Source of the DNA: a virus
Lineage: Duplodnaviria; Heunggongvirae; Uroviricota; Caudoviricetes
DNA length: 64,000 bases
IMG/VR virus record: IMGVR_UViG_3300014932_000131
Strand: one strand, 5' to 3'
Shown here in pieces: positions 1 to 64,000 of the stretch. The notes beneath the pieces were generated by a model. It was not told where the DNA came from. It was given only the letters and a program-made list of their open reading frames with translations, and searched no databases. The first letter of the stretch is position 1; each line of letters begins with the position of its first letter. The position numbers and the translations under genes are program-made.

Positions 1-11
1 TGTTAGATGAG

Positions 12-848
12 TTGAAAGGAAAGCGTGTGTTTATATCTTATGAATCTAAGAGTCTTGGAGATAGTATAGCTTGGATACCATACTGTTTAGAGTTCCAAGA
101 AGTGTACAAATGTGAGGTGATTGTATCCACATTTAAGAATGAGCTATTTGAAACTGCCTATCCTGAACTAAAGTTTGTGGGCAGAGGTGTGGTAGTACAC
201 AATATAGTTGCTCAAGTAGAACTTGGATGGTTTTGGGATAAAGATAAAGAACCTGTTCACCCAGCCACTATCCCATTACAACAAGCAGCCAGTAATGTAT
301 TAGCTCTTCCTCATAGAGAAATCTTGCCTAGGATAGCTTTTGTTCCTAATGAAAAGCCTATAGATGGTAAATACATATGTATATCTACAAGATCTACAGC
401 ACAATGTAAACACTGGTACTATTGGCCAGAGCTAATTCAATCATTAAAAGATATGGGATATAGAGTGTTTGAGATGTCTCAGGAGGCTGATGAGCTAGGA
501 GCAGAGAAGCTAGAAGATGTATCTTTGAACAATGTAATGAGCCATCTGTATTATGCAGAGTCATACATAGGCCTTTCTAGTGGCATTAGCTGGCTAAATT
601 GGGCACTTGGCAAGAAAGGGTATATGATTTCCAACTTTACATCAAAAGACCATGAATTTCAAAGTAATTGCGTAAGAATAGTAAAAGAGGATGTTTGCTA
701 TGGTTGTTGGCATAATCCACTATTTAAGTTCGATAAATCATCGTGGAATTGGTGTCCTGAGCATGAAGATACGCCAAGACAATTTGAGTGCCATACTTCA
801 ATTACAGCAGATATGGTAATAGCTGAAATAAAAAAAGCAGGTATTTAG
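12..848 (+). CDS. GT9-like (heptosyltransferase-fold) glycosyltransferase; TTG start, 5' end may lie upstream of the window
   Basis: Segment ICISTRS..KHWYYWPELIQSL..GYRVFEMS..ESYIGLSSGISWLNWALGKKGYMISNFT resembles the GT9 C-terminal signature (K/RRWP..E..L...G...GNDSG.MHLAAALG.P.V.LFG.T). C-terminal Cys cluster CYGCWH..C..CH. The reading frame is open back to window position 3. Confidence 0.5.
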   Translation: MKGKRVFISYESKSLGDSIAWIPYCLEFQEVYKCEVIVSTFKNELFETAYPELKFVGRGVVVHNIVAQVELGWFWDKDKEPVHPATIPLQQAASNVLALPHREILPRIAFVPNEKPIDGKYICISTRSTAQCKHWYYWPELIQSLKDMGYRVFEMSQEADELGAEKLEDVSLNNVMSHLYYAESYIGLSSGISWLNWALGKKGYMISNFTSKDHEFQSNCVRIVKEDVCYGCWHNPLFKFDKSSWNWCPEHEDTPRQFECHTSITADMVIAEIKKAGI

Positions 849-854
849 CCTGCT
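836..854. terminator. Bidirectional intrinsic terminator between convergent genes
   Basis: Stem AAGCAGG/CCTGCTT (7 bp) with loop TATTTAG overlapping the GT9 stop. On the minus-strand RNA the hairpin is followed by U7 (complement of A828-834). On the plus strand it is followed by ATATTT. Confidence 0.6.
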
Positions 855-879
855 TATATTTACTAAAACCATCAACACT

Positions 880-1221
880 CTACTTATCTAATTCTTTGCT
901 TAGTTCTACGATTGTTTTAGAAACCACTCCCCATTTCATTTCCTTGAATAGTTCTTTCAATTTACTGAAGTCGCTATCTTCTAATTCTAATGTGGCTGTT
1001 CTATCAAGCATAGAATCATTAAAATCTTCTGGCTTAATATCAAAAAGCCCTTTGTGTGCATCTACCTTGTCTAATAAACGCAATCTTTGCATCATTTCAT
1101 CCACATTAAAGCCGCCTTGTGTTGGATTGTTAATGGCACTTTTTAATAGGTCGTAACTTGTTAAAAATGTGTCCCTACCTTGAAGGCTTTCTTTAGCTCC
1201 TTTTAATTCAATTGATTTCAT
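880..1221 (-). CDS. hypothetical protein (113 aa); last gene of the minus-strand block
   Basis: Complete ORF, compact spacing, terminator immediately downstream. Confidence 0.5.
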   Translation of the reverse strand: MKSIELKGAKESLQGRDTFLTSYDLLKSAINNPTQGGFNVDEMMQRLRLLDKVDAHKGLFDIKPEDFNDSMLDRTATLELEDSDFSKLKELFKEMKWGVVSKTIVELSKELDK

Positions 1222-1267
1222 AGTATTATTTTTGACAAAATTATACCAATTAATTTAATTAAAAAAA

Positions 1268-1627
1268 TTAAATTCCTGAAGTTCCGCTAGTACCATCTGT
1301 ACCTGTTGTGCCACTTGTACCGCTAGTTCCTGAAGTATTAGGGCTTGGAGTTGGAGCTGGAGTTGGTGGAACATAATCCCCAATTATTGTAAGGTTAAGT
1401 TGTTCTGCAATCCAATCCCACGCAATATTATCCGTTGTCCATTGAGTGTATGCTTCGCCTGTCATAGTTAAATTACCTTGTGCAACCATACCTAAATTCT
1501 CATCTAAAAGAGCATAGTAAAAAGTAGCTGATACTCCTAATGCTACATTAATAGCATAGGCATTTAAGATTGTCGCTTGAACTGATTGTCCGTTTATCCA
1601 ACTTTGGATAGGAGAGATTTGTTTCAT
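1268..1627 (-). CDS. hypothetical protein with a short C-terminal collagen-like GTS repeat (possible fibre-gene remnant)
   Basis: 119-aa ORF ending ...PTPAPTPSPNTSGTSGTSGTTGTDGTSGTSGI*; the repeat matches those in the neighbouring fibre genes. Confidence 0.45.
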   Translation of the reverse strand: MKQISPIQSWINGQSVQATILNAYAINVALGVSATFYYALLDENLGMVAQGNLTMTGEAYTQWTTDNIAWDWIAEQLNLTIIGDYVPPTPAPTPSPNTSGTSGTSGTTGTDGTSGTSGI

Positions 1628-1655
1628 TTTTTATTTTATTTTTATTGTTTTAATA

Positions 1656-2477
1656 TTATGTACATGCTAAATCATAACCACTAGAATTACCATACAAATA
1701 TATTGTTTGATTTGCATATATTGCTGGAGGACTTACCCTTCCCGGGCAACTTGATGGTAATGCTGCATATGCTCCAACCCCAACAGAGGCTGCTGTAGTT
1801 CCATCGTTTATATCTACACTATCTCCTATTGCAAGAATTATTGTAGTTCCTGAGTTTACTGTTATTGAGCCAAATGATTGGTCTGAAGTTGTTACAGCAG
1901 GGGATGTAATTCTAGTATATGAAGAACCTCCATTAGTAGAATACCATACATATCTTCCACTATGAGTTGCATTTTGTTTTGCATGTATAGTTACTGAATA
2001 TGTTGTTGGTGCACAGGCAGATATACTATATATAGAAGCACCATCTAATAAAAAACTAGAGCCATTCATTGAAAAATAATTACCATCAGAAACTAAGAAA
2101 GTTCCACTTGTATCATAAAACAATGCAGTTCCATTCCCAAATGAACCATAATAATAAGCTGTAATGCTACCACCACTAGCATGAGCACATGCTTGTGAGC
2201 CATCTCCAGCAAACCCAGTTACTTCTACAGGATTAGCACCAGTATTTATAGTAGTATAATAAAATGTTGCACTACTAGGTACTATGCCAACTATATCTTG
2301 ATACATTACACATTGATTATTTGCATAACTTGCAAAAGCTCCTGTATTATTTACATAATAGTAAGTGTTAATAAAGCTTTTAGTAGCTATACGATTACCT
2401 ATTGGTGGGGTACTTTTAGTGGTAAGCCCCATAGTGGTTAAATCATCATATGTAACTAAATAATTATTACTTTTCAT
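1656..2477 (-). CDS. hypothetical Ser/Thr/Gly/Tyr-rich protein, probably tail-fibre associated
   Basis: 273-aa ORF overlapping the upstream fibre gene by 11 nt (operon packing); beta-rich composition typical of fibre or receptor-binding proteins. Confidence 0.5.
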   Translation of the reverse strand: MKSNNYLVTYDDLTTMGLTTKSTPPIGNRIATKSFINTYYYVNNTGAFASYANNQCVMYQDIVGIVPSSATFYYTTINTGANPVEVTGFAGDGSQACAHASGGSITAYYYGSFGNGTALFYDTSGTFLVSDGNYFSMNGSSFLLDGASIYSISACAPTTYSVTIHAKQNATHSGRYVWYSTNGGSSYTRITSPAVTTSDQSFGSITVNSGTTIILAIGDSVDINDGTTAASVGVGAYAALPSSCPGRVSPPAIYANQTIYLYGNSSGYDLACT

Positions 2478-5400
2478 TTAGCAGAGTTTTTAATTCTTTT
2501 ATTTCTTGTTCTAAAGCGTAGATTTTAGCAGTATGCACCTCACGATAAGAAAGGCTTAACATATCATCACTACCTTTTGAAACCGCACTATCTAAAACAC
2601 CAACTAAATCTTGAGCATAATATCCTAATTCAACCTTTCCGTTTTTAGTGTAAAGTTTTGGAGTAATTGATGCAATGCCTTTTGTTTGGTAGTTATCTTG
2701 GATAAGTGTTTTGATACGCATATCACTTGATTCAAAAAATGATGTTCCTGTATATTTTCCATAAGCATAAACATCTCCATTTACATTTAATCTTTCGCTA
2801 CCTACTATTGTTCCTAATGTACCACTTCCGTTTGCTACTTGTAAGATACCCCCACTTGTAATACGCATTCTTTCGGTAAGAGCATTACCAATGGCACCTG
2901 TTGCTTTATTTGCAAATATTATATTAGCTCCATAGTTTGAATCAGTTGCATAAATACTAGCTTGAGCTGGATTAGCTGCTACTTCTCCATCTGTCATTGA
3001 AGGAGATAAATTAATTCCAACTTGTGTACTTACACCTTGATTTGATACAATATTTTGAAATACATTACCAGCAGTTGCTTGGTATAACATTAATTTACCA
3101 GTAGGACTACTTGTTCCTATACCTACATTACCTCCGCTACCTGTATTTAATATTAATTTTTGTCCATCAATATATAATGGTTTATCATATCCACCACCGC
3201 TTCTATTAAAGCCTTGTATAGCATATAAATTAGCACTTGAAGTATATCCCATTTCTAAACAATAACCACTACTTCCTGAAGTATATCCTGTTGCAATATA
3301 TCCTCCATTTGCTGTTACACTACTTGAGAATGTAGCTGCACCTGTTGAGGCTAGGGTAAAGTTATTAGCACTTTGACTACTATTATAAATATTAAAACTA
3401 TTATTAGAAGCATCTAAATATAACTGCCATTTAGTAGTGCCATTGTTTTGATATTGTATTTGTTGACTTTGAGTTCCTGAAATACTATTTAATTTAATTC
3501 CATTGTCGCCACTAATTAAATATCCTCCTGTACCTGCCGTTACACTACTTGAGAATGTAGCTGCACCTGTTGAGGCTATATTAAAAGCATATATATCATC
3601 TGTTACATTTCTTATAGCAAATTTGCCACCACCATAAACTCCATCACTACTATTTGTAGAATAAACTTCCCATTGTTTTCCTCCTGTATGTGTATTATTT
3701 AATCTTAATGTTGCTCTATAACCATCAGCGTAAGACATTGTAGAAGATAAAACAGAATTAGCAGCACCACTATTATTTGCGGTTATTGTACCTGTTGCCG
3801 TTACACTTGAACTAAATGTAGCTGCACCTGTTGAGGCTATGGTAAGTCCTAGTGAACCACTACCATATAATATTTTAGTTCCATATGTGGCATCTCCACT
3901 TCCACCTACTAAAATAAATTTATTTGTATTGTCTGCATAAAAAGCACCTTTTTCAGCTCCTGAAAAATATAGATTAAATGCAGCATATTGACCACTTAAT
4001 CCATCTGCTATTATTCTAGGTGTTGAAGCATTACTACAAGTTAAATTTCCACTAAACCTACCCGTTCCGTTTACATCTAGCTTGTAGCCTGCGTTAGATG
4101 ATTGTCCTATTGAAGTATTACCGTCAGTCCATAAAACTAAATCATTAGAACTTTCTCTACCCGATAACGCTAATGGTATATAAACACCACCACTTATATA
4201 ATTGGAAGATATTAAATTATAACCACTATTATTTGGTCTTACATAAACTGCGTGTACATTTGCATTTTCAACTAATTCTATTGCTAATGGTCTTGAAGTT
4301 GCAGCTTGAATTACAAATGTTCTACTTCCTAAACCTACACTATTAAATCCACCAAATCCACCTCCATCATAAAACGCACTATTCCCTATTGTACTTGTAC
4401 CTGTAAACTTAGGTAGGTATCCACTTGTTCCTGTGCCTGTAACTTGATTGGTAGGAGTATAACCTGATGTACCCGAACTACCACTTGTACCACTTGTTCC
4501 GTTTACGCCACTTGTACCATTAATTCCAGATGTACCAGAACTACCACTTGTACCTGTGCTTCCTGAAGTACCAGTTGTCCCAGATGTTCCTGTGGTACCG
4601 CTAGTACCGTTTATCCCACTTGTCCCTGATGTTCCGCTAGTACCATTTATTCCACTAGTTCCAGATGTTCCTGTAGTTCCTGACGTACCAGTTGTACCTG
4701 ATGTTCCTGTGCTACCACTTGTACCAGAAGTACCCGTACTACCACTTGTTCCTGTTGTTCCTGAAGAACCGCTAGTTCCTGAAGTTCCACTTGTTCCAGT
4801 TGTTCCTGAAGTACCTGTTGTTCCACTAGTACCATTTGTACCATTTATACCGCTAGTTCCTGATGTTCCTGTTGTGCCACTTGTTCCGCTTGTACCATTA
4901 ATACCTGAAGTGCCGCTAGTCCCTGTAGTTCCACTAGTTCCGCTAGTACCCGTAGTCCCACTAGTTCCGCTTGTTCCACTTGTTCCTGTAGTTCCACTTG
5001 TTCCTGTAGTACCAGAAGTCCCTGTTGTACCAGAAGTTCCTGTAGTACCACTTGTCCCCGCACTACCGCTGCTCCCAGATGTACCATTAACTCCACTAGT
5101 TCCAGATGTTCCCGAAGGAGCATTTAATGAAGTAGTAATATATGAATAATTAGCTGTTCCTTCTGTATAAAAAGTGAATGAATCAGCTCCTCCACTACTA
5201 TTATTTGCAAATAATGTAACATATAATCTATCTGTTACATTCATTGATGTTGATGGCACAAAACCATCAAAATAATAAGATGTAATACTAGCACTTCTTA
5301 TTAATGGGACAACACCTGATGTTGCAATCAAAGTTGATACACCGCCTGTTGTATATTTATATAATTGTGCGTAAATAGATATATCTGGTGTATGAGGAAC

Positions 5401-7464
5401 ATTTGATAAAATATTTACATTATATCCCCATATACCAGAAGCTAACTGTGTTAAGTTTGGTACATTACTATCTGTAGCAAATGTTTGCCATAAATTTCCT
5501 GTTGAATTTGCAGGGACAGAAAATGTAAGTGTTTGTTCAGCAGCACCTGATGTTAAGGTTGACATCTGCTTATAAGTAGGAGAACCAAAGTTTGTATTTG
5601 TTAATACAGATTGATTTAAATAATATATTTGACCACCAGATACACCACTTACACCAGAACTACCTGCTGTTGCAGATGTACCAGAACTGCCTGATGTTGC
5701 ACTAGTTCCAGAAGATGCAGATGTTCCACCACTTCCACTGGTACCAGAACTACCACTAGTTCCTGATGTTCCAGCTGTAGCTGAAGTTCCACTTGAACCA
5801 GAGGTTGCACTTGAACCAGATGTACCTGATGTACCAACTGTTCCAGATGTACCACTGCTACCACTAGAACCATCAGATCCATTTGTACCACTTGTGCCTG
5901 AACTTCCACTAGTAGCAGATGTACCACTTGAACCACTTGTGGCAGATGTTCCTGAACTTGCACTGGTTCCAGATGTTCCACTAGAACCATCTGTACCTGT
6001 TGTACCAGATGAGCCATCTGTTCCTGAAGAACCACTGGTTCCAGATGAACCTGAACTTCCAGATGTACCTGCAGTTCCACTAGTTGCACTTGTTCCTGAA
6101 GAACCTGAAGAACCACTAGATCCTGCTGTTGCACTTGTACCAGAAGTACCAGAGCTACCATCAGTTCCACTTGAACCACTAGTTGCTGACGTTCCACTAG
6201 ATCCAGAAGTTCCACTTGAACCTGAAGTTCCTGAAGAAGCTGATGTACCAGATGAACCCTCTGTTCCACTAGATCCACTAGAAGCTGAGGTTCCACTTGA
6301 CCCACTTGTACCTGATCCACCAGATGTTCCAGAAGAGCCAGATGTTCCAGCATCTCCTGATGTACCACTTGACGCAGATGTACCACTAGTTCCTGAAGAG
6401 CCATCAGTTCCTGATGAACCATCAGTACCAGAACTTCCATCAGTTCCTGTTGTACCACTTGTTCCACTAGAACCATCAGTTCCAGAAGAACCAGATGATC
6501 CACTTGTACCAGACGTTCCACTAGAACCTGATGTACCTGATGTTCCAGAAGAACCATCTGTTCCAGATGTTCCAGAAGTTCCACTAGAGCCACTAGCCCC
6601 TGCTGAGCTTTTAAGTAGGGCTACAGAGGAGCTAATTTTTATGTATACAGGAAGTATCCCTGTTAAAGGTTTGACGTCTGTTAAGCTTCCAGGTGCTGCT
6701 GGATCGAAATATAATATATCTCCAACATTACCAACAGTGATGTTAAGACCATCCACTATTCTACCTAATGGTCTAATTCTTAAATTACCCCCTTCTGGTG
6801 TATTGACAGATGTCACTATACCAGCTATACTCATTAGGTCATTTTCTGTGGTGCCTGTCACTTGGACAAACTCTCCACTTGAATTTATACTAACAAAATC
6901 TCCTTCACTGAATGAGGAGTAGATGGTTGAATTAATGTCTAGAGAAAAGAAATCTGTAAGATAGTTTCTGAAGCGAAATCTACCAGTGATGTCATTAAAC
7001 CAGTTAGTTAAATCTCCTATCTGAGATCTGATTTGGTCTGTTGGTGTAATGATGGGAAGACCATCTAAGCCTATGCTAAAGAACAATCCTGTAAATCCCT
7101 CAACAGGAAAGTTGTTACCCATTCCTGAGTTGTCTGTAACAAGATTGTAAAGATCAACATCCTCAATGACTACCTGACATGAGGTTCCTGATGGACCTAC
7201 ACTTGTTATAGATTGGATTCTATAAGCATAGCCATTAGTAAGACCAAACCACATTCCCTCTGTTAGATTACTAGCATCATAAAGAAGTTGTGGTGTAGTG
7301 TCGTAAGAACTTGTTTCTTGGGGTAGTACTGTAAAGGTACAAGTAAAAACAAATGGAGAGCCATCCCAAGGGGATAGTGCATTACTATATGTAGAAGTTA
7401 TGCTTGTAGACCCAAAGTTGATACTTGCAGGAATACAAATTGGTGGGGTTATTAAACTCGCCAT
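2467..7464 (-). CDS. Long tail fibre/tailspike: two collagen-like (G-T/S-S/T)n segments, repeated GAATFSSSVTA modules, C-terminal peptidase-S74 intramolecular-chaperone (autoproteolytic) domain
   Basis: 1665 aa. C-terminus ...SSDMRIKTL...GYYAQDLVGVLDSAV...LSLSYREVHTAKIYALEQEIKELKTLL matches the S74 hallmarks (SDxRxK cleavage motif plus terminal coiled coil). Three near-identical STGAATFSSSVTA modules. Long GTS triplet tracts. Confidence 0.8.
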   Translation of the reverse strand: MASLITPPICIPASINFGSTSITSTYSNALSPWDGSPFVFTCTFTVLPQETSSYDTTPQLLYDASNLTEGMWFGLTNGYAYRIQSITSVGPSGTSCQVVIEDVDLYNLVTDNSGMGNNFPVEGFTGLFFSIGLDGLPIITPTDQIRSQIGDLTNWFNDITGRFRFRNYLTDFFSLDINSTIYSSFSEGDFVSINSSGEFVQVTGTTENDLMSIAGIVTSVNTPEGGNLRIRPLGRIVDGLNITVGNVGDILYFDPAAPGSLTDVKPLTGILPVYIKISSSVALLKSSAGASGSSGTSGTSGTDGSSGTSGTSGSSGTSGTSGSSGSSGTDGSSGTSGTTGTDGSSGTDGSSGTDGSSGTSGTSASSGTSGDAGTSGSSGTSGGSGTSGSSGTSASSGSSGTEGSSGTSASSGTSGSSGTSGSSGTSATSGSSGTDGSSGTSGTSATAGSSGSSGSSGTSATSGTAGTSGSSGSSGTSGSSGTDGSSGTTGTDGSSGTSGTSASSGTSATSGSSGTSATSGSSGTSGTNGSDGSSGSSGTSGTVGTSGTSGSSATSGSSGTSATAGTSGTSGSSGTSGSGGTSASSGTSATSGSSGTSATAGSSGVSGVSGGQIYYLNQSVLTNTNFGSPTYKQMSTLTSGAAEQTLTFSVPANSTGNLWQTFATDSNVPNLTQLASGIWGYNVNILSNVPHTPDISIYAQLYKYTTGGVSTLIATSGVVPLIRSASITSYYFDGFVPSTSMNVTDRLYVTLFANNSSGGADSFTFYTEGTANYSYITTSLNAPSGTSGTSGVNGTSGSSGSAGTSGTTGTSGTTGTSGTTGTSGTTGTSGTSGTSGTTGTSGTSGTTGTSGTSGINGTSGTSGTTGTSGTSGINGTNGTSGTTGTSGTTGTSGTSGTSGSSGTTGTSGSTGTSGTSGSTGTSGTTGTSGTTGTSGTSGINGTSGTSGTSGINGTSGTTGTSGTTGTSGSTGTSGSSGTSGINGTSGVNGTSGTSGSSGTSGYTPTNQVTGTGTSGYLPKFTGTSTIGNSAFYDGGGFGGFNSVGLGSRTFVIQAATSRPLAIELVENANVHAVYVRPNNSGYNLISSNYISGGVYIPLALSGRESSNDLVLWTDGNTSIGQSSNAGYKLDVNGTGRFSGNLTCSNASTPRIIADGLSGQYAAFNLYFSGAEKGAFYADNTNKFILVGGSGDATYGTKILYGSGSLGLTIASTGAATFSSSVTATGTITANNSGAANSVLSSTMSYADGYRATLRLNNTHTGGKQWEVYSTNSSDGVYGGGKFAIRNVTDDIYAFNIASTGAATFSSSVTAGTGGYLISGDNGIKLNSISGTQSQQIQYQNNGTTKWQLYLDASNNSFNIYNSSQSANNFTLASTGAATFSSSVTANGGYIATGYTSGSSGYCLEMGYTSSANLYAIQGFNRSGGGYDKPLYIDGQKLILNTGSGGNVGIGTSSPTGKLMLYQATAGNVFQNIVSNQGVSTQVGINLSPSMTDGEVAANPAQASIYATDSNYGANIIFANKATGAIGNALTERMRITSGGILQVANGSGTLGTIVGSERLNVNGDVYAYGKYTGTSFFESSDMRIKTLIQDNYQTKGIASITPKLYTKNGKVELGYYAQDLVGVLDSAVSKGSDDMLSLSYREVHTAKIYALEQEIKELKTLLNEK
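4480..5110. repeat. Collagen-like triplet-repeat DNA, second block in fibre gene 2467..7464
   Basis: GTSGTTGTSG... tract. Spurious ORFs 4556..5149 +, 4647..4844 - and 4845..5123 -. Approximate bounds. Confidence 0.7.
5590..6600. repeat. Collagen-like triplet-repeat DNA (GGT-ACY-AGY...)n, first block in fibre gene 2467..7464
   Basis: About 1 kb of 9-nt periodic low-complexity sequence. Generates spurious alternative-frame ORFs on both strands (5649..6593 -, 5894..6922 +). Approximate bounds. Confidence 0.7.
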
Positions 7465-7472
7465 GTTTCATT

Positions 7473-8825
7473 TTAAACTTTTGCTAAGAAATAAAGAGTC
7501 AGTGTGGAATTACCTGTTGAACTATAGCCTGCATTTGTAGGATTCATGCTATAGAAAGTCATTCCTGTATATGTACTATTTTGGAACATTGAGTAGTTAC
7601 CAGTGGTATTTCCTACAAAAGATCTTGTAAGCACTATAGTGTTGTTTACACCACTTGTATAAGCACCCACAATAACATTTCCTAATGGTTGTGTGATATC
7701 AAATATTGTTGCAGAAGTAACAGTGAATGCCCATCCTGGAGCACCAATCAAATTAGCTCCATTAGGATCTGTAGCACTAGCTACACTAGATAACAATCCA
7801 TTACTAGTATTAATTACAATAGTAAAAACTTGTAATGTTCCTGTTGGTGTAGCACCAGACGTACCAGATGATCCTGTTCCACCACTAGTACCTGTTGTAC
7901 CAGCTGTTCCACTTGAACCATCAGTTCCAGTTGTACCAGCACTACCACTAGATGCACTTGTACCAGCTGATCCACTTGTACCTGTAGTTCCACTTGATCC
8001 AGATGTGCCAGACGTACCACTTGATCCATTAGTACCATTAGTTCCACTAGAACCACTTGTTCCAGATGATCCGCTAACACCACTTGAACCATTGGTTCCA
8101 GAGCTTCCTGAAGTACCTGAGCTACCATCTCCACCACTTGCACCATCTAGATTAATAACCCAAGAGTTATATGTTCCAGATCCTACAGTGCGTGTAGGAG
8201 CAGCAAATACTAACAATCCTGTAACACTATCATAACTTACCACTTTACATTCTTGGAAGTTATTAACGTTATATGTAATGATGATAGATTGTAAAAGAGT
8301 ATAAGCAAGTCCTGTTCCTACAGTCATACTTCCACTATTACCTAATGTAAAAGAACTAGTTGATGTTGTTTTATATCTATCTCCTGAAAGACCACTAGAT
8401 CCACTAGAGCCACTAGAAGCAGCTGTACCAGAGGTACCTGTACGACCACTAGAGCCTGATGTACCTGCAGAACCACTTGTTCCTGTAGAACCAGAAGTTC
8501 CACTTATACCACTAGAGCCAGAGCTTCCTGATGTACCACTAGTACCAGACCTACCACTAGATCCACTTGTACCACTAGCACCTGATGTGCCAGCAGTTCC
8601 AGATCTACCACTAGAGCCACTAGATCCTGAACTTCCACTAGCACCAGATGTACCAGAAGAACCAAACAAACCTGCACCACATACAGCAGCATCAAGTTTC
8701 TCAATAATAGTTTGTAAATTATCGTTGGTATTAATACCAGAGCATATCAAATTAGAACCTTCGTAAAATACGCAAGTTGAATCTAATATAACTGGACATG
8801 GGGTTGCTGAGCAAGTAATGTTCAT
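7473..8825 (-). CDS. Collagen-like tail-fibre protein with Cys-containing N-terminal anchor domain and C-terminal globular (receptor-binding?) domain
   Basis: 450 aa. Two GSSGTSG.. segments. The N-terminus MNITCSATPCPV..FYEGSNLICSG..LQTIIEKLDAAV resembles the N-termini of ORFs 44865..45857 and 45877..46983. Confidence 0.7.
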   Translation of the reverse strand: MNITCSATPCPVILDSTCVFYEGSNLICSGINTNDNLQTIIEKLDAAVCGAGLFGSSGTSGASGSSGSSGSSGRSGTAGTSGASGTSGSSGRSGTSGTSGSSGSSGISGTSGSTGTSGSAGTSGSSGRTGTSGTAASSGSSGSSGLSGDRYKTTSTSSFTLGNSGSMTVGTGLAYTLLQSIIITYNVNNFQECKVVSYDSVTGLLVFAAPTRTVGSGTYNSWVINLDGASGGDGSSGTSGSSGTNGSSGVSGSSGTSGSSGTNGTNGSSGTSGTSGSSGTTGTSGSAGTSASSGSAGTTGTDGSSGTAGTTGTSGGTGSSGTSGATPTGTLQVFTIVINTSNGLLSSVASATDPNGANLIGAPGWAFTVTSATIFDITQPLGNVIVGAYTSGVNNTIVLTRSFVGNTTGNYSMFQNSTYTGMTFYSMNPTNAGYSSTGNSTLTLYFLAKV

Positions 8826-8849
8826 AGTAGTAATGTGTTATGTGTAATG

Positions 8850-8875
8850 TATTGATATACAAAGAAGTGCACAAA
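8850..8875 (-). terminator. Candidate hairpin downstream of the 1639-aa gene (GTGCACA-N12-TGTGCAC)
   Basis: 7-bp perfect inverted repeat in the 143-bp gap between 8969 and 8825; weak U-tract. Confidence 0.3.
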
Positions 8876-8968
8876 ACTTATAGGATGTGCACTAATTGTA
8901 GCAAAAATAGTGAATTTAATTTATTTCCAATGAGTTATATAAAACATTCCTATATAATATAGCAATGT

Positions 8969-11900
8969 CTACCTAATAAATCCAGATTGAGATTGTGCTT
9001 TAATACCAAGGTCTTTAGACATCTCTGGGAAGAGCATTGGTAAATATGCCCCCACTTGAGAAGTTACAGGGAATTGTTTCATTGCATATTTAAGTACAAA
9101 GTTCTTTTTAACTTTCTTTTCATCTCCTGTATATAGATAGAACATCTCTTTACCAAAGTTAGTAATCAATGTTCTGAAGTTATCTATAGTTCCCATAGCA
9201 GGGAATATACCTGTAGATACAAGACCAGATACACTGGTTGGATCATAGAAATATGTAATCTCATCTTTGAACTTATCAGCAGCTCTCATCATGAATTTAT
9301 ATTGATTGATCACTCTTTTATCTTCTCCTTTACCAGGAGCACCTGCTTTTAATCCAAGTACCAAAGCCCACATACTTATAAAGAATAAAGCATCCACAGC
9401 TGCAGATTTAGCATTCTGATTAACCATATTTAAGAACTCACCCTCAGTCATTTGTAATTCCTTACCTGTATCAGCTTTATAATCAGCGGCTTTCTTTTCA
9501 TATAAATCTCTCATTTGAGAAACCCATTTTTCATCATTTCCTCTAATAGCACTTTGAAAGCTATCTAATGATTTTAATACATCATCAGTAATCACTCTAT
9601 ACATCATTCTCATTCTTCCCCACTCATATGCATCTGAAGCTGAGTTATATTTTAAGTTACCAAGTCTTACATCTACTAGTCTAGGAATCCAGTTCTTAAA
9701 CATCATAAATGATGACCCATATATAGTTTGATTAATTGGACGAATGTCATCAGGTGAAAGAGATCCTAATGCATCTTTAGTTAATGACATTACATTCTTT
9801 CTTAAATCTACTACAGATTGAGATTTTCTGTCAACACCTGGTATAACTAATTGACCATCAACTATACTAGATAGTTTCATAACTCCTTTAGTTTCTACAA
9901 GCTTTTTAACATCCTCTTCAAACTTATTTTGTCTAGCTTTTCTTTCATCTTTTGTACCAGCAAACATATCTTTATATTCATCTGTACTTCTTAAATATTG
10001 TCTAGCATTTACCACCTCTCCATCTTGTACAATAGAATTCTTTAAGAAGCTATAGAAATTAGTTGTCTGTACATTCAAATCAGATTTTCTCATAAGAGTC
10101 ATTAAGAAATCTTGAATGTTTTCTTGACTTAACTTACTGACAGACAAGTCTTTAGCTATATGTTGATTATAACTCTCTGTAAGAGGAAGAAAATATTCTA
10201 ATGCTGCAATAGCTTTCTTTTTATCTCCACCAATCATCTTACCAGTCATTAACCAAGTTTGTGTACCTAGATAGTCTGCTTTAGTAAAATACTTACCAGA
10301 GTTAATTACAGATTGAGCATTACCACCAAAGTAGTTAGATGCTGAAGATAGTAGGTTTAACCCTAATGCTTTTATTTGATAGTTATGATTAATACTTTGA
10401 ATTAGTTTATTAAAACTAACTTGTCTTCCTTCTAGATTCTCTGGAAATATTTTGTAGCCAATTTTCTTATTAATTCTTTCTCCAAAATCACCAAACTTAG
10501 TTAGTAATTGGTCAAAGCTTTCACTTGTTAAATACTTCTGTCCATAGATAATAGACTTCATCATATCTTCTAAAAGCTTAGTGTTTTCACTATTATCTGG
10601 TGTATAAACAAGCTCACCATCTTTATATTCTGTTTTACCAAATACAGATGTAGCAATAGCTTTTTTATTTCTTTCTGTATTTACCAAAGATTGTACTTGC
10701 TCTTCAATTTCATTTATGTATTTATACTTAAGAGCCATCTCATTATATAAAGCCATATTTTTAAATAAGTCAGTACTTACATCTCCTTCAATCTCTTTTG
10801 TAAAGTATTTAGGAATAGTATTGATAGGTTTACCTGTAATAGGATCAAATGAACCAAATCCTATATCTCCTTCACTAATAGATATACTTCTTAAAAATTG
10901 TTCTCCTAAAGAAACTTTACCACCAAATATAAACTTCTCTATTAATCCTTTTCTAATAAATGGAAGAAATGTTCTAGCTTCTCCTTTATCGATATAACCA
11001 AGATCAGCATACTCATTATTCTTTTCTATAATATAATTATAGAAAGCTTTAGCTGCTGGAGTGCTTTGTAATTCTTTCCATTCTGTAGTTTCCCATGACT
11101 GTTTAGGAAACTTATTCATTAATTTATATTGTAACCAACCAGTGCCTACATTAGTAGAGGTATCATATTGTCTCTTCATATTAGAGATTTCATCAGCTTC
11201 AGCTTTTAAATTCTCTATATCTGTTCCCACTCTACTAGCAAATTTACCTTCAATTCTTTCAGTTTCTTCTTGTATTTTTTCTTGAAGAAACTGCTTATAT
11301 GCATCTACATCTATATTATCCTTAATCCATTTTACATCTTTATCATTAATCTTTTGTTTTAATGTATTATAAAATTCAGGACTATACTGATCAATAAGCT
11401 CATTACTATCTTTTTTCTTAATTAGATTAAAGTAGTCTTTAGGAGCTAATCCTTTAGCCTTAGCTATAGTTACATATTCTTCCTGTAACTTTTGTAGTTT
11501 TCTAGTTTCAGCAAGTGTATCAAATCCAGCAAAAGCAAGAGCTTTGTTTGCTTTATTAAATAACACTTGGATAGCTTTGCTTTGGAAGGTGGAAGTTGTA
11601 CCAAACCATCTACCTATTCCTTTAATAATCTTTTCAGGAGATAATATATCATCTACATCTGCACTATTAGCAACTATATCATTATTAAATTCATCAGAAA
11701 CTTCTTGTAATTGAACTTGTAAATCTCTAGCATTATCTGTAGTATCTCTTAAATCACTTTTAAGTTTCTTATCTTCTTCAGATAAGTCTCCTTGGAATAA
11801 GAATTTAAGTTCTGTATCTAGATTAGTATAAATAGAGATAGTCTTTTGAGCATTATTAAACTCTCTACTCATATCATTTAACTCCTTCTCACTGAATGAC

Positions 11901-13888
11901 TTAGGATCTTTACCTTTAAATTTATCCTCATACTTCTGTATCATATTCTCTAGCTGTCTGTTTAATACTTTAGCTTGAGTTAATAAAGGAGCAAGGTCAC
12001 CTCTCATTTGTAACTGTCTGATACTCTTAAATAAAATAGTTAATTGATCATTTTTACTAAGTCTTTCTGAAGGAGTTATACCTTTCTTAGCAAGTCTTTC
12101 GTATTCACTATTAAGTTTAACTAATAAAGCATCAATCTTTTTATTACCAGTAGTTTCTTCTTTAAGACCTAATGGAATCAAATAATCTTTATTAATGTTT
12201 TCAACATTAACATCTCCTATCTCAACTTCTAAAAGTTTAGGAATTTGTTTAGTAGTTAGGTTCATTTGTTCATACCTAGCTCTAATAGGAACCATTCTTG
12301 TTTGATCAAAGTCTTTTGCATTAACTCCATATCCAGCTTCAAGAATAAGCTTATATTGAGTCATTTGTTTTCTCCAAGATTGTATATAGTATGGAGGTAA
12401 ATCTTTGTTCTTAGTAACATCAATATCTATAAACTTCCAGTCAAGTATATTTACTTTTCCTTCAGGAGTGATAGCTAAGAAATCTATAGTACCAGCTACA
12501 TTTCTTTTAGCATCGTACACTGTCACCTCAGACATAAACTTAGTTCCCTTAGGAAATGTGTTTAATCTTTGCTCTAAGTTATTCTTAAGTGTATCATAAA
12601 AGTCTCTGCTCTCAGGGTTTAATTGAGATGTATAGTTTGAATCATCTAATGGTTCATCTCTTAAATTACCATCTTTATCTACAAATGTACCAAAAGCATT
12701 TTCAATATCAGCATGTCCTTTTGTACCATTAACTGCTTTCTCCTCATCAACCAATGCTTTATATTCAGACTTATTTAATTCATTAGCTTTAAATAAATCA
12801 TAATTAGAAGCTTTTACAAGTTCAGTAACTCTCTTAGTTTTTTTATCATTTACATAATAACCATCATCTCTTTTATCTATCTTAGTTGTACCATCTATAA
12901 TCTTCTTATATATCTCATCTTGAGATGTTCTCTGTAAATATACATTATTCTCAGCTTCTCTAATATCTTGAGCTGTACCAATAGCTTCTCCAGACATCAC
13001 CTTAAGAGCTGCTTGGTCCATACCAGATTTAACAAATAGACTCTTAATAGCATTAACTATCTTCTCCCACCAGCTTTCCACCTTAGCTAAGTTCTCAGGT
13101 ATTTCTGTCTTACCTTCAGCTTTTTGAATGATAGTTTCAGCTAGCACCTTAGCAATAGCTTCTTCTTTTAACTTAATAACATCAGGTTTACCTTCCTTAG
13201 TTTGATAGTTCTTATCTCCAGCATATGTCTTAAATACATTATTAAGCATAGCATAACTATTAATCTCCTTCAACAACTGATTGTATAAAGCTGGATTGGT
13301 TTGTTTAATAATAGCTACAGCAAAGTGCATAGCTTCCTCAGGTAATGCTGTAGCTTCTTTACCTTCTACAACCTGTACTAATTTCTGCATGATTACAGCA
13401 GCACCATTAGCATCTTGCTTAACACCATTTACAACAATTGCTTGTAATGTTTTAATATCAACATCAATTCTTTTTAAGAAATCTTTGATTGCTGATATGG
13501 TTTGAGGAGAAGCAATAGATGAAGGAACTTCTTCTTTTTGAAAAAACTCACCTCTTTGATCTTCTGTATATCCACCTCTTTCTTTATCAGCTTCTATTAA
13601 TAGATTAGCTTCATCTCTTAACTTATTCTCATAATGAGTAAGATATTGTTGTGTTAAATCTTCTGAAGGATCAATATAATAATGAGTTTTACTAACTACA
13701 CTAGGAGTGATAACATCTTCATTAAAGCTTTTATTAACCTTTCTAGCAGATTCAGCAGCTTCTCTAGCATCAGTAATTTCAAGAGTGTCTCTTTGATCAA
13801 GAGCCTCTTTAAATCCACCATAGCTTAAAGCATCTTTTTTAGCTTTATCAATAATGTCATACTTAATATCTACTAAACATTTACTCAT
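8969..13888 (-). CDS. Large virion/cargo protein (1639 aa) with a central PD-(D/E)xK nuclease-like core and a C-terminal hydrophobic helix
   Basis: aa ~430-520 (nt ~12360-12560): AGTIDFLAITPEGKVNILDWKF (D...D-x-K) followed by RKQMTQYKL (QxxxY), as in the lambda-exo/YqaJ/RecB-family fold. C-terminal FFISMWALVLGLKAGAPG hydrophobic segment. Lys/Glu-rich coiled regions. Confidence 0.55.
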   Translation of the reverse strand: MSKCLVDIKYDIIDKAKKDALSYGGFKEALDQRDTLEITDAREAAESARKVNKSFNEDVITPSVVSKTHYYIDPSEDLTQQYLTHYENKLRDEANLLIEADKERGGYTEDQRGEFFQKEEVPSSIASPQTISAIKDFLKRIDVDIKTLQAIVVNGVKQDANGAAVIMQKLVQVVEGKEATALPEEAMHFAVAIIKQTNPALYNQLLKEINSYAMLNNVFKTYAGDKNYQTKEGKPDVIKLKEEAIAKVLAETIIQKAEGKTEIPENLAKVESWWEKIVNAIKSLFVKSGMDQAALKVMSGEAIGTAQDIREAENNVYLQRTSQDEIYKKIIDGTTKIDKRDDGYYVNDKKTKRVTELVKASNYDLFKANELNKSEYKALVDEEKAVNGTKGHADIENAFGTFVDKDGNLRDEPLDDSNYTSQLNPESRDFYDTLKNNLEQRLNTFPKGTKFMSEVTVYDAKRNVAGTIDFLAITPEGKVNILDWKFIDIDVTKNKDLPPYYIQSWRKQMTQYKLILEAGYGVNAKDFDQTRMVPIRARYEQMNLTTKQIPKLLEVEIGDVNVENINKDYLIPLGLKEETTGNKKIDALLVKLNSEYERLAKKGITPSERLSKNDQLTILFKSIRQLQMRGDLAPLLTQAKVLNRQLENMIQKYEDKFKGKDPKSFSEKELNDMSREFNNAQKTISIYTNLDTELKFLFQGDLSEEDKKLKSDLRDTTDNARDLQVQLQEVSDEFNNDIVANSADVDDILSPEKIIKGIGRWFGTTSTFQSKAIQVLFNKANKALAFAGFDTLAETRKLQKLQEEYVTIAKAKGLAPKDYFNLIKKKDSNELIDQYSPEFYNTLKQKINDKDVKWIKDNIDVDAYKQFLQEKIQEETERIEGKFASRVGTDIENLKAEADEISNMKRQYDTSTNVGTGWLQYKLMNKFPKQSWETTEWKELQSTPAAKAFYNYIIEKNNEYADLGYIDKGEARTFLPFIRKGLIEKFIFGGKVSLGEQFLRSISISEGDIGFGSFDPITGKPINTIPKYFTKEIEGDVSTDLFKNMALYNEMALKYKYINEIEEQVQSLVNTERNKKAIATSVFGKTEYKDGELVYTPDNSENTKLLEDMMKSIIYGQKYLTSESFDQLLTKFGDFGERINKKIGYKIFPENLEGRQVSFNKLIQSINHNYQIKALGLNLLSSASNYFGGNAQSVINSGKYFTKADYLGTQTWLMTGKMIGGDKKKAIAALEYFLPLTESYNQHIAKDLSVSKLSQENIQDFLMTLMRKSDLNVQTTNFYSFLKNSIVQDGEVVNARQYLRSTDEYKDMFAGTKDERKARQNKFEEDVKKLVETKGVMKLSSIVDGQLVIPGVDRKSQSVVDLRKNVMSLTKDALGSLSPDDIRPINQTIYGSSFMMFKNWIPRLVDVRLGNLKYNSASDAYEWGRMRMMYRVITDDVLKSLDSFQSAIRGNDEKWVSQMRDLYEKKAADYKADTGKELQMTEGEFLNMVNQNAKSAAVDALFFISMWALVLGLKAGAPGKGEDKRVINQYKFMMRAADKFKDEITYFYDPTSVSGLVSTGIFPAMGTIDNFRTLITNFGKEMFYLYTGDEKKVKKNFVLKYAMKQFPVTSQVGAYLPMLFPEMSKDLGIKAQSQSGFIR

Positions 13889-16800
13889 TATGCACAGTTA
13901 TTTTGGTTATCGTCCTCAATTGCTGGTAATCCTTCAGGAGCTATTTCCTTTCCTCTAGTTTGTGAAGGTACAATTTCTTCATCAGCTTTTTCTGAAAAAT
14001 ATGCAATTATATTTGCATCAGGAACTTCACTTTGAATTTTAATAGTACCATTGTTTATTGCTGATTGTCTAGCATCAGTATACATTTCTGTAGCATATTG
14101 CCCATCTCCCCAAAGGTTGATTGCTTTATACAAATACTTATTACCAACCATCAATGGTTCTCCATTACTATATTTAACCTTTTGAAAGCCCATTACATCA
14201 TTTAAAGATGTATCACCTGCAGCTTTTCTTTTAGCATAGTCAGAACGATTTACAGGCTTACTATCAATAATATCAATACTATCTTTACCATTTTTAACCA
14301 CTCTAGGAATTAATATGTAATCACTACCTACGTCAAGGAAATGAGCATATCTATCAAGCATTAGAATATTTCTAGCTCCTGTTTCTGATAATCCATTTAA
14401 TACTGGTAATTGATCAAATTGAATATCATAAACATAATCTCCTTGTTGATTAAATCCTTCGTTATAAAACTCTGGTACTAAGTTAGTTATCTTTGTAAAC
14501 ACATTCTCATCATTCCAGTTATTTCTTTCAAATGCTCCTTTACTAAAGTTATCTGCATTCAAATCAGAGCTAACTGAATCAATTGCTGGTTTAACCTTAT
14601 TAGCATAATCTTCAATAGGAATAATATTTTTAATAGAGATAGCTGATTGGTAGGTTCCTTGAAGAATAGCTACATCAACAATTCTATTATATAAACCATT
14701 TGTAGCTGGGTTATCTCTAAGCTCTCTCATCATACCAGTGTACAAGTTCTCATCAAAAGCATCTTTAAGATTAGCTTTTAATTTAATACTAGTAGCACCT
14801 CCTATTCTATCAGATGATACAGCTACTAAGTTATTAAGAATCTCCATTTCAGGATGAGCTTTTCTTACCTTAGCTAATTCGCTAGCAACAGAAGTCTCAG
14901 GATTAATTAATAACTCATTGATTCTATCATTCAATCCTGTTTTAGTTTGAGTGATGTAATCAACAAAAGATGACTTAATCTTTACAGCTATCTTATCAAA
15001 ATCATCAGCACCTAAATATTCATCTTGTATATACTTATCCAATACCTTATTAGTGATAACTGAGTAGTCTAATTGATCAAGTTTTAATATAGATCCTAAA
15101 GAGTTTATAGACGCTTGAGTTAACTCAGCTTGCTTACCTATGTGTGAATTCTTTAATATGTCTTTTGCAGATGTAAATATATTTGAATCTTCAGCTACAT
15201 CAGTTCTCAACATCTTCTTATTCATAGCTTCAGTACTCTTGAACCTAGTGGTATCATAGTTAGTAGCTTGTGTAAGTTTAAATAAGTATTGAGCCATCTT
15301 ATTATATTTCAAGAACTCAGCCAATATCTTTTGTTGTTCTACATTATCAATTGCCTTTTTCTCTGAATAGTAGGTTTTAATATTAGTAGCAAGATTCTTA
15401 AGTTCTATTTTTGCAGCTCCTACCTTTTTAACATCAGCAGGGAACATACCACGAATATAGTCTAAATTCTTTTTGCTGTATATAGATTTAGAATCAATAC
15501 TATCTAGATATTTTAAGTATTCTTTAACAATAGGTTGATTCATAAATAAAGCACTAGTCTTTAAAGGAGTTCCTATTCTTGTTAAGAACATGAATGTATT
15601 TACAGCAAGATTACTATTAATCACCTTAAGAATGTATGGATTCTTAGCTACATCCACAAATGATGTGATGAATCCAGATAGGTTATCAGAAATGTATTTA
15701 TTAGCCTTATCCTTAATTCCAGATAAAGAGATTCTTTCCTTACCATCAATAGTTATCTTATTATGAGGAAGAGCTATTTGACCATTGCCTAATATCTTCT
15801 TCTCATATGCAGATAATAAAGCAAGCTTAACAGGATCAAGATAGGTTTGAACTTTTTGAGCTAATGAATGATTTGTAATATTCACAGCACCAATACCAAC
15901 CCACTTCTTAGCAATTATAAACGCATGTCTTAATGCTGTTAAATAATTACCATCAAGCAATCTGTTCTTCACCTTAGTTTCATCTATACCCATAAGCTTA
16001 TCTAATTGCTTAGATACATCTTCTAATCCACCATCAGACACAGGATTAACTAATCTATCATAGTTCTCAGGAAGAGTTAATAACTTCTCAATACTATCAA
16101 AGTATTCATTCTCAAGGGATTGCTTATATAATCTATCTGCTAATTTACCATAATCATCTTCTGTAGCAGCTACTGTTCTTTCATTAATATCAAATATACT
16201 TTCAAGGTCTTCTTTTAATATGAACTTCTTAATAGCTTCTTTAGCTTTGTCACCATATCCAAAGAAAGGAACTTGCTTTAACTGACCTTTAGAATTGATG
16301 TATGTATTCTTTAAATACATATTTAACTTATCTATATCAAAGTCAGATCCAGCTATTTTGGTAATTTCAGAAGGTACTACCACTGTAGCTCCCATGAACT
16401 GTGGTAAGAATCCTTTGATTTTAAATACCATTATAGAACTTAAAGCCTGTGTAGGAATACGGAAACCTATACCTTTAAGAATTGATTCATTCTCAGGTTT
16501 GTTTAAATATGTTAATAATTCTTCATCTGATTTAAATCCAGCTTTCTTAAACTGATCTTTAAATTGATGAGGAACTAAAATTTCCATATAAGGATTCTCT
16601 TTACTATAAGACTTAAGACTACCATCTGTAAATACCTTCTTACCATTAATTATAGTAACTCCTCTTTTTTCTCCAGACTTTTCCCATAATGTCACAGCAG
16701 TTTGCACTGCAGATAAACCATTCATTTTAGGAGAGATAAGAGCTTTATTTACCATAGAGTAAAGAATACTTCTAACTTGTTCATATTCAGGAGTAGCTTC

Positions 16801-19800
16801 AAATGGAACCATCCATTGACCATTCTCATCAAGACGTAATGTATCTTTAACATTATCAGATGAATCTCTCTTTAACATTTCTTGTTCAAGAGCTTCAGCT
16901 GTAGCTTTTCTATCTACAATGTTATATCCATCTCCAAGATCTTCAATACCTAATCTATCTAATAACTGTGTATAAGCTTCTACATGTAATCCATCTAATG
17001 CATCATTATGACGTTTATATTCTATACCAGCTTTTTCACTTACAGGAGCACCATTTTCAAATATATCTATAGTAGCTATCTTAGTAGTTTGAGAACCACG
17101 TGTTTGTGCTTTAGGCTTTTCATAGCTATTCTCCACTTGAAGACCATAGGTTTTCCAAGCTACAGAAACATTATTATTAAATGGTTCTGTATTAAAACTA
17201 CCATCTTCATTATATAAACTATACTTTCCTTCAGATCCTACCTTTCTACCAGATTCAAATACAACATAACCTTTCTCTTCCTCAAACATCTTAATATATA
17301 AATTTGCTAAATTAGTTCCTTCAATAGCTTTATAATATAAAGGCATTTGAGAGAACTTATCTAGCACCATATCAAATTGGTTTTTACCATATTTGTTACC
17401 AGATACAATAGGTTTTAATACATCTACAACATATTCAGGCTTAGGAGTTTTAAGAAGTTCTTCATCATGAGCTCTTAATTTCTCATTCTTTCCATAGGTC
17501 CACTTAACATCATCTCTCTTATCAAGAGCTTGTCTTGTGTAAGCCATTTGCCATTGATGCCATGATTCAGCAGTCTTATCATCCCATTGACCATTTCTAA
17601 GTTTAGAATCTCTCCATGCAGTATCTATAATCATAGAAGCAGCATCAGCCTCATTTATATCACCATTAACTGTTATATCTTCAAGAGTAACAGTATCTAT
17701 GAAAGATTTAAATAAATGATAGCCAGGCTCACCAGGTTTTAAATTAATATCACCAGCTTTATTATACTGCTGATTGTGGAATGTATTAAATTCAGGACTA
17801 TCAAAGGTTGTTCTTCTAGGAGATAAGAAAGACTTAATACGTTTAGTCTCATCTAAGTTACCATTCTTAATAGCAAACTGATATGGATCACCAAATAAAA
17901 TTTTATGCAATTCTATATTATTGATAATATAGTTTGCTCTAGCAAATACCATAAGGTTGTTCACTTGATCTTCTGATAATGAATTCTTGTTTAAACCTTT
18001 AACTGCAGTTAAGCTATCATACTTAAATGTACCATTAGGATTGTCAATAATCTTTTTATTATCCATCAATACCTTCTTGGTAGCTTCTGCATTATCTTGT
18101 ATAAAGGTTTTAACATCTGTATTGATATTAGCAATATTATCATTGATATATGTATTAATATCTTCTTCTGTAGCTTTATTAATAATCAAGCTATTAACTT
18201 TAGATAGAGTCTTACCAGTAAGAATATCTTTAAAGAAACGTAATTCTGTAGCTCTAGGCTTTGTATTATCTAAATAACTTCTGTTGCTTTGTGCTAACGC
18301 TATCTCATCTTTTAAGTATCCTTTAAATGTACTGTAAATAGTATTCCAAGCAATTCCACCATCTACTTCATCATAAGAGATAAGATTACCTAAGTTAATC
18401 ATAAACTCTCTAGAACTATCTGCAGGAATGATTATGTTGTAATTACCATTGATGTTTTGATTAAGTTCTTGAGTAAATCTATTACCAAGAGTTAATCCTG
18501 TAGTACTTGTATTTATATTGTCTCTTTCATTCTTTGTACCATCAATATATGAAATCTTTATTGACTTAATTCTCTTACCAGCAGCATTGAAGAATCTACT
18601 CCAGATAGTGCTATTTGTAGAGAATACATCATTAAGCTCAGGTCTAGCTGATTTCAATTCCTCTATATTATCAGATTCATTAAACTCATTTTCAAATAAA
18701 GAAGGTGCATTATTATTATCAAATGCTTGTGTATTTTCACCTTCTACATTAGGAAATGTACTATCCTGTGAAGGATTTTCTACCTTAACATATAATCTAG
18801 AAAGAGTATTTAACGGACCATCAATAGCTAAAGTCTTAGCAGTAACGCTACCCAATTCTGTTGTTTTTCCAAAGAATGTATGAATAGCTCCAACAGCATC
18901 TGCAAACTCAGTTCTATCTTTATCAGTTAATTTCAAATATGAATCTAATCCAAATGTAACACCAAGCTTACTTAAGAAGTTAGACATTTGTATTGGTGTA
19001 GTGATAGGCACATCAGCAGCACTTACAGTCTTATAAGCTCCTTTAGAATATCTAACAAGAGAACTCATATCAGTAGCTAAGGCTTTTAGATTACTAATCC
19101 AATCATTTTTAGTTTGTTTAATTACACCAAACTGATTAGCTGGAGCTGTATAAACTTCTCCTTCATTATTTATATATTGGATTAATGCATCAGGTCTTTG
19201 CTTTGTAAAGGTTTGGTAGAATTGTACAAACAATCTCCAATCATGTGGTTCAAACTTAGAAAAGTCAATAAACATTCCTTCTCTATCTCCTTTAAGACGA
19301 GTGAACAATCTTACATAATCAGAATCAGTTTTAGCTAAATTAATTAACTTATCTACCATCTTAGTTACACTAGTGGTATTTGCAAGCTTATCTATTACTG
19401 TAGCAAATGCTCTACTAGCATTTAAAAGTTTCAAGAAATACTTATCAGTAGTAGCCACCTTAGGTAGAGATAGTGTAGAACTATTCTGTTGGTTAGTAGG
19501 AACAGTTTCTACTAATGTACCAACTACTATTTTTACAGCAAATGGAGAGTTCTTCTTCCAATCTGTAGTGAATGCTTCAGCAGCATACATTCTATTATTT
19601 ACATTCTCTGCATTGATATTCAACAAGTTATCCTCATCAAATTCAATTTTAAATGTACGTAAGAAATCTTTTGTTTTAAGTACAAGATCAGACCAAGTCT
19701 TTTCTCCAACCACTTTATCTTCTTCTGCATATTCAGCTTTAATAGCATTGAATATTTCTGGAGAGGTCAGATTAGCAATATCATATAATGATCTATTTGT

Positions 19801-22800
19801 ACCAAATACCTTTGCAAAGAATCTAGCAGTGATATCTTTAACTGAATCATTAGTTTCCTTCTCAGTCAATCCTTCAACAGCTCTATATTCAGTGAAGTCA
19901 TTTTTAGCAGACTCAGAAAGTGTAGCTTCTTTAAACTTACCTGTATCAATAGCTTTAAACAACTCCTCTTTTCTAGAAGGTTTATTTACAAACTGCTTAA
20001 AAAAGTTTATAATATCTCTAAAGAAGTTTAGTATTCTTTCACCTATATTTCTAGCAGGAAGTTTACCAAGTCTGAAATCAGCAAAGTCATCAGCTATTCT
20101 TTCCTTAGCTTGTTGATCTGTAGCTTCTTCATAGAATAACATCTTACCAGATTCTCTATCTTTAAACTTACCAGACTTAGCTTTAAATTCATCAAGGATA
20201 GCTTGTTGATTTTCATTAGATAGAAAACCTTTCCACACACCCTCAAATATCTCATGATACTCTGTACCTCTTTCACCACCTTTATAAAACTTAGCTACAC
20301 CATTTTCAAACACACCCCAAGCTTTCTCACCATCATGTGTAGTGATAATATTGCTTAAGATTTCAAAAGGAATATTAGGAACATTCTTAGCATGCCATTC
20401 TCTGAATAAATCAAGTTCTGCATCACTAATTTTATCTACATCTCCTTTACCAAGTACTCTATATTGAGAACCTTTAGGAGGTTTAGATTTACTAAAGTCA
20501 GCTTTATCTTCAACTACAGGAGCTGGTGCAGCTACAACTACAGGAGTTTCAGCTTTAGTTTGAATCTCAGCAGCAATCCTAAGCTTAAGGAAATCTTTAA
20601 CTAACTCAACATCACTCTTACTTGCATCAAATTTATCTACTGCTTTTAACGCATCAATAATTTGATTCATCTTACCCTTATCATTAGCTATATCTGTAAC
20701 TGTTTGATTATCAGATATCTTTATAAATGTATTATTATCAGCATCTTGTGTAGCTGTAAATAGTACAGGACCATTAGATAAATCATAAGTATTTTCTGTA
20801 GTACCATCTAATGTATATCCAGTAGGAGCAACTGGTGTTTCAACAACAGGAGCAGCTGCAGGAGGTAATTGTTCAGGAAGTTCCAATCCTTCTAGAACAG
20901 CATATCTTTGTTTAAAGTTATTTGGAGCAATATCAGTCTTCTCAGCTACATTTGTAGATAGAGGAGTTTCATTAATAGATCTAGTTGTTCCATCAGGATA
21001 AGTATCTGCTAATAAATAAGTTTGATAGTTTGTCCACTTAGAAGTGACTAACTCATCCCCAACCATATGTGGTTCATAGAATGGTTCATTAAACTTCTTA
21101 GTAAGTGTATCATTATTTATATTTTGATAAACACCTTTCAATTGGTCAACTATAGCTTTCTCATTATCAGCAATCTTAGTTAAATCATACTTCTCACTAC
21201 CTAACTCAATGTTCATTGTGTTAGTATTAATGAAGATTTGATTAGCACTATTAGCTCCTTTACTTCTCCAATATAATACATTCTGCAAATATGCAGAGTA
21301 TAACCTATTGATTCTGATTGGTTTACCAGCAGCTAATTGACTATTAACATCAGCAGAGATTTTCTTCAATACCTCAAATACACCTTGTGATTCTTTGTTT
21401 GTAAAAGTTCTACCTCTTACAACTTGTAATGTATCATTATATTGAATCAATGGATAACCAACAGGAACTTTAACTTGTTTTCCTTTATGAAATACAAGTC
21501 CTGTAGTGGATATCTTAACAAGTCCTTCTTGTGTAGATATAATATCACTAGGAACTAATGTCTTACCAATAGAGTTTCTTTGGTTTTGTACTGTTTGAGC
21601 AATACCATTAGACACAGAAAAGTCATACACATTATATCCAGGTGCATCAAATAACTCAGCTCTTTTAACTTTCCATCCAGCAGCTTTAGCTTCAGCTTCT
21701 GTTTTTTGGTCAGCTCTATATCTAGGAACAGGCTTACCATCTTTATCTGTAAACTTATAATATAATTCAGTGGTAGGCATAGTGTTAAACACCACTTTAT
21801 TCATATCCATAGTCTCACCCACCTTAGACACACGTTTACCTTGTTCATCTACAAAGTAAATATTATCACCATCTTGTTCCACATAAACAGCAACTACTAA
21901 ACCATTATCTACATCTGTAGCATCAGCCACTTCAGATAGGGGTTTACCATATTGCATTTCTGCTAGTCCTGCTAATCCAAGAGAGTTCTCTTGATTAGGA
22001 GTAACTAAAATAGCTTTCATTCTAGCTCTATTAGGAAATCCACCAACATTATTCAAGAATGAAATAGCACGTGCTTGATGAGGTTTAGGAACAAAGTCAC
22101 CATCTTCAGCTTGAGAAGTTGTTCCCTCAAACAACACTGAAGCATCTTTAAGCTTACCTTCAAATAGATTAACTATAACAGAAGAATCAACAGTGGCAAC
22201 ATTACCAGAGTTATGTTCAATATCTGCTTGATCTTTATTTATATCATCAGCAAACTTCTGTAGTTTCTCTTGATCAGTTTGAATCCTTTCATATCCTTCT
22301 AATTGACTAGGAATAATGTTTTGAGTCTTACCATTAATATCCTCCACCTTGATTGTACCATCAGCATTATTCTTAATCACTTTCACCTTACCTAAATCAG
22401 CAGATGTTTTATTTATATCATCAGCAGCTGCTTGAGCAGCTTCTTTTGTATCATGAAATGTAATATCTCCATTAGGAGCAGTCACTTGATATCTATCTTC
22501 ATCTTGAACTTTATCTACTTTAGCTTTAGCAGTTTCAGGTAATTGATATTCTCTTCCCTCTTGAGGAGTTTCTGTCTCACCACCTTTATTTGTAAAGTTG
22601 AAAGGACTATCTGGAATATCTGGTGTTTCATCTACTGCCAATGCTTCTTCTGCAGCAGCATCATAATTAGGACCATCTTGATAACCTATATAGTCTTTGA
22701 AATACTTTTCAAATCCTTCTTTATGTTCTTCAGTATTAGCTAGTTTTTTATATTTTTCTATCTCATTATCTAACTGCTTTTGTAACTGAATATTTTCATT

Positions 22801-25011
22801 AATTAAGAAGTTACCTCTCATTTCTTGAGCATTTGCAGGAGATGCAACTTTTTCCATTACACCAAGAGAAGATGCTTCTAAGAAGTTTTCAGCTATCTTA
22901 TTATTTAAGAAAATTTGTTTAGAAGTATTTAAGTACTTACTGAACTTAACATCTTCTATATAACTTCTTTTTAATCCATCATATTTCTTATCATATTCTC
23001 CAAGATCAGATAGAGTTAATTTATCACTATCAAGATTATTATAAATCTTTTTAAGCTCTTGAATCTTTTGAATTTGTTTATTGTATATTTCTGAAGGAGT
23101 AAGTTCATTTCCTAATGAGGAAATATCATTAGCTCTATTAGAATCATTTGCTAATTGTTCAGATTTTACCTTTAGTATATTATTTAAATGCTGTACACCA
23201 TTAGTATCATTAAGAAAGTTGTAAGCAAAACCTGCTAAACTCTTATCTTGAAGTTCTTGTACCTTTGTATGATTTTCAGCTTGTAATGCATCATACATAT
23301 CTTGTACATTCTTAGTAATACCAGCTAAAGATAAACCAGCATCTGCTAACTTTTGTTGATCAAATTGTACATTACCTTTTGCATCAGTAATCATTTTACC
23401 ATTACTATCTCTCTGAGCAAAGTCTGTTTCATAATATCTTCTATCAAGCTTTGCTTCAGTTATTTGATCATATACAGCTTTTCTTTGTGCAAGTTCTTTT
23501 GTAAATCTACCTGTTCTAATATCTTTACCATAACCAACTAATGATGTAAGTATACCTTGGATTGTACCCAAAGCAATATTGTTTTGACCATTAGGATCAT
23601 TAATGTTATCAACAAAGTTCTGTAATATAGAACTTGTTTCACCAGTTTCTCCTAAGCCAGTTCCTGATATTATTCTACCTCTTTTATCTTTCTTTGCACC
23701 ATATTCTTCATCAAGTGTTCTACCAATAGCCACTTGCATACTTTCATTTTGACCATGTTCAAAACCTGTACCAACAGCTCTAATAGCTACATTGTACCAT
23801 TTAGGAGCTTGTTTCTCTAACGCATTAGCTAGCACTTCTCCTGTTTCAGGATTAAACACTTTATTTAATAAAGAGTTTTTTACATTTCTCACTGAAGAGA
23901 ATAACATTGGAAGTTCTATTAATTCATTTACAAATGATAAAGGAGCTGTGTACCAGAATCCTTTTACAGCAGCCTGAGCAGCTCTTTCTTCAATTTGCTC
24001 ATTTGTAAAATTATTTAATCCCTGAGCCTTTTGCTCTAATAAAGATTGCTTAACACTTTCTTGTGCTTCTTTAGCATTTAATCCACTTTGCCCTACAACA
24101 CCCATTCCAAATAACTCAGCAGCATTTAATGATCTCATTAAATTAGTAGTAGCAGCCTCTCCTGTTACTCCTCCCATTGCAGCAGCTTTATAAAGTCCTT
24201 TTGAGAATAGTTTTCCCATTGCACCAAACTCTTGAGGATTTGCCATAGCACTCTCTATAAGTTTAGTAGCTACACCTGTAGCTTTTACAGCACTTCCTGT
24301 TTCAGCTGCATCTGTTGCTAATGTACCAAATAATCCAAGTCCTCTTGTTTCAGCAAATCCTGGAGCAATTGTAGCTACAGTTAATGCAGCTCTATCTATA
24401 CCATCACTTAACCACCAATCAGTAGTACTAAGTTTTTGCCAGATGTTTCCTTCTGTATATTGTTTTCCTTTGTATATTGGATTAGTATCTTCAACTCCTT
24501 TAGTAATTCCAGTACCTGCTTTAACTAAAAAGTTATCTGTAAGATTTGATATATCCCATGTAGCAAGTGCAGCAGGTGCACCAACAATAAACCCAGCTGT
24601 TTGTGTTAAATATCCAGCAGTTTTTGCTACTAAGTTAACAGCAGCATTCCCAATTCTATCCATTGAAGTTTGACCTTCATGATGTAAGTATTCATTATTT
24701 ACATCTGGAAGAACAGTTTTATATCTATCAGAAAGCTCAGAAACATCATATGCATATTTAGATGAGTCTTTTGTAGAATTAGCTATCATTAAAGCTTGTT
24801 GTAAAGCTGTAAGTTTTGGTTTATCATCAGCACCAGGATTCCCTCCAATACCAGGAATAGGTGGCACCTTAATTTCAGGGCCTCCTAAATTAACTATACC
24901 ACTCTTAAATTGTTCAAAAGTTTCAGGAGCAGGAGTTGCCTGTTCACTAACACTTGGTAAGTCAATGCCTAAAGTTGAAGGAGGAGTATTATCAGGAAGT
25001 TGATCAGCCAT
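13888..25011 (-). CDS. Giant virion protein (3707 aa); candidate multi-domain ejected protein carrying a DFDID acidic triad (possible polymerase-type active site)
   Basis: Uninterrupted 11.1-kb ORF. Start ATG overlaps the stop region of the upstream ORF. Motif KIAGSDFDIDKLNMY at nt 16330-16344 (aa ~2890). G/A-rich N-terminal region. No other family confidently recognised by eye. Confidence 0.6.
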   Translation of the reverse strand: MADQLPDNTPPSTLGIDLPSVSEQATPAPETFEQFKSGIVNLGGPEIKVPPIPGIGGNPGADDKPKLTALQQALMIANSTKDSSKYAYDVSELSDRYKTVLPDVNNEYLHHEGQTSMDRIGNAAVNLVAKTAGYLTQTAGFIVGAPAALATWDISNLTDNFLVKAGTGITKGVEDTNPIYKGKQYTEGNIWQKLSTTDWWLSDGIDRAALTVATIAPGFAETRGLGLFGTLATDAAETGSAVKATGVATKLIESAMANPQEFGAMGKLFSKGLYKAAAMGGVTGEAATTNLMRSLNAAELFGMGVVGQSGLNAKEAQESVKQSLLEQKAQGLNNFTNEQIEERAAQAAVKGFWYTAPLSFVNELIELPMLFSSVRNVKNSLLNKVFNPETGEVLANALEKQAPKWYNVAIRAVGTGFEHGQNESMQVAIGRTLDEEYGAKKDKRGRIISGTGLGETGETSSILQNFVDNINDPNGQNNIALGTIQGILTSLVGYGKDIRTGRFTKELAQRKAVYDQITEAKLDRRYYETDFAQRDSNGKMITDAKGNVQFDQQKLADAGLSLAGITKNVQDMYDALQAENHTKVQELQDKSLAGFAYNFLNDTNGVQHLNNILKVKSEQLANDSNRANDISSLGNELTPSEIYNKQIQKIQELKKIYNNLDSDKLTLSDLGEYDKKYDGLKRSYIEDVKFSKYLNTSKQIFLNNKIAENFLEASSLGVMEKVASPANAQEMRGNFLINENIQLQKQLDNEIEKYKKLANTEEHKEGFEKYFKDYIGYQDGPNYDAAAEEALAVDETPDIPDSPFNFTNKGGETETPQEGREYQLPETAKAKVDKVQDEDRYQVTAPNGDITFHDTKEAAQAAADDINKTSADLGKVKVIKNNADGTIKVEDINGKTQNIIPSQLEGYERIQTDQEKLQKFADDINKDQADIEHNSGNVATVDSSVIVNLFEGKLKDASVLFEGTTSQAEDGDFVPKPHQARAISFLNNVGGFPNRARMKAILVTPNQENSLGLAGLAEMQYGKPLSEVADATDVDNGLVVAVYVEQDGDNIYFVDEQGKRVSKVGETMDMNKVVFNTMPTTELYYKFTDKDGKPVPRYRADQKTEAEAKAAGWKVKRAELFDAPGYNVYDFSVSNGIAQTVQNQRNSIGKTLVPSDIISTQEGLVKISTTGLVFHKGKQVKVPVGYPLIQYNDTLQVVRGRTFTNKESQGVFEVLKKISADVNSQLAAGKPIRINRLYSAYLQNVLYWRSKGANSANQIFINTNTMNIELGSEKYDLTKIADNEKAIVDQLKGVYQNINNDTLTKKFNEPFYEPHMVGDELVTSKWTNYQTYLLADTYPDGTTRSINETPLSTNVAEKTDIAPNNFKQRYAVLEGLELPEQLPPAAAPVVETPVAPTGYTLDGTTENTYDLSNGPVLFTATQDADNNTFIKISDNQTVTDIANDKGKMNQIIDALKAVDKFDASKSDVELVKDFLKLRIAAEIQTKAETPVVVAAPAPVVEDKADFSKSKPPKGSQYRVLGKGDVDKISDAELDLFREWHAKNVPNIPFEILSNIITTHDGEKAWGVFENGVAKFYKGGERGTEYHEIFEGVWKGFLSNENQQAILDEFKAKSGKFKDRESGKMLFYEEATDQQAKERIADDFADFRLGKLPARNIGERILNFFRDIINFFKQFVNKPSRKEELFKAIDTGKFKEATLSESAKNDFTEYRAVEGLTEKETNDSVKDITARFFAKVFGTNRSLYDIANLTSPEIFNAIKAEYAEEDKVVGEKTWSDLVLKTKDFLRTFKIEFDEDNLLNINAENVNNRMYAAEAFTTDWKKNSPFAVKIVVGTLVETVPTNQQNSSTLSLPKVATTDKYFLKLLNASRAFATVIDKLANTTSVTKMVDKLINLAKTDSDYVRLFTRLKGDREGMFIDFSKFEPHDWRLFVQFYQTFTKQRPDALIQYINNEGEVYTAPANQFGVIKQTKNDWISNLKALATDMSSLVRYSKGAYKTVSAADVPITTPIQMSNFLSKLGVTFGLDSYLKLTDKDRTEFADAVGAIHTFFGKTTELGSVTAKTLAIDGPLNTLSRLYVKVENPSQDSTFPNVEGENTQAFDNNNAPSLFENEFNESDNIEELKSARPELNDVFSTNSTIWSRFFNAAGKRIKSIKISYIDGTKNERDNINTSTTGLTLGNRFTQELNQNINGNYNIIIPADSSREFMINLGNLISYDEVDGGIAWNTIYSTFKGYLKDEIALAQSNRSYLDNTKPRATELRFFKDILTGKTLSKVNSLIINKATEEDINTYINDNIANINTDVKTFIQDNAEATKKVLMDNKKIIDNPNGTFKYDSLTAVKGLNKNSLSEDQVNNLMVFARANYIINNIELHKILFGDPYQFAIKNGNLDETKRIKSFLSPRRTTFDSPEFNTFHNQQYNKAGDINLKPGEPGYHLFKSFIDTVTLEDITVNGDINEADAASMIIDTAWRDSKLRNGQWDDKTAESWHQWQMAYTRQALDKRDDVKWTYGKNEKLRAHDEELLKTPKPEYVVDVLKPIVSGNKYGKNQFDMVLDKFSQMPLYYKAIEGTNLANLYIKMFEEEKGYVVFESGRKVGSEGKYSLYNEDGSFNTEPFNNNVSVAWKTYGLQVENSYEKPKAQTRGSQTTKIATIDIFENGAPVSEKAGIEYKRHNDALDGLHVEAYTQLLDRLGIEDLGDGYNIVDRKATAEALEQEMLKRDSSDNVKDTLRLDENGQWMVPFEATPEYEQVRSILYSMVNKALISPKMNGLSAVQTAVTLWEKSGEKRGVTIINGKKVFTDGSLKSYSKENPYMEILVPHQFKDQFKKAGFKSDEELLTYLNKPENESILKGIGFRIPTQALSSIMVFKIKGFLPQFMGATVVVPSEITKIAGSDFDIDKLNMYLKNTYINSKGQLKQVPFFGYGDKAKEAIKKFILKEDLESIFDINERTVAATEDDYGKLADRLYKQSLENEYFDSIEKLLTLPENYDRLVNPVSDGGLEDVSKQLDKLMGIDETKVKNRLLDGNYLTALRHAFIIAKKWVGIGAVNITNHSLAQKVQTYLDPVKLALLSAYEKKILGNGQIALPHNKITIDGKERISLSGIKDKANKYISDNLSGFITSFVDVAKNPYILKVINSNLAVNTFMFLTRIGTPLKTSALFMNQPIVKEYLKYLDSIDSKSIYSKKNLDYIRGMFPADVKKVGAAKIELKNLATNIKTYYSEKKAIDNVEQQKILAEFLKYNKMAQYLFKLTQATNYDTTRFKSTEAMNKKMLRTDVAEDSNIFTSAKDILKNSHIGKQAELTQASINSLGSILKLDQLDYSVITNKVLDKYIQDEYLGADDFDKIAVKIKSSFVDYITQTKTGLNDRINELLINPETSVASELAKVRKAHPEMEILNNLVAVSSDRIGGATSIKLKANLKDAFDENLYTGMMRELRDNPATNGLYNRIVDVAILQGTYQSAISIKNIIPIEDYANKVKPAIDSVSSDLNADNFSKGAFERNNWNDENVFTKITNLVPEFYNEGFNQQGDYVYDIQFDQLPVLNGLSETGARNILMLDRYAHFLDVGSDYILIPRVVKNGKDSIDIIDSKPVNRSDYAKRKAAGDTSLNDVMGFQKVKYSNGEPLMVGNKYLYKAINLWGDGQYATEMYTDARQSAINNGTIKIQSEVPDANIIAYFSEKADEEIVPSQTRGKEIAPEGLPAIEDDNQNNCA

Positions 25012-25013
25012 CT

Positions 25014-27740
25014 TTATTTTTTATTTTTTACAGGAACCACTTGATTTAATAATGTAGCATCCATCAATTTTACAAATGTTTCTGCAGCATCTGTATTAAC
25101 AAAGTTACCATTAAAAGGAATAGGTGTAATTTTACCACTAGCATCTGTTTGATAAAACCAAACAGTTGGTCGTCCAGTACCATGATCTTTAATATCAGCA
25201 CCAACTATATCTGGTCTTCCTTGATCTGAAAAAGTATTACTAGGATACCAAGCTGTTTTATATGCATTAGGATTAGTTGGATCAGGATATTGAGAGTTAG
25301 TTGATCCATTCCCCCATTTCATTTGTTGTACTGTTTGAGATGGTGTAGGTTGTGCAGCAATATTTGAATTTATATAAGTTGCATCAACTTTTGCTATAGG
25401 AAGTATTTTTTGTAATTTACCAGATTCAAATAAACTTAATGTCCATGCTTCTCTAGGATCTGCTTCAGGATTATAATTAACTTTTAATTTAGTTTTATCT
25501 CTATCTGCTTCTGGTCCTGCAAGAGCAGCATCAAAAGGAGATGTATCCATAACACCATTATATTTACTTAATACACTTTTTATTCTTTGATTTGTAGATT
25601 TTATTTCAGGTTCTTTTGCATTTTCACCATAAACCTCAAATCCTTGAGTACCAGCAGTAATCATCTTATCTTTTAACACAGCTTCTTTTGCAGCTATGTT
25701 TTCTCTATGTGCACCTGAGGTTATCATTTTTGTAGCAGCATCTAATGCAGATCTAGTAGCAGGATCTATAGTAGCAGGAGTAATTCCACCATCTTCACTT
25801 CTATATCCATAGAACTGTTGTCTTATATGAGAAAAAGGCATTCCAAATTTAGCTTCTACTGCTTGTCTAGCATTATCAACTAATTTATTAGCATTTACAT
25901 CTGTGCCTGCAGGAAGATTTGCTCCAGTGGCAATATTTAATAAATCATTAGGAGTGATATTAAAAGTCTTTTTAGTAGGAGTACTAAATGGATTTAATGG
26001 TGAAAAGAAACCTTGTGGTTCTTCAATACTAACTGATCTATTACCACCCAACTTTGATTCAAATTGTTTTATATCACCACTAGTTGCTGCCACTCTAGGA
26101 TCTTTTTCTAACTCTTCTATTTTATGAGCATTCACTTGTACCTGTCTTTGAGCAGCATTAAGTGCAGGAAGTTGTTGTACAAGACCTGCATAATATGTAC
26201 TATTTTGATTTTTAGTAACTGCGTCTTTAGCTATGTCAACTTGTTGATCTAAGAATCTAGGATTATCTGCAACTTGTTTATTAAATTCTGCTATGATTTT
26301 TTTATCATCACCTTCTCCTTGACTATGATGTAATGCTAAATAATAGTTCTGAACAAAGTTTCTTTTAGTGTCATCATATAGATCACTATCAGTTTTTGTC
26401 TTAGTTAAGAATGTAGCATATGCAGGGAATTGTCCAGCAATTGGTTCTAGTTGAGGAAGAACAGGAGCATCTGAATATTCTTTTTCAAACTTCTTTTCAG
26501 CTAAATCTTGAGCTCTTCCAGCTATTTTTAAATGACCTTTAGCTACAGCTAAATTACCTTGAGAAATAGCAATCTCTGCTTGTTTAGCAGTTATATCAAA
26601 AGCTTGTTTGATTGTTTGTTGATGAGCTTCATAAGGAGCACTCTTCTCATAAGTTTCACTTATAGAAGGATTAAACATATTCAAATAGTTACTTGTAATC
26701 TTCTTTTGATATATAGAAGCTTTTAATGCATCTAAATTTCTATCACCATATTGTTTATAAATATCACGAAGATTAGTTGCTTCTTTATTTATATTATTTA
26801 TCTTATCATCCATTTTACTAGCTAAAAGCTCATATGATCCTTTCTCATCTGAGTTACTTGCAGAATTGGCTTTTTTAAGATAGTCCATTTTCTGTGCATT
26901 CAAACTAGTTAAAAGATCTTTGTTTGCTGCTAAAGCTTGATTGCCTAAATACCCTGCAAACTCTTCTGCATTATCATATCCTCTATATTCATACATTCCT
27001 CTAACAGCTAATGCTTTTTGTACGTCTGGTCTATCCATAGCAGTTTGAATAGCACTTATTACATTCTGAGGAAGTTTACCTTCTTTAATTGTCTTCACAG
27101 TGTATTCAGAAAGTTTTGGAACTCCATTTATATCCTTTTGAATAGTACCATCTGAATTTGTAACAAATATTTGTTCTGCTGTATACTTACCATTCTCAAC
27201 CATCTTTAACTGATCTGCTATAATCTTATCAGCATCTACAGTTTTTTCATACTGAGAATTAAGCATTATAGGATTTCCCTTTTCATCAGTTAACTTATCA
27301 TTTGAAAGATAAGCATTACGTTGTTTAGTATATAACCATTCATCTTGAGAAGCCAATTTACCTTCTTTTCTATCAGCTTCCATTTGAGCTAGATTCTTTT
27401 TATCCAAACTAGCAGAGTATGTAGCAGCTTTAATTATAGGATCTTTAACAATATTTGTAGCCATACCCCCCACAGAGTTAACTAATTGCTGATTAGAGAA
27501 ATCTCCAGCAGCTACACTCTTAAGATTGTTACCTAATTCATTAAGTTTAGATTGCATATATTCTTTATCCTGAGGACGCAATACATCCATTCCAGCTACA
27601 TTATCAATGTAGCCTTGAACTTTTTGCACACCCTGGTTATATTGAGCCTGCTTTTGCATGCCAACTTGCACCATAGCTTCTGTGGGAAGCTGTTGGATGT
27701 AGGGGTTAAAGGTTGATATTTGATCAGTAAATGAAGCCAT
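25014..27740 (-). CDS. Large hypothetical virion (internal/cargo?) protein, 908 aa
   Basis: Complete ORF, 3-nt spacing to the giant ORF, Q/N/K-rich coiled regions. Confidence 0.6.
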   Translation of the reverse strand: MASFTDQISTFNPYIQQLPTEAMVQVGMQKQAQYNQGVQKVQGYIDNVAGMDVLRPQDKEYMQSKLNELGNNLKSVAAGDFSNQQLVNSVGGMATNIVKDPIIKAATYSASLDKKNLAQMEADRKEGKLASQDEWLYTKQRNAYLSNDKLTDEKGNPIMLNSQYEKTVDADKIIADQLKMVENGKYTAEQIFVTNSDGTIQKDINGVPKLSEYTVKTIKEGKLPQNVISAIQTAMDRPDVQKALAVRGMYEYRGYDNAEEFAGYLGNQALAANKDLLTSLNAQKMDYLKKANSASNSDEKGSYELLASKMDDKINNINKEATNLRDIYKQYGDRNLDALKASIYQKKITSNYLNMFNPSISETYEKSAPYEAHQQTIKQAFDITAKQAEIAISQGNLAVAKGHLKIAGRAQDLAEKKFEKEYSDAPVLPQLEPIAGQFPAYATFLTKTKTDSDLYDDTKRNFVQNYYLALHHSQGEGDDKKIIAEFNKQVADNPRFLDQQVDIAKDAVTKNQNSTYYAGLVQQLPALNAAQRQVQVNAHKIEELEKDPRVAATSGDIKQFESKLGGNRSVSIEEPQGFFSPLNPFSTPTKKTFNITPNDLLNIATGANLPAGTDVNANKLVDNARQAVEAKFGMPFSHIRQQFYGYRSEDGGITPATIDPATRSALDAATKMITSGAHRENIAAKEAVLKDKMITAGTQGFEVYGENAKEPEIKSTNQRIKSVLSKYNGVMDTSPFDAALAGPEADRDKTKLKVNYNPEADPREAWTLSLFESGKLQKILPIAKVDATYINSNIAAQPTPSQTVQQMKWGNGSTNSQYPDPTNPNAYKTAWYPSNTFSDQGRPDIVGADIKDHGTGRPTVWFYQTDASGKITPIPFNGNFVNTDAAETFVKLMDATLLNQVVPVKNKK

Positions 27741-27826
27741 AATAATAGAATTAGCAAATGTAATTTAAAATATAATATATACCAAGAGCAATAATAGATT
27801 TTGTTAATTTGGTATAACTGAATTAG

Positions 27827-30778
27827 TTAGAGAGATTTCATAGCTTTTACAATAGCACCATTTCTAGCTTTAAGTTTAGCACCACTCTTAGCAGCTTTTT
27901 CTTTCTTCATATCTTCTACATTGCCTGCAGCATCATATAAGAATTTAAATCCTGCAGGAGCTTGTTGTCTCCCAGAGTTAGAATTACCAGTACCAGCTAA
28001 GTTGAATTGATAAGGATCATTAACATTGTAAGCTACACCACTTGGAGAGAATCTATAATTGTATAAGTTCTCTTTGATAGCAAGATCACGATTCTCCATT
28101 TGATTTTGTAATTTCTTAGCAGCAAGAGATTTAGCAATTTCAATAGCTTGTTGTTTGGTCTTAGAGCTAGCTTCAGATTGTCTAGTATATTGATTATCAA
28201 GGATTTGTAAATTTTTCAACTGAGCATCATTTAATGTAGCTCTATTAGCTGCATATGTTTGATCAGCTGCTCCTTGATTCATTCTAAACTGTTCTCCTAG
28301 CACTCTATTCTTAGCATCAATAGCATTAGCTTGTATTTGAGCTTGAGCAGCAGGATTATTTCCCATAGCTCTTATAGCAGCTCTAGTTTGACTATCTATT
28401 GTATTAATTTGATCTTGTAAAGAGATTCTAGAAGGTTGGTCTTTTAACATTGGTTGGAATGTCTGAGCTTTAACAGCTTCAGGTTGATTCAATGCTAATG
28501 CCATCATCTCAGGATATGTCTGACTAGGATCTAAAGGTCTTTGATTTGTAGGTCTTAAGAATGGCATAGCTGCAGATAATGCAGCTTGACTTAATGGAGA
28601 ATTAGCTCCTTTTCCAATAACTTTACCTACTTTCTTTGTTATGTCCCATGCTTTTTGACCAAATCCAGGACCATTAGCTGGTTGATTAGCAGATGTACTA
28701 TCAGAAGGAATACCACCAGCATAGTCATTAAATATGTCAGATGCACTAGAGGATGTAGGAGTAAAGAATGTAGGTTGATCTATACCAACAGCTTGAGCAC
28801 CAATACCATTTCCTGATACAGGTTGAATACCATCTTCTGCTTTAATAATTTTAGCACCTTTCTTAGCTTGTTTGATTTTACCCTTAGCTAAAGAATCAGA
28901 ATCTAAGCCATGTTCTTCTGCTGTATCAAGAATAGCATTTTGTTTACCAGCAAGGTCTTTTAATTTCATAGAGTTTTGTTGTAATTTCATATCTGCTCCA
29001 GTTAATGTAGCCATAGCACTATTCATTTTAAATTGGTCATATGGTGTATGTCCTTGATATTGACTTGCATTTGCTGTAGCTTTATCTTTAATTTTGGTTT
29101 GTTTATTATTGCTATTAGCTATATCCTTAGCTAACACTTTGTACTTTTTACCACTTTCATCTTCTATCATATTACCAAATACAACCAAGCTATTTTGATT
29201 ACCACCATCTTGCATTTTAACCATTGGTTCATTTCTTTCCACCTCTACAGGATTCTTACCATATGTAATACCAATACCTGTTCTTCCTTTACCATCTGAT
29301 TCATCATGAGAGTTTCCTTTAGGCATAATAATTTCACTAGCATCATAAGGATTTTGAGATAGGGTTTCTAACCCACCCCCCCAATGAGATTGTAACTCAC
29401 CACCTAAAGCCATATCAGGTCTTCCTGTAAACATAGCTTCTGCACTAGGAGGTGTATATTCTTTTAAATGACCACCAGCTCTTAATGAATCCATTCCTTG
29501 ATGAGCAAAGCTATGTACTTGAGATACATTCATATCACCAAAATGTGTAATCACTTGTGGCTGCCAGTCATGACTCATCCATCCACCATCTTCCATATTT
29601 GCTGAATTTTGTGCATGAAGAGCATTAGCTCCAGATGCAAACGCAGCTCTTTGTGTATTTTGTTGTGTAGCATCTTGATATCTATGAAGTTTATTCATAT
29701 CATCAGCACCACCTAATAAATTACCAGCAACATTACCTAAAAGCTTTCCTGCCATTCCTCCAAGAGGTCCAAAGAATGCTGTACCTATAGCTTGACCTGC
29801 AGCACCACCTATTTCAGCTTGACCTGAATCTTGGAAGTAATCACCAAACTCTGCTTTATGAATACCACCACCATATGCAAACTGTTTAGGATTGCTATCA
29901 TTTAATGGCTCATATCCAAGATCACCATATAAATCTCCTGTAGGAGCATATGTATTTTGTACCTGTGTTGGATTACCACCTATCATTGTACCGTTAGCTG
30001 CACTTAAAAAGTTTGTTCCTGATCCTTGAGGATTACCTAATTGTCCAGGTTGTACCATTTGATCTTCAGGTCTAACATATTTACGTTTCATTTGTTCAGG
30101 TCTTGATTCAGCAGCAGATGCTGTTACTTGACTAAGTTGAGCAGATTGATTAGCTTTTTTAATATCATCATTTTGTTGACCTATCTTTTGGAATCCAGCT
30201 ATAATTTGTGGAGCAGCACCTATTGCTCCCATTGCAGCACCAGCATAATCAAACCCACCAGCACCTGGAGCTTTATCAGCAAACCCTAAAGCATCTGTTT
30301 GTGTTTTACTAACTGTACCACTTGCACTATCAATCATTCCTGTTGATGGATTAGAAGTAGCTCCACCACCTAACCAACCAACTTGAGCTTTCTTTATCTT
30401 CTTACCATTCTTACCTATAGCATCCATAATCTGTGGAGCCATCTTTGCAACTTGTCCAATCATATCTCCAAGACCACCTCCAGAAGCTGGAGCTTGTTGT
30501 TGCTTTTGTTGAGCAGCAGTGTATGCTTGTGCACTCATACCAGCATTCTTAGCACCAGCATTAGTCATTAAATCACTAAAGTTAATTCCATTTTGTGCTA
30601 TAGGAGGATTACCAAAATCAGTCAGTTGATGTAACTGAGTGTTTACCATTTTTCTTCCCATTTCAGCTTTTTTAAATGCTTTACCATGAGTTTTCATAAA
30701 TGCTTCCTCTGATGGGTACTTACGATAGAATTCCTTTTCAGACTTTACTTTAGCAATTTTTAATATTTGATCTTTCAT
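27827..30778 (-). CDS. Large Gly/Ala/Gln-rich hypothetical virion protein, 983 aa (tape-measure or ejected-protein-like composition)
   Basis: Long G/A/Q-rich low-complexity segments with glycine-zipper-like GxxxG runs. His-rich patch MSHDW..VHSFAHQG. Confidence 0.55.
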   Translation of the reverse strand: MKDQILKIAKVKSEKEFYRKYPSEEAFMKTHGKAFKKAEMGRKMVNTQLHQLTDFGNPPIAQNGINFSDLMTNAGAKNAGMSAQAYTAAQQKQQQAPASGGGLGDMIGQVAKMAPQIMDAIGKNGKKIKKAQVGWLGGGATSNPSTGMIDSASGTVSKTQTDALGFADKAPGAGGFDYAGAAMGAIGAAPQIIAGFQKIGQQNDDIKKANQSAQLSQVTASAAESRPEQMKRKYVRPEDQMVQPGQLGNPQGSGTNFLSAANGTMIGGNPTQVQNTYAPTGDLYGDLGYEPLNDSNPKQFAYGGGIHKAEFGDYFQDSGQAEIGGAAGQAIGTAFFGPLGGMAGKLLGNVAGNLLGGADDMNKLHRYQDATQQNTQRAAFASGANALHAQNSANMEDGGWMSHDWQPQVITHFGDMNVSQVHSFAHQGMDSLRAGGHLKEYTPPSAEAMFTGRPDMALGGELQSHWGGGLETLSQNPYDASEIIMPKGNSHDESDGKGRTGIGITYGKNPVEVERNEPMVKMQDGGNQNSLVVFGNMIEDESGKKYKVLAKDIANSNNKQTKIKDKATANASQYQGHTPYDQFKMNSAMATLTGADMKLQQNSMKLKDLAGKQNAILDTAEEHGLDSDSLAKGKIKQAKKGAKIIKAEDGIQPVSGNGIGAQAVGIDQPTFFTPTSSSASDIFNDYAGGIPSDSTSANQPANGPGFGQKAWDITKKVGKVIGKGANSPLSQAALSAAMPFLRPTNQRPLDPSQTYPEMMALALNQPEAVKAQTFQPMLKDQPSRISLQDQINTIDSQTRAAIRAMGNNPAAQAQIQANAIDAKNRVLGEQFRMNQGAADQTYAANRATLNDAQLKNLQILDNQYTRQSEASSKTKQQAIEIAKSLAAKKLQNQMENRDLAIKENLYNYRFSPSGVAYNVNDPYQFNLAGTGNSNSGRQQAPAGFKFLYDAAGNVEDMKKEKAAKSGAKLKARNGAIVKAMKSL

Positions 30779-30798
30779 ATCGAACTTTTATATATGGT

Positions 30799-33285
30799 TT
30801 ATTTATATTTATTTAGCCAACCACCATTTTCATCTTTAGATAATCTAGGTTCCATTCCTTTAGGAATATCTCTTGAAGCATTTGGATTACCTAAAGGACT
30901 ATTTACATATGCTTCAGGATTGAAGTTTGGATTTCTTTTCATGAATCCTGGTTCTTCCCACCAATTAATAGGTCCTCTTGTAACTTGTTGTGTACTAGTT
31001 GGTTTAGGAACTTCTTTATATCCTTTTAACCAATTTTCTTTATATAACTTAACATTAGGATTAGATATAGATATAGGTTCTTTTGAATAAACAACTGGAT
31101 CATCAAACATAGGTCCTGTATAAGCTGCTACATTCTCATCTACAAATAAGTCTTTATTTCCTTTCACTTCTGTCATGTAAGGTCCTTCATATCCTGCTCT
31201 TCCAGTAGCATCTCTAAGTCTTGTATCTAAAGGATATCCTTTGTTATAGTATGCTTCTGTATGACCTGATCCTATTGGAGGTCTAACTACACCACTCTCT
31301 AAAGCATCTGCATATCCTTCTTTACCTATCATTCTATAATAAGCTTCTGGGTTTGCTTTAAATGCATAAGGATTTAACTTATAAGCATTTTTTAAAGCTG
31401 TTTCTTCTGTAAGATATTTACCTGCTGTTTCTGCTCCTGCTTTAATTAATTTACCTCCACCAATTCCAGCCTCTATAGCTAACATAGGTTCAACAAGATT
31501 GTTCATAGCATTAGCTGCATATTTAGAACTTGCTGCTCTATTTAATAATGCAGAATTTTCTTCTCTTCTTTGTGCTTTCTCTTTTTCTAATCTTTCAGCT
31601 TCTCCCTTCTTAGGAGTATATTGAGACATTGTAGGTCTATTAGCATTTCTTTTAGCTAAGAACTCTTCAGCTTGTTCTTTTAACTTTTTACTAATATTCT
31701 CACCATCCTGAGCCATTGGGTATTCTGTAACCTTCTTACCTTCAAACTTATAGTGTTGATCAGGATACATCATTTGTTGATGTCCTGTATCAGATACACC
31801 AAGTACAGGATAATCAACTCCTTCCATTGTAATATTATTAGAATTGATTCTTGTTATCTCACCTGGGTGAGCCCATTGACCCATGTCATCTTCAATTACA
31901 GAACCATTTTTACTAATACTCTTAGGAGTGAAGTCTAGTCCATTCTGATAGAAACTCATTTCCTTGCCATTCTGAGCACTTGCTTTTGTCTTCTTAGTAT
32001 ACTTACCATTAGCAGGAGCTGAGCCAGCTGTGCGTGCGTATGTGAATCCTACAGCACCTGGCATACTTCCACCCATTTGGTATTTAGGATTATTATAAGC
32101 TTTACCTTTGTCAATACTATTTAATACACCTGTGCCTTTCTTATATCCATTATTTGCATACCATTGAGCATCTTGTTCATTTTTAAAATTAATATACTCT
32201 CCTGTATGTCTAGCATAATCAACAGCTGTTTTTCTATCAACTACTGGTCCTGGCTTATCTAAGTATTGTAAATTTCCAGGTTGAGTGTAGACATCTAATG
32301 GATTAAATGTTTTAGGATTTACCACTGTAGGAAAAACCATATTATCAGCATCAGCCATATAGTGAGTAGACATTTCACCACTTGGAGTTTGTGATAAATG
32401 TATTGGAGCAGGAGGATTATTTTTAGCATAATATCTTTGTACAAAATCCTTATCCATATTAGCATTATTAACACTATCTACCCATGCTTTATTATGTAAA
32501 CTACCACCATTCTGAAACTGTCCTCCCCATGCTGGAGACTTCCAGTTAGATGCACCATAACCAAGTCCTACAAATCCAGGACCTGTAGAAGCTTTAGCAT
32601 CATTATAGTTACTCTGTTTACCATAGTTATCATGAATCTTTTCTAATACCATTCCACCTTGCTCATATTTATTTAACCAGCCCCCATTCTCTTTCTTAGG
32701 CTCATCCTTGAGGTCTGAGAACTTTTTGGTAGTTTTATCTGTCCATTGTCCACCTGTTGATTCTAGAGCTTTAAATGCTCTTGTCACCTTACTGTGTGTA
32801 ATTATATCATCACTAGCAGGAGCTTTCTTAACCATATCATAAGCTTGCTCCATTCTTTGAGCAAAGTTACTAAATGGTTCTCCACCAGGGACAACAGTGT
32901 TAGGATTCTTTACCCATTGTTTCTCTTTGAAACTTCCTTCAGGAGCTCCATCATATTCACCTATATCCCATGTTCTAAGTAATGGAGATGTGGTATGTTG
33001 CATACCAGCTTCATTAGCCATTAAATCTGCTGTTTCTTTAGCTCTCTGTATATCACTAGATATAACAGCTTTCTTTCCTTGTTGAGCAGCTTGTTTACCT
33101 ATTTGCTTTGCATACTTAATTCCTTTTTGAGTTAAGTCAGTTGGATTTACACCATTCTCTAACTTATCTGCTGTAGCACTATCTTCTCCATGCTCATACA
33201 CTTCTGTACCATTCAACTTGATTGGAGGAACTTTAGGACCATTAATAGGTCCACCATTGTCATATTTTTTTAACCACTTAACCAT
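30799..33285 (-). CDS. 828-aa virion protein with N-terminal histidine-phosphatase (phosphoglycerate-mutase-like) domain and three NGGWLNKY motifs
   Basis: LTQKGIKYAKQIGKQAAQQGKKAVISSDIQRAKETADLMA aligns with GpmB-type LTAKGEQQA...HIISSDLGRTRRTAEIIA. Downstream PGGEPF..QRMEQAYD and DIITHSKVTRAF match the PGM core. Canonical RHG is EHGE here. GGWLNKY-like motif at the N-terminus, near aa 200 and at the extreme C-terminus. Confidence 0.65.
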   Translation of the reverse strand: MVKWLKKYDNGGPINGPKVPPIKLNGTEVYEHGEDSATADKLENGVNPTDLTQKGIKYAKQIGKQAAQQGKKAVISSDIQRAKETADLMANEAGMQHTTSPLLRTWDIGEYDGAPEGSFKEKQWVKNPNTVVPGGEPFSNFAQRMEQAYDMVKKAPASDDIITHSKVTRAFKALESTGGQWTDKTTKKFSDLKDEPKKENGGWLNKYEQGGMVLEKIHDNYGKQSNYNDAKASTGPGFVGLGYGASNWKSPAWGGQFQNGGSLHNKAWVDSVNNANMDKDFVQRYYAKNNPPAPIHLSQTPSGEMSTHYMADADNMVFPTVVNPKTFNPLDVYTQPGNLQYLDKPGPVVDRKTAVDYARHTGEYINFKNEQDAQWYANNGYKKGTGVLNSIDKGKAYNNPKYQMGGSMPGAVGFTYARTAGSAPANGKYTKKTKASAQNGKEMSFYQNGLDFTPKSISKNGSVIEDDMGQWAHPGEITRINSNNITMEGVDYPVLGVSDTGHQQMMYPDQHYKFEGKKVTEYPMAQDGENISKKLKEQAEEFLAKRNANRPTMSQYTPKKGEAERLEKEKAQRREENSALLNRAASSKYAANAMNNLVEPMLAIEAGIGGGKLIKAGAETAGKYLTEETALKNAYKLNPYAFKANPEAYYRMIGKEGYADALESGVVRPPIGSGHTEAYYNKGYPLDTRLRDATGRAGYEGPYMTEVKGNKDLFVDENVAAYTGPMFDDPVVYSKEPISISNPNVKLYKENWLKGYKEVPKPTSTQQVTRGPINWWEEPGFMKRNPNFNPEAYVNSPLGNPNASRDIPKGMEPRLSKDENGGWLNKYK

Positions 33286-34148
33286 TACTTAAATGAAATT
33301 TCAGCAGGTGTAACAATGAATCCACTAATTAAATGCAAATCAGATTTGTCATCTAGTATATGTCTGACCTTCAAGAACTTAGCTCTTAAAGGTTCTTTTT
33401 TATATGAACGTTTACCATAATCCATGTTAGCTTGATTTAACACTTTATCAATAGATAAAGACTCACAACTGGTTAGGAACAAAGGTACGGTTTTATCTTT
33501 AACTAATCCCCAGAAAGTATTATATTGATAGAAACCATCTGACTTAGCATACATGATTGTTTTACTATCAGTGTTGTATATAGGATAGCTCATATATGAT
33601 TGTAAGTTACGCAATGGTTTAGGAACCAAGTTTAACAAACCAGAACATTGTTGACCATTATATAGAATAGCTTTATTAAAATAGCCATTAATTTCTATAG
33701 CTGAGTTATCATTATATGCTCCATTAGTACTAGGAAGATACTTAATAGCTCTGGTATAGTCTTTTACATTCTGTAATATTTCATCATATGATTGATATGC
33801 AAATGGATATTCTAGAATGAACGGTTCTATATTATCATAATATGTGTTATATATAGTTGAAGAATATAGATGTTTCCATATAGTGGCTGTATTAGTAGGC
33901 ACAAATTCAATGGCAGCTATCTCTTCTTGTGTAAGTGCTCCTATAGGTAATTCCAATACTGTATGACATTTACCAGTGGATTGTAATATAATTGTAGTAA
34001 CACTATCAGAAACACTCACTGTATATCCATCAATAAGATCTTCCTTAGATATATCTACACCTAAGACATCACCTAGATTATCCAAAATCGTGAATGGTCC
34101 TGTTCTGTTTCCAGCTGCTGTTAATTTTACTATTACTACTTTAGACAT
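33285..34148 (-). CDS. Hypothetical structural protein (287 aa) sharing an N-terminal ~70-aa domain with ORF 42737..43315
   Basis: MSKVVIVKLTAAGNRTGPFTILDNLG... versus MTVTITLTLAGSDTGPFNLYSDENG... (LTxAGxxTGPF motif plus downstream G-YT..V.D..T.I.....G.C pattern). Confidence 0.55.
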   Translation of the reverse strand: MSKVVIVKLTAAGNRTGPFTILDNLGDVLGVDISKEDLIDGYTVSVSDSVTTIILQSTGKCHTVLELPIGALTQEEIAAIEFVPTNTATIWKHLYSSTIYNTYYDNIEPFILEYPFAYQSYDEILQNVKDYTRAIKYLPSTNGAYNDNSAIEINGYFNKAILYNGQQCSGLLNLVPKPLRNLQSYMSYPIYNTDSKTIMYAKSDGFYQYNTFWGLVKDKTVPLFLTSCESLSIDKVLNQANMDYGKRSYKKEPLRAKFLKVRHILDDKSDLHLISGFIVTPAEISFK

Positions 34149-34159
34149 TTATTATTATT

Positions 34160-37100
34160 TTAAGAAACATAAACTGCATTACCACTCAAATTACAATTTA
34201 ATATAACTGTTGTAGTGGTTGTAGTGGTTGGATTAGGAAGCTCTTGTACAGCTATTGCATGTAAATCACATCCCTCATTTAAACCAGAATAGAATATATT
34301 GTTTTCTGCTATATAGAAGTTAGGTATATAACTATGAAAGCTTACCCAACTTTTTGTATTTACATTAAATGATAAAGTCCAAGACTTATTACAGAAGTAT
34401 TTAGGATCTGTAAGATTTACATATTGTCTAAGCACTGTTGAACCATAAGTCTTATTTATATAAAACTTCTTAAGATCACTATCATATTTAATAACTCCTA
34501 CATAAGCTAATTGAGGAATGTAATCTAACTTACTGATAATCACTCTATCATACTTACTATCATATACACCATGTACACCTATACCATTAAAGTGGTTATC
34601 TACATCTGCATTAGCATAATATCTAAGTATCTCAAATGGTAAGTGATCTGTAATAAATCTATTCACACCAGAACCAAATCCAGTGATATCTTCAGGAACA
34701 TATTTACCATACATACTTAATGATATCAAAAATATCTGACCTCTTTTAGCATCTATTGTAATTTGTCCTTGAGGAATCTTTAATAAGAACTTATTCTGTG
34801 TACCTACATATCCAAGATTTGTTTCAGCAAAATCTACTGGAGGATTACCAAACAATGAAGGATTACCCAAATAAGCAGCTTGAGGATTACTTGTATTCAT
34901 TGTTAACAATGTATTGTATAACAATGACTTATTCTCAAATCTAGCTAGAATAGATTTATTCTGAATACCATCTAAAGAAACTAACTTACCAAAGTTTTCT
35001 GGAAAGTCAAAGAAAGAAATAGGTGCATAGTTTAACCAGCTATTAACTCTTGTACTAGGATTAGATGATTGTTGTTCAGAATATATAACTCTAAATGGAT
35101 AGTATGTATAACAATTATTAGGTTTCCAATCTACAGGCAAATGAGAGAAATAGTTTTCTTTATTTTGCTTAGAGAACGTAACATTATATGTATATGTATT
35201 ATCAAAAGCAATAGGAACAAAAGATTGTTGTAACCAGTTGTCAGGAATACCAGAGCTCACATGAGGATAGAAGTCTCCTTCTTGATTGTTAAATGCTTGA
35301 CGTAAATCAGTATTGATAGAAGATTCTACATAGAAATATGGTATACCATATGCAAATAAATAGAACTTACCATCATAATAAGCATTTGTTGTACTTACAG
35401 TTACAGTTCCAGTCAAATCTTTAGTTGTACTAGTTGTAGTTGTAGTTGTACTTCCAATTGCTGGATTATTAGGACAGTCAAAGTAATGAGCTTTAACTGA
35501 TATAATATTTTTAAGATTTGTCTTTCCTGCTTGATAATCACTTAAAATAGATCTAGAAGAATGCCAGTATTGTGGATAAGCCACATTACCTATTTCATCA
35601 TAATAAACATCACTGTCATCAGGAGCTCCCACCCTATTATCAATAAAGAAAGGAAGTTTGGTTTTTAATGCAAACTTACCAATAAATGTATCTCCACCAA
35701 ATATAGTTTCATCTGTACCTACTGTTGTAATAAGCTTTTGAAATCCTGTATCAATTGTATTATAAGAATACATTTGTCCCCATTGGTCAGCAATTATATT
35801 CTTGATAGATCCATAATAGGATACCACCTTAATATCTTTTTGATCTTCTGGAGTAGCACAATTACCATTTTCTGATATAGTAAATCTTGATGTATCAGAA
35901 ATCTCAGGTATTCCATTATTAAGAAGATTAGGTGTTTGATTTACATATGGAAGAGGAGTAGTTCCTGCTGTCTTTAAATAAACAGAAGATTCTCTTTGCC
36001 AGTTGTTTATTGTAAGATCATCACCAACTGATTCTACACCAGGAATAAGATATTGATAAATATCAAGTTCTCTTTGTTTTATTCCTAAGCCATTATCTAC
36101 AGCTACTCCATAATCATAACTAGCTATAGAGTTAAATGAATATGCATAGTTTCTTCTAGTAATACCATTTATATAAAGTTGTAAGTATGCTTGAAAAGCT
36201 GTAAACATTGCTGTTGCATCAAGTGTACCTGTAGTCATAGCAATATTATAGCTTGAGTTCAAAGCATCTACTTGTGCACTTTCACTTACTAGTTTATATT
36301 GAGCATTCTTTTTAACTTGTACAAAATGAGCTTTACCAGCACCAAAAATTGCATTCTCTATCTTAAGAACATTACCTAATGTAGGTTGTCCAAAAGAAGT
36401 TTCTGGTGAATTAAATACATATCTATATTTAGAAGAATTATCAGAAAACCCAGTTAAATTAGATGGATAACATATTGTATTCTTATTATTGTTATTTATT
36501 GTTACACTAGCTTTGTTTGATCCTCCTACTACTTTAGGTAATGTAACAGAGTTTACATTTATTGGATTACCTGGATAAACATAAATATTAGTAAGTTGTT
36601 GTGTAAGAGCATCTGTATAATTAAACTCCGTGTAAGTAATATCATAACAGGTTAATACATAAGATGTACCGCTTATATTTGTAATAGTAGCTATTCCTGT
36701 TGTTACAACAGGAAGTGTTACAGAACATAAATTAAATATTTCATTACTAGTAAAAGTTCTCACTGCTATTTCGCCTGTATTACAATTAGTATATTGAACT
36801 GAACCAGCAATACTTGCTGATATACTATAAGTAACACATTGTGAGTTATAAGCATTATTTTGTGCTAATAAGAATGGATCAGAACTTAAATCATTATAAG
36901 GATAATTAGGGTAGTAGTAAGAAGTTCCTTCTCTTGAATATGTACCAACATTTCTTAATATACCTTTTGCTACAACAGATTGATTAGTGCTTCTATCTCC
37001 TCTAACTACCTTGAATCCAACAATTTGATCTTTCTCATATTGTGTAAGAGAAGATTGACGTATTAATTCAAAAACTTGTTCTGAGTTTATTTTAACACCA

Positions 37101-38695
37101 ATTGGAAATACAGCATCATTTTGCATCACTGGTACTATTTGATTACCAGAATATACAATTGTTGGTGTTTCAAAAATAGGACTTACAGATACATCTGGAA
37201 ACTTATGATGTCTAATAGGAGTATCAGCAAGATCTCCCCATACATCTGTATTACATGGATAAAGTTCTGTAGATTCCCAATAAGCAAATTCACCATATTG
37301 ATAAGGTCCTTTGTAAGTTTTCTTATCTACAGCAGCTGCATATTGAGGAGAATAGTCTGTTAGAGCTCCTGTATTGTATATTTTCCAATATGGAGCAACT
37401 GTTCCTGATCCAATATAGTCAGCATTACTAGCTTTTGTTACATCTGGATGAGCTTCATTACCATTCTTTTTTCTACCAGGAATATGAAAACCATCTGTTT
37501 GTTTACCATTTCTAAGTAAGAAAACAATCTCAAATGGATATATTTCATCTCTAAGATAGCCTCTTAGATTAGCAGCATTTAATGAATCAGCATAGTTTTC
37601 TGTAGAAGGGATTCTCCAAGTTTCCCATGCAAGTTCAATTTGATTAGCAATCTTTTGATAATTCACTCTATCTATAGAAGTAAGATTATCCCATACTAAT
37701 AAATCTTGAACTGATGTTATATCTTGAGCAATATCATAATAAGGAAACTTCTCAATTATATCTGCAGTGGAAAGTGTAATAGCTGTTACATCTTGACCTG
37801 AATAAACTATTTGTTTAGTAGCACCATCAATAAAATATGTTCCTACCAATGAAACAGCACTAGCACCATTTATAGTTTTAATAACAGCCAAGTTATAATA
37901 TTCAAAATACCCTGTAAGATCTATATTACTAACATCTATTGCAATTGATTTACCCACAGGATAGTTAAAATCATTTGTGGTAAGTTGAGGATTAGCAATA
38001 GGTGTAGGATTGGTTACTGAATAGTAAGAAGTGTAAGCATCTCCTAGAGCACTACAGTATTGAATGGCAAACTGATATGTTCCAGCTATTAAAGCTCCAC
38101 CATTAAGAATACTATTAATTGATAGTTGTGGAATATTAAAATTAGGCTGAATACTTAATTTATTACAATCAATTACAGGAAGTGTTTCAGGATTACAAAT
38201 AACTCCATCTGGATAAATTGTAGTAAGTGGAGGATTATTTAAATCTATAAATCTTCTAGGATTAAGACCATCTGTCCAATATACCTCTGTTGTACAGTTT
38301 GTAATCTTATGTACAGCTTTATGAATTGGATATTCTATATTAAAATTAAGACAATCTCCATTAATATATTGATGATAAACACAATCATTATTAACCATAT
38401 ATCCTATTTCAGAACCTCCTGTTAAAGAATTTGCTAAGAAGAATATATGTTTGCTTTGTTCTTGAATAAAGTGTGTACCAATAAGTTGATAACCATCAGG
38501 AAATTGTAGGCAAAAGGTATTTCCCTGCTCATTCTGATAGTTAACAGAATTAGCATCAAAGTTTTCCAATGCAGCATTTAAGGCATAAGTAAGCTTACCT
38601 TTCTCAACCTGATTTACGGTTGAATCCATATTTAAACCAATTCTACCAAGATTATACTCTTGTCTAAGTGGTCCTTGTTGTTGTTCTTCAGCCAT
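34160..38695 (-). CDS. Large hypothetical structural protein, 1511 aa (tail hub/muzzle-like size class)
   Basis: Complete 4.5-kb ORF; beta-rich Asn/Tyr/Thr-rich composition; poly-Thr tracts near both ends. Confidence 0.6.
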   Translation of the reverse strand: MAEEQQQGPLRQEYNLGRIGLNMDSTVNQVEKGKLTYALNAALENFDANSVNYQNEQGNTFCLQFPDGYQLIGTHFIQEQSKHIFFLANSLTGGSEIGYMVNNDCVYHQYINGDCLNFNIEYPIHKAVHKITNCTTEVYWTDGLNPRRFIDLNNPPLTTIYPDGVICNPETLPVIDCNKLSIQPNFNIPQLSINSILNGGALIAGTYQFAIQYCSALGDAYTSYYSVTNPTPIANPQLTTNDFNYPVGKSIAIDVSNIDLTGYFEYYNLAVIKTINGASAVSLVGTYFIDGATKQIVYSGQDVTAITLSTADIIEKFPYYDIAQDITSVQDLLVWDNLTSIDRVNYQKIANQIELAWETWRIPSTENYADSLNAANLRGYLRDEIYPFEIVFLLRNGKQTDGFHIPGRKKNGNEAHPDVTKASNADYIGSGTVAPYWKIYNTGALTDYSPQYAAAVDKKTYKGPYQYGEFAYWESTELYPCNTDVWGDLADTPIRHHKFPDVSVSPIFETPTIVYSGNQIVPVMQNDAVFPIGVKINSEQVFELIRQSSLTQYEKDQIVGFKVVRGDRSTNQSVVAKGILRNVGTYSREGTSYYYPNYPYNDLSSDPFLLAQNNAYNSQCVTYSISASIAGSVQYTNCNTGEIAVRTFTSNEIFNLCSVTLPVVTTGIATITNISGTSYVLTCYDITYTEFNYTDALTQQLTNIYVYPGNPINVNSVTLPKVVGGSNKASVTINNNNKNTICYPSNLTGFSDNSSKYRYVFNSPETSFGQPTLGNVLKIENAIFGAGKAHFVQVKKNAQYKLVSESAQVDALNSSYNIAMTTGTLDATAMFTAFQAYLQLYINGITRRNYAYSFNSIASYDYGVAVDNGLGIKQRELDIYQYLIPGVESVGDDLTINNWQRESSVYLKTAGTTPLPYVNQTPNLLNNGIPEISDTSRFTISENGNCATPEDQKDIKVVSYYGSIKNIIADQWGQMYSYNTIDTGFQKLITTVGTDETIFGGDTFIGKFALKTKLPFFIDNRVGAPDDSDVYYDEIGNVAYPQYWHSSRSILSDYQAGKTNLKNIISVKAHYFDCPNNPAIGSTTTTTTSTTKDLTGTVTVSTTNAYYDGKFYLFAYGIPYFYVESSINTDLRQAFNNQEGDFYPHVSSGIPDNWLQQSFVPIAFDNTYTYNVTFSKQNKENYFSHLPVDWKPNNCYTYYPFRVIYSEQQSSNPSTRVNSWLNYAPISFFDFPENFGKLVSLDGIQNKSILARFENKSLLYNTLLTMNTSNPQAAYLGNPSLFGNPPVDFAETNLGYVGTQNKFLLKIPQGQITIDAKRGQIFLISLSMYGKYVPEDITGFGSGVNRFITDHLPFEILRYYANADVDNHFNGIGVHGVYDSKYDRVIISKLDYIPQLAYVGVIKYDSDLKKFYINKTYGSTVLRQYVNLTDPKYFCNKSWTLSFNVNTKSWVSFHSYIPNFYIAENNIFYSGLNEGCDLHAIAVQELPNPTTTTTTTVILNCNLSGNAVYVS

Positions 38696-38704
38696 AGTTA
38701 ATTA

Positions 38705-39676
38705 TTAGTTTCTTCCCCAACCGTATGCGTTATAAGATCTATTAGGTAATTCATACATATTGAATCTATTCAAGTCATTCTTAATCCTTCTTTGTTTAGT
38801 CCAAGGATCTTGTTTCTTGATTTCAATATCAGCCATGATGAAAGCTTCATCAGACAAACTTTTGTAATATCCTAGTTTCTGTTGTAACTGAGCAAAGGTT
38901 TCATCTGTTAACTGATTAGTTAATGTTTCAAACACTTTATATTTAATAAAGTGCTCAACATATTCTCTAATACGATAGTTATCAGGAACTAATTGATTAC
39001 CTATTTCATCATACTCTGTAGCATAAAATATCAAATGAACTGTACCTTCTCTAAAGTTGGTAACAAATTTATTATCTCTAATATCAAATGAGTCATAGCT
39101 AGCAGAACCTGGAGTGAACTCATGGATTGGTGGAGGTGGAACATAAAACTCCCAAGCATTAGTATATTCTACATCACAGTTCTTTCTTACAGATATATTA
39201 CCTGGCTTAAGTAAGTATTCATTTCTATATCCTCTAGCAACTTGTTGATTAGTTTTATATACAGCTTGAATAAGCTCAGGCATACATGAAGGACATCCTG
39301 TAGTACATTGTGGATTAGTACATGGTACAGTTCCACTTATATATGGAGATACTTGAATAGTTGTCTGTGAGGATGCTTGAGAATAGAATGAATTAGCTGT
39401 TTGATAAGGATAGTTAGATGGTATTTCTGTACACATCCAAGCTTCTCTTACAGCATAGAAGTTATCAGGAAGTCTAGATTCAAAGTCATTCATATGAAGA
39501 ATCTCTTCAGAAATAACATAAGTTGCTCTACCTAACTTCTTTAAACATTTGTCTAAATAAGTAGGAAACAGCAAATCATCCACTGCACCTGTATCAAAAT
39601 AACTTTTTAACTCTTCCTTAACAGTTGCATAGATTGGTTGAGGAGAGACAAAGTTGTACTTGTAATAATAACTCAT
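38705..39676 (-). CDS. hypothetical protein, 323 aa
   Basis: Complete ORF; 4-nt overlap with the upstream HNH gene. Confidence 0.5.
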   Translation of the reverse strand: MSYYYKYNFVSPQPIYATVKEELKSYFDTGAVDDLLFPTYLDKCLKKLGRATYVISEEILHMNDFESRLPDNFYAVREAWMCTEIPSNYPYQTANSFYSQASSQTTIQVSPYISGTVPCTNPQCTTGCPSCMPELIQAVYKTNQQVARGYRNEYLLKPGNISVRKNCDVEYTNAWEFYVPPPPIHEFTPGSASYDSFDIRDNKFVTNFREGTVHLIFYATEYDEIGNQLVPDNYRIREYVEHFIKYKVFETLTNQLTDETFAQLQQKLGYYKSLSDEAFIMADIEIKKQDPWTKQRRIKNDLNRFNMYELPNRSYNAYGWGRN

Positions 39677-40107
39677 AATCTAACGTGTTTTAAATCTTTT
39701 CTTATTGCTGTATCTATATTAACTCCCTTATCTAATCTTCTTTTAATTAGTTGATAATCTAGTCCAACATCTTTTGCAATATCTTTTAAAATTCTTTTTT
39801 CATTGTTGTATATAATATAAATATTACAACTTCTATTTCTAACTTGTTCTGCTTTAGTTGACCATCTACAATTATCTTTACAGTAATTTCCATCATTATT
39901 TATTCTGTCTAAAGAATGTAAACTTGATGGTCTTTTTCCCATATCTTCTAAAAAACCTTCAAAATTTAACCACTTATCACAAACAGTAATTCCTCTTCCT
40001 CCATATCTATGATAGTTTGGAGTATTTGGATTAAAACATCTAGTTTTAAAGTTATTCCAAACTTTATATTCTGGAGAACTTCTACGTTCTGTTATTTTCT
40101 TTTTCAT
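39673..40107 (-). CDS. HNH homing-endonuclease-like protein (phage HNH_3/AP2-type) with C-terminal helix-turn-helix-like tail
   Basis: SPEYKVWNNFKTRCFNPNTPNYHRYGGRGITVCDKW...SLDRINNDGNYCKDNCRWSTKAEQVRN matches the common phage HNH signature (YGGRGI.VC..W ... S.DRI.N.G.Y...NCRW.T..EQ..N). Confidence 0.75.
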   Translation of the reverse strand: MKKKITERRSSPEYKVWNNFKTRCFNPNTPNYHRYGGRGITVCDKWLNFEGFLEDMGKRPSSLHSLDRINNDGNYCKDNCRWSTKAEQVRNRSCNIYIIYNNEKRILKDIAKDVGLDYQLIKRRLDKGVNIDTAIRKDLKHVRL

Positions 40108-40108
40108 A

Positions 40109-40585
40109 TTATTTCTTCCACTCTCTGTATATATGTTGATACTTATCGTCTGTTTTTATATAATGTGAAAGTAACCTAGAGGTTGTGCGAGTAGGTTTAA
40201 AATACCAAAGATTTATATTCTTTAGTCTAGCTGTTTCTTTGAACCACATCCAGCCAAAGAAATAACCTTCTGTGTGATAATTAAAGTTGTATATTATTTT
40301 ACCCTTCTCTTTACTTCTTTTCCAATCAACTGGTAAGTTAACATATTCTTTACCATCTACATCTTTTAGTTTCTTTCTTTTCTTTTTATTGATTGAAAAC
40401 TCTCCAAATCCAAATGGAAGCTTAGCTTTCTCTCCTGTTTCTAAAATATAATTCTTGAAAGATTCATTATATAGATATATAATGTTTCTCCACTCATCAA
40501 ATGTAATTTTAATAGTGGGATTTTTTTTGCAGAAATTATTGTAGTTTTCCTTACTGGAGCTTCTCCAATCTATCTTTATACGCAT
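40109..40585 (-). CDS. Lys-rich hypothetical protein, 158 aa (possible partner of the HNH cassette)
   Basis: Complete ORF, 1-nt gap to the HNH gene; highly basic. Confidence 0.45.
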   Translation of the reverse strand: MRIKIDWRSSSKENYNNFCKKNPTIKITFDEWRNIIYLYNESFKNYILETGEKAKLPFGFGEFSINKKKRKKLKDVDGKEYVNLPVDWKRSKEKGKIIYNFNYHTEGYFFGWMWFKETARLKNINLWYFKPTRTTSRLLSHYIKTDDKYQHIYREWKK

Positions 40586-40587
40586 GT

Positions 40588-41304
40588 TTACACTTTACTT
40601 ACTTGATCATCTTTGACATCTGCTGTTTTATCATCGTCAATTTTAAAGTATGTCTGTAGTAACTTTTGATTGGTCATTGCTAGCACTTGTTGTTCTAAAT
40701 AACCAGGGCAAGCATATTCTTTATCTAATGGATTTAAGCAATATTCAGTTAAATCATATTCAACATTGCCACATCCACATTCTGGATACATTAAATCATT
40801 TGGTACATCTTCTTCAAAGAATGCAGCCATTCTAACTGATTTCAAGTTAGGATTGTTTACATATAGATATTCATTTGCTATCCAATAGTATTCTTGCTTC
40901 TTAATAATAGGAAGTTGTAATAAGTTTAAATATCTATTGATTGTAACTTCTTTTAATTTCTTACCTTGTCCTCCCATTGCATTAATTGACCAAACACCTT
41001 GAATAAGGTATTGATAATTTCCTTCAGAAATACGAGGAAGTTTAAATACAGTTCTTGCAACTGTACATGGATCTGTATAATTACAACATTCTGAAATAGG
41101 AACTTCAACTAGTTCCATACAAGGAATAGTTGTAAATACAGTGTCAGTAGCCCAAAGCTTTCTGAGGTTTGCCTCACGTTTTACTAATAATTGTGTGTTA
41201 ACTCTGATTTCAGAAGCAATCACCCTATCTGTAATAAGGTTATCTGTAGATATGAGTTTGTTCATACCACGAATATCTGAGACCATTTTTCTTAATGTTG
41301 CCAT
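40588..41304 (-). CDS. hypothetical protein, 238 aa
   Basis: Complete ORF, start overlaps stop of the upstream gene (ATGA). Confidence 0.5.
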   Translation of the reverse strand: MATLRKMVSDIRGMNKLISTDNLITDRVIASEIRVNTQLLVKREANLRKLWATDTVFTTIPCMELVEVPISECCNYTDPCTVARTVFKLPRISEGNYQYLIQGVWSINAMGGQGKKLKEVTINRYLNLLQLPIIKKQEYYWIANEYLYVNNPNLKSVRMAAFFEEDVPNDLMYPECGCGNVEYDLTEYCLNPLDKEYACPGYLEQQVLAMTNQKLLQTYFKIDDDKTADVKDDQVSKV

Positions 41305-42554
41305 TATAAATACTGTTTGAATATATTTGTTATTCCTTCATCTTCATCTATTAAGAAGCCTGTAACTTCTGCTTTAGACATTGTGTGACCATTCTTATCA
41401 TCCCATAGACTCTTAGCATTTGAAAATGCTGGGATCTGGTAAAACTTAATACCATTAAAATCATGACTTACTTCATGATGTTTGTCTCCTGTAAATATGT
41501 AGAATTTATCATGGTAAGACCATCCTTCTCTATATTCTATTGGAAATAATCCAGCAAGCTTTGCAGGTTTAATAGCATCTCCATGATTAAACATTAATGC
41601 TGATTGACCATAGCTTATATACTTTCTATACTTAGGAGAACAATCAAATGTCAGTCTCTCTGTATTTCTAAAGTAGGTTTGTAACCAATTTACCATATGC
41701 CATCCTACAAACTCATCATGATTACCTGCTACATATATAACTTTTACACGTTCAGCATATTGTAATAACATTGTAATCATCAAAATCTCATGTCCACATA
41801 TATATTCAAAAGAAGTATGATATGTATGAGTGTTTGTTTGAGGAGTTCCTTTTGTAGTCATACCAGTGTATTCACTATTGAACTCATCAGATCCAATGAT
41901 ATATGTAATTTGGTCTAAGTTATTTGAGAGCTGAGCTTGGTTAGCTATAAGCTCCACTTTGTACATTATATGAGCTAGTCTATTAGTAACATCATTATTA
42001 CCATCTATATCATATTTGTTTAAGTGAGAGTCTTGTTTATTGATGACTAACATACCTTTTGGTTTGTCAAAGTCAATCTTAGGACTCATAATCTCTTGAC
42101 TTACAGGCTTATATGAAGCTAAAAAGTCTACAAACGCATCTTGAAAAACTTGTTCTGTAGACTTCTTCCCTAACCAGGCTTTTACTTGCCAATGAGGTGT
42201 TTCTCCATTTCCCCAGTAATTCTGTACGTATTTAGTTATCTCCCACTTGTCTATATCTATCTTACACTTCTCAATTAGCTCATCTAGACTCTTAATTTCA
42301 TCTTTTGTATTTAGGACTAGCTCTCCTGTACCTTTAGTTATATCCTCTGTGAACTTAACCACTCTATCTTCTAGGTCTGCTATATAGTTTCCAATCTCTG
42401 CAGTATCTTCAATATTCTCTCTTTTCCTAATATCTAGCAGTAACTCATCTACTTCAGCCTCTGTAATTCCTAGCTTTTCAGCATAGTATTTCTTTGATTT
42501 CTTCCAATGCAACATTTGCTCAAGCTGTTCTAAAAGCAATTGGTTTTCAGACAT
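41304..42554 (-). CDS. Calcineurin-like metallophosphoesterase-domain protein (416 aa) with ~170-aa coiled N-terminal extension
   Basis: Ordered motifs INKQDSHLNKYD (DxH), YIIGSDEF (GD), IYVAGNHDEF (GNHD/E), FNHGD and TGDKHHEVSHD fit the lambda-PPase/SbcD-type metallophosphatase scaffold. Confidence 0.6.
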   Translation of the reverse strand: MSENQLLLEQLEQMLHWKKSKKYYAEKLGITEAEVDELLLDIRKRENIEDTAEIGNYIADLEDRVVKFTEDITKGTGELVLNTKDEIKSLDELIEKCKIDIDKWEITKYVQNYWGNGETPHWQVKAWLGKKSTEQVFQDAFVDFLASYKPVSQEIMSPKIDFDKPKGMLVINKQDSHLNKYDIDGNNDVTNRLAHIMYKVELIANQAQLSNNLDQITYIIGSDEFNSEYTGMTTKGTPQTNTHTYHTSFEYICGHEILMITMLLQYAERVKVIYVAGNHDEFVGWHMVNWLQTYFRNTERLTFDCSPKYRKYISYGQSALMFNHGDAIKPAKLAGLFPIEYREGWSYHDKFYIFTGDKHHEVSHDFNGIKFYQIPAFSNAKSLWDDKNGHTMSKAEVTGFLIDEDEGITNIFKQYL

Positions 42555-42609
42555 ACGGTTAAGTTTAGTTAAAATTACTGTAAAGATAGGGAATATTTTT
42601 GATATTCAC

Positions 42610-42617
42610 CAAATTTA
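42610..42617 (-). promoter_or_regulatory. Candidate Bacteroidota-type -7 promoter element (TAAATTTG on the minus strand) about 56 nt upstream of the 416-aa gene
   Basis: Matches the TAnnTTTG consensus. Located in the 180-bp intergenic gap just downstream of the terminator. The -33 element is imperfect. Confidence 0.3.
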
Positions 42618-42660
42618 ATTAACTAATTTGATTATATAGATTAATCAATCTAATTAGAGC

Positions 42661-42726
42661 TAAAACAAAAACCCCCAGGGTAGAAACCCCAGGGGACTCC
42701 CTGTAAACCAACAAACAGGGTTTTTG
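42661..42726 (-). terminator. Tandem intrinsic terminator ending the capsid/tail-fibre transcription unit
   Basis: On minus-strand RNA: hairpin CCCUGU-N10-ACAGGG, then a 9-bp GC-rich stem (CCCCUGGGG/CCCUGGGGG, with G-U wobbles only on the minus-strand RNA), then UUUUUGUUUU. The first hairpin plus TTTTTG also reads as a plus-strand terminator. Confidence 0.7.
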
Positions 42727-42736
42727 ATATTTTATA

Positions 42737-43315
42737 TTAACACTGATGATCATTATATCTAAAATTACCAGTAGTAAGTTTCCAACAAATATTAGCATTA
42801 TCAAATAGATAGTCAGTTATAGGATTACCTAAATGGTCTCTAGCAATAGCTGTACAAGTAGTAACAGCTCCTCCCCCTAAGCCTGCAAATGAGTTACCAT
42901 TAGCAACAAACAATGCATAATCAGCATTATTTAAGAATATTCTTAATATTGTACCAAGACTACATCCATCAGTACCTGCATGAAATGCTATTTCAGCTAA
43001 TGTCACTGAATAAGGATTTGGTGTTGTTGTACTAGATGTTGTACTAGATGTTGTACTGGTTGTAGAACTAGTAGAACTAGTGGTAGTTGTGGTATTACCT
43101 ATAATATTAAGATCTATATGATTTCCACAAACTCCTTCAGAAGTAACTCTTATTATAGAAGTACCATCAGGAACTGTTCCTGTTGTAAATCCTGCTACTA
43201 ATAAACTTTTAGCTACTCCTGTTTGAAATGGAGTTGTATATCCATTCTCATCTGAGTAAAGATTAAAAGGGCCTGTATCAGATCCTGCTAGGGTAAGAGT
43301 TATTGTTACTGTCAT
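42737..43315 (-). CDS. Hypothetical fibre-associated protein (192 aa) with Thr/Ser-rich linker; N-terminal domain shared with ORF 33285..34148
   Basis: See 33285..34148; poly-T/S linker TTTTTSSTSSTTSTTSSTTSSTTT. Confidence 0.55.
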   Translation of the reverse strand: MTVTITLTLAGSDTGPFNLYSDENGYTTPFQTGVAKSLLVAGFTTGTVPDGTSIIRVTSEGVCGNHIDLNIIGNTTTTTSSTSSTTSTTSSTTSSTTTPNPYSVTLAEIAFHAGTDGCSLGTILRIFLNNADYALFVANGNSFAGLGGGAVTTCTAIARDHLGNPITDYLFDNANICWKLTTGNFRYNDHQC

Positions 43316-43324
43316 ATTGGTTTA

Positions 43325-44863
43325 TTATAATTGATTAAAACTACTTCCACCATTTGTGGATAAGTATAGTCCATATCTTTCTCCTGCAAGGATATATGTT
43401 CCATTATCTGAACAAGCTACTGCATGCCAGTTTTTAACACCACTAGTATTTAAGTTACTTACTGTACCCATAAATACTGGACCTGATCCTGTAACTTGTT
43501 GAATATAAGAAGTACCTGTCCCTCCAAGATAATATAAAGCTAAGCCTGATACTGTATTATTAATTGCAACTCTCATCCAAGAATTTTTGGCTGATCCTCC
43601 ATTTATTTGTGTAAAGGTTGCACCTGAATCACTTGATTTAATCAAATAAAATCCATCATAAGCTGTACCAGAATTTGAAGCTAATACCCAACCACTTGAT
43701 GCAGTTATTTTCATATCATTTACAGATGACCCATATAGAGCACTATAAACAGTGTTCCATGATGCACCATAATCTGTTGAACGAAGTATAAGAGATGAAC
43801 CTCCTGCTCCTCCACCCACTAAGAAAAGACCATTTGCACTCATTGCACAACTACCATATGTATCATATGCACTAGCATATACAATACTCCAACTAGCACC
43901 ATAATCAAGAGAACAATAAATACCAGAATCATTAGATGAATTTATATTATTTCCAGCCATTAATTGATATCTACCATCATTTGATAAAGCAGCATCAGCC
44001 CAACTACCTACACCTCCTGGTTGACCTATAGAAGTTATTTTTGTAAAGGTTGCAGCATAATCAGATGATAAATAAGCATAACCACTATAATCAATAGCTA
44101 TAACATATTGACCATTGTCAGATGATTCTATTTTTAACCAATATCCAGAAAGACTTATCTGTGTCCAAGTAGCTCCATAGTTTGTAGAATAATATATATA
44201 TCCAGTATAAAATTGACCACTTTGACTTATGAAAGAATTTCCAGCAACCATATACTGACCAGATCCTCTATTTACAGATACTGCAGAAAAACTTGTGTTA
44301 GTAAAATTTGGAGGAGTAGGTCCACCACAACCTCCTGAATCTATTGCTATGTATAAATATTGTGCAGAATAAATATCTGGTATTGTAACATACTTTGTTT
44401 GTGATCCATTACTTGTAATATTTTGACAACTTACTAATGTATTTCCAACATATACTGATAAATTTAATGGAGTGATAATTCTAGTTCCATTTAAACTAAT
44501 AGCAAGAGTTTGAGCAGGAATTAAATTAGTATAAGTTGCTACTTGCATATTAGTAACAGGATATGAAAAAGAAGGAAATCCTGTTCCACTTATTCCACTA
44601 AAATACATTCCATACTGAGGACTTAAAGTTACATTACCAGTAGAATATAAATCATTTTTTACAAGTAATTGATTACTAAGTTTGTTTGCGTAAGGAGGAT
44701 AACTTGGATTAGGTATTACTATTTCAGACTGAGCATGAGCTTTGGTAATTTGTTGGGTACTAGCTGGGATACCAGCAATAGCAGTAAAGACACCATTATT
44801 AACAGCATCTTGTAAATTATTAAATGAGATACATTCATTATCTGCCAGTCCTGACCAACTCAT
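43325..44863 (-). CDS. BNR/Asp-box repeat beta-propeller protein (sialidase-like fold); candidate tail-associated glycan-binding/depolymerase protein
   Basis: Six Asp-box-like motifs (SxDxGxTW/F): STNYGATW, SSDYAATF, SLDYGASW, STDYGASW, SSDSGATF, STNGGSSF, spaced ~50-60 aa apart. Confidence 0.65.
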   Translation of the reverse strand: MSWSGLADNECISFNNLQDAVNNGVFTAIAGIPASTQQITKAHAQSEIVIPNPSYPPYANKLSNQLLVKNDLYSTGNVTLSPQYGMYFSGISGTGFPSFSYPVTNMQVATYTNLIPAQTLAISLNGTRIITPLNLSVYVGNTLVSCQNITSNGSQTKYVTIPDIYSAQYLYIAIDSGGCGGPTPPNFTNTSFSAVSVNRGSGQYMVAGNSFISQSGQFYTGYIYYSTNYGATWTQISLSGYWLKIESSDNGQYVIAIDYSGYAYLSSDYAATFTKITSIGQPGGVGSWADAALSNDGRYQLMAGNNINSSNDSGIYCSLDYGASWSIVYASAYDTYGSCAMSANGLFLVGGGAGGSSLILRSTDYGASWNTVYSALYGSSVNDMKITASSGWVLASNSGTAYDGFYLIKSSDSGATFTQINGGSAKNSWMRVAINNTVSGLALYYLGGTGTSYIQQVTGSGPVFMGTVSNLNTSGVKNWHAVACSDNGTYILAGERYGLYLSTNGGSSFNQL

Positions 44864-44864
44864 A

Positions 44865-45857
44865 TTATTTTAATTTAGCTTCTAATTCAGCAATACGTTT
44901 TTCTAATTGTGCAATCTTCCAGCTATGTACTTGTATATAATCCACTACTAAGAAGCCATCTTGTTTTTCTTCTACAGCATCTGGTAGTACACTCTGTACC
45001 TCTTGAGCAATATATCCCCAATGAATTTTGTTATCTCTTTCTTCATCTTTCCAGGTAAATGCTACAGTTTCTATATTATTTGATGGAATAGCTGTAATTA
45101 TATCTTTAAGTCTTTCGTCAGAGTTTTGATAATATGCATCTGCATATATTGTATTACCACTTACATACACACTTGAATTTGTATATCCAGAGTTTGCATT
45201 AGTACATATAACTATTGCTCCTGCAGTTGCTGGAGAGATAGCTGTAAATCCAGATCCACTAGAACCAGAAGATCCAGAAGATCCTGAAGAACCAGATGTA
45301 CCAGCAGTGGCATCATGACCTGAAGTACCAGATGAACCATCTGTTCCAGTGGTACCAGATGTACCAGATATACCAGATGAACCAGATGAACCAGAAAAAC
45401 CAGTAGAACCAGAAGTTCCAGAGCTTCCACTAGATCCATCAGAACCACTTGTTCCACCTGACCCATTACGACCAGAAGAACCATTTGTTCCGTTAGTTCC
45501 AGACACACCACTAGTTCCAGACACACCACTAGTTCCATTATGACCAGATGTAGCACTAGAACCAGAAGTACCAGAAGTACCAGTAGCACCAACTGCTCCA
45601 GATGTACCAGATGAGCCATTATGTCCAGAAGAACCAGAAGTTCCTGAGGTACCATTATGCCCAACAGGACCTGAACCAATAGCCTCATCTATCTTCTCTA
45701 AAGCAGTAGTTAAACAATCTCCATTGTGAACTCCTGAGTTAGGTAAGTTAGGTCCAATATATTCTACGTGATTTGAATCAGTTTCGCAATTATTACAACC
45801 AAGATTTTCATTTGGTTGATAAAATGCACTATAACAAGGATCGCTAGGTTGACACAT
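44865..45857 (-). CDS. Short collagen-like fibre with C-terminal peptidase-S74 intramolecular-chaperone domain
   Basis: 330 aa. GTSGTSGSSGHNG... tract. C-terminus NSDERLKDI...IHWGYIAQEVQSVLPDAV...LVVDYIQVHSWKIAQLEKRIAELEAKLK. Cys-containing N-terminal anchor like 7473..8825. Confidence 0.8.
   Translation of the reverse strand: MCQPSDPCYSAFYQPNENLGCNNCETDSNHVEYIGPNLPNSGVHNGDCLTTALEKIDEAIGSGPVGHNGTSGTSGSSGHNGSSGTSGAVGATGTSGTSGSSATSGHNGTSGVSGTSGVSGTNGTNGSSGRNGSGGTSGSDGSSGSSGTSGSTGFSGSSGSSGISGTSGTTGTDGSSGTSGHDATAGTSGSSGSSGSSGSSGSGFTAISPATAGAIVICTNANSGYTNSSVYVSGNTIYADAYYQNSDERLKDIITAIPSNNIETVAFTWKDEERDNKIHWGYIAQEVQSVLPDAVEEKQDGFLVVDYIQVHSWKIAQLEKRIAELEAKLK
45230..45660. repeat. Collagen-like triplet-repeat DNA in fibre gene 44865..45857
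   Basis: Periodic GGT-ACC-AGA tract; spurious ORFs 45212..45688 - and 45349..45543 +. Confidence 0.65.
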
Positions 45858-45876
45858 TTATTGTTGATTTATAATA

Positions 45877-46983
45877 TTAAGGAATATACATTATATAGTT
45901 ACAAGCTAAAACAGGTTGTATATTAGCATGACCTAAACCACTTCCTGTTGCTTGAATAGTTACATTTGTAGTGATATCTACAGATATACCTGTTACAGAA
46001 GTAGTTGTAGCTTTATTAGATAGACCATTTTCACTACCAAATACATTTGAACCATCTCCACCACCTTTATTAAGATAGTTAAAATAGTGACTATGTCCAG
46101 GATCAATTACATTAGCAATAGAAGTAGCAGATGTATTATGTGAATGGCTTGGTAATTGTGAAACATTTAATGCCACTGTATTTGCACCACCTACATCATA
46201 AACACTATAATTTGGATTACCAGAAAAAAGAGGATCTACAGCAGGATTTAATACTCCACCAGGAACATTGTTTACAGCACCAACTCCTACTCTACCTCTA
46301 TGGTCAGGAGTTCCATTATTTCCATTACATAAATAAACCTTATACCAACCTAATGTAGAAATACCAGCACCTGTACCATCAAAATTAGTAATAGGTCCAT
46401 AGTATTCCATAGCTGTATAAGGAATCATTTTTAAATATTGTTGATTAGAACTACCTCCACTTGTACCAGCTATATAAGCAGCAATCAGAGTGTTTAAATC
46501 AGCAAGCTTTACATAGTTTGTACTTACATCAAGACTTAGAGCAGTTAATCCTGCAGCAGTTGCACATAATTTATTTATACTAGCTTGTAAAATATCATGA
46601 GTATCAGAAGAAGCAGTTACACCTGTAAGACAACCAATAGTATAATCAGCATTTAATGTATCTAGTATAGCATCAATTGCTAATATCTGTGCTTGTAAAT
46701 CACAGGCTCCTCTAGATAGAGCTTTAATCCAATCTTGAGAATTATGAGTTAATCCTGCTGTAATATGACCAGTAATTAATGTACACACATCTGGTGAAGC
46801 TAAAGTGATTGCATCTCCTATACCAGTTAATAATGGTACAAGTTTATCTGTAATCATTTGCTCTACATGCTTCAATGTATCTCCTGTAGAGATATTTAAT
46901 GCTGGGATACTTAGACCTGTATACCTAACACATTCATCAGGAGTAACAGTAACACATCCGTTATAACAACTTGTACAAGACAT
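45877..46983 (-). CDS. Tail-fibre protein with phage tail-collar-type C-terminal domain (HxH motifs)
   Basis: DHRGRVGVGA..., QLPSHSHNTSA..., GHSHYF and the terminal GSGLGHANIQPVLACNYIMYI resemble the tail-collar consensus (LRGR.P.G.., .PSHTH.., GGGQAHNNMPPYLALNYII). N-terminal Cys-containing anchor similar to 7473..8825 and 44865..45857. Confidence 0.65.
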   Translation of the reverse strand: MSCTSCYNGCVTVTPDECVRYTGLSIPALNISTGDTLKHVEQMITDKLVPLLTGIGDAITLASPDVCTLITGHITAGLTHNSQDWIKALSRGACDLQAQILAIDAILDTLNADYTIGCLTGVTASSDTHDILQASINKLCATAAGLTALSLDVSTNYVKLADLNTLIAAYIAGTSGGSSNQQYLKMIPYTAMEYYGPITNFDGTGAGISTLGWYKVYLCNGNNGTPDHRGRVGVGAVNNVPGGVLNPAVDPLFSGNPNYSVYDVGGANTVALNVSQLPSHSHNTSATSIANVIDPGHSHYFNYLNKGGGDGSNVFGSENGLSNKATTTSVTGISVDITTNVTIQATGSGLGHANIQPVLACNYIMYIP

Positions 46984-46991
46984 TTTTCAGT

Positions 46992-47258
46992 TTATTTATA
47001 AATTAACAACTTCACTTTACTAGCAATCATTTGTACTGTATAAGGTTCACAGTAAAATGGATTACAAAGCTTATATGTTAATATTTGTTTATAATTTAAT
47101 AAGTCGCCTATCACTTGTCCTGGAATATAATAGTTTAGTGAAAATACTAAATTATTATACTGAATATTAGCCCAGTAAGTTAAGCGTTCATCTATATCAG
47201 ATAATAGTGCAGGGATACTGGCACTATCATAACAATCGGTTAATCTTGGAGATAACAT
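46992..47258 (-). CDS. hypothetical protein, 88 aa
   Basis: Complete ORF in an operon-packed position. Confidence 0.45.
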   Translation of the reverse strand: MLSPRLTDCYDSASIPALLSDIDERLTYWANIQYNNLVFSLNYYIPGQVIGDLLNYKQILTYKLCNPFYCEPYTVQMIASKVKLLIYK

Positions 47259-47262
47259 GTTT

Positions 47263-47370
47263 AATTCTTTGAGATGCTTGTTTCAACTTGTAATTACATG
47301 CTGAACATAAGCCATTAATTAATTGACAACCACAGCCTACTTTAAGGCCACAGTTTCTACAGTTTGCCAT
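47263..47370 (-). CDS. Unannotated 35-aa Cys-rich mini-ORF (zinc-ribbon-like: CxxC..CxC..CxxC)
   Basis: Translates MANCRNCGLKVGCGCQLINGLCSACNYKLKQASQRIK. ATG lies 2 nt after the TGA of the upstream gene and the ORF ends 4 nt before the next start, exactly filling the gap. Below the size cutoff of the ORF track. Confidence 0.45.
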
Positions 47371-47371
47371 A

Positions 47372-47986
47372 TCAATAGAAGTTATTTATATAGTTGTTAC
47401 CAGAACAACCACAGTTGTTGGTTAAGAAATAATCTAATTGTCTATTTGCTTGAACATATAGTTTGTTTGCTGTATCTATAGCACAGTTATTAGCTGCAGC
47501 AATAGAACCTTGAATCATGAAATCTATACTACTTAACTGAACCTTTGATTGTGTTCTAATAGCTGAATCACATTCCATCATATCCAGTTTCATAAATGCA
47601 CCATCAAACTTTTCTTGGATCACTTCTGTACGCATGAAGTTCTTTTCTACAAAATTTGTAGCAGCAGGAGCCACTGAATATTTTAAACCATATATACCAT
47701 CTGGTAAAGGAGTGGTTGCAGGAAATGGACTTAATCCTAACATAATAGAATTATATACATTAAAATCATTTGGTCTAAATGGAAGAGAGACAGGAGTAGA
47801 GAATCCAGGAATACTAATCTGCATAGTAGGAGCAGAAACATTAGGAGGAGTAGTGTCATATATTGATATGTCAGCTATACCCAATGTTTTAGTAGAATAC
47901 GTATTTATTACTAGGAAATCTAAAGTCATCTTATTTAAAATAATAATGCCAGAGGATTTGAGATTCATCCTCTCACCCTCTGGCAT
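47372..47986 (-). CDS. hypothetical structural protein, 204 aa
   Basis: Complete ORF. Confidence 0.5.
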   Translation of the reverse strand: MPEGERMNLKSSGIIILNKMTLDFLVINTYSTKTLGIADISIYDTTPPNVSAPTMQISIPGFSTPVSLPFRPNDFNVYNSIMLGLSPFPATTPLPDGIYGLKYSVAPAATNFVEKNFMRTEVIQEKFDGAFMKLDMMECDSAIRTQSKVQLSSIDFMIQGSIAAANNCAIDTANKLYVQANRQLDYFLTNNCGCSGNNYINNFY

Positions 47987-48012
47987 AGGTTAATATGATA
48001 CTACCCTTTTTT

Positions 48013-49149
48013 TTAAGGAATCAAAGTAGTAGTTGTTGAAGTACTTGGCCATATAGTAGTTGTAGTACTTGTAGTAGAAGTGATTGGACCACTGTCATCA
48101 ACTGGAGCACCTAATGCTGGTGTTAATACAGCTAAAATACCTGCACTTAAATTTTGAGGAACAGCAATAATCACTGTAGAATCTTCATAAATATAGTCAC
48201 CCCATTGGTAAGCTGATTTATCATAAGTATTAAACTTAATATAGTAGGTATCGTAAGTTGTACCACCAGTTACCCAGCTTTCAAAGTTTTCGTTGTAACC
48301 AACCATTCTGTATAAATGCTTCAAATATCCAGCTTGATAACTATAGAAATTCTTTTCTAATTGTTGAATCTCAGCAGAAGTACCAGAAACATAAGAAGAA
48401 CGTTGAGTGATTACAGGCTCAGCTACCATGTTACAAGGATCAGCAACAATAAAGTCAGCAGTTGTAGCAGGACCAGCAAAAATGAAGGTTCTGAACCACA
48501 TACGATCGTACTCCCAAGGATCAGCAGCAACGTCACAAGGTTGTCCATAAACAGTTAAAGGCTTACCGCTAATAACTAATTTAGCATTTTGATCGTCACC
48601 AACTCTTTGGAATTGATAGAAAGTACTAAAAGAAATGTTGTCAGGGTTGTTACCTGGGGCTTTCAACTCTAAATGATAAATTAAATTATCAATTAATTGA
48701 GGAACATCAACATCTCCACAAGGGTTCTCACCACAAGCTAAGCAAGGAGCATTAACTGTTACTGAACGAGTGAAACCATTGAAGTACAAAGTATCAATAT
48801 AAGAAGAATGAGCACGTAAAGTTAAAGTGATAATTTCTCCTGGTTTAACAGTGAAATTACCTACTTCAGTTACTTGATTAGCAGCTACAGGATTTCCTGT
48901 AACACTGTACCATTCAGTTACATTAGAAGCAGAGATCTTATCAGATCTTTTGCTACCTTGCAAATATGTGTTTACTCTACCTTGAGCGGCATAAAAATAA
49001 GGGGCAGCTGCAATATTACCTGCAGTTGCTACAGCATAGGTATTGGTAAAGAAACCAAATTGTCCTGCTGTTAAGTCTTGTGTGGATCCAGTGCTAGGTA
49101 GAGTGTTTCCTACTGGCACCACAAAGAGTGTGGTTAATGAAAAATCCAT
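48013..49149 (-). CDS. hypothetical structural protein, 378 aa (possible tail tube/sheath-class or second major structural protein)
   Basis: Complete ORF; beta-rich; C-terminal poly-Thr TSTTSTTTT. Confidence 0.5.
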   Translation of the reverse strand: MDFSLTTLFVVPVGNTLPSTGSTQDLTAGQFGFFTNTYAVATAGNIAAAPYFYAAQGRVNTYLQGSKRSDKISASNVTEWYSVTGNPVAANQVTEVGNFTVKPGEIITLTLRAHSSYIDTLYFNGFTRSVTVNAPCLACGENPCGDVDVPQLIDNLIYHLELKAPGNNPDNISFSTFYQFQRVGDDQNAKLVISGKPLTVYGQPCDVAADPWEYDRMWFRTFIFAGPATTADFIVADPCNMVAEPVITQRSSYVSGTSAEIQQLEKNFYSYQAGYLKHLYRMVGYNENFESWVTGGTTYDTYYIKFNTYDKSAYQWGDYIYEDSTVIIAVPQNLSAGILAVLTPALGAPVDDSGPITSTTSTTTTIWPSTSTTTTLIP

Positions 49150-49178
49150 TTTGTTTTATTTAAATTTTGAAAAAAAAA

Positions 49179-49910
49179 TTACTCGTTTGTTCTTATTCTA
49201 ACTTCAGCAGCTTGTACAGCTGGAGCATTCTCTGTGTACATTGCTAAGTTCTCAACTGTTAAATCTACTAACTCATCTTCTAGATACATAGCAAGTTCAC
49301 AATCTGTGGTTATAGAATCTGTTCCATCGAAGTGAACATATCCCACTTTATCTATATATCTTGGGTATCTTAAGTAAGATAGATATAATATCTTTGGAGT
49401 GAAGGTACCATCTGAATAAACCATTATCTGGTTTGTATTGATGTTACTAAATGTCTCCTGATATTCAAATGATGGTCTATAGTGAGTGTTGTTTATAATA
49501 ACAGGAATATCTCCATGTTTTACTAACTCTCTATTAATCCATATAGTTCTATCTACACATCTACCTTTATCTGCCACAACATATGAGTCCATGTAGAACA
49601 TATATGCTGGTGTAATTCCTGTTAAATCTGCAGTCCACTGATGTAACTGAGGATTAGTTGGTACCAAGGGCAAAGGATGATCTTCATAGTTTTCAATCAG
49701 TTTCTGAAGATCTTCATAACGCTTTCTGAAAGCATCCAAACCAAGTGTACTTGGAGTGGCTGGACCATCAAGCTTTTGCTTGACCATTTTAATTTGGGCC
49801 TCATTCAGAGCTAAAACTTTATCTTCTAATTGAATCTGTTGATGCTCGTTAGTTGATAGTTTATTTAGTTTCTGATCTATTTTATATAATAAACTATCTA
49901 CTGGGATCAT
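49179..49910 (-). CDS. hypothetical structural protein, 243 aa (head-tail joining region?)
   Basis: Complete ORF; 4-nt overlap with the upstream gene. Confidence 0.5.
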   Translation of the reverse strand: MIPVDSLLYKIDQKLNKLSTNEHQQIQLEDKVLALNEAQIKMVKQKLDGPATPSTLGLDAFRKRYEDLQKLIENYEDHPLPLVPTNPQLHQWTADLTGITPAYMFYMDSYVVADKGRCVDRTIWINRELVKHGDIPVIINNTHYRPSFEYQETFSNINTNQIMVYSDGTFTPKILYLSYLRYPRYIDKVGYVHFDGTDSITTDCELAMYLEDELVDLTVENLAMYTENAPAVQAAEVRIRTNE

Positions 49911-50875
49911 ATCGATGCTAATTTTTTGCTTTTCAATTTGCCTTCTAATGTTAATAACGCATCTTGGTTATCTTCATCTATTAAGAACTTCACTAAATCC
50001 TCTTCATCTTTAGCTATCTCATTTTCTCCTTCAGTAATTTTACCATTAGGTTTTACACGATATATAGAGTGAGTTATAGCTTGTTTTACTAAATCTTTAA
50101 TATGGAGTAAGTTTTCCTTCATGTCTGCAAACTGGCCAAATACCTGTACAGGATTTAAACCTTGATGTTTACCATTCTTGAATTCTGTTTGTTTTAATAG
50201 GTTATCCACTTGATTATATACCATGTCTTCTCTAGAATCTTCACTTACTGGTAATCCTAATAATCTAGCCACCTTACGTTTCTTCTCTGCAGACATTGCA
50301 TCAAACTTAATAATAGCTCTATTTATTAATTGCTTCTTCTTAAATATCACTGCATTTTCAATCTCATCATCTGCTACATAGAATTGTGTATCTGCTGGAT
50401 ATTCACCACGCTCCCAAGCTTGATAGCTAGAAGCAATTGTTGGATGAACTCTTAACCAAGCAAAGGCTAATTCTTGAGATGGATTACTAAAATCAAAATA
50501 GTTATCACCATCTAATAATTTAACAGCTTGCACATGTAACATGTCATCTGAAGAAGTTGATAAACCATAGTTCCAAAATTGAGATCTTGGACCTAAATCA
50601 ATATCACCTAAAGCAGCTTCTAATCTTTTACGTAAATTAGTAACTCTTTCAATTTCTAACTCTCTTTCAGTTGGATCTTGTATTCTTCTGATGTATGCAG
50701 CACTAGCATCTAAGCCTGTTCTGTACTGTCCATCAAGTTCTTTATAAGGATACTTAAAAACTCCTGTACCAGGAATTCTTGTAAAGCCTTTAAGAGCAAG
50801 TCCACCTTGCATAGTTTGTAACTGAGAATTGTTATACTCCTTCTTTAAAGTGGAGATTTTTCCTATCTTACCCAT
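49907..50875 (-). CDS. hypothetical structural protein, 322 aa
   Basis: Complete ORF following the MCP/HNH region. Confidence 0.5.
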   Translation of the reverse strand: MGKIGKISTLKKEYNNSQLQTMQGGLALKGFTRIPGTGVFKYPYKELDGQYRTGLDASAAYIRRIQDPTERELEIERVTNLRKRLEAALGDIDLGPRSQFWNYGLSTSSDDMLHVQAVKLLDGDNYFDFSNPSQELAFAWLRVHPTIASSYQAWERGEYPADTQFYVADDEIENAVIFKKKQLINRAIIKFDAMSAEKKRKVARLLGLPVSEDSREDMVYNQVDNLLKQTEFKNGKHQGLNPVQVFGQFADMKENLLHIKDLVKQAITHSIYRVKPNGKITEGENEIAKDEEDLVKFLIDEDNQDALLTLEGKLKSKKLASI

Positions 50876-50878
50876 TTT

Positions 50879-51217
50879 TTATGTAGTTTTTGTTTGGTTT
50901 ATAAAAAGTTGATTTCTTCTTTCAATTGTTTTAATTCTATGACAATTTGCACATCTCACTTCACATTTATTTATCTCACTTGTTAGTCTTTCTAAAGACC
51001 ATGCATTATTTACTGCATGAGATATGTTTCCTTCTTTATCATCATTTATGTGGTCAAATTCTAGAACTCTTATATCTGTGTTTCCACAGTCTACACAAGG
51101 ATGATTATTTAAGTAATCAGTTACAAATTCTCTGTTTCTCTTTTTACAAACCTCTCTAGAACTACTTCTATTGAGTTTTATAGATTCTTCTTTATTTACA
51201 GATCTGTACCTACCCAT
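50879..51217 (-). CDS. HNH endonuclease (classic C-x2-C ... H-N-H ... C-x2-C-H zinc-finger type)
   Basis: CVDCGNTD...EFDHI...NN...CANCHRIKT. The start is probably the internal Met MGRYRS at 51217; the 51268 start in the ORF track would run through the upstream hairpin. Confidence 0.75.
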   Translation of the reverse strand: MGRYRSVNKEESIKLNRSSSREVCKKRNREFVTDYLNNHPCVDCGNTDIRVLEFDHINDDKEGNISHAVNNAWSLERLTSEINKCEVRCANCHRIKTIERRNQLFINQTKTT

Positions 51218-51237
51218 ATGTAGTTTTATTTGCAGAT

Positions 51238-51257
51238 GGTTCCCATCGAAGGGAACA
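51238..51257 (-). promoter_or_regulatory. Hairpin GTTCCC-ATCGAA-GGGAAC between the MCP terminator and the HNH start
   Basis: 6-7 bp perfect inverted repeat. Confidence 0.4.
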
Positions 51258-51302
51258 CTGTACAGCATTTACTTGTACATGTCCATCTGTGATTGTGAGA
51301 AG

Positions 51303-51329
51303 ACTCCCCCACTTTTGATGAGTGGGGGG
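51303..51329 (-). terminator. GC-rich hairpin (CCCCCACT-N7-AGTGGGGG) about 55 nt downstream of the major capsid gene
   Basis: 8-9 bp GC stem in a ~30% GC genome. Weak U-tract (UCUUCU) on the minus-strand RNA. The position suggests a terminator or RNA-stability element that raises MCP stoichiometry. Confidence 0.5.
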
Positions 51330-51381
51330 CAATTCTTCTCGGTATTTGTAGAGCATTAGTTCTAACCTTTGCCCTAGATTT

Positions 51382-52935
51382 TTAGAATTGTGGTATTTCT
51401 TCAATCAAGACTGTACGAGACAAATCTTCAATAAATACATCACAACGATCTTTCATCCATAATTCATAACCAGGGAATTTGTTTGCAGAACTCATACCTT
51501 GAGACTTAGCAAAGCCTAAGTGGTGACGAGTACCATCAATATAACCCCAAGTCATAGAAGGTGCACCCTTCATTCTTACCTCACGGATATTGTTAACCAT
51601 AGAACCATCAGACATTGGAGATACATCAAACACCATAAATACTGGAGTTGATTTCTTGTTTTGTCCAAATTCTAAGTTAGTTTGAGGCAAGTCTAATTCT
51701 TTCAAGTGAATAAGTTCAACACGACCAGTCTCACGAGTTACCATTGCATCAAATGCAAAGTTGTAAGTGATATGTTGTCCTTCTCCTTGCATGTAACGAT
51801 TACCAGAATCAGCCATGAAAGTTAAACCAGAATTTAATGCATCATTCTTCAAAGCTTGTTGGAATACATCGAAACCAGCTTCATTAGTGTACATTTTAAC
51901 TCTACGATCTTTAACATCCACACGTCTGTAGAACAAATCACCAAACACAGAACGAATCAAGTTTGCAGTGAATTCTCCACGGTTGTACTGAACTAAGTTA
52001 CCGTTATTTCTCATTCTGTGGTAAACACCAGCAGAAGTTCTCTTCAATTCTTGCTTAGAACCATTAGTTTTAACGGTACCTGGTTTAGCCCAGATCATAC
52101 GCTTAACTTTTAATTCTAACATAGATTTACGCATCCAGAACTCAATAAATGGTTCCCATTTAACATCATTACGAGTTAAAGGTAATTGGTTACGTCTTTG
52201 AGGAGCATATACCAAAATATCTAAAGGCTTACCAGAAGCATCTCTCATCATTTTATCATCAGCCCACTCAGTGATTTTGTGCTCATAACCATATGCAGAA
52301 CCTAAAGATTCAAACATTGTGATTTGCTCACCCAAACGAGGAAGACCTAATAAATCTTGATCAAACTCACCGATAGCAGCATCAACCAATTCTAATTCGA
52401 TACCAATTCTTAAAAAGATAGGGCTTACGAAATCAACAACTGGATTGTCTGTAACCAAAGTGAAAGTGTATAAGTAACCAACGTTCCAAGGTTGAGGATC
52501 TTTAGTTACATAGAAACGAGGACCATACTGACGAGTACCTACAGACACGATTGCATTCTTAGAGAATTCGTTAGTGTCAATAATCAATTGAAACTCTTGA
52601 CCATCGATACCTGGCTTAACCAAGTCTAATGTAGTTTGAGGGATGTCAATGATTTTAGGGAATTTGTACGGAACTTGTACTTGCCACTTCCAAGCATCAC
52701 TATTATTATCAATATAGTAAGGAGTGCTCTTGTTAATCATGTCCAAGAAGTCATTACTGTAAAGAGAACTCTGAGTGTAAAGGCTTATGATTTTCTTATC
52801 ATAATCTGCTGGCTCAGTAGAGTGAAAGCTTTCCAAGTGGTTAGAATCTGTTAATTTACCTACAGCACGCTTGTCCATAGAAGCGACTCTAGCATAGGTA
52901 AAACCAGTTAAACCTGGAATTGTTTGAATTGCCAT
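51382..52935 (-). CDS. Major capsid protein (517 aa)
   Basis: Lies directly after the scaffold gene and before a strong hairpin. Size and composition fit a large HK97-fold MCP. Upstream is A/T-only with no SD. Confidence 0.7.
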   Translation of the reverse strand: MAIQTIPGLTGFTYARVASMDKRAVGKLTDSNHLESFHSTEPADYDKKIISLYTQSSLYSNDFLDMINKSTPYYIDNNSDAWKWQVQVPYKFPKIIDIPQTTLDLVKPGIDGQEFQLIIDTNEFSKNAIVSVGTRQYGPRFYVTKDPQPWNVGYLYTFTLVTDNPVVDFVSPIFLRIGIELELVDAAIGEFDQDLLGLPRLGEQITMFESLGSAYGYEHKITEWADDKMMRDASGKPLDILVYAPQRRNQLPLTRNDVKWEPFIEFWMRKSMLELKVKRMIWAKPGTVKTNGSKQELKRTSAGVYHRMRNNGNLVQYNRGEFTANLIRSVFGDLFYRRVDVKDRRVKMYTNEAGFDVFQQALKNDALNSGLTFMADSGNRYMQGEGQHITYNFAFDAMVTRETGRVELIHLKELDLPQTNLEFGQNKKSTPVFMVFDVSPMSDGSMVNNIREVRMKGAPSMTWGYIDGTRHHLGFAKSQGMSSANKFPGYELWMKDRCDVFIEDLSRTVLIEEIPQF

Positions 52936-52972
52936 TTTTTTATTGTTTTAAATTTTTTAATTTATATTTGTA

Positions 52973-54256
52973 TTATACAAACCAAGAGTTAGAAGTTGCT
53001 GATGTTTTACTTCCTGATTTGATTGCACTCTTCTGAGCTTGTCTAGCCACCTCACCAAATAACTCGTTGGACTTTTTGGTAAGACCTGTCTTTTGAATGG
53101 TAGATAATGTAGGATCTTTTTCTAATATCTTTAGTAAAAGTCCCACCTTAACTTTCTTCTCATGATTCTCAGGTCTCTTTAGGTCTAGGATAGTACGATC
53201 AAACTCTGTAAGCATTTCTCCTGTAGGAGTTTTGTATCTATCTGTAACCAGGAAATCTTGTAGTTCACCAGCAAGTTTTGGGTTCAAAGGAATACCATCA
53301 AACTCTTTAGCCTTCAATTTATCTTGAAGAACATTTTGAATATTAGCAGTGTATTGTTGCTTATATTGAGCTTGTTGTTGTAATTGTACTTCCCTTTGTT
53401 GCTCAAGTTCTTGAAGCTTTGCAGCTTCCCTTTTAACTAAAACCTTGTGATGCTTTGTAGCAACTGATTCAAGGTCTCCGTAGTTTTTAAGTCTTTCAAC
53501 TTCAGTTGTAACATCCTCAGGCTCAAAGCCTTGATCAACTAAAGCTTGTTTTAACACTGCAATTTGATTCGCCTCTTGAGTTAGGTCCATCTCAGTGAAT
53601 GACTGTATTTTATTAAATGTGCCAAAATAGTCTGCAGGTTTAACCCCTTTTACAAATATGGCATCAAATGCATTTTGATAATCTTCTCCGTATTGACCAA
53701 TGAAGTTATTTACTACTTCAATAGCTCCTTTCTTTTTCTCAGAGTTGAAACGCTCTAAGAATTGTTCAGGAGTTGTAATTGGTTCTTCATCCTCATCATC
53801 TTCTTTTGAAAAGACACCTAATTTGAATAAATCTTTAGATAAAGAACTAAAAGTTGATTCAGCAGGAGTATCTCCTTCTTCCTCATTATCCTTGTTTTCC
53901 TCGGTAGTTGATTCAGCTTTAGGAGCTTTAGTTTTTGTAGGAGCAGAAGTTGCTTCTTCCTCTTCATCTTCTTTATCATCTCCTAAAAGGAAATCTTGAA
54001 GTGATTTAGTTGCTTCTTCTTTCTTTTCACTATCAGTTTCTGCTGCAGGAGCATCCTTTTTAGAAGGAGCTTGTTTTGCTGGTGCAGGTTCTGTAGTTTT
54101 ATCAGGAGTATTAATGTCCTGAATATCATCTGGATTAGTTGTTGAGGTTTCTGGACCCATTAAGTCGTTTAACAACTCTTGGTTTCCCATTCCCATTTCC
54201 ATAGTATCTTGAATACTAAAGTTACCAAATGATTGGTTATCTAAATTCTCAGCCAT
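52973..54256 (-). CDS. Scaffolding protein (acidic, coiled-coil, 427 aa)
   Basis: Highly acidic (poly-D/E) with a Q-rich coiled-coil KLQELEQQREVQLQQQAQYKQQ; located between portal and MCP. Confidence 0.65.
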   Translation of the reverse strand: MAENLDNQSFGNFSIQDTMEMGMGNQELLNDLMGPETSTTNPDDIQDINTPDKTTEPAPAKQAPSKKDAPAAETDSEKKEEATKSLQDFLLGDDKEDEEEEATSAPTKTKAPKAESTTEENKDNEEEGDTPAESTFSSLSKDLFKLGVFSKEDDEDEEPITTPEQFLERFNSEKKKGAIEVVNNFIGQYGEDYQNAFDAIFVKGVKPADYFGTFNKIQSFTEMDLTQEANQIAVLKQALVDQGFEPEDVTTEVERLKNYGDLESVATKHHKVLVKREAAKLQELEQQREVQLQQQAQYKQQYTANIQNVLQDKLKAKEFDGIPLNPKLAGELQDFLVTDRYKTPTGEMLTEFDRTILDLKRPENHEKKVKVGLLLKILEKDPTLSTIQKTGLTKKSNELFGEVARQAQKSAIKSGSKTSATSNSWFV

Positions 54257-54375
54257 ATGTAGTTGTATTTATTTGGTTTTCAAGTGTAAAAGTATACTAA
54301 GTTAAATTAATAGCAAAGAGATAGAACACTATATTGCTTGATATTCAGGATAATATAGCATTAATGTTTTTTACT

Positions 54376-54906
54376 CTAATCTAATTTATTAAGAAAGTTG
54401 TCATTTATGAGCCTATAACTTCTAATTGGAGCAAGATCTGTAAGGGTAACTTGTTGAACCTCAACTCCCCACTTCCTAGCTTCCACCCTTACTTTTTTAG
54501 TTAAAGCATTATCAAGTTCCACATCTGTACATTCATCTAATGTCATAGACATAATAACATTTTTTATAATACTTTGAGACATATCTGATATAGCATCTTG
54601 GGCATCAAACACCTCAAGAAGGAATATTTTAACATCTGCTATCTTATATTTCACTAATCCCTTTGCCACTATATTCTGCTTATCCTTTGTGTATAATGAC
54701 TGAGCTGATAAACTCAATGTTGTAACAACAACATGCTGATCTATCACCTCATCAAACATAGGTATTTTAAAGTGTAACCCAGGTTTGAGTACCCTTTTAA
54801 AGATACCAAACCTAAGTAATACAGCTTCTTCATAAGCTCTGATTATAACTATTGGCTTTATTTCCATCCACCAATTGGTTAATAGTTCAACCAGTTTATC
54901 AAACAT
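54376..54906 (-). CDS. SPFH/Band-7 (stomatin/prohibitin-like) domain protein, 176 aa
   Basis: IIRAYEEAVLLRFGIFKRVLKPGLHFKIPMFDEV...YTKDKQNIVAKGLVKYKIADV...SQSIIKNVIMSMTLDECTD...RKWGVEVQQVTLTDL aligns motif-by-motif with the stomatin/HflC SPFH cores (..GPGLFF.LPF.. ITKDNV.V.V.AVVYFRV.D ... SQTTLRSVIG...LDELL...WGIKV..VEIKD). Confidence 0.7.
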   Translation of the reverse strand: MFDKLVELLTNWWMEIKPIVIIRAYEEAVLLRFGIFKRVLKPGLHFKIPMFDEVIDQHVVVTTLSLSAQSLYTKDKQNIVAKGLVKYKIADVKIFLLEVFDAQDAISDMSQSIIKNVIMSMTLDECTDVELDNALTKKVRVEARKWGVEVQQVTLTDLAPIRSYRLINDNFLNKLD

Positions 54907-54908
54907 AA

Positions 54909-57488
54909 CTATTTAGTTTTACTTCTACCTTTAGCATTAATTTTAGCTATTTCTATATCGTCTTTGTGATTCTTTCTTTCATTATCTAATTTCTCTCTTT
55001 CAACCTTAAGCTTTTCCATGGCTATATTATTCTTACTTTGAATATCTATCATCTTAGTTCTATAATCATTAGAAGCTTTTGTTTGTTCATTTGCTAACCT
55101 GTTAGTTTCTAATATATCAGGAACACCATTTTGATTTACATCTAATGGCACCTTCTCTCTACCCTCAGCTTGAATAGTAGCAATCTCTTGTTTACTAATT
55201 CTATCCAATTCTTTTTGATAGTTATCATTAGCCATTTGCTCTTGTTGTTGTCTTTGAGCTTCTTGGATTTGAGCATCAGTAGCATATCTTTGTTGATCAA
55301 TCTCTTGTTGCTTCTGTTGCATTTGTTGTTGTTGAATAGTATCTTGCTTCTCTTTAAGATCTTTAAATACTTTCTTCATCTGACGAACAGAGTTAGTGCT
55401 GTATAACTCAATGATATCATATAAGCTTCCACCATTCTGAATAACAGCTTGAGATAATCCTCTAATTTCTTCAAACATCTTCTTATCTTCTGGTCTGTTA
55501 GTTAAGAATACTTTTAAGTCTCTGAATTTCAAGTCATTACCATTCACAGAAACAAAAGCAGAGTCTCCTCTAGATGTAACATAAGAAATTGTAGATTGTG
55601 GTTTAGAACTTTCTACATATTGAGCAGCATCAATAATAGCTTGATAAAGCTGACCTAATATATATTCATGAGCTACAAATAAAGGTTCTGTTTGAGAATA
55701 ACTTTGTTGAATAGCTGTATTGGTTCCTGTGGCTGATTCACTAGCTGATACAGAACCAAGTCTTTGCTTAGACATACCAATTAATTCCCAACACTCATTC
55801 TTTAATTGCATAGCAAGTGTATAACGAGATTGAATCTCCTGAGTACGTGTCATATCAATATCTCTGAACTGATTGAAACTAGAAGGACTCTTCAAATTCT
55901 CAGGACTATCATCTATAAATACAACTCCTCTATTACGAGCTTCCATTTCCCAAATGTCTAATGCATCTTGAGCATCACCATCCTTAGGAATAGGAATGTG
56001 TCTAATAGACATAAGCTGAACCTTACCTACCTCTTTCTCAAGAAGTTTATAAAGCTGGTTCATACATACATTATATAATACTTGGAAAGGTTTCATAAGA
56101 TCTACCAAGCTCTTAGCTTCTGTATTCTTCACCTCATGAATCAATCCTATAATAGGACAATAATCTAATAATTTGTATGGTTTAATATTGTAGATGTCTG
56201 GACCAATCTTAACTCCTTGGTACCATTGGTTAATCCATCCCCATTCTAATGATACTTGTGTAGGGATAGTTCCTGATTTGTAATCTTCATCTACAAGTAA
56301 TGATTGCTCATTACCCATTTCATCTGTATAGATAAGTTTACCTATCTTCTTCTTAGAAATCCAATAAGCTCTTACAGTTACATACTTATAACCAAAACTA
56401 CTAACGTTTGACGTTAACCCTAAAAAGTCTTGTAATCCATCATTGTTCTCTTTCATTTCAGATTCAATGATCATTCTAGTTTGTAGAACTAATGGATCAT
56501 ATGTATCATATTGTACAGAGTCAATACCTGGTGTAGCATTAGGGTTACCTAAATTAGATTCACGTACATTAATCAATCCATAATCTTGTAGTGAACTTCT
56601 TAGGTGATCTATCTCATCTTTAGTTAAGTCAGGAAATGTTTCAATGATTTCAGATAGCTCCATAACTTGTACAATACCAGCAGCATATGCTCCTTGTGCT
56701 CTACCTGTAGGATCTGAAATCCATTTTCTATCTGGAGTAGTTAAGAACCAAGTGTTTTTAGGATTGGCTACCTCTACATTAAATCCTAGTTTAGAGTTGT
56801 CCTCATAGATATGATAAAACTCTCTAGAAGATATTAATAAATCTCTGAATGCATCTTCTGATTTCTCCTTCATTACAAACTCAGCTTTCTGAGATGTAAG
56901 TATATGATTAGCCCATTTCTCAGCTACAGATGTGTAAGAATCAAGTTCATCCTTCACCTCATTTAATGTCATCTTTTGAATATCTTCATCACTAAGTTCT
57001 TCTCCTTTTAATGCAGCATCTTGTTGAATCTTTTCTCTAGCTTGACCAATAACATAATCCTGAAGAATTTTTGTTTTGAATTCTAGCTCTTCTGATTGAC
57101 TATCAGAATCAAATGCTTTCACTCTGAAAGAATCTGGTCTTTTACTAATCTCTCCAACTAACTCATTTAATGGTGTAGTGATGATTGAATACATCTTTAC
57201 ATATGCTGGAAGCTGTAAATCTGATGTAAGAACATCAGTGAAGCTTCTAACCTGTGGCTCTTGATAAAAGTCTTCCATACGTAGAATACCTTTTACCAAA
57301 TCATAGTTTTTAACAAATGTATCTCTATTCTTTACATATTCAGCATAAGCTCTATTTGCAAAGTAGTCCATTGTATTCTTAACCCAACTCTCATCTTGCT
57401 TCTCCTTATCAGTCTTGAACTGATCAGGGAAGATGTTTAAATATGCATACCTTATGGTAGCGTCTTTAGTATACCTTATAATTGCCAT
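54909..57488 (-). CDS. Portal protein (859 aa)
   Basis: Immediately downstream of the large terminase (TAATG overlap); large size; Gln/Lys-rich coiled C-terminus. Confidence 0.7.
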   Translation of the reverse strand: MAIIRYTKDATIRYAYLNIFPDQFKTDKEKQDESWVKNTMDYFANRAYAEYVKNRDTFVKNYDLVKGILRMEDFYQEPQVRSFTDVLTSDLQLPAYVKMYSIITTPLNELVGEISKRPDSFRVKAFDSDSQSEELEFKTKILQDYVIGQAREKIQQDAALKGEELSDEDIQKMTLNEVKDELDSYTSVAEKWANHILTSQKAEFVMKEKSEDAFRDLLISSREFYHIYEDNSKLGFNVEVANPKNTWFLTTPDRKWISDPTGRAQGAYAAGIVQVMELSEIIETFPDLTKDEIDHLRSSLQDYGLINVRESNLGNPNATPGIDSVQYDTYDPLVLQTRMIIESEMKENNDGLQDFLGLTSNVSSFGYKYVTVRAYWISKKKIGKLIYTDEMGNEQSLLVDEDYKSGTIPTQVSLEWGWINQWYQGVKIGPDIYNIKPYKLLDYCPIIGLIHEVKNTEAKSLVDLMKPFQVLYNVCMNQLYKLLEKEVGKVQLMSIRHIPIPKDGDAQDALDIWEMEARNRGVVFIDDSPENLKSPSSFNQFRDIDMTRTQEIQSRYTLAMQLKNECWELIGMSKQRLGSVSASESATGTNTAIQQSYSQTEPLFVAHEYILGQLYQAIIDAAQYVESSKPQSTISYVTSRGDSAFVSVNGNDLKFRDLKVFLTNRPEDKKMFEEIRGLSQAVIQNGGSLYDIIELYSTNSVRQMKKVFKDLKEKQDTIQQQQMQQKQQEIDQQRYATDAQIQEAQRQQQEQMANDNYQKELDRISKQEIATIQAEGREKVPLDVNQNGVPDILETNRLANEQTKASNDYRTKMIDIQSKNNIAMEKLKVEREKLDNERKNHKDDIEIAKINAKGRSKTK

Positions 57489-59524
57489 TATGTAAACAAT
57501 TTATTTTTATGTTTTCTAGGAGTTCTTCCAAACATTCCTCCTCTTGATTCTGTAAATAATACATTTCCTTTCTTCTTTGTGAACATTGCTTTCACTCTTT
57601 CATCACCTGATCCTCCCACCTTTCCAATGATTGGGTCCATCTTAACTGCTTGAGCAATAGCTAGTTCTGCAGCAATAATACGGTCAAAGTTACCTGAATC
57701 ATTATATTGTATAATTTCTTCTAACAATACAGGATCAAATATTTTATTCACTCCTAATGTTTCTCTTATCACCACACCATTCTCATCCTTCTCTATATGT
57801 ATTGCTTCTTCCATATACTTCTTTAAACAAGTGTGAAGATAGTCAATTATTTTCTGACTTGAACGATGAATTCCATAATCTCTTTTTACAGTGGTATTTG
57901 GAACAATTTCTTTAAGCCAATCAGGTTGTCTCTCTAAATAATGTGCATCTCCCTTACTCTTCATATATTCAATAAAAGATATATCATCATTCTCACAAAG
58001 TGTACGTGCATTATAATATTTAATAAGAAGTCTAGCTTGGTCATTCCAATGATCCTTATTATCTGGTCTTGCACAATAAGAAGCTACAAACATATCTTGA
58101 TACTTCTCACCTGTTATATCATGCATTCGTTTATAAATATAAACTGCTCCCAAAGAGGAGCTATATGCTGATTGTCCTTGTCTATAAGGATCGACTCCTG
58201 CTACATACAATCCATATGCTGGATTTTGTATTGGGAATTCATATATAATAACAGGGGCATCTTTATTATCACTATTCTTTAAAGGGAAGTTTGTAATAGG
58301 TAGTTTGTCTGTAAACTCATGCTTTACACCTTCTTCTTCTAGAATTAGAATAACAGGAGTTCCTGTTCTTTCTTGTTGTTGAAGTCTAAACTTCTGTCTC
58401 TTAGCTGATTCAATATCAAAGATGTTAGTATCCTCATTTAAAAATATATCATCTACTTCTTGTGGATAATACATCTTCTCTTTTAAATAAGCCACTCTAT
58501 CTCCAGCTTTCTTAAGTCTTTCTAAGTTTCTATTAGTAATCTCTGTAGCTTTTTCTGCATTAGATACTAACATTTTTATATTATGTAATTGAGAATCAGC
58601 AGGTTCTTTTAAGAATGCTCCAAGTGTAGATTCCTCCTTTGCCTCCATTCTATACTTATGATTGATAAATAATCCATGTATACGTTTATCATCTTTCTCA
58701 TTATTATATGTAAGGAAATTAAAGTTCTCGACATCAAACATTAGAGACTTAGCATCCATAAATTTCTTCATATCACCACCAGTACCAGTAAGAATTGGAG
58801 AACATCCCCAACCATAGGGTGTAGTGAAACCTGGAATAGCTGCTTGTAAACCTCTAAGAAAATTTCCTTTACCAATCTCATCTATAATTAATTTACGTGG
58901 TTTTGTACCTGCAATTGCCTCTTCATTATTACCTTCATCAAGGTTACGAATTAGAATAGAAGAAAATGGAATACGTTCACCACTCTTGGTTTTAATACCT
59001 AAAGTGATTTGGTTCTTCCAGTTATCTTCAATCCTCTGCCATCTCCAGTATTCAGGAATGAAATTCAAACCCTTATCAATCTTATCTGTAATAAGTTTAA
59101 TATCTGGAGCATTCAAACCAGCAATGATGTTTTGGCTATTTTCATCAAATGTGGCTCCCCATGCTATATAACTAGCTTCAATAACGGACTTAGCAAAACG
59201 TCTAATACCTAGAATGACTAAGCCCCTTTTATCTTGCTGAGCTCTGTCAATTTCGTTTGTTACAATCCATTCATTATCACGTAGAAAGGGATTGGCATAT
59301 TTTTGTGATATTCTTCCACGCTCATCAATCACATCCACTTCTGTATGCCATATATTTAGATGCCAATATAAAAAGGGGTTAATATAAACCCCATCCATCA
59401 TAGCACCATTTAAACATAATTCTTTATGGAAATCAAAGAATGGTTTACACTCCTGAGAGTCTTTATCAGGAATACGCTTCTGATTAATAAACCAGTCTTT
59501 GTAATCTATATTCTGTAGTTCCAT
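57488..59524 (-). CDS. Terminase large subunit (678 aa)
   Basis: Deviant Walker-A LVILGIRRFAKS (compare T4 gp17 SRQLGKT); C-terminal Asp-containing nuclease-like region (YVAGVDPY); upstream of portal. Confidence 0.8.
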   Translation of the reverse strand: MELQNIDYKDWFINQKRIPDKDSQECKPFFDFHKELCLNGAMMDGVYINPFLYWHLNIWHTEVDVIDERGRISQKYANPFLRDNEWIVTNEIDRAQQDKRGLVILGIRRFAKSVIEASYIAWGATFDENSQNIIAGLNAPDIKLITDKIDKGLNFIPEYWRWQRIEDNWKNQITLGIKTKSGERIPFSSILIRNLDEGNNEEAIAGTKPRKLIIDEIGKGNFLRGLQAAIPGFTTPYGWGCSPILTGTGGDMKKFMDAKSLMFDVENFNFLTYNNEKDDKRIHGLFINHKYRMEAKEESTLGAFLKEPADSQLHNIKMLVSNAEKATEITNRNLERLKKAGDRVAYLKEKMYYPQEVDDIFLNEDTNIFDIESAKRQKFRLQQQERTGTPVILILEEEGVKHEFTDKLPITNFPLKNSDNKDAPVIIYEFPIQNPAYGLYVAGVDPYRQGQSAYSSSLGAVYIYKRMHDITGEKYQDMFVASYCARPDNKDHWNDQARLLIKYYNARTLCENDDISFIEYMKSKGDAHYLERQPDWLKEIVPNTTVKRDYGIHRSSQKIIDYLHTCLKKYMEEAIHIEKDENGVVIRETLGVNKIFDPVLLEEIIQYNDSGNFDRIIAAELAIAQAVKMDPIIGKVGGSGDERVKAMFTKKKGNVLFTESRGGMFGRTPRKHKNKLFT

Positions 59525-59856
59525 TATTTTCTGTTCTTTAAGAACTCACTGGCTTGACCCCCTAGTTCTCCTTTACCTCTAACCTCCACTTTAGCTTCTT
59601 CCATACTTCTCAACTTATCAACCACCTCAACTAAAGCTAAATAGTTCTTCATAGTCTCTTGAACAAACTTACCCTGAGCTTCAATACTAGCTATTACCAT
59701 AGGTAACATTCCTCCTTTAGCTGTAGGTTTCCACTCAATCCTATCTTTTAACTCATGAAGAGGATTAGCATTAACATAAGCTTTCCATGAAACAAGCTGT
59801 TGCTCAGCCCATTCAAGCTCTGTATTTATATATGTAGTTTTCTTAATAGTTGCCAT
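59524..59856 (-). CDS. hypothetical protein (110 aa); candidate small terminase subunit by position
   Basis: Stop overlaps the TerL start (TAATG). Functional call by position only. Confidence 0.3.
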   Translation of the reverse strand: MATIKKTTYINTELEWAEQQLVSWKAYVNANPLHELKDRIEWKPTAKGGMLPMVIASIEAQGKFVQETMKNYLALVEVVDKLRSMEEAKVEVRGKGELGGQASEFLKNRK

Positions 59857-60127
59857 CTTCTTCTTCCTCTTTTAATATATTATCAAGATCCATTCCCTCT
59901 TTTATAATCTTCTCTAGTTCTTTATCATCTGTATGTGGAACATCCATTCCAATCTCAGTCTTATACTTATCTAAAGCAAAAGCTATCTCTTTATCTGTTA
60001 TTCCCCATATATCTCCATAATCACTAAGAGCTGTAGCTAAGTGTCTTCCCAAATTATATGTAGGGAAGTCCTTATGTAGTTCTTGTAATATATGAAGAGC
60101 TTGTTGGTAGTTATTCTTCTTACTCAT
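59843..60127 (-). CDS. hypothetical protein, 94 aa
   Basis: Complete ORF with overlapping start and stop with neighbours. Confidence 0.45.
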   Translation of the reverse strand: MSKKNNYQQALHILQELHKDFPTYNLGRHLATALSDYGDIWGITDKEIAFALDKYKTEIGMDVPHTDDKELEKIIKEGMDLDNILKEEEEDGNY

Positions 60128-60384
60128 ATTAGTTGATCTAAGTCTTCTTCAGACAGTTTCTCATCCTTTAAAGACACAAAGTCCATACTAGGAGAATCTT
60201 TAAAATTATCTTCAGCACCTTCCATCATATAATCTGATGTAAAGGTAATAGCCATTCTTTCATCATCCCCTTCTGGTACTCCTGTTATATCTATATAATC
60301 TACCCCTTTATTATATAAGTCCATAAGTATATCTATGAAGTTATCTAAAGGGATTTTTTTAATCATTGGTACGTTGCTTTCCAT
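60124..60384 (-). CDS. hypothetical acidic protein, 86 aa
   Basis: Complete ORF. Confidence 0.45.
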   Translation of the reverse strand: MESNVPMIKKIPLDNFIDILMDLYNKGVDYIDITGVPEGDDERMAITFTSDYMMEGAEDNFKDSPSMDFVSLKDEKLSEEDLDQLI

Positions 60385-60670
60385 GAATTTCTTTTTTTAA
60401 AGCATCCTCTTCTTCAATGGACATTACTTCTTCCCATTTCTTCAAAGGACACGAACATGATAAACATTTTGTCTTAGCAGCTAGTGTACATCCACAATTT
60501 GTACAATGAACATCTGGCCTAATAGATGTATGTTTTGTAGATATTAAATCACATCCATTACATATGATCATTCTTTCCTCACTAATCTTCTTTATATGAG
60601 CTCTCATTTCCTTAGCTGGAAATAGGTTGTTTTTCCAACCCTCATAAACTTGGGAGAAATTAATCTTCAT
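60359..60670 (-). CDS. Cys-rich zinc-finger protein, 103 aa
   Basis: CNGCDL...HCTNCGC...CLSCSCP cysteine/histidine clusters. Confidence 0.5.
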   Translation of the reverse strand: MKINFSQVYEGWKNNLFPAKEMRAHIKKISEERMIICNGCDLISTKHTSIRPDVHCTNCGCTLAAKTKCLSCSCPLKKWEEVMSIEEEDALKKEIHGKQRTND

Positions 60671-61013
60671 ATGTAGTTCTGGATTTTAATTCATTTATAG
60701 AAACTATTGTCTTCTCTAGTGTGATAGTGGAAGACTTTCTTTTCTGTTCTGATGTTTCTTCACTTTCTATTATCTTCTCTAGAGCTCCTTTCTTAGCATT
60801 CAAAGCTCCTATCCTTTTCACTGCCTTCTTATTATTAAAAAAGAACTTTCCAAATCCACTTACCTCCACACTACTATTTAAATCCATTGCCTCATTAGCA
60901 GATTGAAACTGATGGTTAATTACAGCTTCAATTAACTTCTCACTCTTCAGGATTTTTACAGCCAATGTTCTAACTAGAAAATCCTTGACGGACATTGTTA
61001 TTGGCTTATCCAT
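60660..61013 (-). CDS. HU/IHF-like DNA-binding protein
   Basis: ...VEVSGFGKFFFNNKKAVKRIGALNAKKG... matches the HU beta-arm region (V.L.GFG.F.V..R.AR.GRNP.TGE); size 117 aa. Confidence 0.65.
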   Translation of the reverse strand: MDKPITMSVKDFLVRTLAVKILKSEKLIEAVINHQFQSANEAMDLNSSVEVSGFGKFFFNNKKAVKRIGALNAKKGALEKIIESEETSEQKRKSSTITLEKTIVSINELKSRTTYED

Positions 61014-61362
61014 GTATCACATTAATTTGTAATGTAATGTCCTTATCAAAATTAAGAACAATAATTGGATTCACCTTTATCTTACTGCCATCCTTTATAA
61101 ACACCCCTATACGCTTCAGCTTACTTATCATATTATTAATCGTAGGGGGCGAGGAGTTGTATCTCTTGCAGAACTCCTCCCTAATGTTGGCATAGGAGAT
61201 GTTTCCCTTTATAGCTGTAAAGGCTATAAGCTGTATCTCCCTAGTTGTAAGCTTTAAATCATTAACAGCTGACAGCAAACTATAATACTTCTCAGCAGCA
61301 GCATAACTATCTGTCACTTGCTTCTTAAGCTTCTGTACTATTATTTTGTTTGTTGGTTCCAT
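61006..61362 (-). CDS. hypothetical protein (118 aa), possible winged-helix DNA-binding protein; first gene of the minus-strand block
   Basis: YNSSPPTINNMISKLKRIGVF resembles a recognition helix plus wing; functional call weak. Confidence 0.35.
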   Translation of the reverse strand: MEPTNKIIVQKLKKQVTDSYAAAEKYYSLLSAVNDLKLTTREIQLIAFTAIKGNISYANIREEFCKRYNSSPPTINNMISKLKRIGVFIKDGSKIKVNPIIVLNFDKDITLQINVIHG

Positions 61363-61580
61363 ATATAATTAGAACAAAGGTAGGTGTATTCCATTGATCT
61401 TCAAATAACTATTTTAATTATTCATAAACTTATTGCTATATTATCCTCTATTTTTCTCATTGGTGTATTTAGAAGAACCTAAGCCCTATTCTCCTTCCCC
61501 ACCCACACACCCCAAAGGTAATGGTGTCTTTAGGATATAAACAAATTTATTTTTAAAATGTGGATAAACTCTCGAATGAC

Positions 61581-61730
61581 AGGATATTATAATATAGGCA
61601 CAACAACATATTATAATTATACCCCACAAGGTATAATGTGTCATAAAAGGGACAATATTATACCCTATTGGGTGTTATAAGGGACATTATATGTCAATGG
61701 ATATAACATGGCTGGTATGTCGTACATTAT
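61581..61730. repeat. Array of five or more (C/G)ATATTATA / TATAAT-like motifs at ~24-45 bp spacing, including an imperfect direct repeat AAGGGACA(A)TATTATA
   Basis: ggatattataatata, acatattataattata, aagggacaatattata, aagggacattatatg, cattatacg, within a 1.08-kb ORF-free divergent intergenic region. Confidence 0.5.
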
Positions 61731-62116
61731 ACGCAAAAACATATACTAATGTTGTATATATCATACAGTCAAAGGCTAGGCTGTTGATAATGTACAACAA
61801 TATGTAAAGCAATAGCTTGACAATATGTAAACTAATGTAAAGCTATAAATTGACTTTTGGCAGAATATAGTCAATATATAACTTGCCAAATGTCCAGTTT
61901 TTGATATAAAAAACTTGACAATCTCAGTAGTGAAAAGCTGCCAAACCTGGAAGTCTTGTCACAAATATTTGAAAAACTGTGACACTCTTGTAACAAATAA
62001 CTATATAAATATGTTACAAAAAATAAGGGCAATTTTTAATTTATGGGTGCAATTAACACTGTGGGTATAAAAATGGGTGCATGAAGAATTTGGAAAAATT
62101 CATGCAAACATTTAAC

Positions 62117-62126
62117 ATGGGCCCAT
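62117..62126. promoter_or_regulatory. Perfect 10-bp palindrome ATGGGCCCAT flanked by repeated ATGGGTGCA and CAATTAACA motifs (candidate operator/iteron cluster)
   Basis: atgggtgca at 62043 and 62072; caattaaca at 62050 and 62130; palindrome at 62117. Confidence 0.4.
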
Positions 62127-62184
62127 TGGACAATTAACATTAAACACATCTAACTTATTGGTTGTTAAGCAATTAAGTCCATAG

Positions 62185-62218
62185 TTCCACAAGGAACGTT
62201 TTACAAAATTTTTTTTCC
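62185..62218 (+). terminator. Plus-strand intrinsic terminator inside the ORF-free region (GTTCC-ACAA-GGAAC followed by GTTTTACAAAATTTTTTTT)
   Basis: 5-bp stem, 4-nt loop, then a T8-containing T-rich tract on the plus strand only. Implies a short plus-strand transcript ending here with no ORF of 61 aa or more upstream. Confidence 0.45.
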
Positions 62219-62286
62219 AATTTTACAAACCCCTTTTATGGAAGTGAGGGGAGTCCACACCACATCACAACCCCCTGTGCAAATTG

Positions 62287-62313
62287 GGAGGTTGGGGGTG
62301 CTCCCCTTGCTCC
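62287..62313. promoter_or_regulatory. Nested GC-rich stem-loop GGAG-GTT-GGGGG-TGC-TCCCC-TTG-CTCC inside a locally GC/C-rich island (62225-62410)
   Basis: Outer 4-bp and inner 4-5-bp stems with a symmetric internal loop. Surrounded by C-rich tracts (ccacaccacatcacaaccccc; accacaccctgtcataaccctcaacc), unusual in this AT-rich genome. Confidence 0.4.
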
Positions 62314-62447
62314 GAATGGTCAAATTGAATTCTTAAAGCAGAGTTCAGAAAACAGATTTTTGAGACCACACCCTGTCATAACCCTCAACCAGTCTTAACC
62401 CTTTGAACACATTAATATTTTTTATTCACAATTAAAGCTAAAACAAA

Positions 62448-62861
62448 ATGGCGTTAAATTTCAAAGTACGAGAAGCACGTGCACCAATTGCTTCATTAGG
62501 AAGAGTTACAGATGTATTAGGTAAAGGTGGAAAGATTGAGTTCAATCCTCTTAACTATGCTGCAACAGACAGACGATTAGTTGCTTACTTAATCAAAGCT
62601 GATGGAAGTGAAGAACAAATTACTTGTTCTCAACCTGTTAGTGACGGTGTTAGAAGTAAAGAGATTTCATTGAACCAATTAATGGGCTTTGAAATCAAAG
62701 AACAAGTTAGTGCTGCAGGTGAAGTTTACAACCAAATCAACAAGCCTGACAATGCAACAAGCAGAATCAGCTTTAATGCTGATGACATCACTGTTGAAGA
62801 GTACAAAGTAGAAGCTCTTACAGAAGATAAGATTAAATCATTAATCGCAATTAGCTTGTAA
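62448..62861 (+). CDS. hypothetical protein (137 aa); isolated plus-strand gene with its own terminator
   Basis: Complete ORF preceded by an A-rich leader (aaagctaaaacaaaATG), followed by a strong hairpin terminator. Confidence 0.6.
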   Translation: MALNFKVREARAPIASLGRVTDVLGKGGKIEFNPLNYAATDRRLVAYLIKADGSEEQITCSQPVSDGVRSKEISLNQLMGFEIKEQVSAAGEVYNQINKPDNATSRISFNADDITVEEYKVEALTEDKIKSLIAISL

Positions 62862-62866
62862 TTAAT

Positions 62867-62910
62867 AAGAGAGTAGTGTTCTACAAAGAACATTGCTCTC
62901 TTTATTATAT
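62867..62910 (+). terminator. Intrinsic terminator of the 137-aa gene
   Basis: AGAGAG-tag-TGTTCT-ACAA-AGAACA-ttg-CTCTCT extended stem-loop followed by TTTATTATAT. Confidence 0.65.
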
Positions 62911-63079
62911 ATATGGGTGGGCTGAAGGCTTTAGGGTGGGCATAACACACTGATTATCAACAAGTTCTCTGTAAGAATGAGAATAGGTGTAGGTACATAA
63001 CCTGCTTTCAACCCATTAGAACAACATCAATAAATCATGCTATTCAATATAAATATATATAGCATTAAATAACAATTAT

Positions 63080-63259
63080 ATGACAATAGATGTAAGATGT
63101 TATGATGATAGAAAGTTTACATATACATTAGATGATGTTCAACATATTCCTTACAAGGATGATCTTGTTGTCTTTAATAATATATGGTATAAGGTTGATG
63201 GGTTTGTCTGGAACTTTGATACTTCTATCATTATAATGTATATTAGAACTACATAATGC
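63080..63259 (+). CDS. Small hypothetical ORF (59 aa), below the ORF-track cutoff
   Basis: MTIDVRCYDDRKFTYTLDDVQHIPYKDDLVVFNNIWYKVDGFVWNFDTSIIIMYIRTT. Same strand as the flanking plus-strand genes. Competes with an implausible Cys-rich antisense ORF 63128..63463. Confidence 0.3.
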
Positions 63260-63783
63260 ACCATTTCTATTTCCCAAGGATAGACAGATGTAGTGCTCAG
63301 GACTATGTAGAGATACATTGTAATTGCTTTGAGTAAATGTACATGAACAGCTACATTTGAGTGCAGAGGGATTTGTATTAGGATAAACTACACTGTATAA
63401 GGGTTGGGTGTTTAAACAATCTATCCATAAAAGATGGGTTATCCAATACATTATTTGTTGCATATGAATACATTAGAATATATAAGCTGAGGCAACATTA
63501 GGCTGTATATTCGCTTTAATCATTATATAATGAAAACATATTGGATTACAAACTATAGCTCTATAGGTTTCACTATAGGTATAGGTAGAGAACATGTTAT
63601 GTTTAGACATAAATATATACATAATAGAGTTATACACTTTACAATAGGGATTCTGTTCTGGACTTACATCATTAACATAAATATTAAATAATATATATCT
63701 CTGTTATTAGCCTTTAATATTAACCAAAGGCGATATATATTTACACAACACATTATTAATCAACCAATTAACACATTACACTT

Positions 63784-64000
63784 ATGAAAAAACTTGAATT
63801 ATACATAGGCATTGCCTTGATAATCATCACAACAGTATTGATATGCATATTTATGTTTGCATTATCATATACAGATGAAAGGCTTATGTTTGTATCATTT
63901 GTATCACTAATAGGATATATTATATCTTATTTATATGTTGATAGTTATATAAGTAGAACAGAAATACATCATTATATTAAAGGATATGATGATGCAAAAG
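63784..64000 (+). CDS. Small membrane protein, 3'-truncated by the window end (holin-like topology)
   Basis: MKKLELYIGIALIIITTVLICIFMFALSYTDERLMFVSFVSLIGYIISYLYVD...: two predicted TM helices; open to the window end. Confidence 0.5.
   Translation, partial: MKKLELYIGIALIIITTVLICIFMFALSYTDERLMFVSFVSLIGYIISYLYVDSYISRTEIHHYIKGYDDAK

Follow-up and report, generated by a model that had tools for sequence, protein, structure and literature searches.

A probable muzzle, cargo and virion RNA polymerase module in a divergent, uncultured crAss-like phage lineage

What are six very large proteins doing beside the tail-fiber genes of an uncultured virus? The window analyzed here comprises 64,000 nucleotides of the Caudoviricetes record IMGVR_UViG_3300014932_000131. 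A preliminary description of it proposed that proteins of 908, 3707, 1639, 828, 983 and 1511 aa are injected with the DNA as an enzymatic toolkit. The six ORF sizes are exact, all lie on the minus strand, and together they amount to 9576 aa (~28.7 kb); tail-fiber genes flank the cluster and head genes lie upstream, as described. The interval originally assigned to the cluster, 25014-38695, was drawn too narrowly: it holds four of the six ORFs, leaving the 3707-aa and 1639-aa genes outside (8969-25011), and it contains a 287-aa ORF that went unmentioned. The true span is 8969-38695, extending to 41304 if ring proteins are counted (Table 1). Judged from sequence, this block is very probably a muzzle, injected-cargo and virion-packaged RNA polymerase module belonging to a divergent, uncultured crAss-like phage lineage.

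Table 1. Features of the block and their positions in the window
Feature	Coordinates	Strand	Evidence
Tail ring protein 2 (R2), 238 aa	40588..41304	-	Pfam PF25702 CrAss_Ring_2, E 4.9e-15, 56 bits vs cutoff 27
Tail ring protein 1 (R1), 323 aa	38705..39676	-	Pfam PF24228 CrAss_Ring_1, E 4.5e-7, 30 bits vs cutoff 27
Muzzle protein (MUZ), 1511 aa	34160..38695	-	Pfam PF25731 crAss_MUZ, E 1.5e-31, 110 bits vs cutoff 27
287-aa protein, split-off muzzle C-terminal domain	33285..34148	-	matches last ~200 aa of unsplit muzzles
828-aa modular cargo-slot protein	30799..33285	-	His_Phos_1 and family of modular homologs in post-muzzle slot
Histidine-phosphatase module, aa 20-195	32701..33228	-	His_Phos_1 (PF00300), residues 32-171, E 4.5e-20, 72.6 bits vs cutoff 21.7
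983-aa putative remote homolog of cargo protein 1 (C1, phiCrAss001 gp45)	27827..30778	-	Foldseek BFVD, hhalign and AF2 model
Gly-rich TM-like segment, aa 332-372	29663..29785	-	profile comparison only
Compact (portal-binding-type) beta-domain, aa ~454-540	29159..29419	-	hhalign
908-aa conserved fixed-length virion protein (phi17:2 gp040 / phi4:1 gp39 family)	25014..27740	-	phrog_32131 'virion structural protein'
3707-aa fusion protein	13888..25011	-	gp67-like part, zincin-like domain and gp66-type virion RNA polymerase
gp67-like N-terminal part, aa 1-~1500	20512..25011	-	profile match to phi14:2 g067, E 7.3e-17
Zincin-like domain, aa 1531-1675	19987..20421	-	homologous to cr108_1 gp054 1474-1614, E 2e-10
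gp66-type RNA polymerase, aa ~1800-3506	14494..19614	-	PDB 6VR4 (phi14:2 gp66), E 8.3e-20
Catalytic DFDID, aa 2890-2894	16330..16344	-	GSDFDIDK aligned to 6VR4
1639-aa RNAP-associated protein (cr108_1 gp052 / phiCrAss001 gp49 family)	8969..13888	-	collinearity and PD-(D/E)xK motifs
RecB-like PD-(D/E)xK nuclease domain, aa ~413-525	12314..12652	-	

Lineage, gene order and the muzzle

The crassvirus identity follows from Ring_1, Ring_2 and MUZ Pfam matches above curated cutoffs, together with crass-type PHROGs for TerL, portal and MCP (phrog_6681, E 3e-84; phrog_6547, E 4e-98; phrog_11589, E 2e-31). By tblastn, TerL matches crass-like phages only, the nearest being the unclassified relatives: Lbo-JY46 (39%) leads, followed by phi17:2 (32%) and csAssE-Sib (28%), with canonical Crassvirales at ~26% identity. 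These comparisons place the lineage near Leptolyngbya phage Lbo-JY46, Cellulophaga phages phi17:2 and phi4:1, and the epsilon crAss-like group. Megablast of positions 25014-38695 against 50,697 phage records gave no match. Scanning 24-41 kb for sigma-70 promoters and terminators gave counts equal to those in shuffled sequence, an uninformative outcome, and tandem repeats amounted to three trivial arrays.

Gene order is that of a canonical crassvirus, running R2/R1, muzzle, cargo, virion RNA polymerase block and tail fibers, and the order muzzle, slot-1 protein, C1-like protein, 908-like protein and giant protein recurs unchanged in phi17:2 and in five relatives from metagenomes. The gene-order comparison suggested at the outset came out in favor of collinearity with the phiCrAss001, phi14:2, cr108_1 and phi17:2 blocks. 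R2, R1 and the muzzle gene are co-directional, in the order R2..R1-MUZ, and an R1 homolog likewise adjoins the muzzle in Lbo-JY46 (E 1.4e-21). The 1511-aa protein matches phrog_37948 (E 2.7e-105) and muzzle-sized proteins of Lbo-JY46 (E 3.9e-183) and phi17:2 (E 2.9e-114), with nothing significant in a PDB sequence search; its homologies identify it as the muzzle, a structural gatekeeper at the tail tip and not cargo. The proposal of virion proteins delivered with the DNA, in the manner of crAss-like cargo, is favored by homology and collinearity for the cluster and fails for this one member. The muzzle is split here, the 287-aa protein aligning to the ends of unsplit muzzles (residues 1457-1653 of 1654 in Lbo-JY46, 1635-1839 of 1844 in relative L013 and 2096-2260 of 2289 in phi17:2), and the split into 1511 and 287 aa is conserved in relatives.

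The polymerase fusion and the other large proteins

The DFDID triad was initially read as an enzyme signature of unspecified kind; it corresponds to the catalytic site of a virion RNA polymerase that transcribes early genes. Residues 2549-2905 and 2952-3197 of the 3707-aa protein align to phi14:2 gp66 1038-1390 and 1473-1700, taking in the connector, the DFDID-bearing DPBB and the bridge helix and trigger loop region of the catalytic core, and iterated searching widens the gp66 alignment to 1021-2018. The motif, with Ile at position 4, aligns with 1361-DFDID-1365 of gp66 (Drobysheva et al.), which has been validated by mutation. Where a second, N-terminal DPBB domain would be expected in the chain, residues 1807-2415 are collinear with cr108_1 gp054, and no direct alignment was obtained to the N-terminal half of gp66. 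The protein is collinear over its full length with cr108_1 gp054 plus gp053, and it is also collinear with phiCrAss001 gp50. A novel 1500-aa N-terminal extension of the polymerase was considered and rejected, since this part aligns collinearly with cr108_1 gp054 and is a homolog of phi14:2 g067; fusions of gp67-like and polymerase proteins have already been described in the crassvirus literature. Between the two lies a zincin-like domain that had been missed. A search for HExxH across the block proteins found no match, and the alignment shows HExxE in its place (H1586-E-I-F-E1590), as it does in relative L005.

The 1639-aa protein is collinear with cr108_1 gp052 (E 2.1e-23) and, by iterated search, with phiCrAss001 gp49. 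Its nuclease motifs (E396, D469, D483-W-K485 and Q508-M-T-Q-Y512) are all conserved in cr108_1 gp052, and it matches the exonuclease phrog_298 (E 2.7e-6); PDDEXK_1 is the top Pfam match, although its 17 bits fall short of the curated 22 (E 0.006). Crassviruses are already known to carry a nuclease of this type within a large transcription-associated protein, as a hallmark of the group. Apparent ankyrin repeats were discounted: the match sums a single 'LILEAGYGVNAKD' stretch, which resembles the consensus repeat, over designed DARPin repeats, and the per-domain E-values are insignificant. All three enzyme-like signatures of the preliminary description are present, as His_Phos_1 in the 828-aa, PD-(D/E)xK in the 1639-aa and DFDID in the 3707-aa protein. 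Its view of the repertoire as unusual needs dividing, since the polymerase and nuclease are usual for crassviruses, while the histidine-phosphatase module is unusual, with a non-canonical active site.

The 908-aa protein has homologs in Lbo-JY46 (E 4.3e-14) and phi17:2 (gp040, E 5.8e-8), and belongs to a family of at least 2016 homologs, mostly of ~870-950 aa and without a Pfam domain. The uniform length and lack of domains led us to reject this family as a modular carrier; a PDB sequence search returned nothing significant.

We assign the 983-aa protein, with moderate confidence, as a remote homolog of C1, at hhalign probabilities of 59-81% and Foldseek TM of 0.1-0.26. Foldseek against BFVD finds 'Cargo protein 1 compact domain-containing' proteins (E 7.8e-6 to 2.3e-2). 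The compact-domain alignment spans 108 columns (E 9.2e-5, 59% probability) with GGSHEEN/GIxIG/VEVExGE motifs in common, and the Gly-rich segment aligns collinearly with gp45 133-176 (80.6%, E 1.3e-5), a low-complexity match that is weak taken by itself. Long helices are also predicted. PDB sequence and Foldseek PDB searches, the latter with the model, returned nothing significant, and six long members of the family are without a significant Pfam domain, for which reason it was set aside as a second modular enzyme carrier. An iterated search with C2 (gp46) reached cr108_1 gp055 only, and no window protein or relative. In Kyte-Doolittle scans, none of the 828-, 983- and 908-aa proteins showed a strong TM helix.

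The slot-1 protein and its histidine-phosphatase module

The first gene after the muzzle encodes the 828-aa protein, in which an N-terminal histidine-phosphatase module precedes a conserved carrier core (aa ~200-260 and ~400-650). Despite its position it is not C1: hhalign probabilities are 1.7% and 0.7%, only a short GGWL motif being common to the two, and homology to C2 is likewise undetectable, the iterated gp46 search reaching no protein of the window. Because tblastn with the 828- and 983-aa proteins gave no match above threshold in phi14:2, phi17:2 or phiCrAss001, the assignment of both to the virion depends on their position and on the remote link to C1. AF2 confidence is low overall for the two models (pLDDT 51.9 and 63.4), with the phosphatase module itself at 83-94, and Foldseek with this module retrieves histidine phosphatases only (top E ~2e-7, target TM 0.5-0.57). 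The motif residues are E31-H32-G33-E34, R81 (QRAKET) and H164 (ITHSK). Nucleophile His32, Arg81 and His164 are strictly kept across modules down to ~55% identity. Glu31 replaces the RHG arginine, giving EHGE in place of RHGE, here and in all 21 family modules examined, and in the same 21 the general-acid Glu position aligns to Thr (LRTWDIGEYDG), in a gapped region where a nearby Asp or Glu could substitute. Because the RHG arginine, and apparently the canonical general-acid Glu, are absent throughout, the module may be inactive or of different chemistry.

The protein belongs to a metagenomic family of at least 1601 homologs. Among the best 120 of these 1601, His_Phos occurs in 22, ART-PolyVal in 2, and YkuD and Amidase_2 in 1 each; 94 are without a recognized enzyme domain. 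Members with ART-PolyVal, YkuD or Amidase_2 carry one such module apiece, and the ART and YkuD members sit in the same post-muzzle slot. GGWLxKY motifs fall at aa 4, 201 and 821 of the 828-aa protein and recur 2-4 times at module junctions in the family.

One tentative reading is that 828-aa-type genes encode dedicated effector-delivery carriers: a conserved core, made up of GGWL-delimited segments and a small beta-domain, would travel inside the tail or capsid and be the first to leave it, bearing swappable enzymatic warheads—the EHGE phosphatase here; ADP-ribosyltransferase, peptidoglycan amidase or YkuD elsewhere. The phosphatase would then represent an undescribed class of injected effector, whose phospho-substrate lies in the envelope or is met early in the cytoplasm, and GGW(L/V) the element by which both C1 and the carrier dock to the portal or tail barrel. 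There is a comparable, minority chance that the module is catalytically dead and retained for a role in folding, packing or binding, in which case the 828-aa protein would be a structural component of ejection or of the conduit. The substitution of Arg, and apparently of the general-acid Glu, in 21 of 21 modules fits such a role, as do the many family members without an enzyme domain and a close relative, L003, that lacks the module yet retains the rest of the protein. The strict conservation of His32, Arg81 and His164 speaks against it, however, as do the confidently predicted phosphatase fold, the bona fide effector-type domains that relatives carry in the same slot, and a second, gp67-like carrier family (as in P0123), which has also gained His_Phos, with a canonical RHGE nearby. 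Because EHGE is fixed across modules, a selected variant is suggested rather than decay. It is unlikely that the GGWLxKY motifs are instead proteolytic sites in a small polyprotein, where a protease such as the zincin-like domain of the 3707-aa chain would cut between modules and free the phosphatase. Their location at the N-terminus, the phosphatase/core junction and the extreme C-terminus, and their recurrence at junctions in the family, would suit processing, and a zincin-like protease that cuts crassvirus giant proteins has been proposed in the literature. Yet the GGWL of phiCrAss001 C1 (aa 427-430) lies uncut inside an ordered, portal-bound compact domain (residues 425-552, cryo-EM), and the local zincin motif is HExxE.

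A model of delivery and comparison with known systems

We consider a muzzle, cargo and virion polymerase module with an extra 828-aa carrier to be a highly likely explanation of the whole. Homology, gene order, motifs, folds and modularity are what the analysis demonstrates; packaging, ejection, catalysis and substrates are deduced from them. By analogy with phiCrAss001 and phi14:2, the genes would be expressed late. R2, R1, the muzzle and its C-terminal piece would build the tail barrel and distal gate, and the 828-, 983-, 908-, 3707- and 1639-aa proteins would be packed in the capsid and tail barrel; packaging is argued from homologs at ~20-40% identity. At infection, the muzzle would open and let the cargo out, in a partly unfolded state, before the DNA. 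The C1 homolog, through its Gly-rich membrane-type segment and portal-binding-type compact domain, may help build a trans-envelope conduit. The 3707-aa polymerase, with its DFDID Mg2+ site and aided by the nuclease-bearing 1639-aa partner, would refold in the cytoplasm and transcribe early genes without host RNAP. From the first post-muzzle slot, the 828-aa protein would supply an additional carrier, specific to this lineage, with a variable payload, here an EHGE-variant histidine-phosphatase fold and in relatives an ADP-ribosyltransferase, peptidoglycan amidase or YkuD domain.

Could the large proteins instead be external tail parts—tube, tape-measure or fiber-like—and not ejected internal cargo? 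Such a description is true of the muzzle and its 287-aa piece, the strikingly fixed length of the 908-aa family is typical of structural rulers, and GenBank labels homologs merely 'structural protein'. For the set as a whole it is nonetheless very improbable: the 3707-aa protein is homologous to RNA polymerase, and its orthologs are enzymes that phages inject; the 983-aa protein has the compact domain with which C1 binds the portal inside the capsid; the 828- and 983-aa models are predicted to be helical and disordered, like phiCrAss001 cargo; and fiber, collagen and beta-helix signatures are absent, in contrast to the flanking fiber genes.

On the preferred reading of injected cargo, a crassvirus cargo and virion-RNAP module has been re-identified from raw sequence in an uncultured lineage ~25-40% identical to any deposited phage. 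The gene map of the phiCrAss001 'structural atlas' (rings, muzzle, C1 and RNAP block) would extend to the phi17:2, Lbo-JY46 and epsilon-like side of the tree, where C1 and the DFDID polymerase appear to be retained; the practical gain is full annotation of ~30 kb of 'hypothetical' genes. Going by sequence comparison, most of the block is of an already-known kind, its new element being the 828-aa carrier, possibly a new accessory. The modular slot-1 family offers a catalog of enzymes that crAss-like phages may inject before their DNA, and the active-site-variant histidine phosphatase is a testable candidate for a new effector type.

The block follows the order of phiCrAss001 gp43-gp50 (R1, muzzle gp44, C1 gp45, C2 gp46, and RNAP-associated gp47, gp49 and gp50; Bayfield et al. 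2023, PMC10172136), whose cargo was detected by virion MS, with cryo-EM and an ejection model. Ring and muzzle Pfam families are common to both, the Gly-rich segment and compact domain of C1 recur in the 983-aa protein, the 3707-aa protein matches catalytic gp50 with a zincin-like region like that of gp47, and the 1639-aa protein matches gp49. Identity is only ~20-26%, however, and the block here has a split muzzle, a modular 828-aa protein between muzzle and C1, an extra 908-aa protein and no C2 homolog. Furthermore, the gp47-like and gp50-like parts form one chain, and all genes are co-directional, whereas gp49 and gp50 are inverted in phiCrAss001.

In phi14:2 (g065-g072; gp66), DFDID is the same, including Ile at position 4, homology extends across gp66 ~1024-1700, and the polymerase is preceded by the g067-like part; the annotation deposited for the neighboring genes, g067 included, cites MS/MS of virions. 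There, g067 and g066 are separate genes, in contrast to the fusion here, and HExxH is carried on g065, downstream of the RNAP, whereas the HExxE domain lies upstream within the fusion. The Lightbulbvirus phages phi17:2 and phi4:1 (gp039-gp043), with Lbo-JY46, have the nearest TerL and muzzle and the order MUZ, slot-1, C1-like (895 aa), 908-like (974 aa) and giant. The phage genes are annotated as virion structural proteins, those of phi17:2 by similarity to phi4:1. Identity is 30-40% at best, their slot-1 proteins are without a phosphatase, and the searches used detected no crass-type DFDID polymerase in the blocks examined.

Polyvalent proteins (Iyer et al. 2017, PMC5512222; T4 Alt ADP-ribosyltransferase) are also virion-associated carriers with interchangeable enzymatic modules, and ART-PolyVal occurs in 828-aa homologs. 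They carry 2-15 enzyme modules, in contrast to one recognizable module in the 828-aa protein, and the carrier core of the latter forms a family of its own, associated with the crassvirus post-muzzle slot. The survey by Iyer et al. makes no mention of histidine phosphatase modules. With zincin-like and RNAP domains, the 3707-aa protein would formally count as polyvalent, a class defined by at least two effector or enzymatic domains in a single virion- or conjugation-associated polypeptide. The T7 gp14/gp15/gp16 ejectosome and N4 virion RNAP provide a functional analogy only, in internal proteins that leave the virion before the DNA or together with it, and in a packaged RNAP for early transcription; PHROGs, Pfam, PDB sequence and Foldseek searches gave no match to T7 gp14-16. 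The polymerases themselves differ in kind, the crass enzyme being a two-barrel (DPBB) polymerase related to QDE-1 and that of N4 a T7-like single-subunit RNAP.

Lineage and layout of the block

The genes at 8969-38695 form a new, divergent version of the crassvirus module of muzzle, cargo and virion RNA polymerase (vRNAP), a system already known. Three neighbouring proteins match the Pfam families for tail ring protein 2 (R2), tail ring protein 1 (R1) and the muzzle, all above curated cutoffs; these families derive from the phiCrAss001 cryo-EM atlas (PMC10172136). For TerL, portal and MCP the PHROG matches are crass-type, and no nucleotide similarity to deposited phages was found. By TerL the nearest relatives are Leptolyngbya phage Lbo-JY46 (39%), Cellulophaga phi17:2/phi4:1 (32%) and the epsilon crAss-like csAssE-Sib (28%), with canonical Crassvirales at ~26%, and the muzzle ranks the relatives identically. 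Close relatives are known from metagenomic contigs only; the same block occurs on three from IMG/VR and on several from ENA/Logan of up to ~116 kb.

All six large ORFs of the preliminary description—908, 3707, 1639, 828, 983 and 1511 aa—are present on the minus strand with exactly those lengths. The interval it assigned to them, 25014-38695, holds the 908-, 983-, 828- and 1511-aa genes, along with a 287-aa ORF that it omitted, but leaves out the 3707-aa and 1639-aa genes. Its placement of the cluster between tail-fibre modules and downstream of head genes was accurate: collagen-like fibre genes border it at either end, and upstream are the genes for terminase, portal and major capsid protein. 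The block genes are closely packed in the same direction, and promoter and terminator scans of 24-41 kb gave counts not above those of shuffles. The 1511-aa protein, previously counted as cargo, is the muzzle. Since unsplit muzzles (Lbo-JY46, phi17:2 and contig L013) match the 287-aa protein over their final ~200 residues, the muzzle is encoded here as 1511 + 287 aa, a split common to four relatives; both proteins are tail structure rather than cargo.

The flanking collagen-like and BNR/Asp-box proteins probably constitute a receptor-binding and depolymerase apparatus. A metallophosphoesterase gene, whose product has no Pfam match at 1e-3, directly precedes R2 among the tail-barrel genes; its counterpart by position is a calcineurin-like phosphoesterase gene (g075) in phi14:2 and a 416-aa ORF in one relative (L003). 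The window's metallophosphoesterase may be the second "phosphatase" to which the preliminary description referred. Immediately beyond a series of small ORFs that precede TerL, GC skew changes sign (~61400-64000) and, at about 62 kb, plus-strand ORFs begin, probably marking the border of the structural (late) module with another. No tRNA genes were found across the whole window.

Coordinates of features in the window and of the ~65-aa module in related phages
Feature	Length (aa)	Location	Strand	Match
Collagen-like tail-fibre protein	1665	2467-7464	minus	
Collagen-like tail-fibre protein	450	7473-8825	minus	
Nuclease-bearing protein	1639	8969-13888	minus	
Giant fusion protein	3707	13888-25011	minus	
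Muzzle protein	1511		minus	crAss_MUZ, E 1.5e-31
Tail ring protein 1		38705-39676		Pfam
Tail ring protein 2		40588-41304		Pfam
SbcD/Mre11-like metallophosphoesterase	416	41304-42554	minus	phrog_704 "DNA repair exonuclease", E 4.6e-44
BNR/Asp-box (sortilin-type propeller) protein	512	43325-44863	minus	
Collagen-like tail-fibre protein	330	44865-45857	minus	
~65-aa module, contig L013 (P0087)		10001-13003, aa 848-983		
~65-aa module, phiCrAss001 gp45		aa 370-438		
~65-aa module, cr108_1 gp056		aa 296-366		

The polymerase fusion and its nuclease-bearing partner

The DFDID triad, once read as the signature of an unidentified enzyme, is a vRNAP motif. The sequence of phi14:2 gp66 from its crystal structure (PDB 6VR4) aligns to residues 2549-3197 of the 3707-aa protein (E 8.3e-20), and DFDID at 2890-2894 superposes exactly on gp66 1361-DFDID-1365 in the alignment. 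Each Asp of this motif is required for RNA synthesis by gp66, a virion-packaged enzyme whose early-gene transcription is rifampicin-resistant (Drobysheva et al.).

The ~1500 N-terminal residues that precede the gp66-like part gave no tblastn match and were for that reason taken initially as a novel extension. That reading was rejected: the entire protein is collinear with cr108_1 gp054 + gp053 (2967 + 792 aa), and a profile of the N-terminal part matches phi14:2 g067 (E 7.3e-17), whose gene lies just upstream of gp66 and whose annotation comes from virion MS/MS (deposited record). Between the gp67-like and gp66-like parts lies a homolog of the zincin-like domain of cr108_1 gp054, phiCrAss001 gp47 and phi14:2 g065, in which HExxH is replaced by H1586-E-I-F-E1590, a change common to the nearest relative. 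Fusion of such neighbouring crassvirus proteins into a single giant polypeptide has been noted before (Drobysheva et al.). As a separate observation, the cr108_1 polymerase gene is broken exactly at the DFDxD motif (20409-20700): gp054 stops opposite D2890 of the window protein in the alignment, and after a 290-nt gap gp053 takes up again at 2898, which fits the introns and inteins reported for crass RNAP genes. The window gene is uninterrupted.

The 1639-aa protein and cr108_1 gp052, the product of the gene after the polymerase in that phage, are collinear (E 2.1e-23), and gp052 provides the link to phiCrAss001 gp49. The PD-(D/E)xK signature claimed for the 1639-aa protein is indeed there, with a complete RecB/YqaJ-type motif set in residues ~390-515 (E396, D469, D483-x-K485, Q508xxxY512), all kept in gp052; it is supported by a match to phrog_298 (E 2.7e-6) and by PDDEXK_1, the best Pfam match although sub-threshold. 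A PDDEXK nuclease within a large transcription-associated protein is an already listed crassvirus hallmark. Weak ankyrin-repeat matches were discarded as artefact.

Proteins between muzzle and polymerase

The histidine-phosphatase signature of the 828-aa protein was confirmed (His_Phos_1, residues 32-171, E 4.5e-20), but the active site is not canonical. Glu31 replaces the RHG arginine and a Thr aligns where the general-acid Glu is usual, while His32, Arg81 and His164 are kept; the resulting EHGE is fixed in 21/21 complete modules found within the family. In the AF2 model the phosphatase module is confident (pLDDT 83-94), ~59% of the protein falls under pLDDT 50, and Foldseek returned histidine phosphatases only (e.g., CobC, Rv2419c, PGAM5).

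The family, 1601 members at E <= 1e-3, is generally conserved at residues ~200-260 and ~400-650 only. Among its top 120 members, 22 carry His_Phos_1, two ART-PolyVal (ADP-ribosyltransferase), one YkuD, one Amidase_2 and 94 no recognised domain. The ART and YkuD members occupy exactly the genomic slot of the 828-aa gene, in the order Ring-1, muzzle, (288 aa), 828-family protein, ~1100 aa, ~950-1000 aa, giant. The body without the phosphatase module is found in one close relative; in another, a gp67-like carrier bears a His_Phos domain independently. Judged from these slot homologs, the putative phosphatase could act on envelope phosphates, as their cell-wall enzymes would suggest, or on a cytoplasmic target, as their ART would. 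No link between histidine phosphatases and crassvirus cargo is made in the polyvalent-protein survey (PMC5512222) or in the other literature searched.

The 828-aa protein has no detectable homology to the phiCrAss001 cargo proteins C1 (gp45) and C2 (gp46) or to the 983-aa protein. A ~65-aa module (GGIHI.PSKRGTFTA...NYS...KKANFA.NA.KW...GG) is common to canonical C1 proteins and the YkuD-bearing family member P0087, where it is duplicated at the C-terminus; the 828-aa protein is without it. A short motif, GGWLxKY, stands at its N-terminus, module junction and extreme C-terminus (aa 4, 201, 821), and occurs 2-4 times in most family members, at module boundaries. Such placement might suggest a cleavage site, yet a related GGWL in C1 (aa 427-430) stands at the start of the portal-bound compact domain, a position that speaks against cleavage and in favour of docking or a structural function. 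GGW(L/V) also occurs in the 983-aa protein (aa 398-400) and at gp45 aa 156, and may be a docking element common to crassvirus cargo proteins.

Sequence searches with the 983-aa protein found metagenomic relatives only (1102 cluster representatives), with no match in Pfam, PHROG or PDB. Apart from disordered linkers, its AF2 model (63 homologs, mean pLDDT 63.4) contains very long helices and, at 463-533, a small beta-domain predicted with confidence. Foldseek against viral models retrieved entries titled "Cargo protein 1 compact domain-containing protein"; these include the product of the first post-muzzle gene of cr108_1, the crAss002 "putative transmembrane protein" and, from phi4:1 and phi14:2, the structural proteins of the equivalent slot. 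Residues 332-372 align with gp45 133-176, where C1 has its predicted TM segment (80.6%, E 1.3e-5), and residues 454-593 with the C1 compact-domain alignment (108 columns, E 9.2e-5), with GGSHEEN, GIxIG and VEVExGE motifs in common. Because of the Foldseek matches and these two collinear alignments, we regard it with moderate confidence as a remote C1 homolog.

The 908-aa protein is a conserved virion component of fixed size, not an enzyme carrier: its homologs, at least 2016, are strikingly uniform in length (~870-950 aa) and hold no Pfam domain. Its N-terminal ~400 residues match two correspondingly placed proteins: phi17:2 gp040 (974 aa), whose annotation as virion structural rests on similarity to phi4:1, and one of 845 aa in Lbo-JY46. 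In the closest relative (L005), a 205-aa GIY-YIG/NUMOD homing-endonuclease ORF (6653-7270) separates the C1-like gene from the 908-aa gene, where the window has merely an 86-nt spacer (27741-27826). L013 carries a GIY-YIG ORF too, between R2 and R1, and mobile endonucleases seem to come and go within the operon.

Probable delivery mechanism and comparison with known crassviruses

What this analysis shows is homology, gene order, motifs, folds and modularity; that the proteins are packaged, in which order they are ejected, and what they catalyse on which substrates is inferred. By homology with phiCrAss001 and phi14:2, the preliminary reading of the block as cargo was essentially right, and the same two phages suggest its most probable mechanism. 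The block would be expressed late, rings and muzzle would assemble into tail barrel and gate, and cargo proteins would be stored in capsid and tail zones, to be extruded, partly unfolded, ahead of the DNA. C1 would contribute to an envelope-spanning conduit, the polymerase and its nuclease-bearing partner would refold and launch early transcription, and the 828-aa protein would be an added, lineage-specific enzymatic payload.

Among cultured phages, Lbo-JY46 and phi17:2 stand closest in TerL and muzzle. Their post-muzzle proteins are equally large (2748 and 1552 aa in Lbo-JY46, 12355-37809; 1957 aa in phi17:2), yet phmmer/jackhmmer and tblastn searches of them found no DFDID-type polymerase, which in the window is readily recognisable. 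In the epsilon-group literature a vRNAP is reported as detectable by HHpred only, so these giants may be extremely diverged polymerases. Against known crassviruses, the split muzzle, the gp67-zincin-RNAP fusion with HExxE, the absence of a detected C2 homolog and the extra 908-aa protein are minor variations; the sole potentially new feature is the modular carrier in the first post-muzzle slot, with its EHGE-variant histidine phosphatase.
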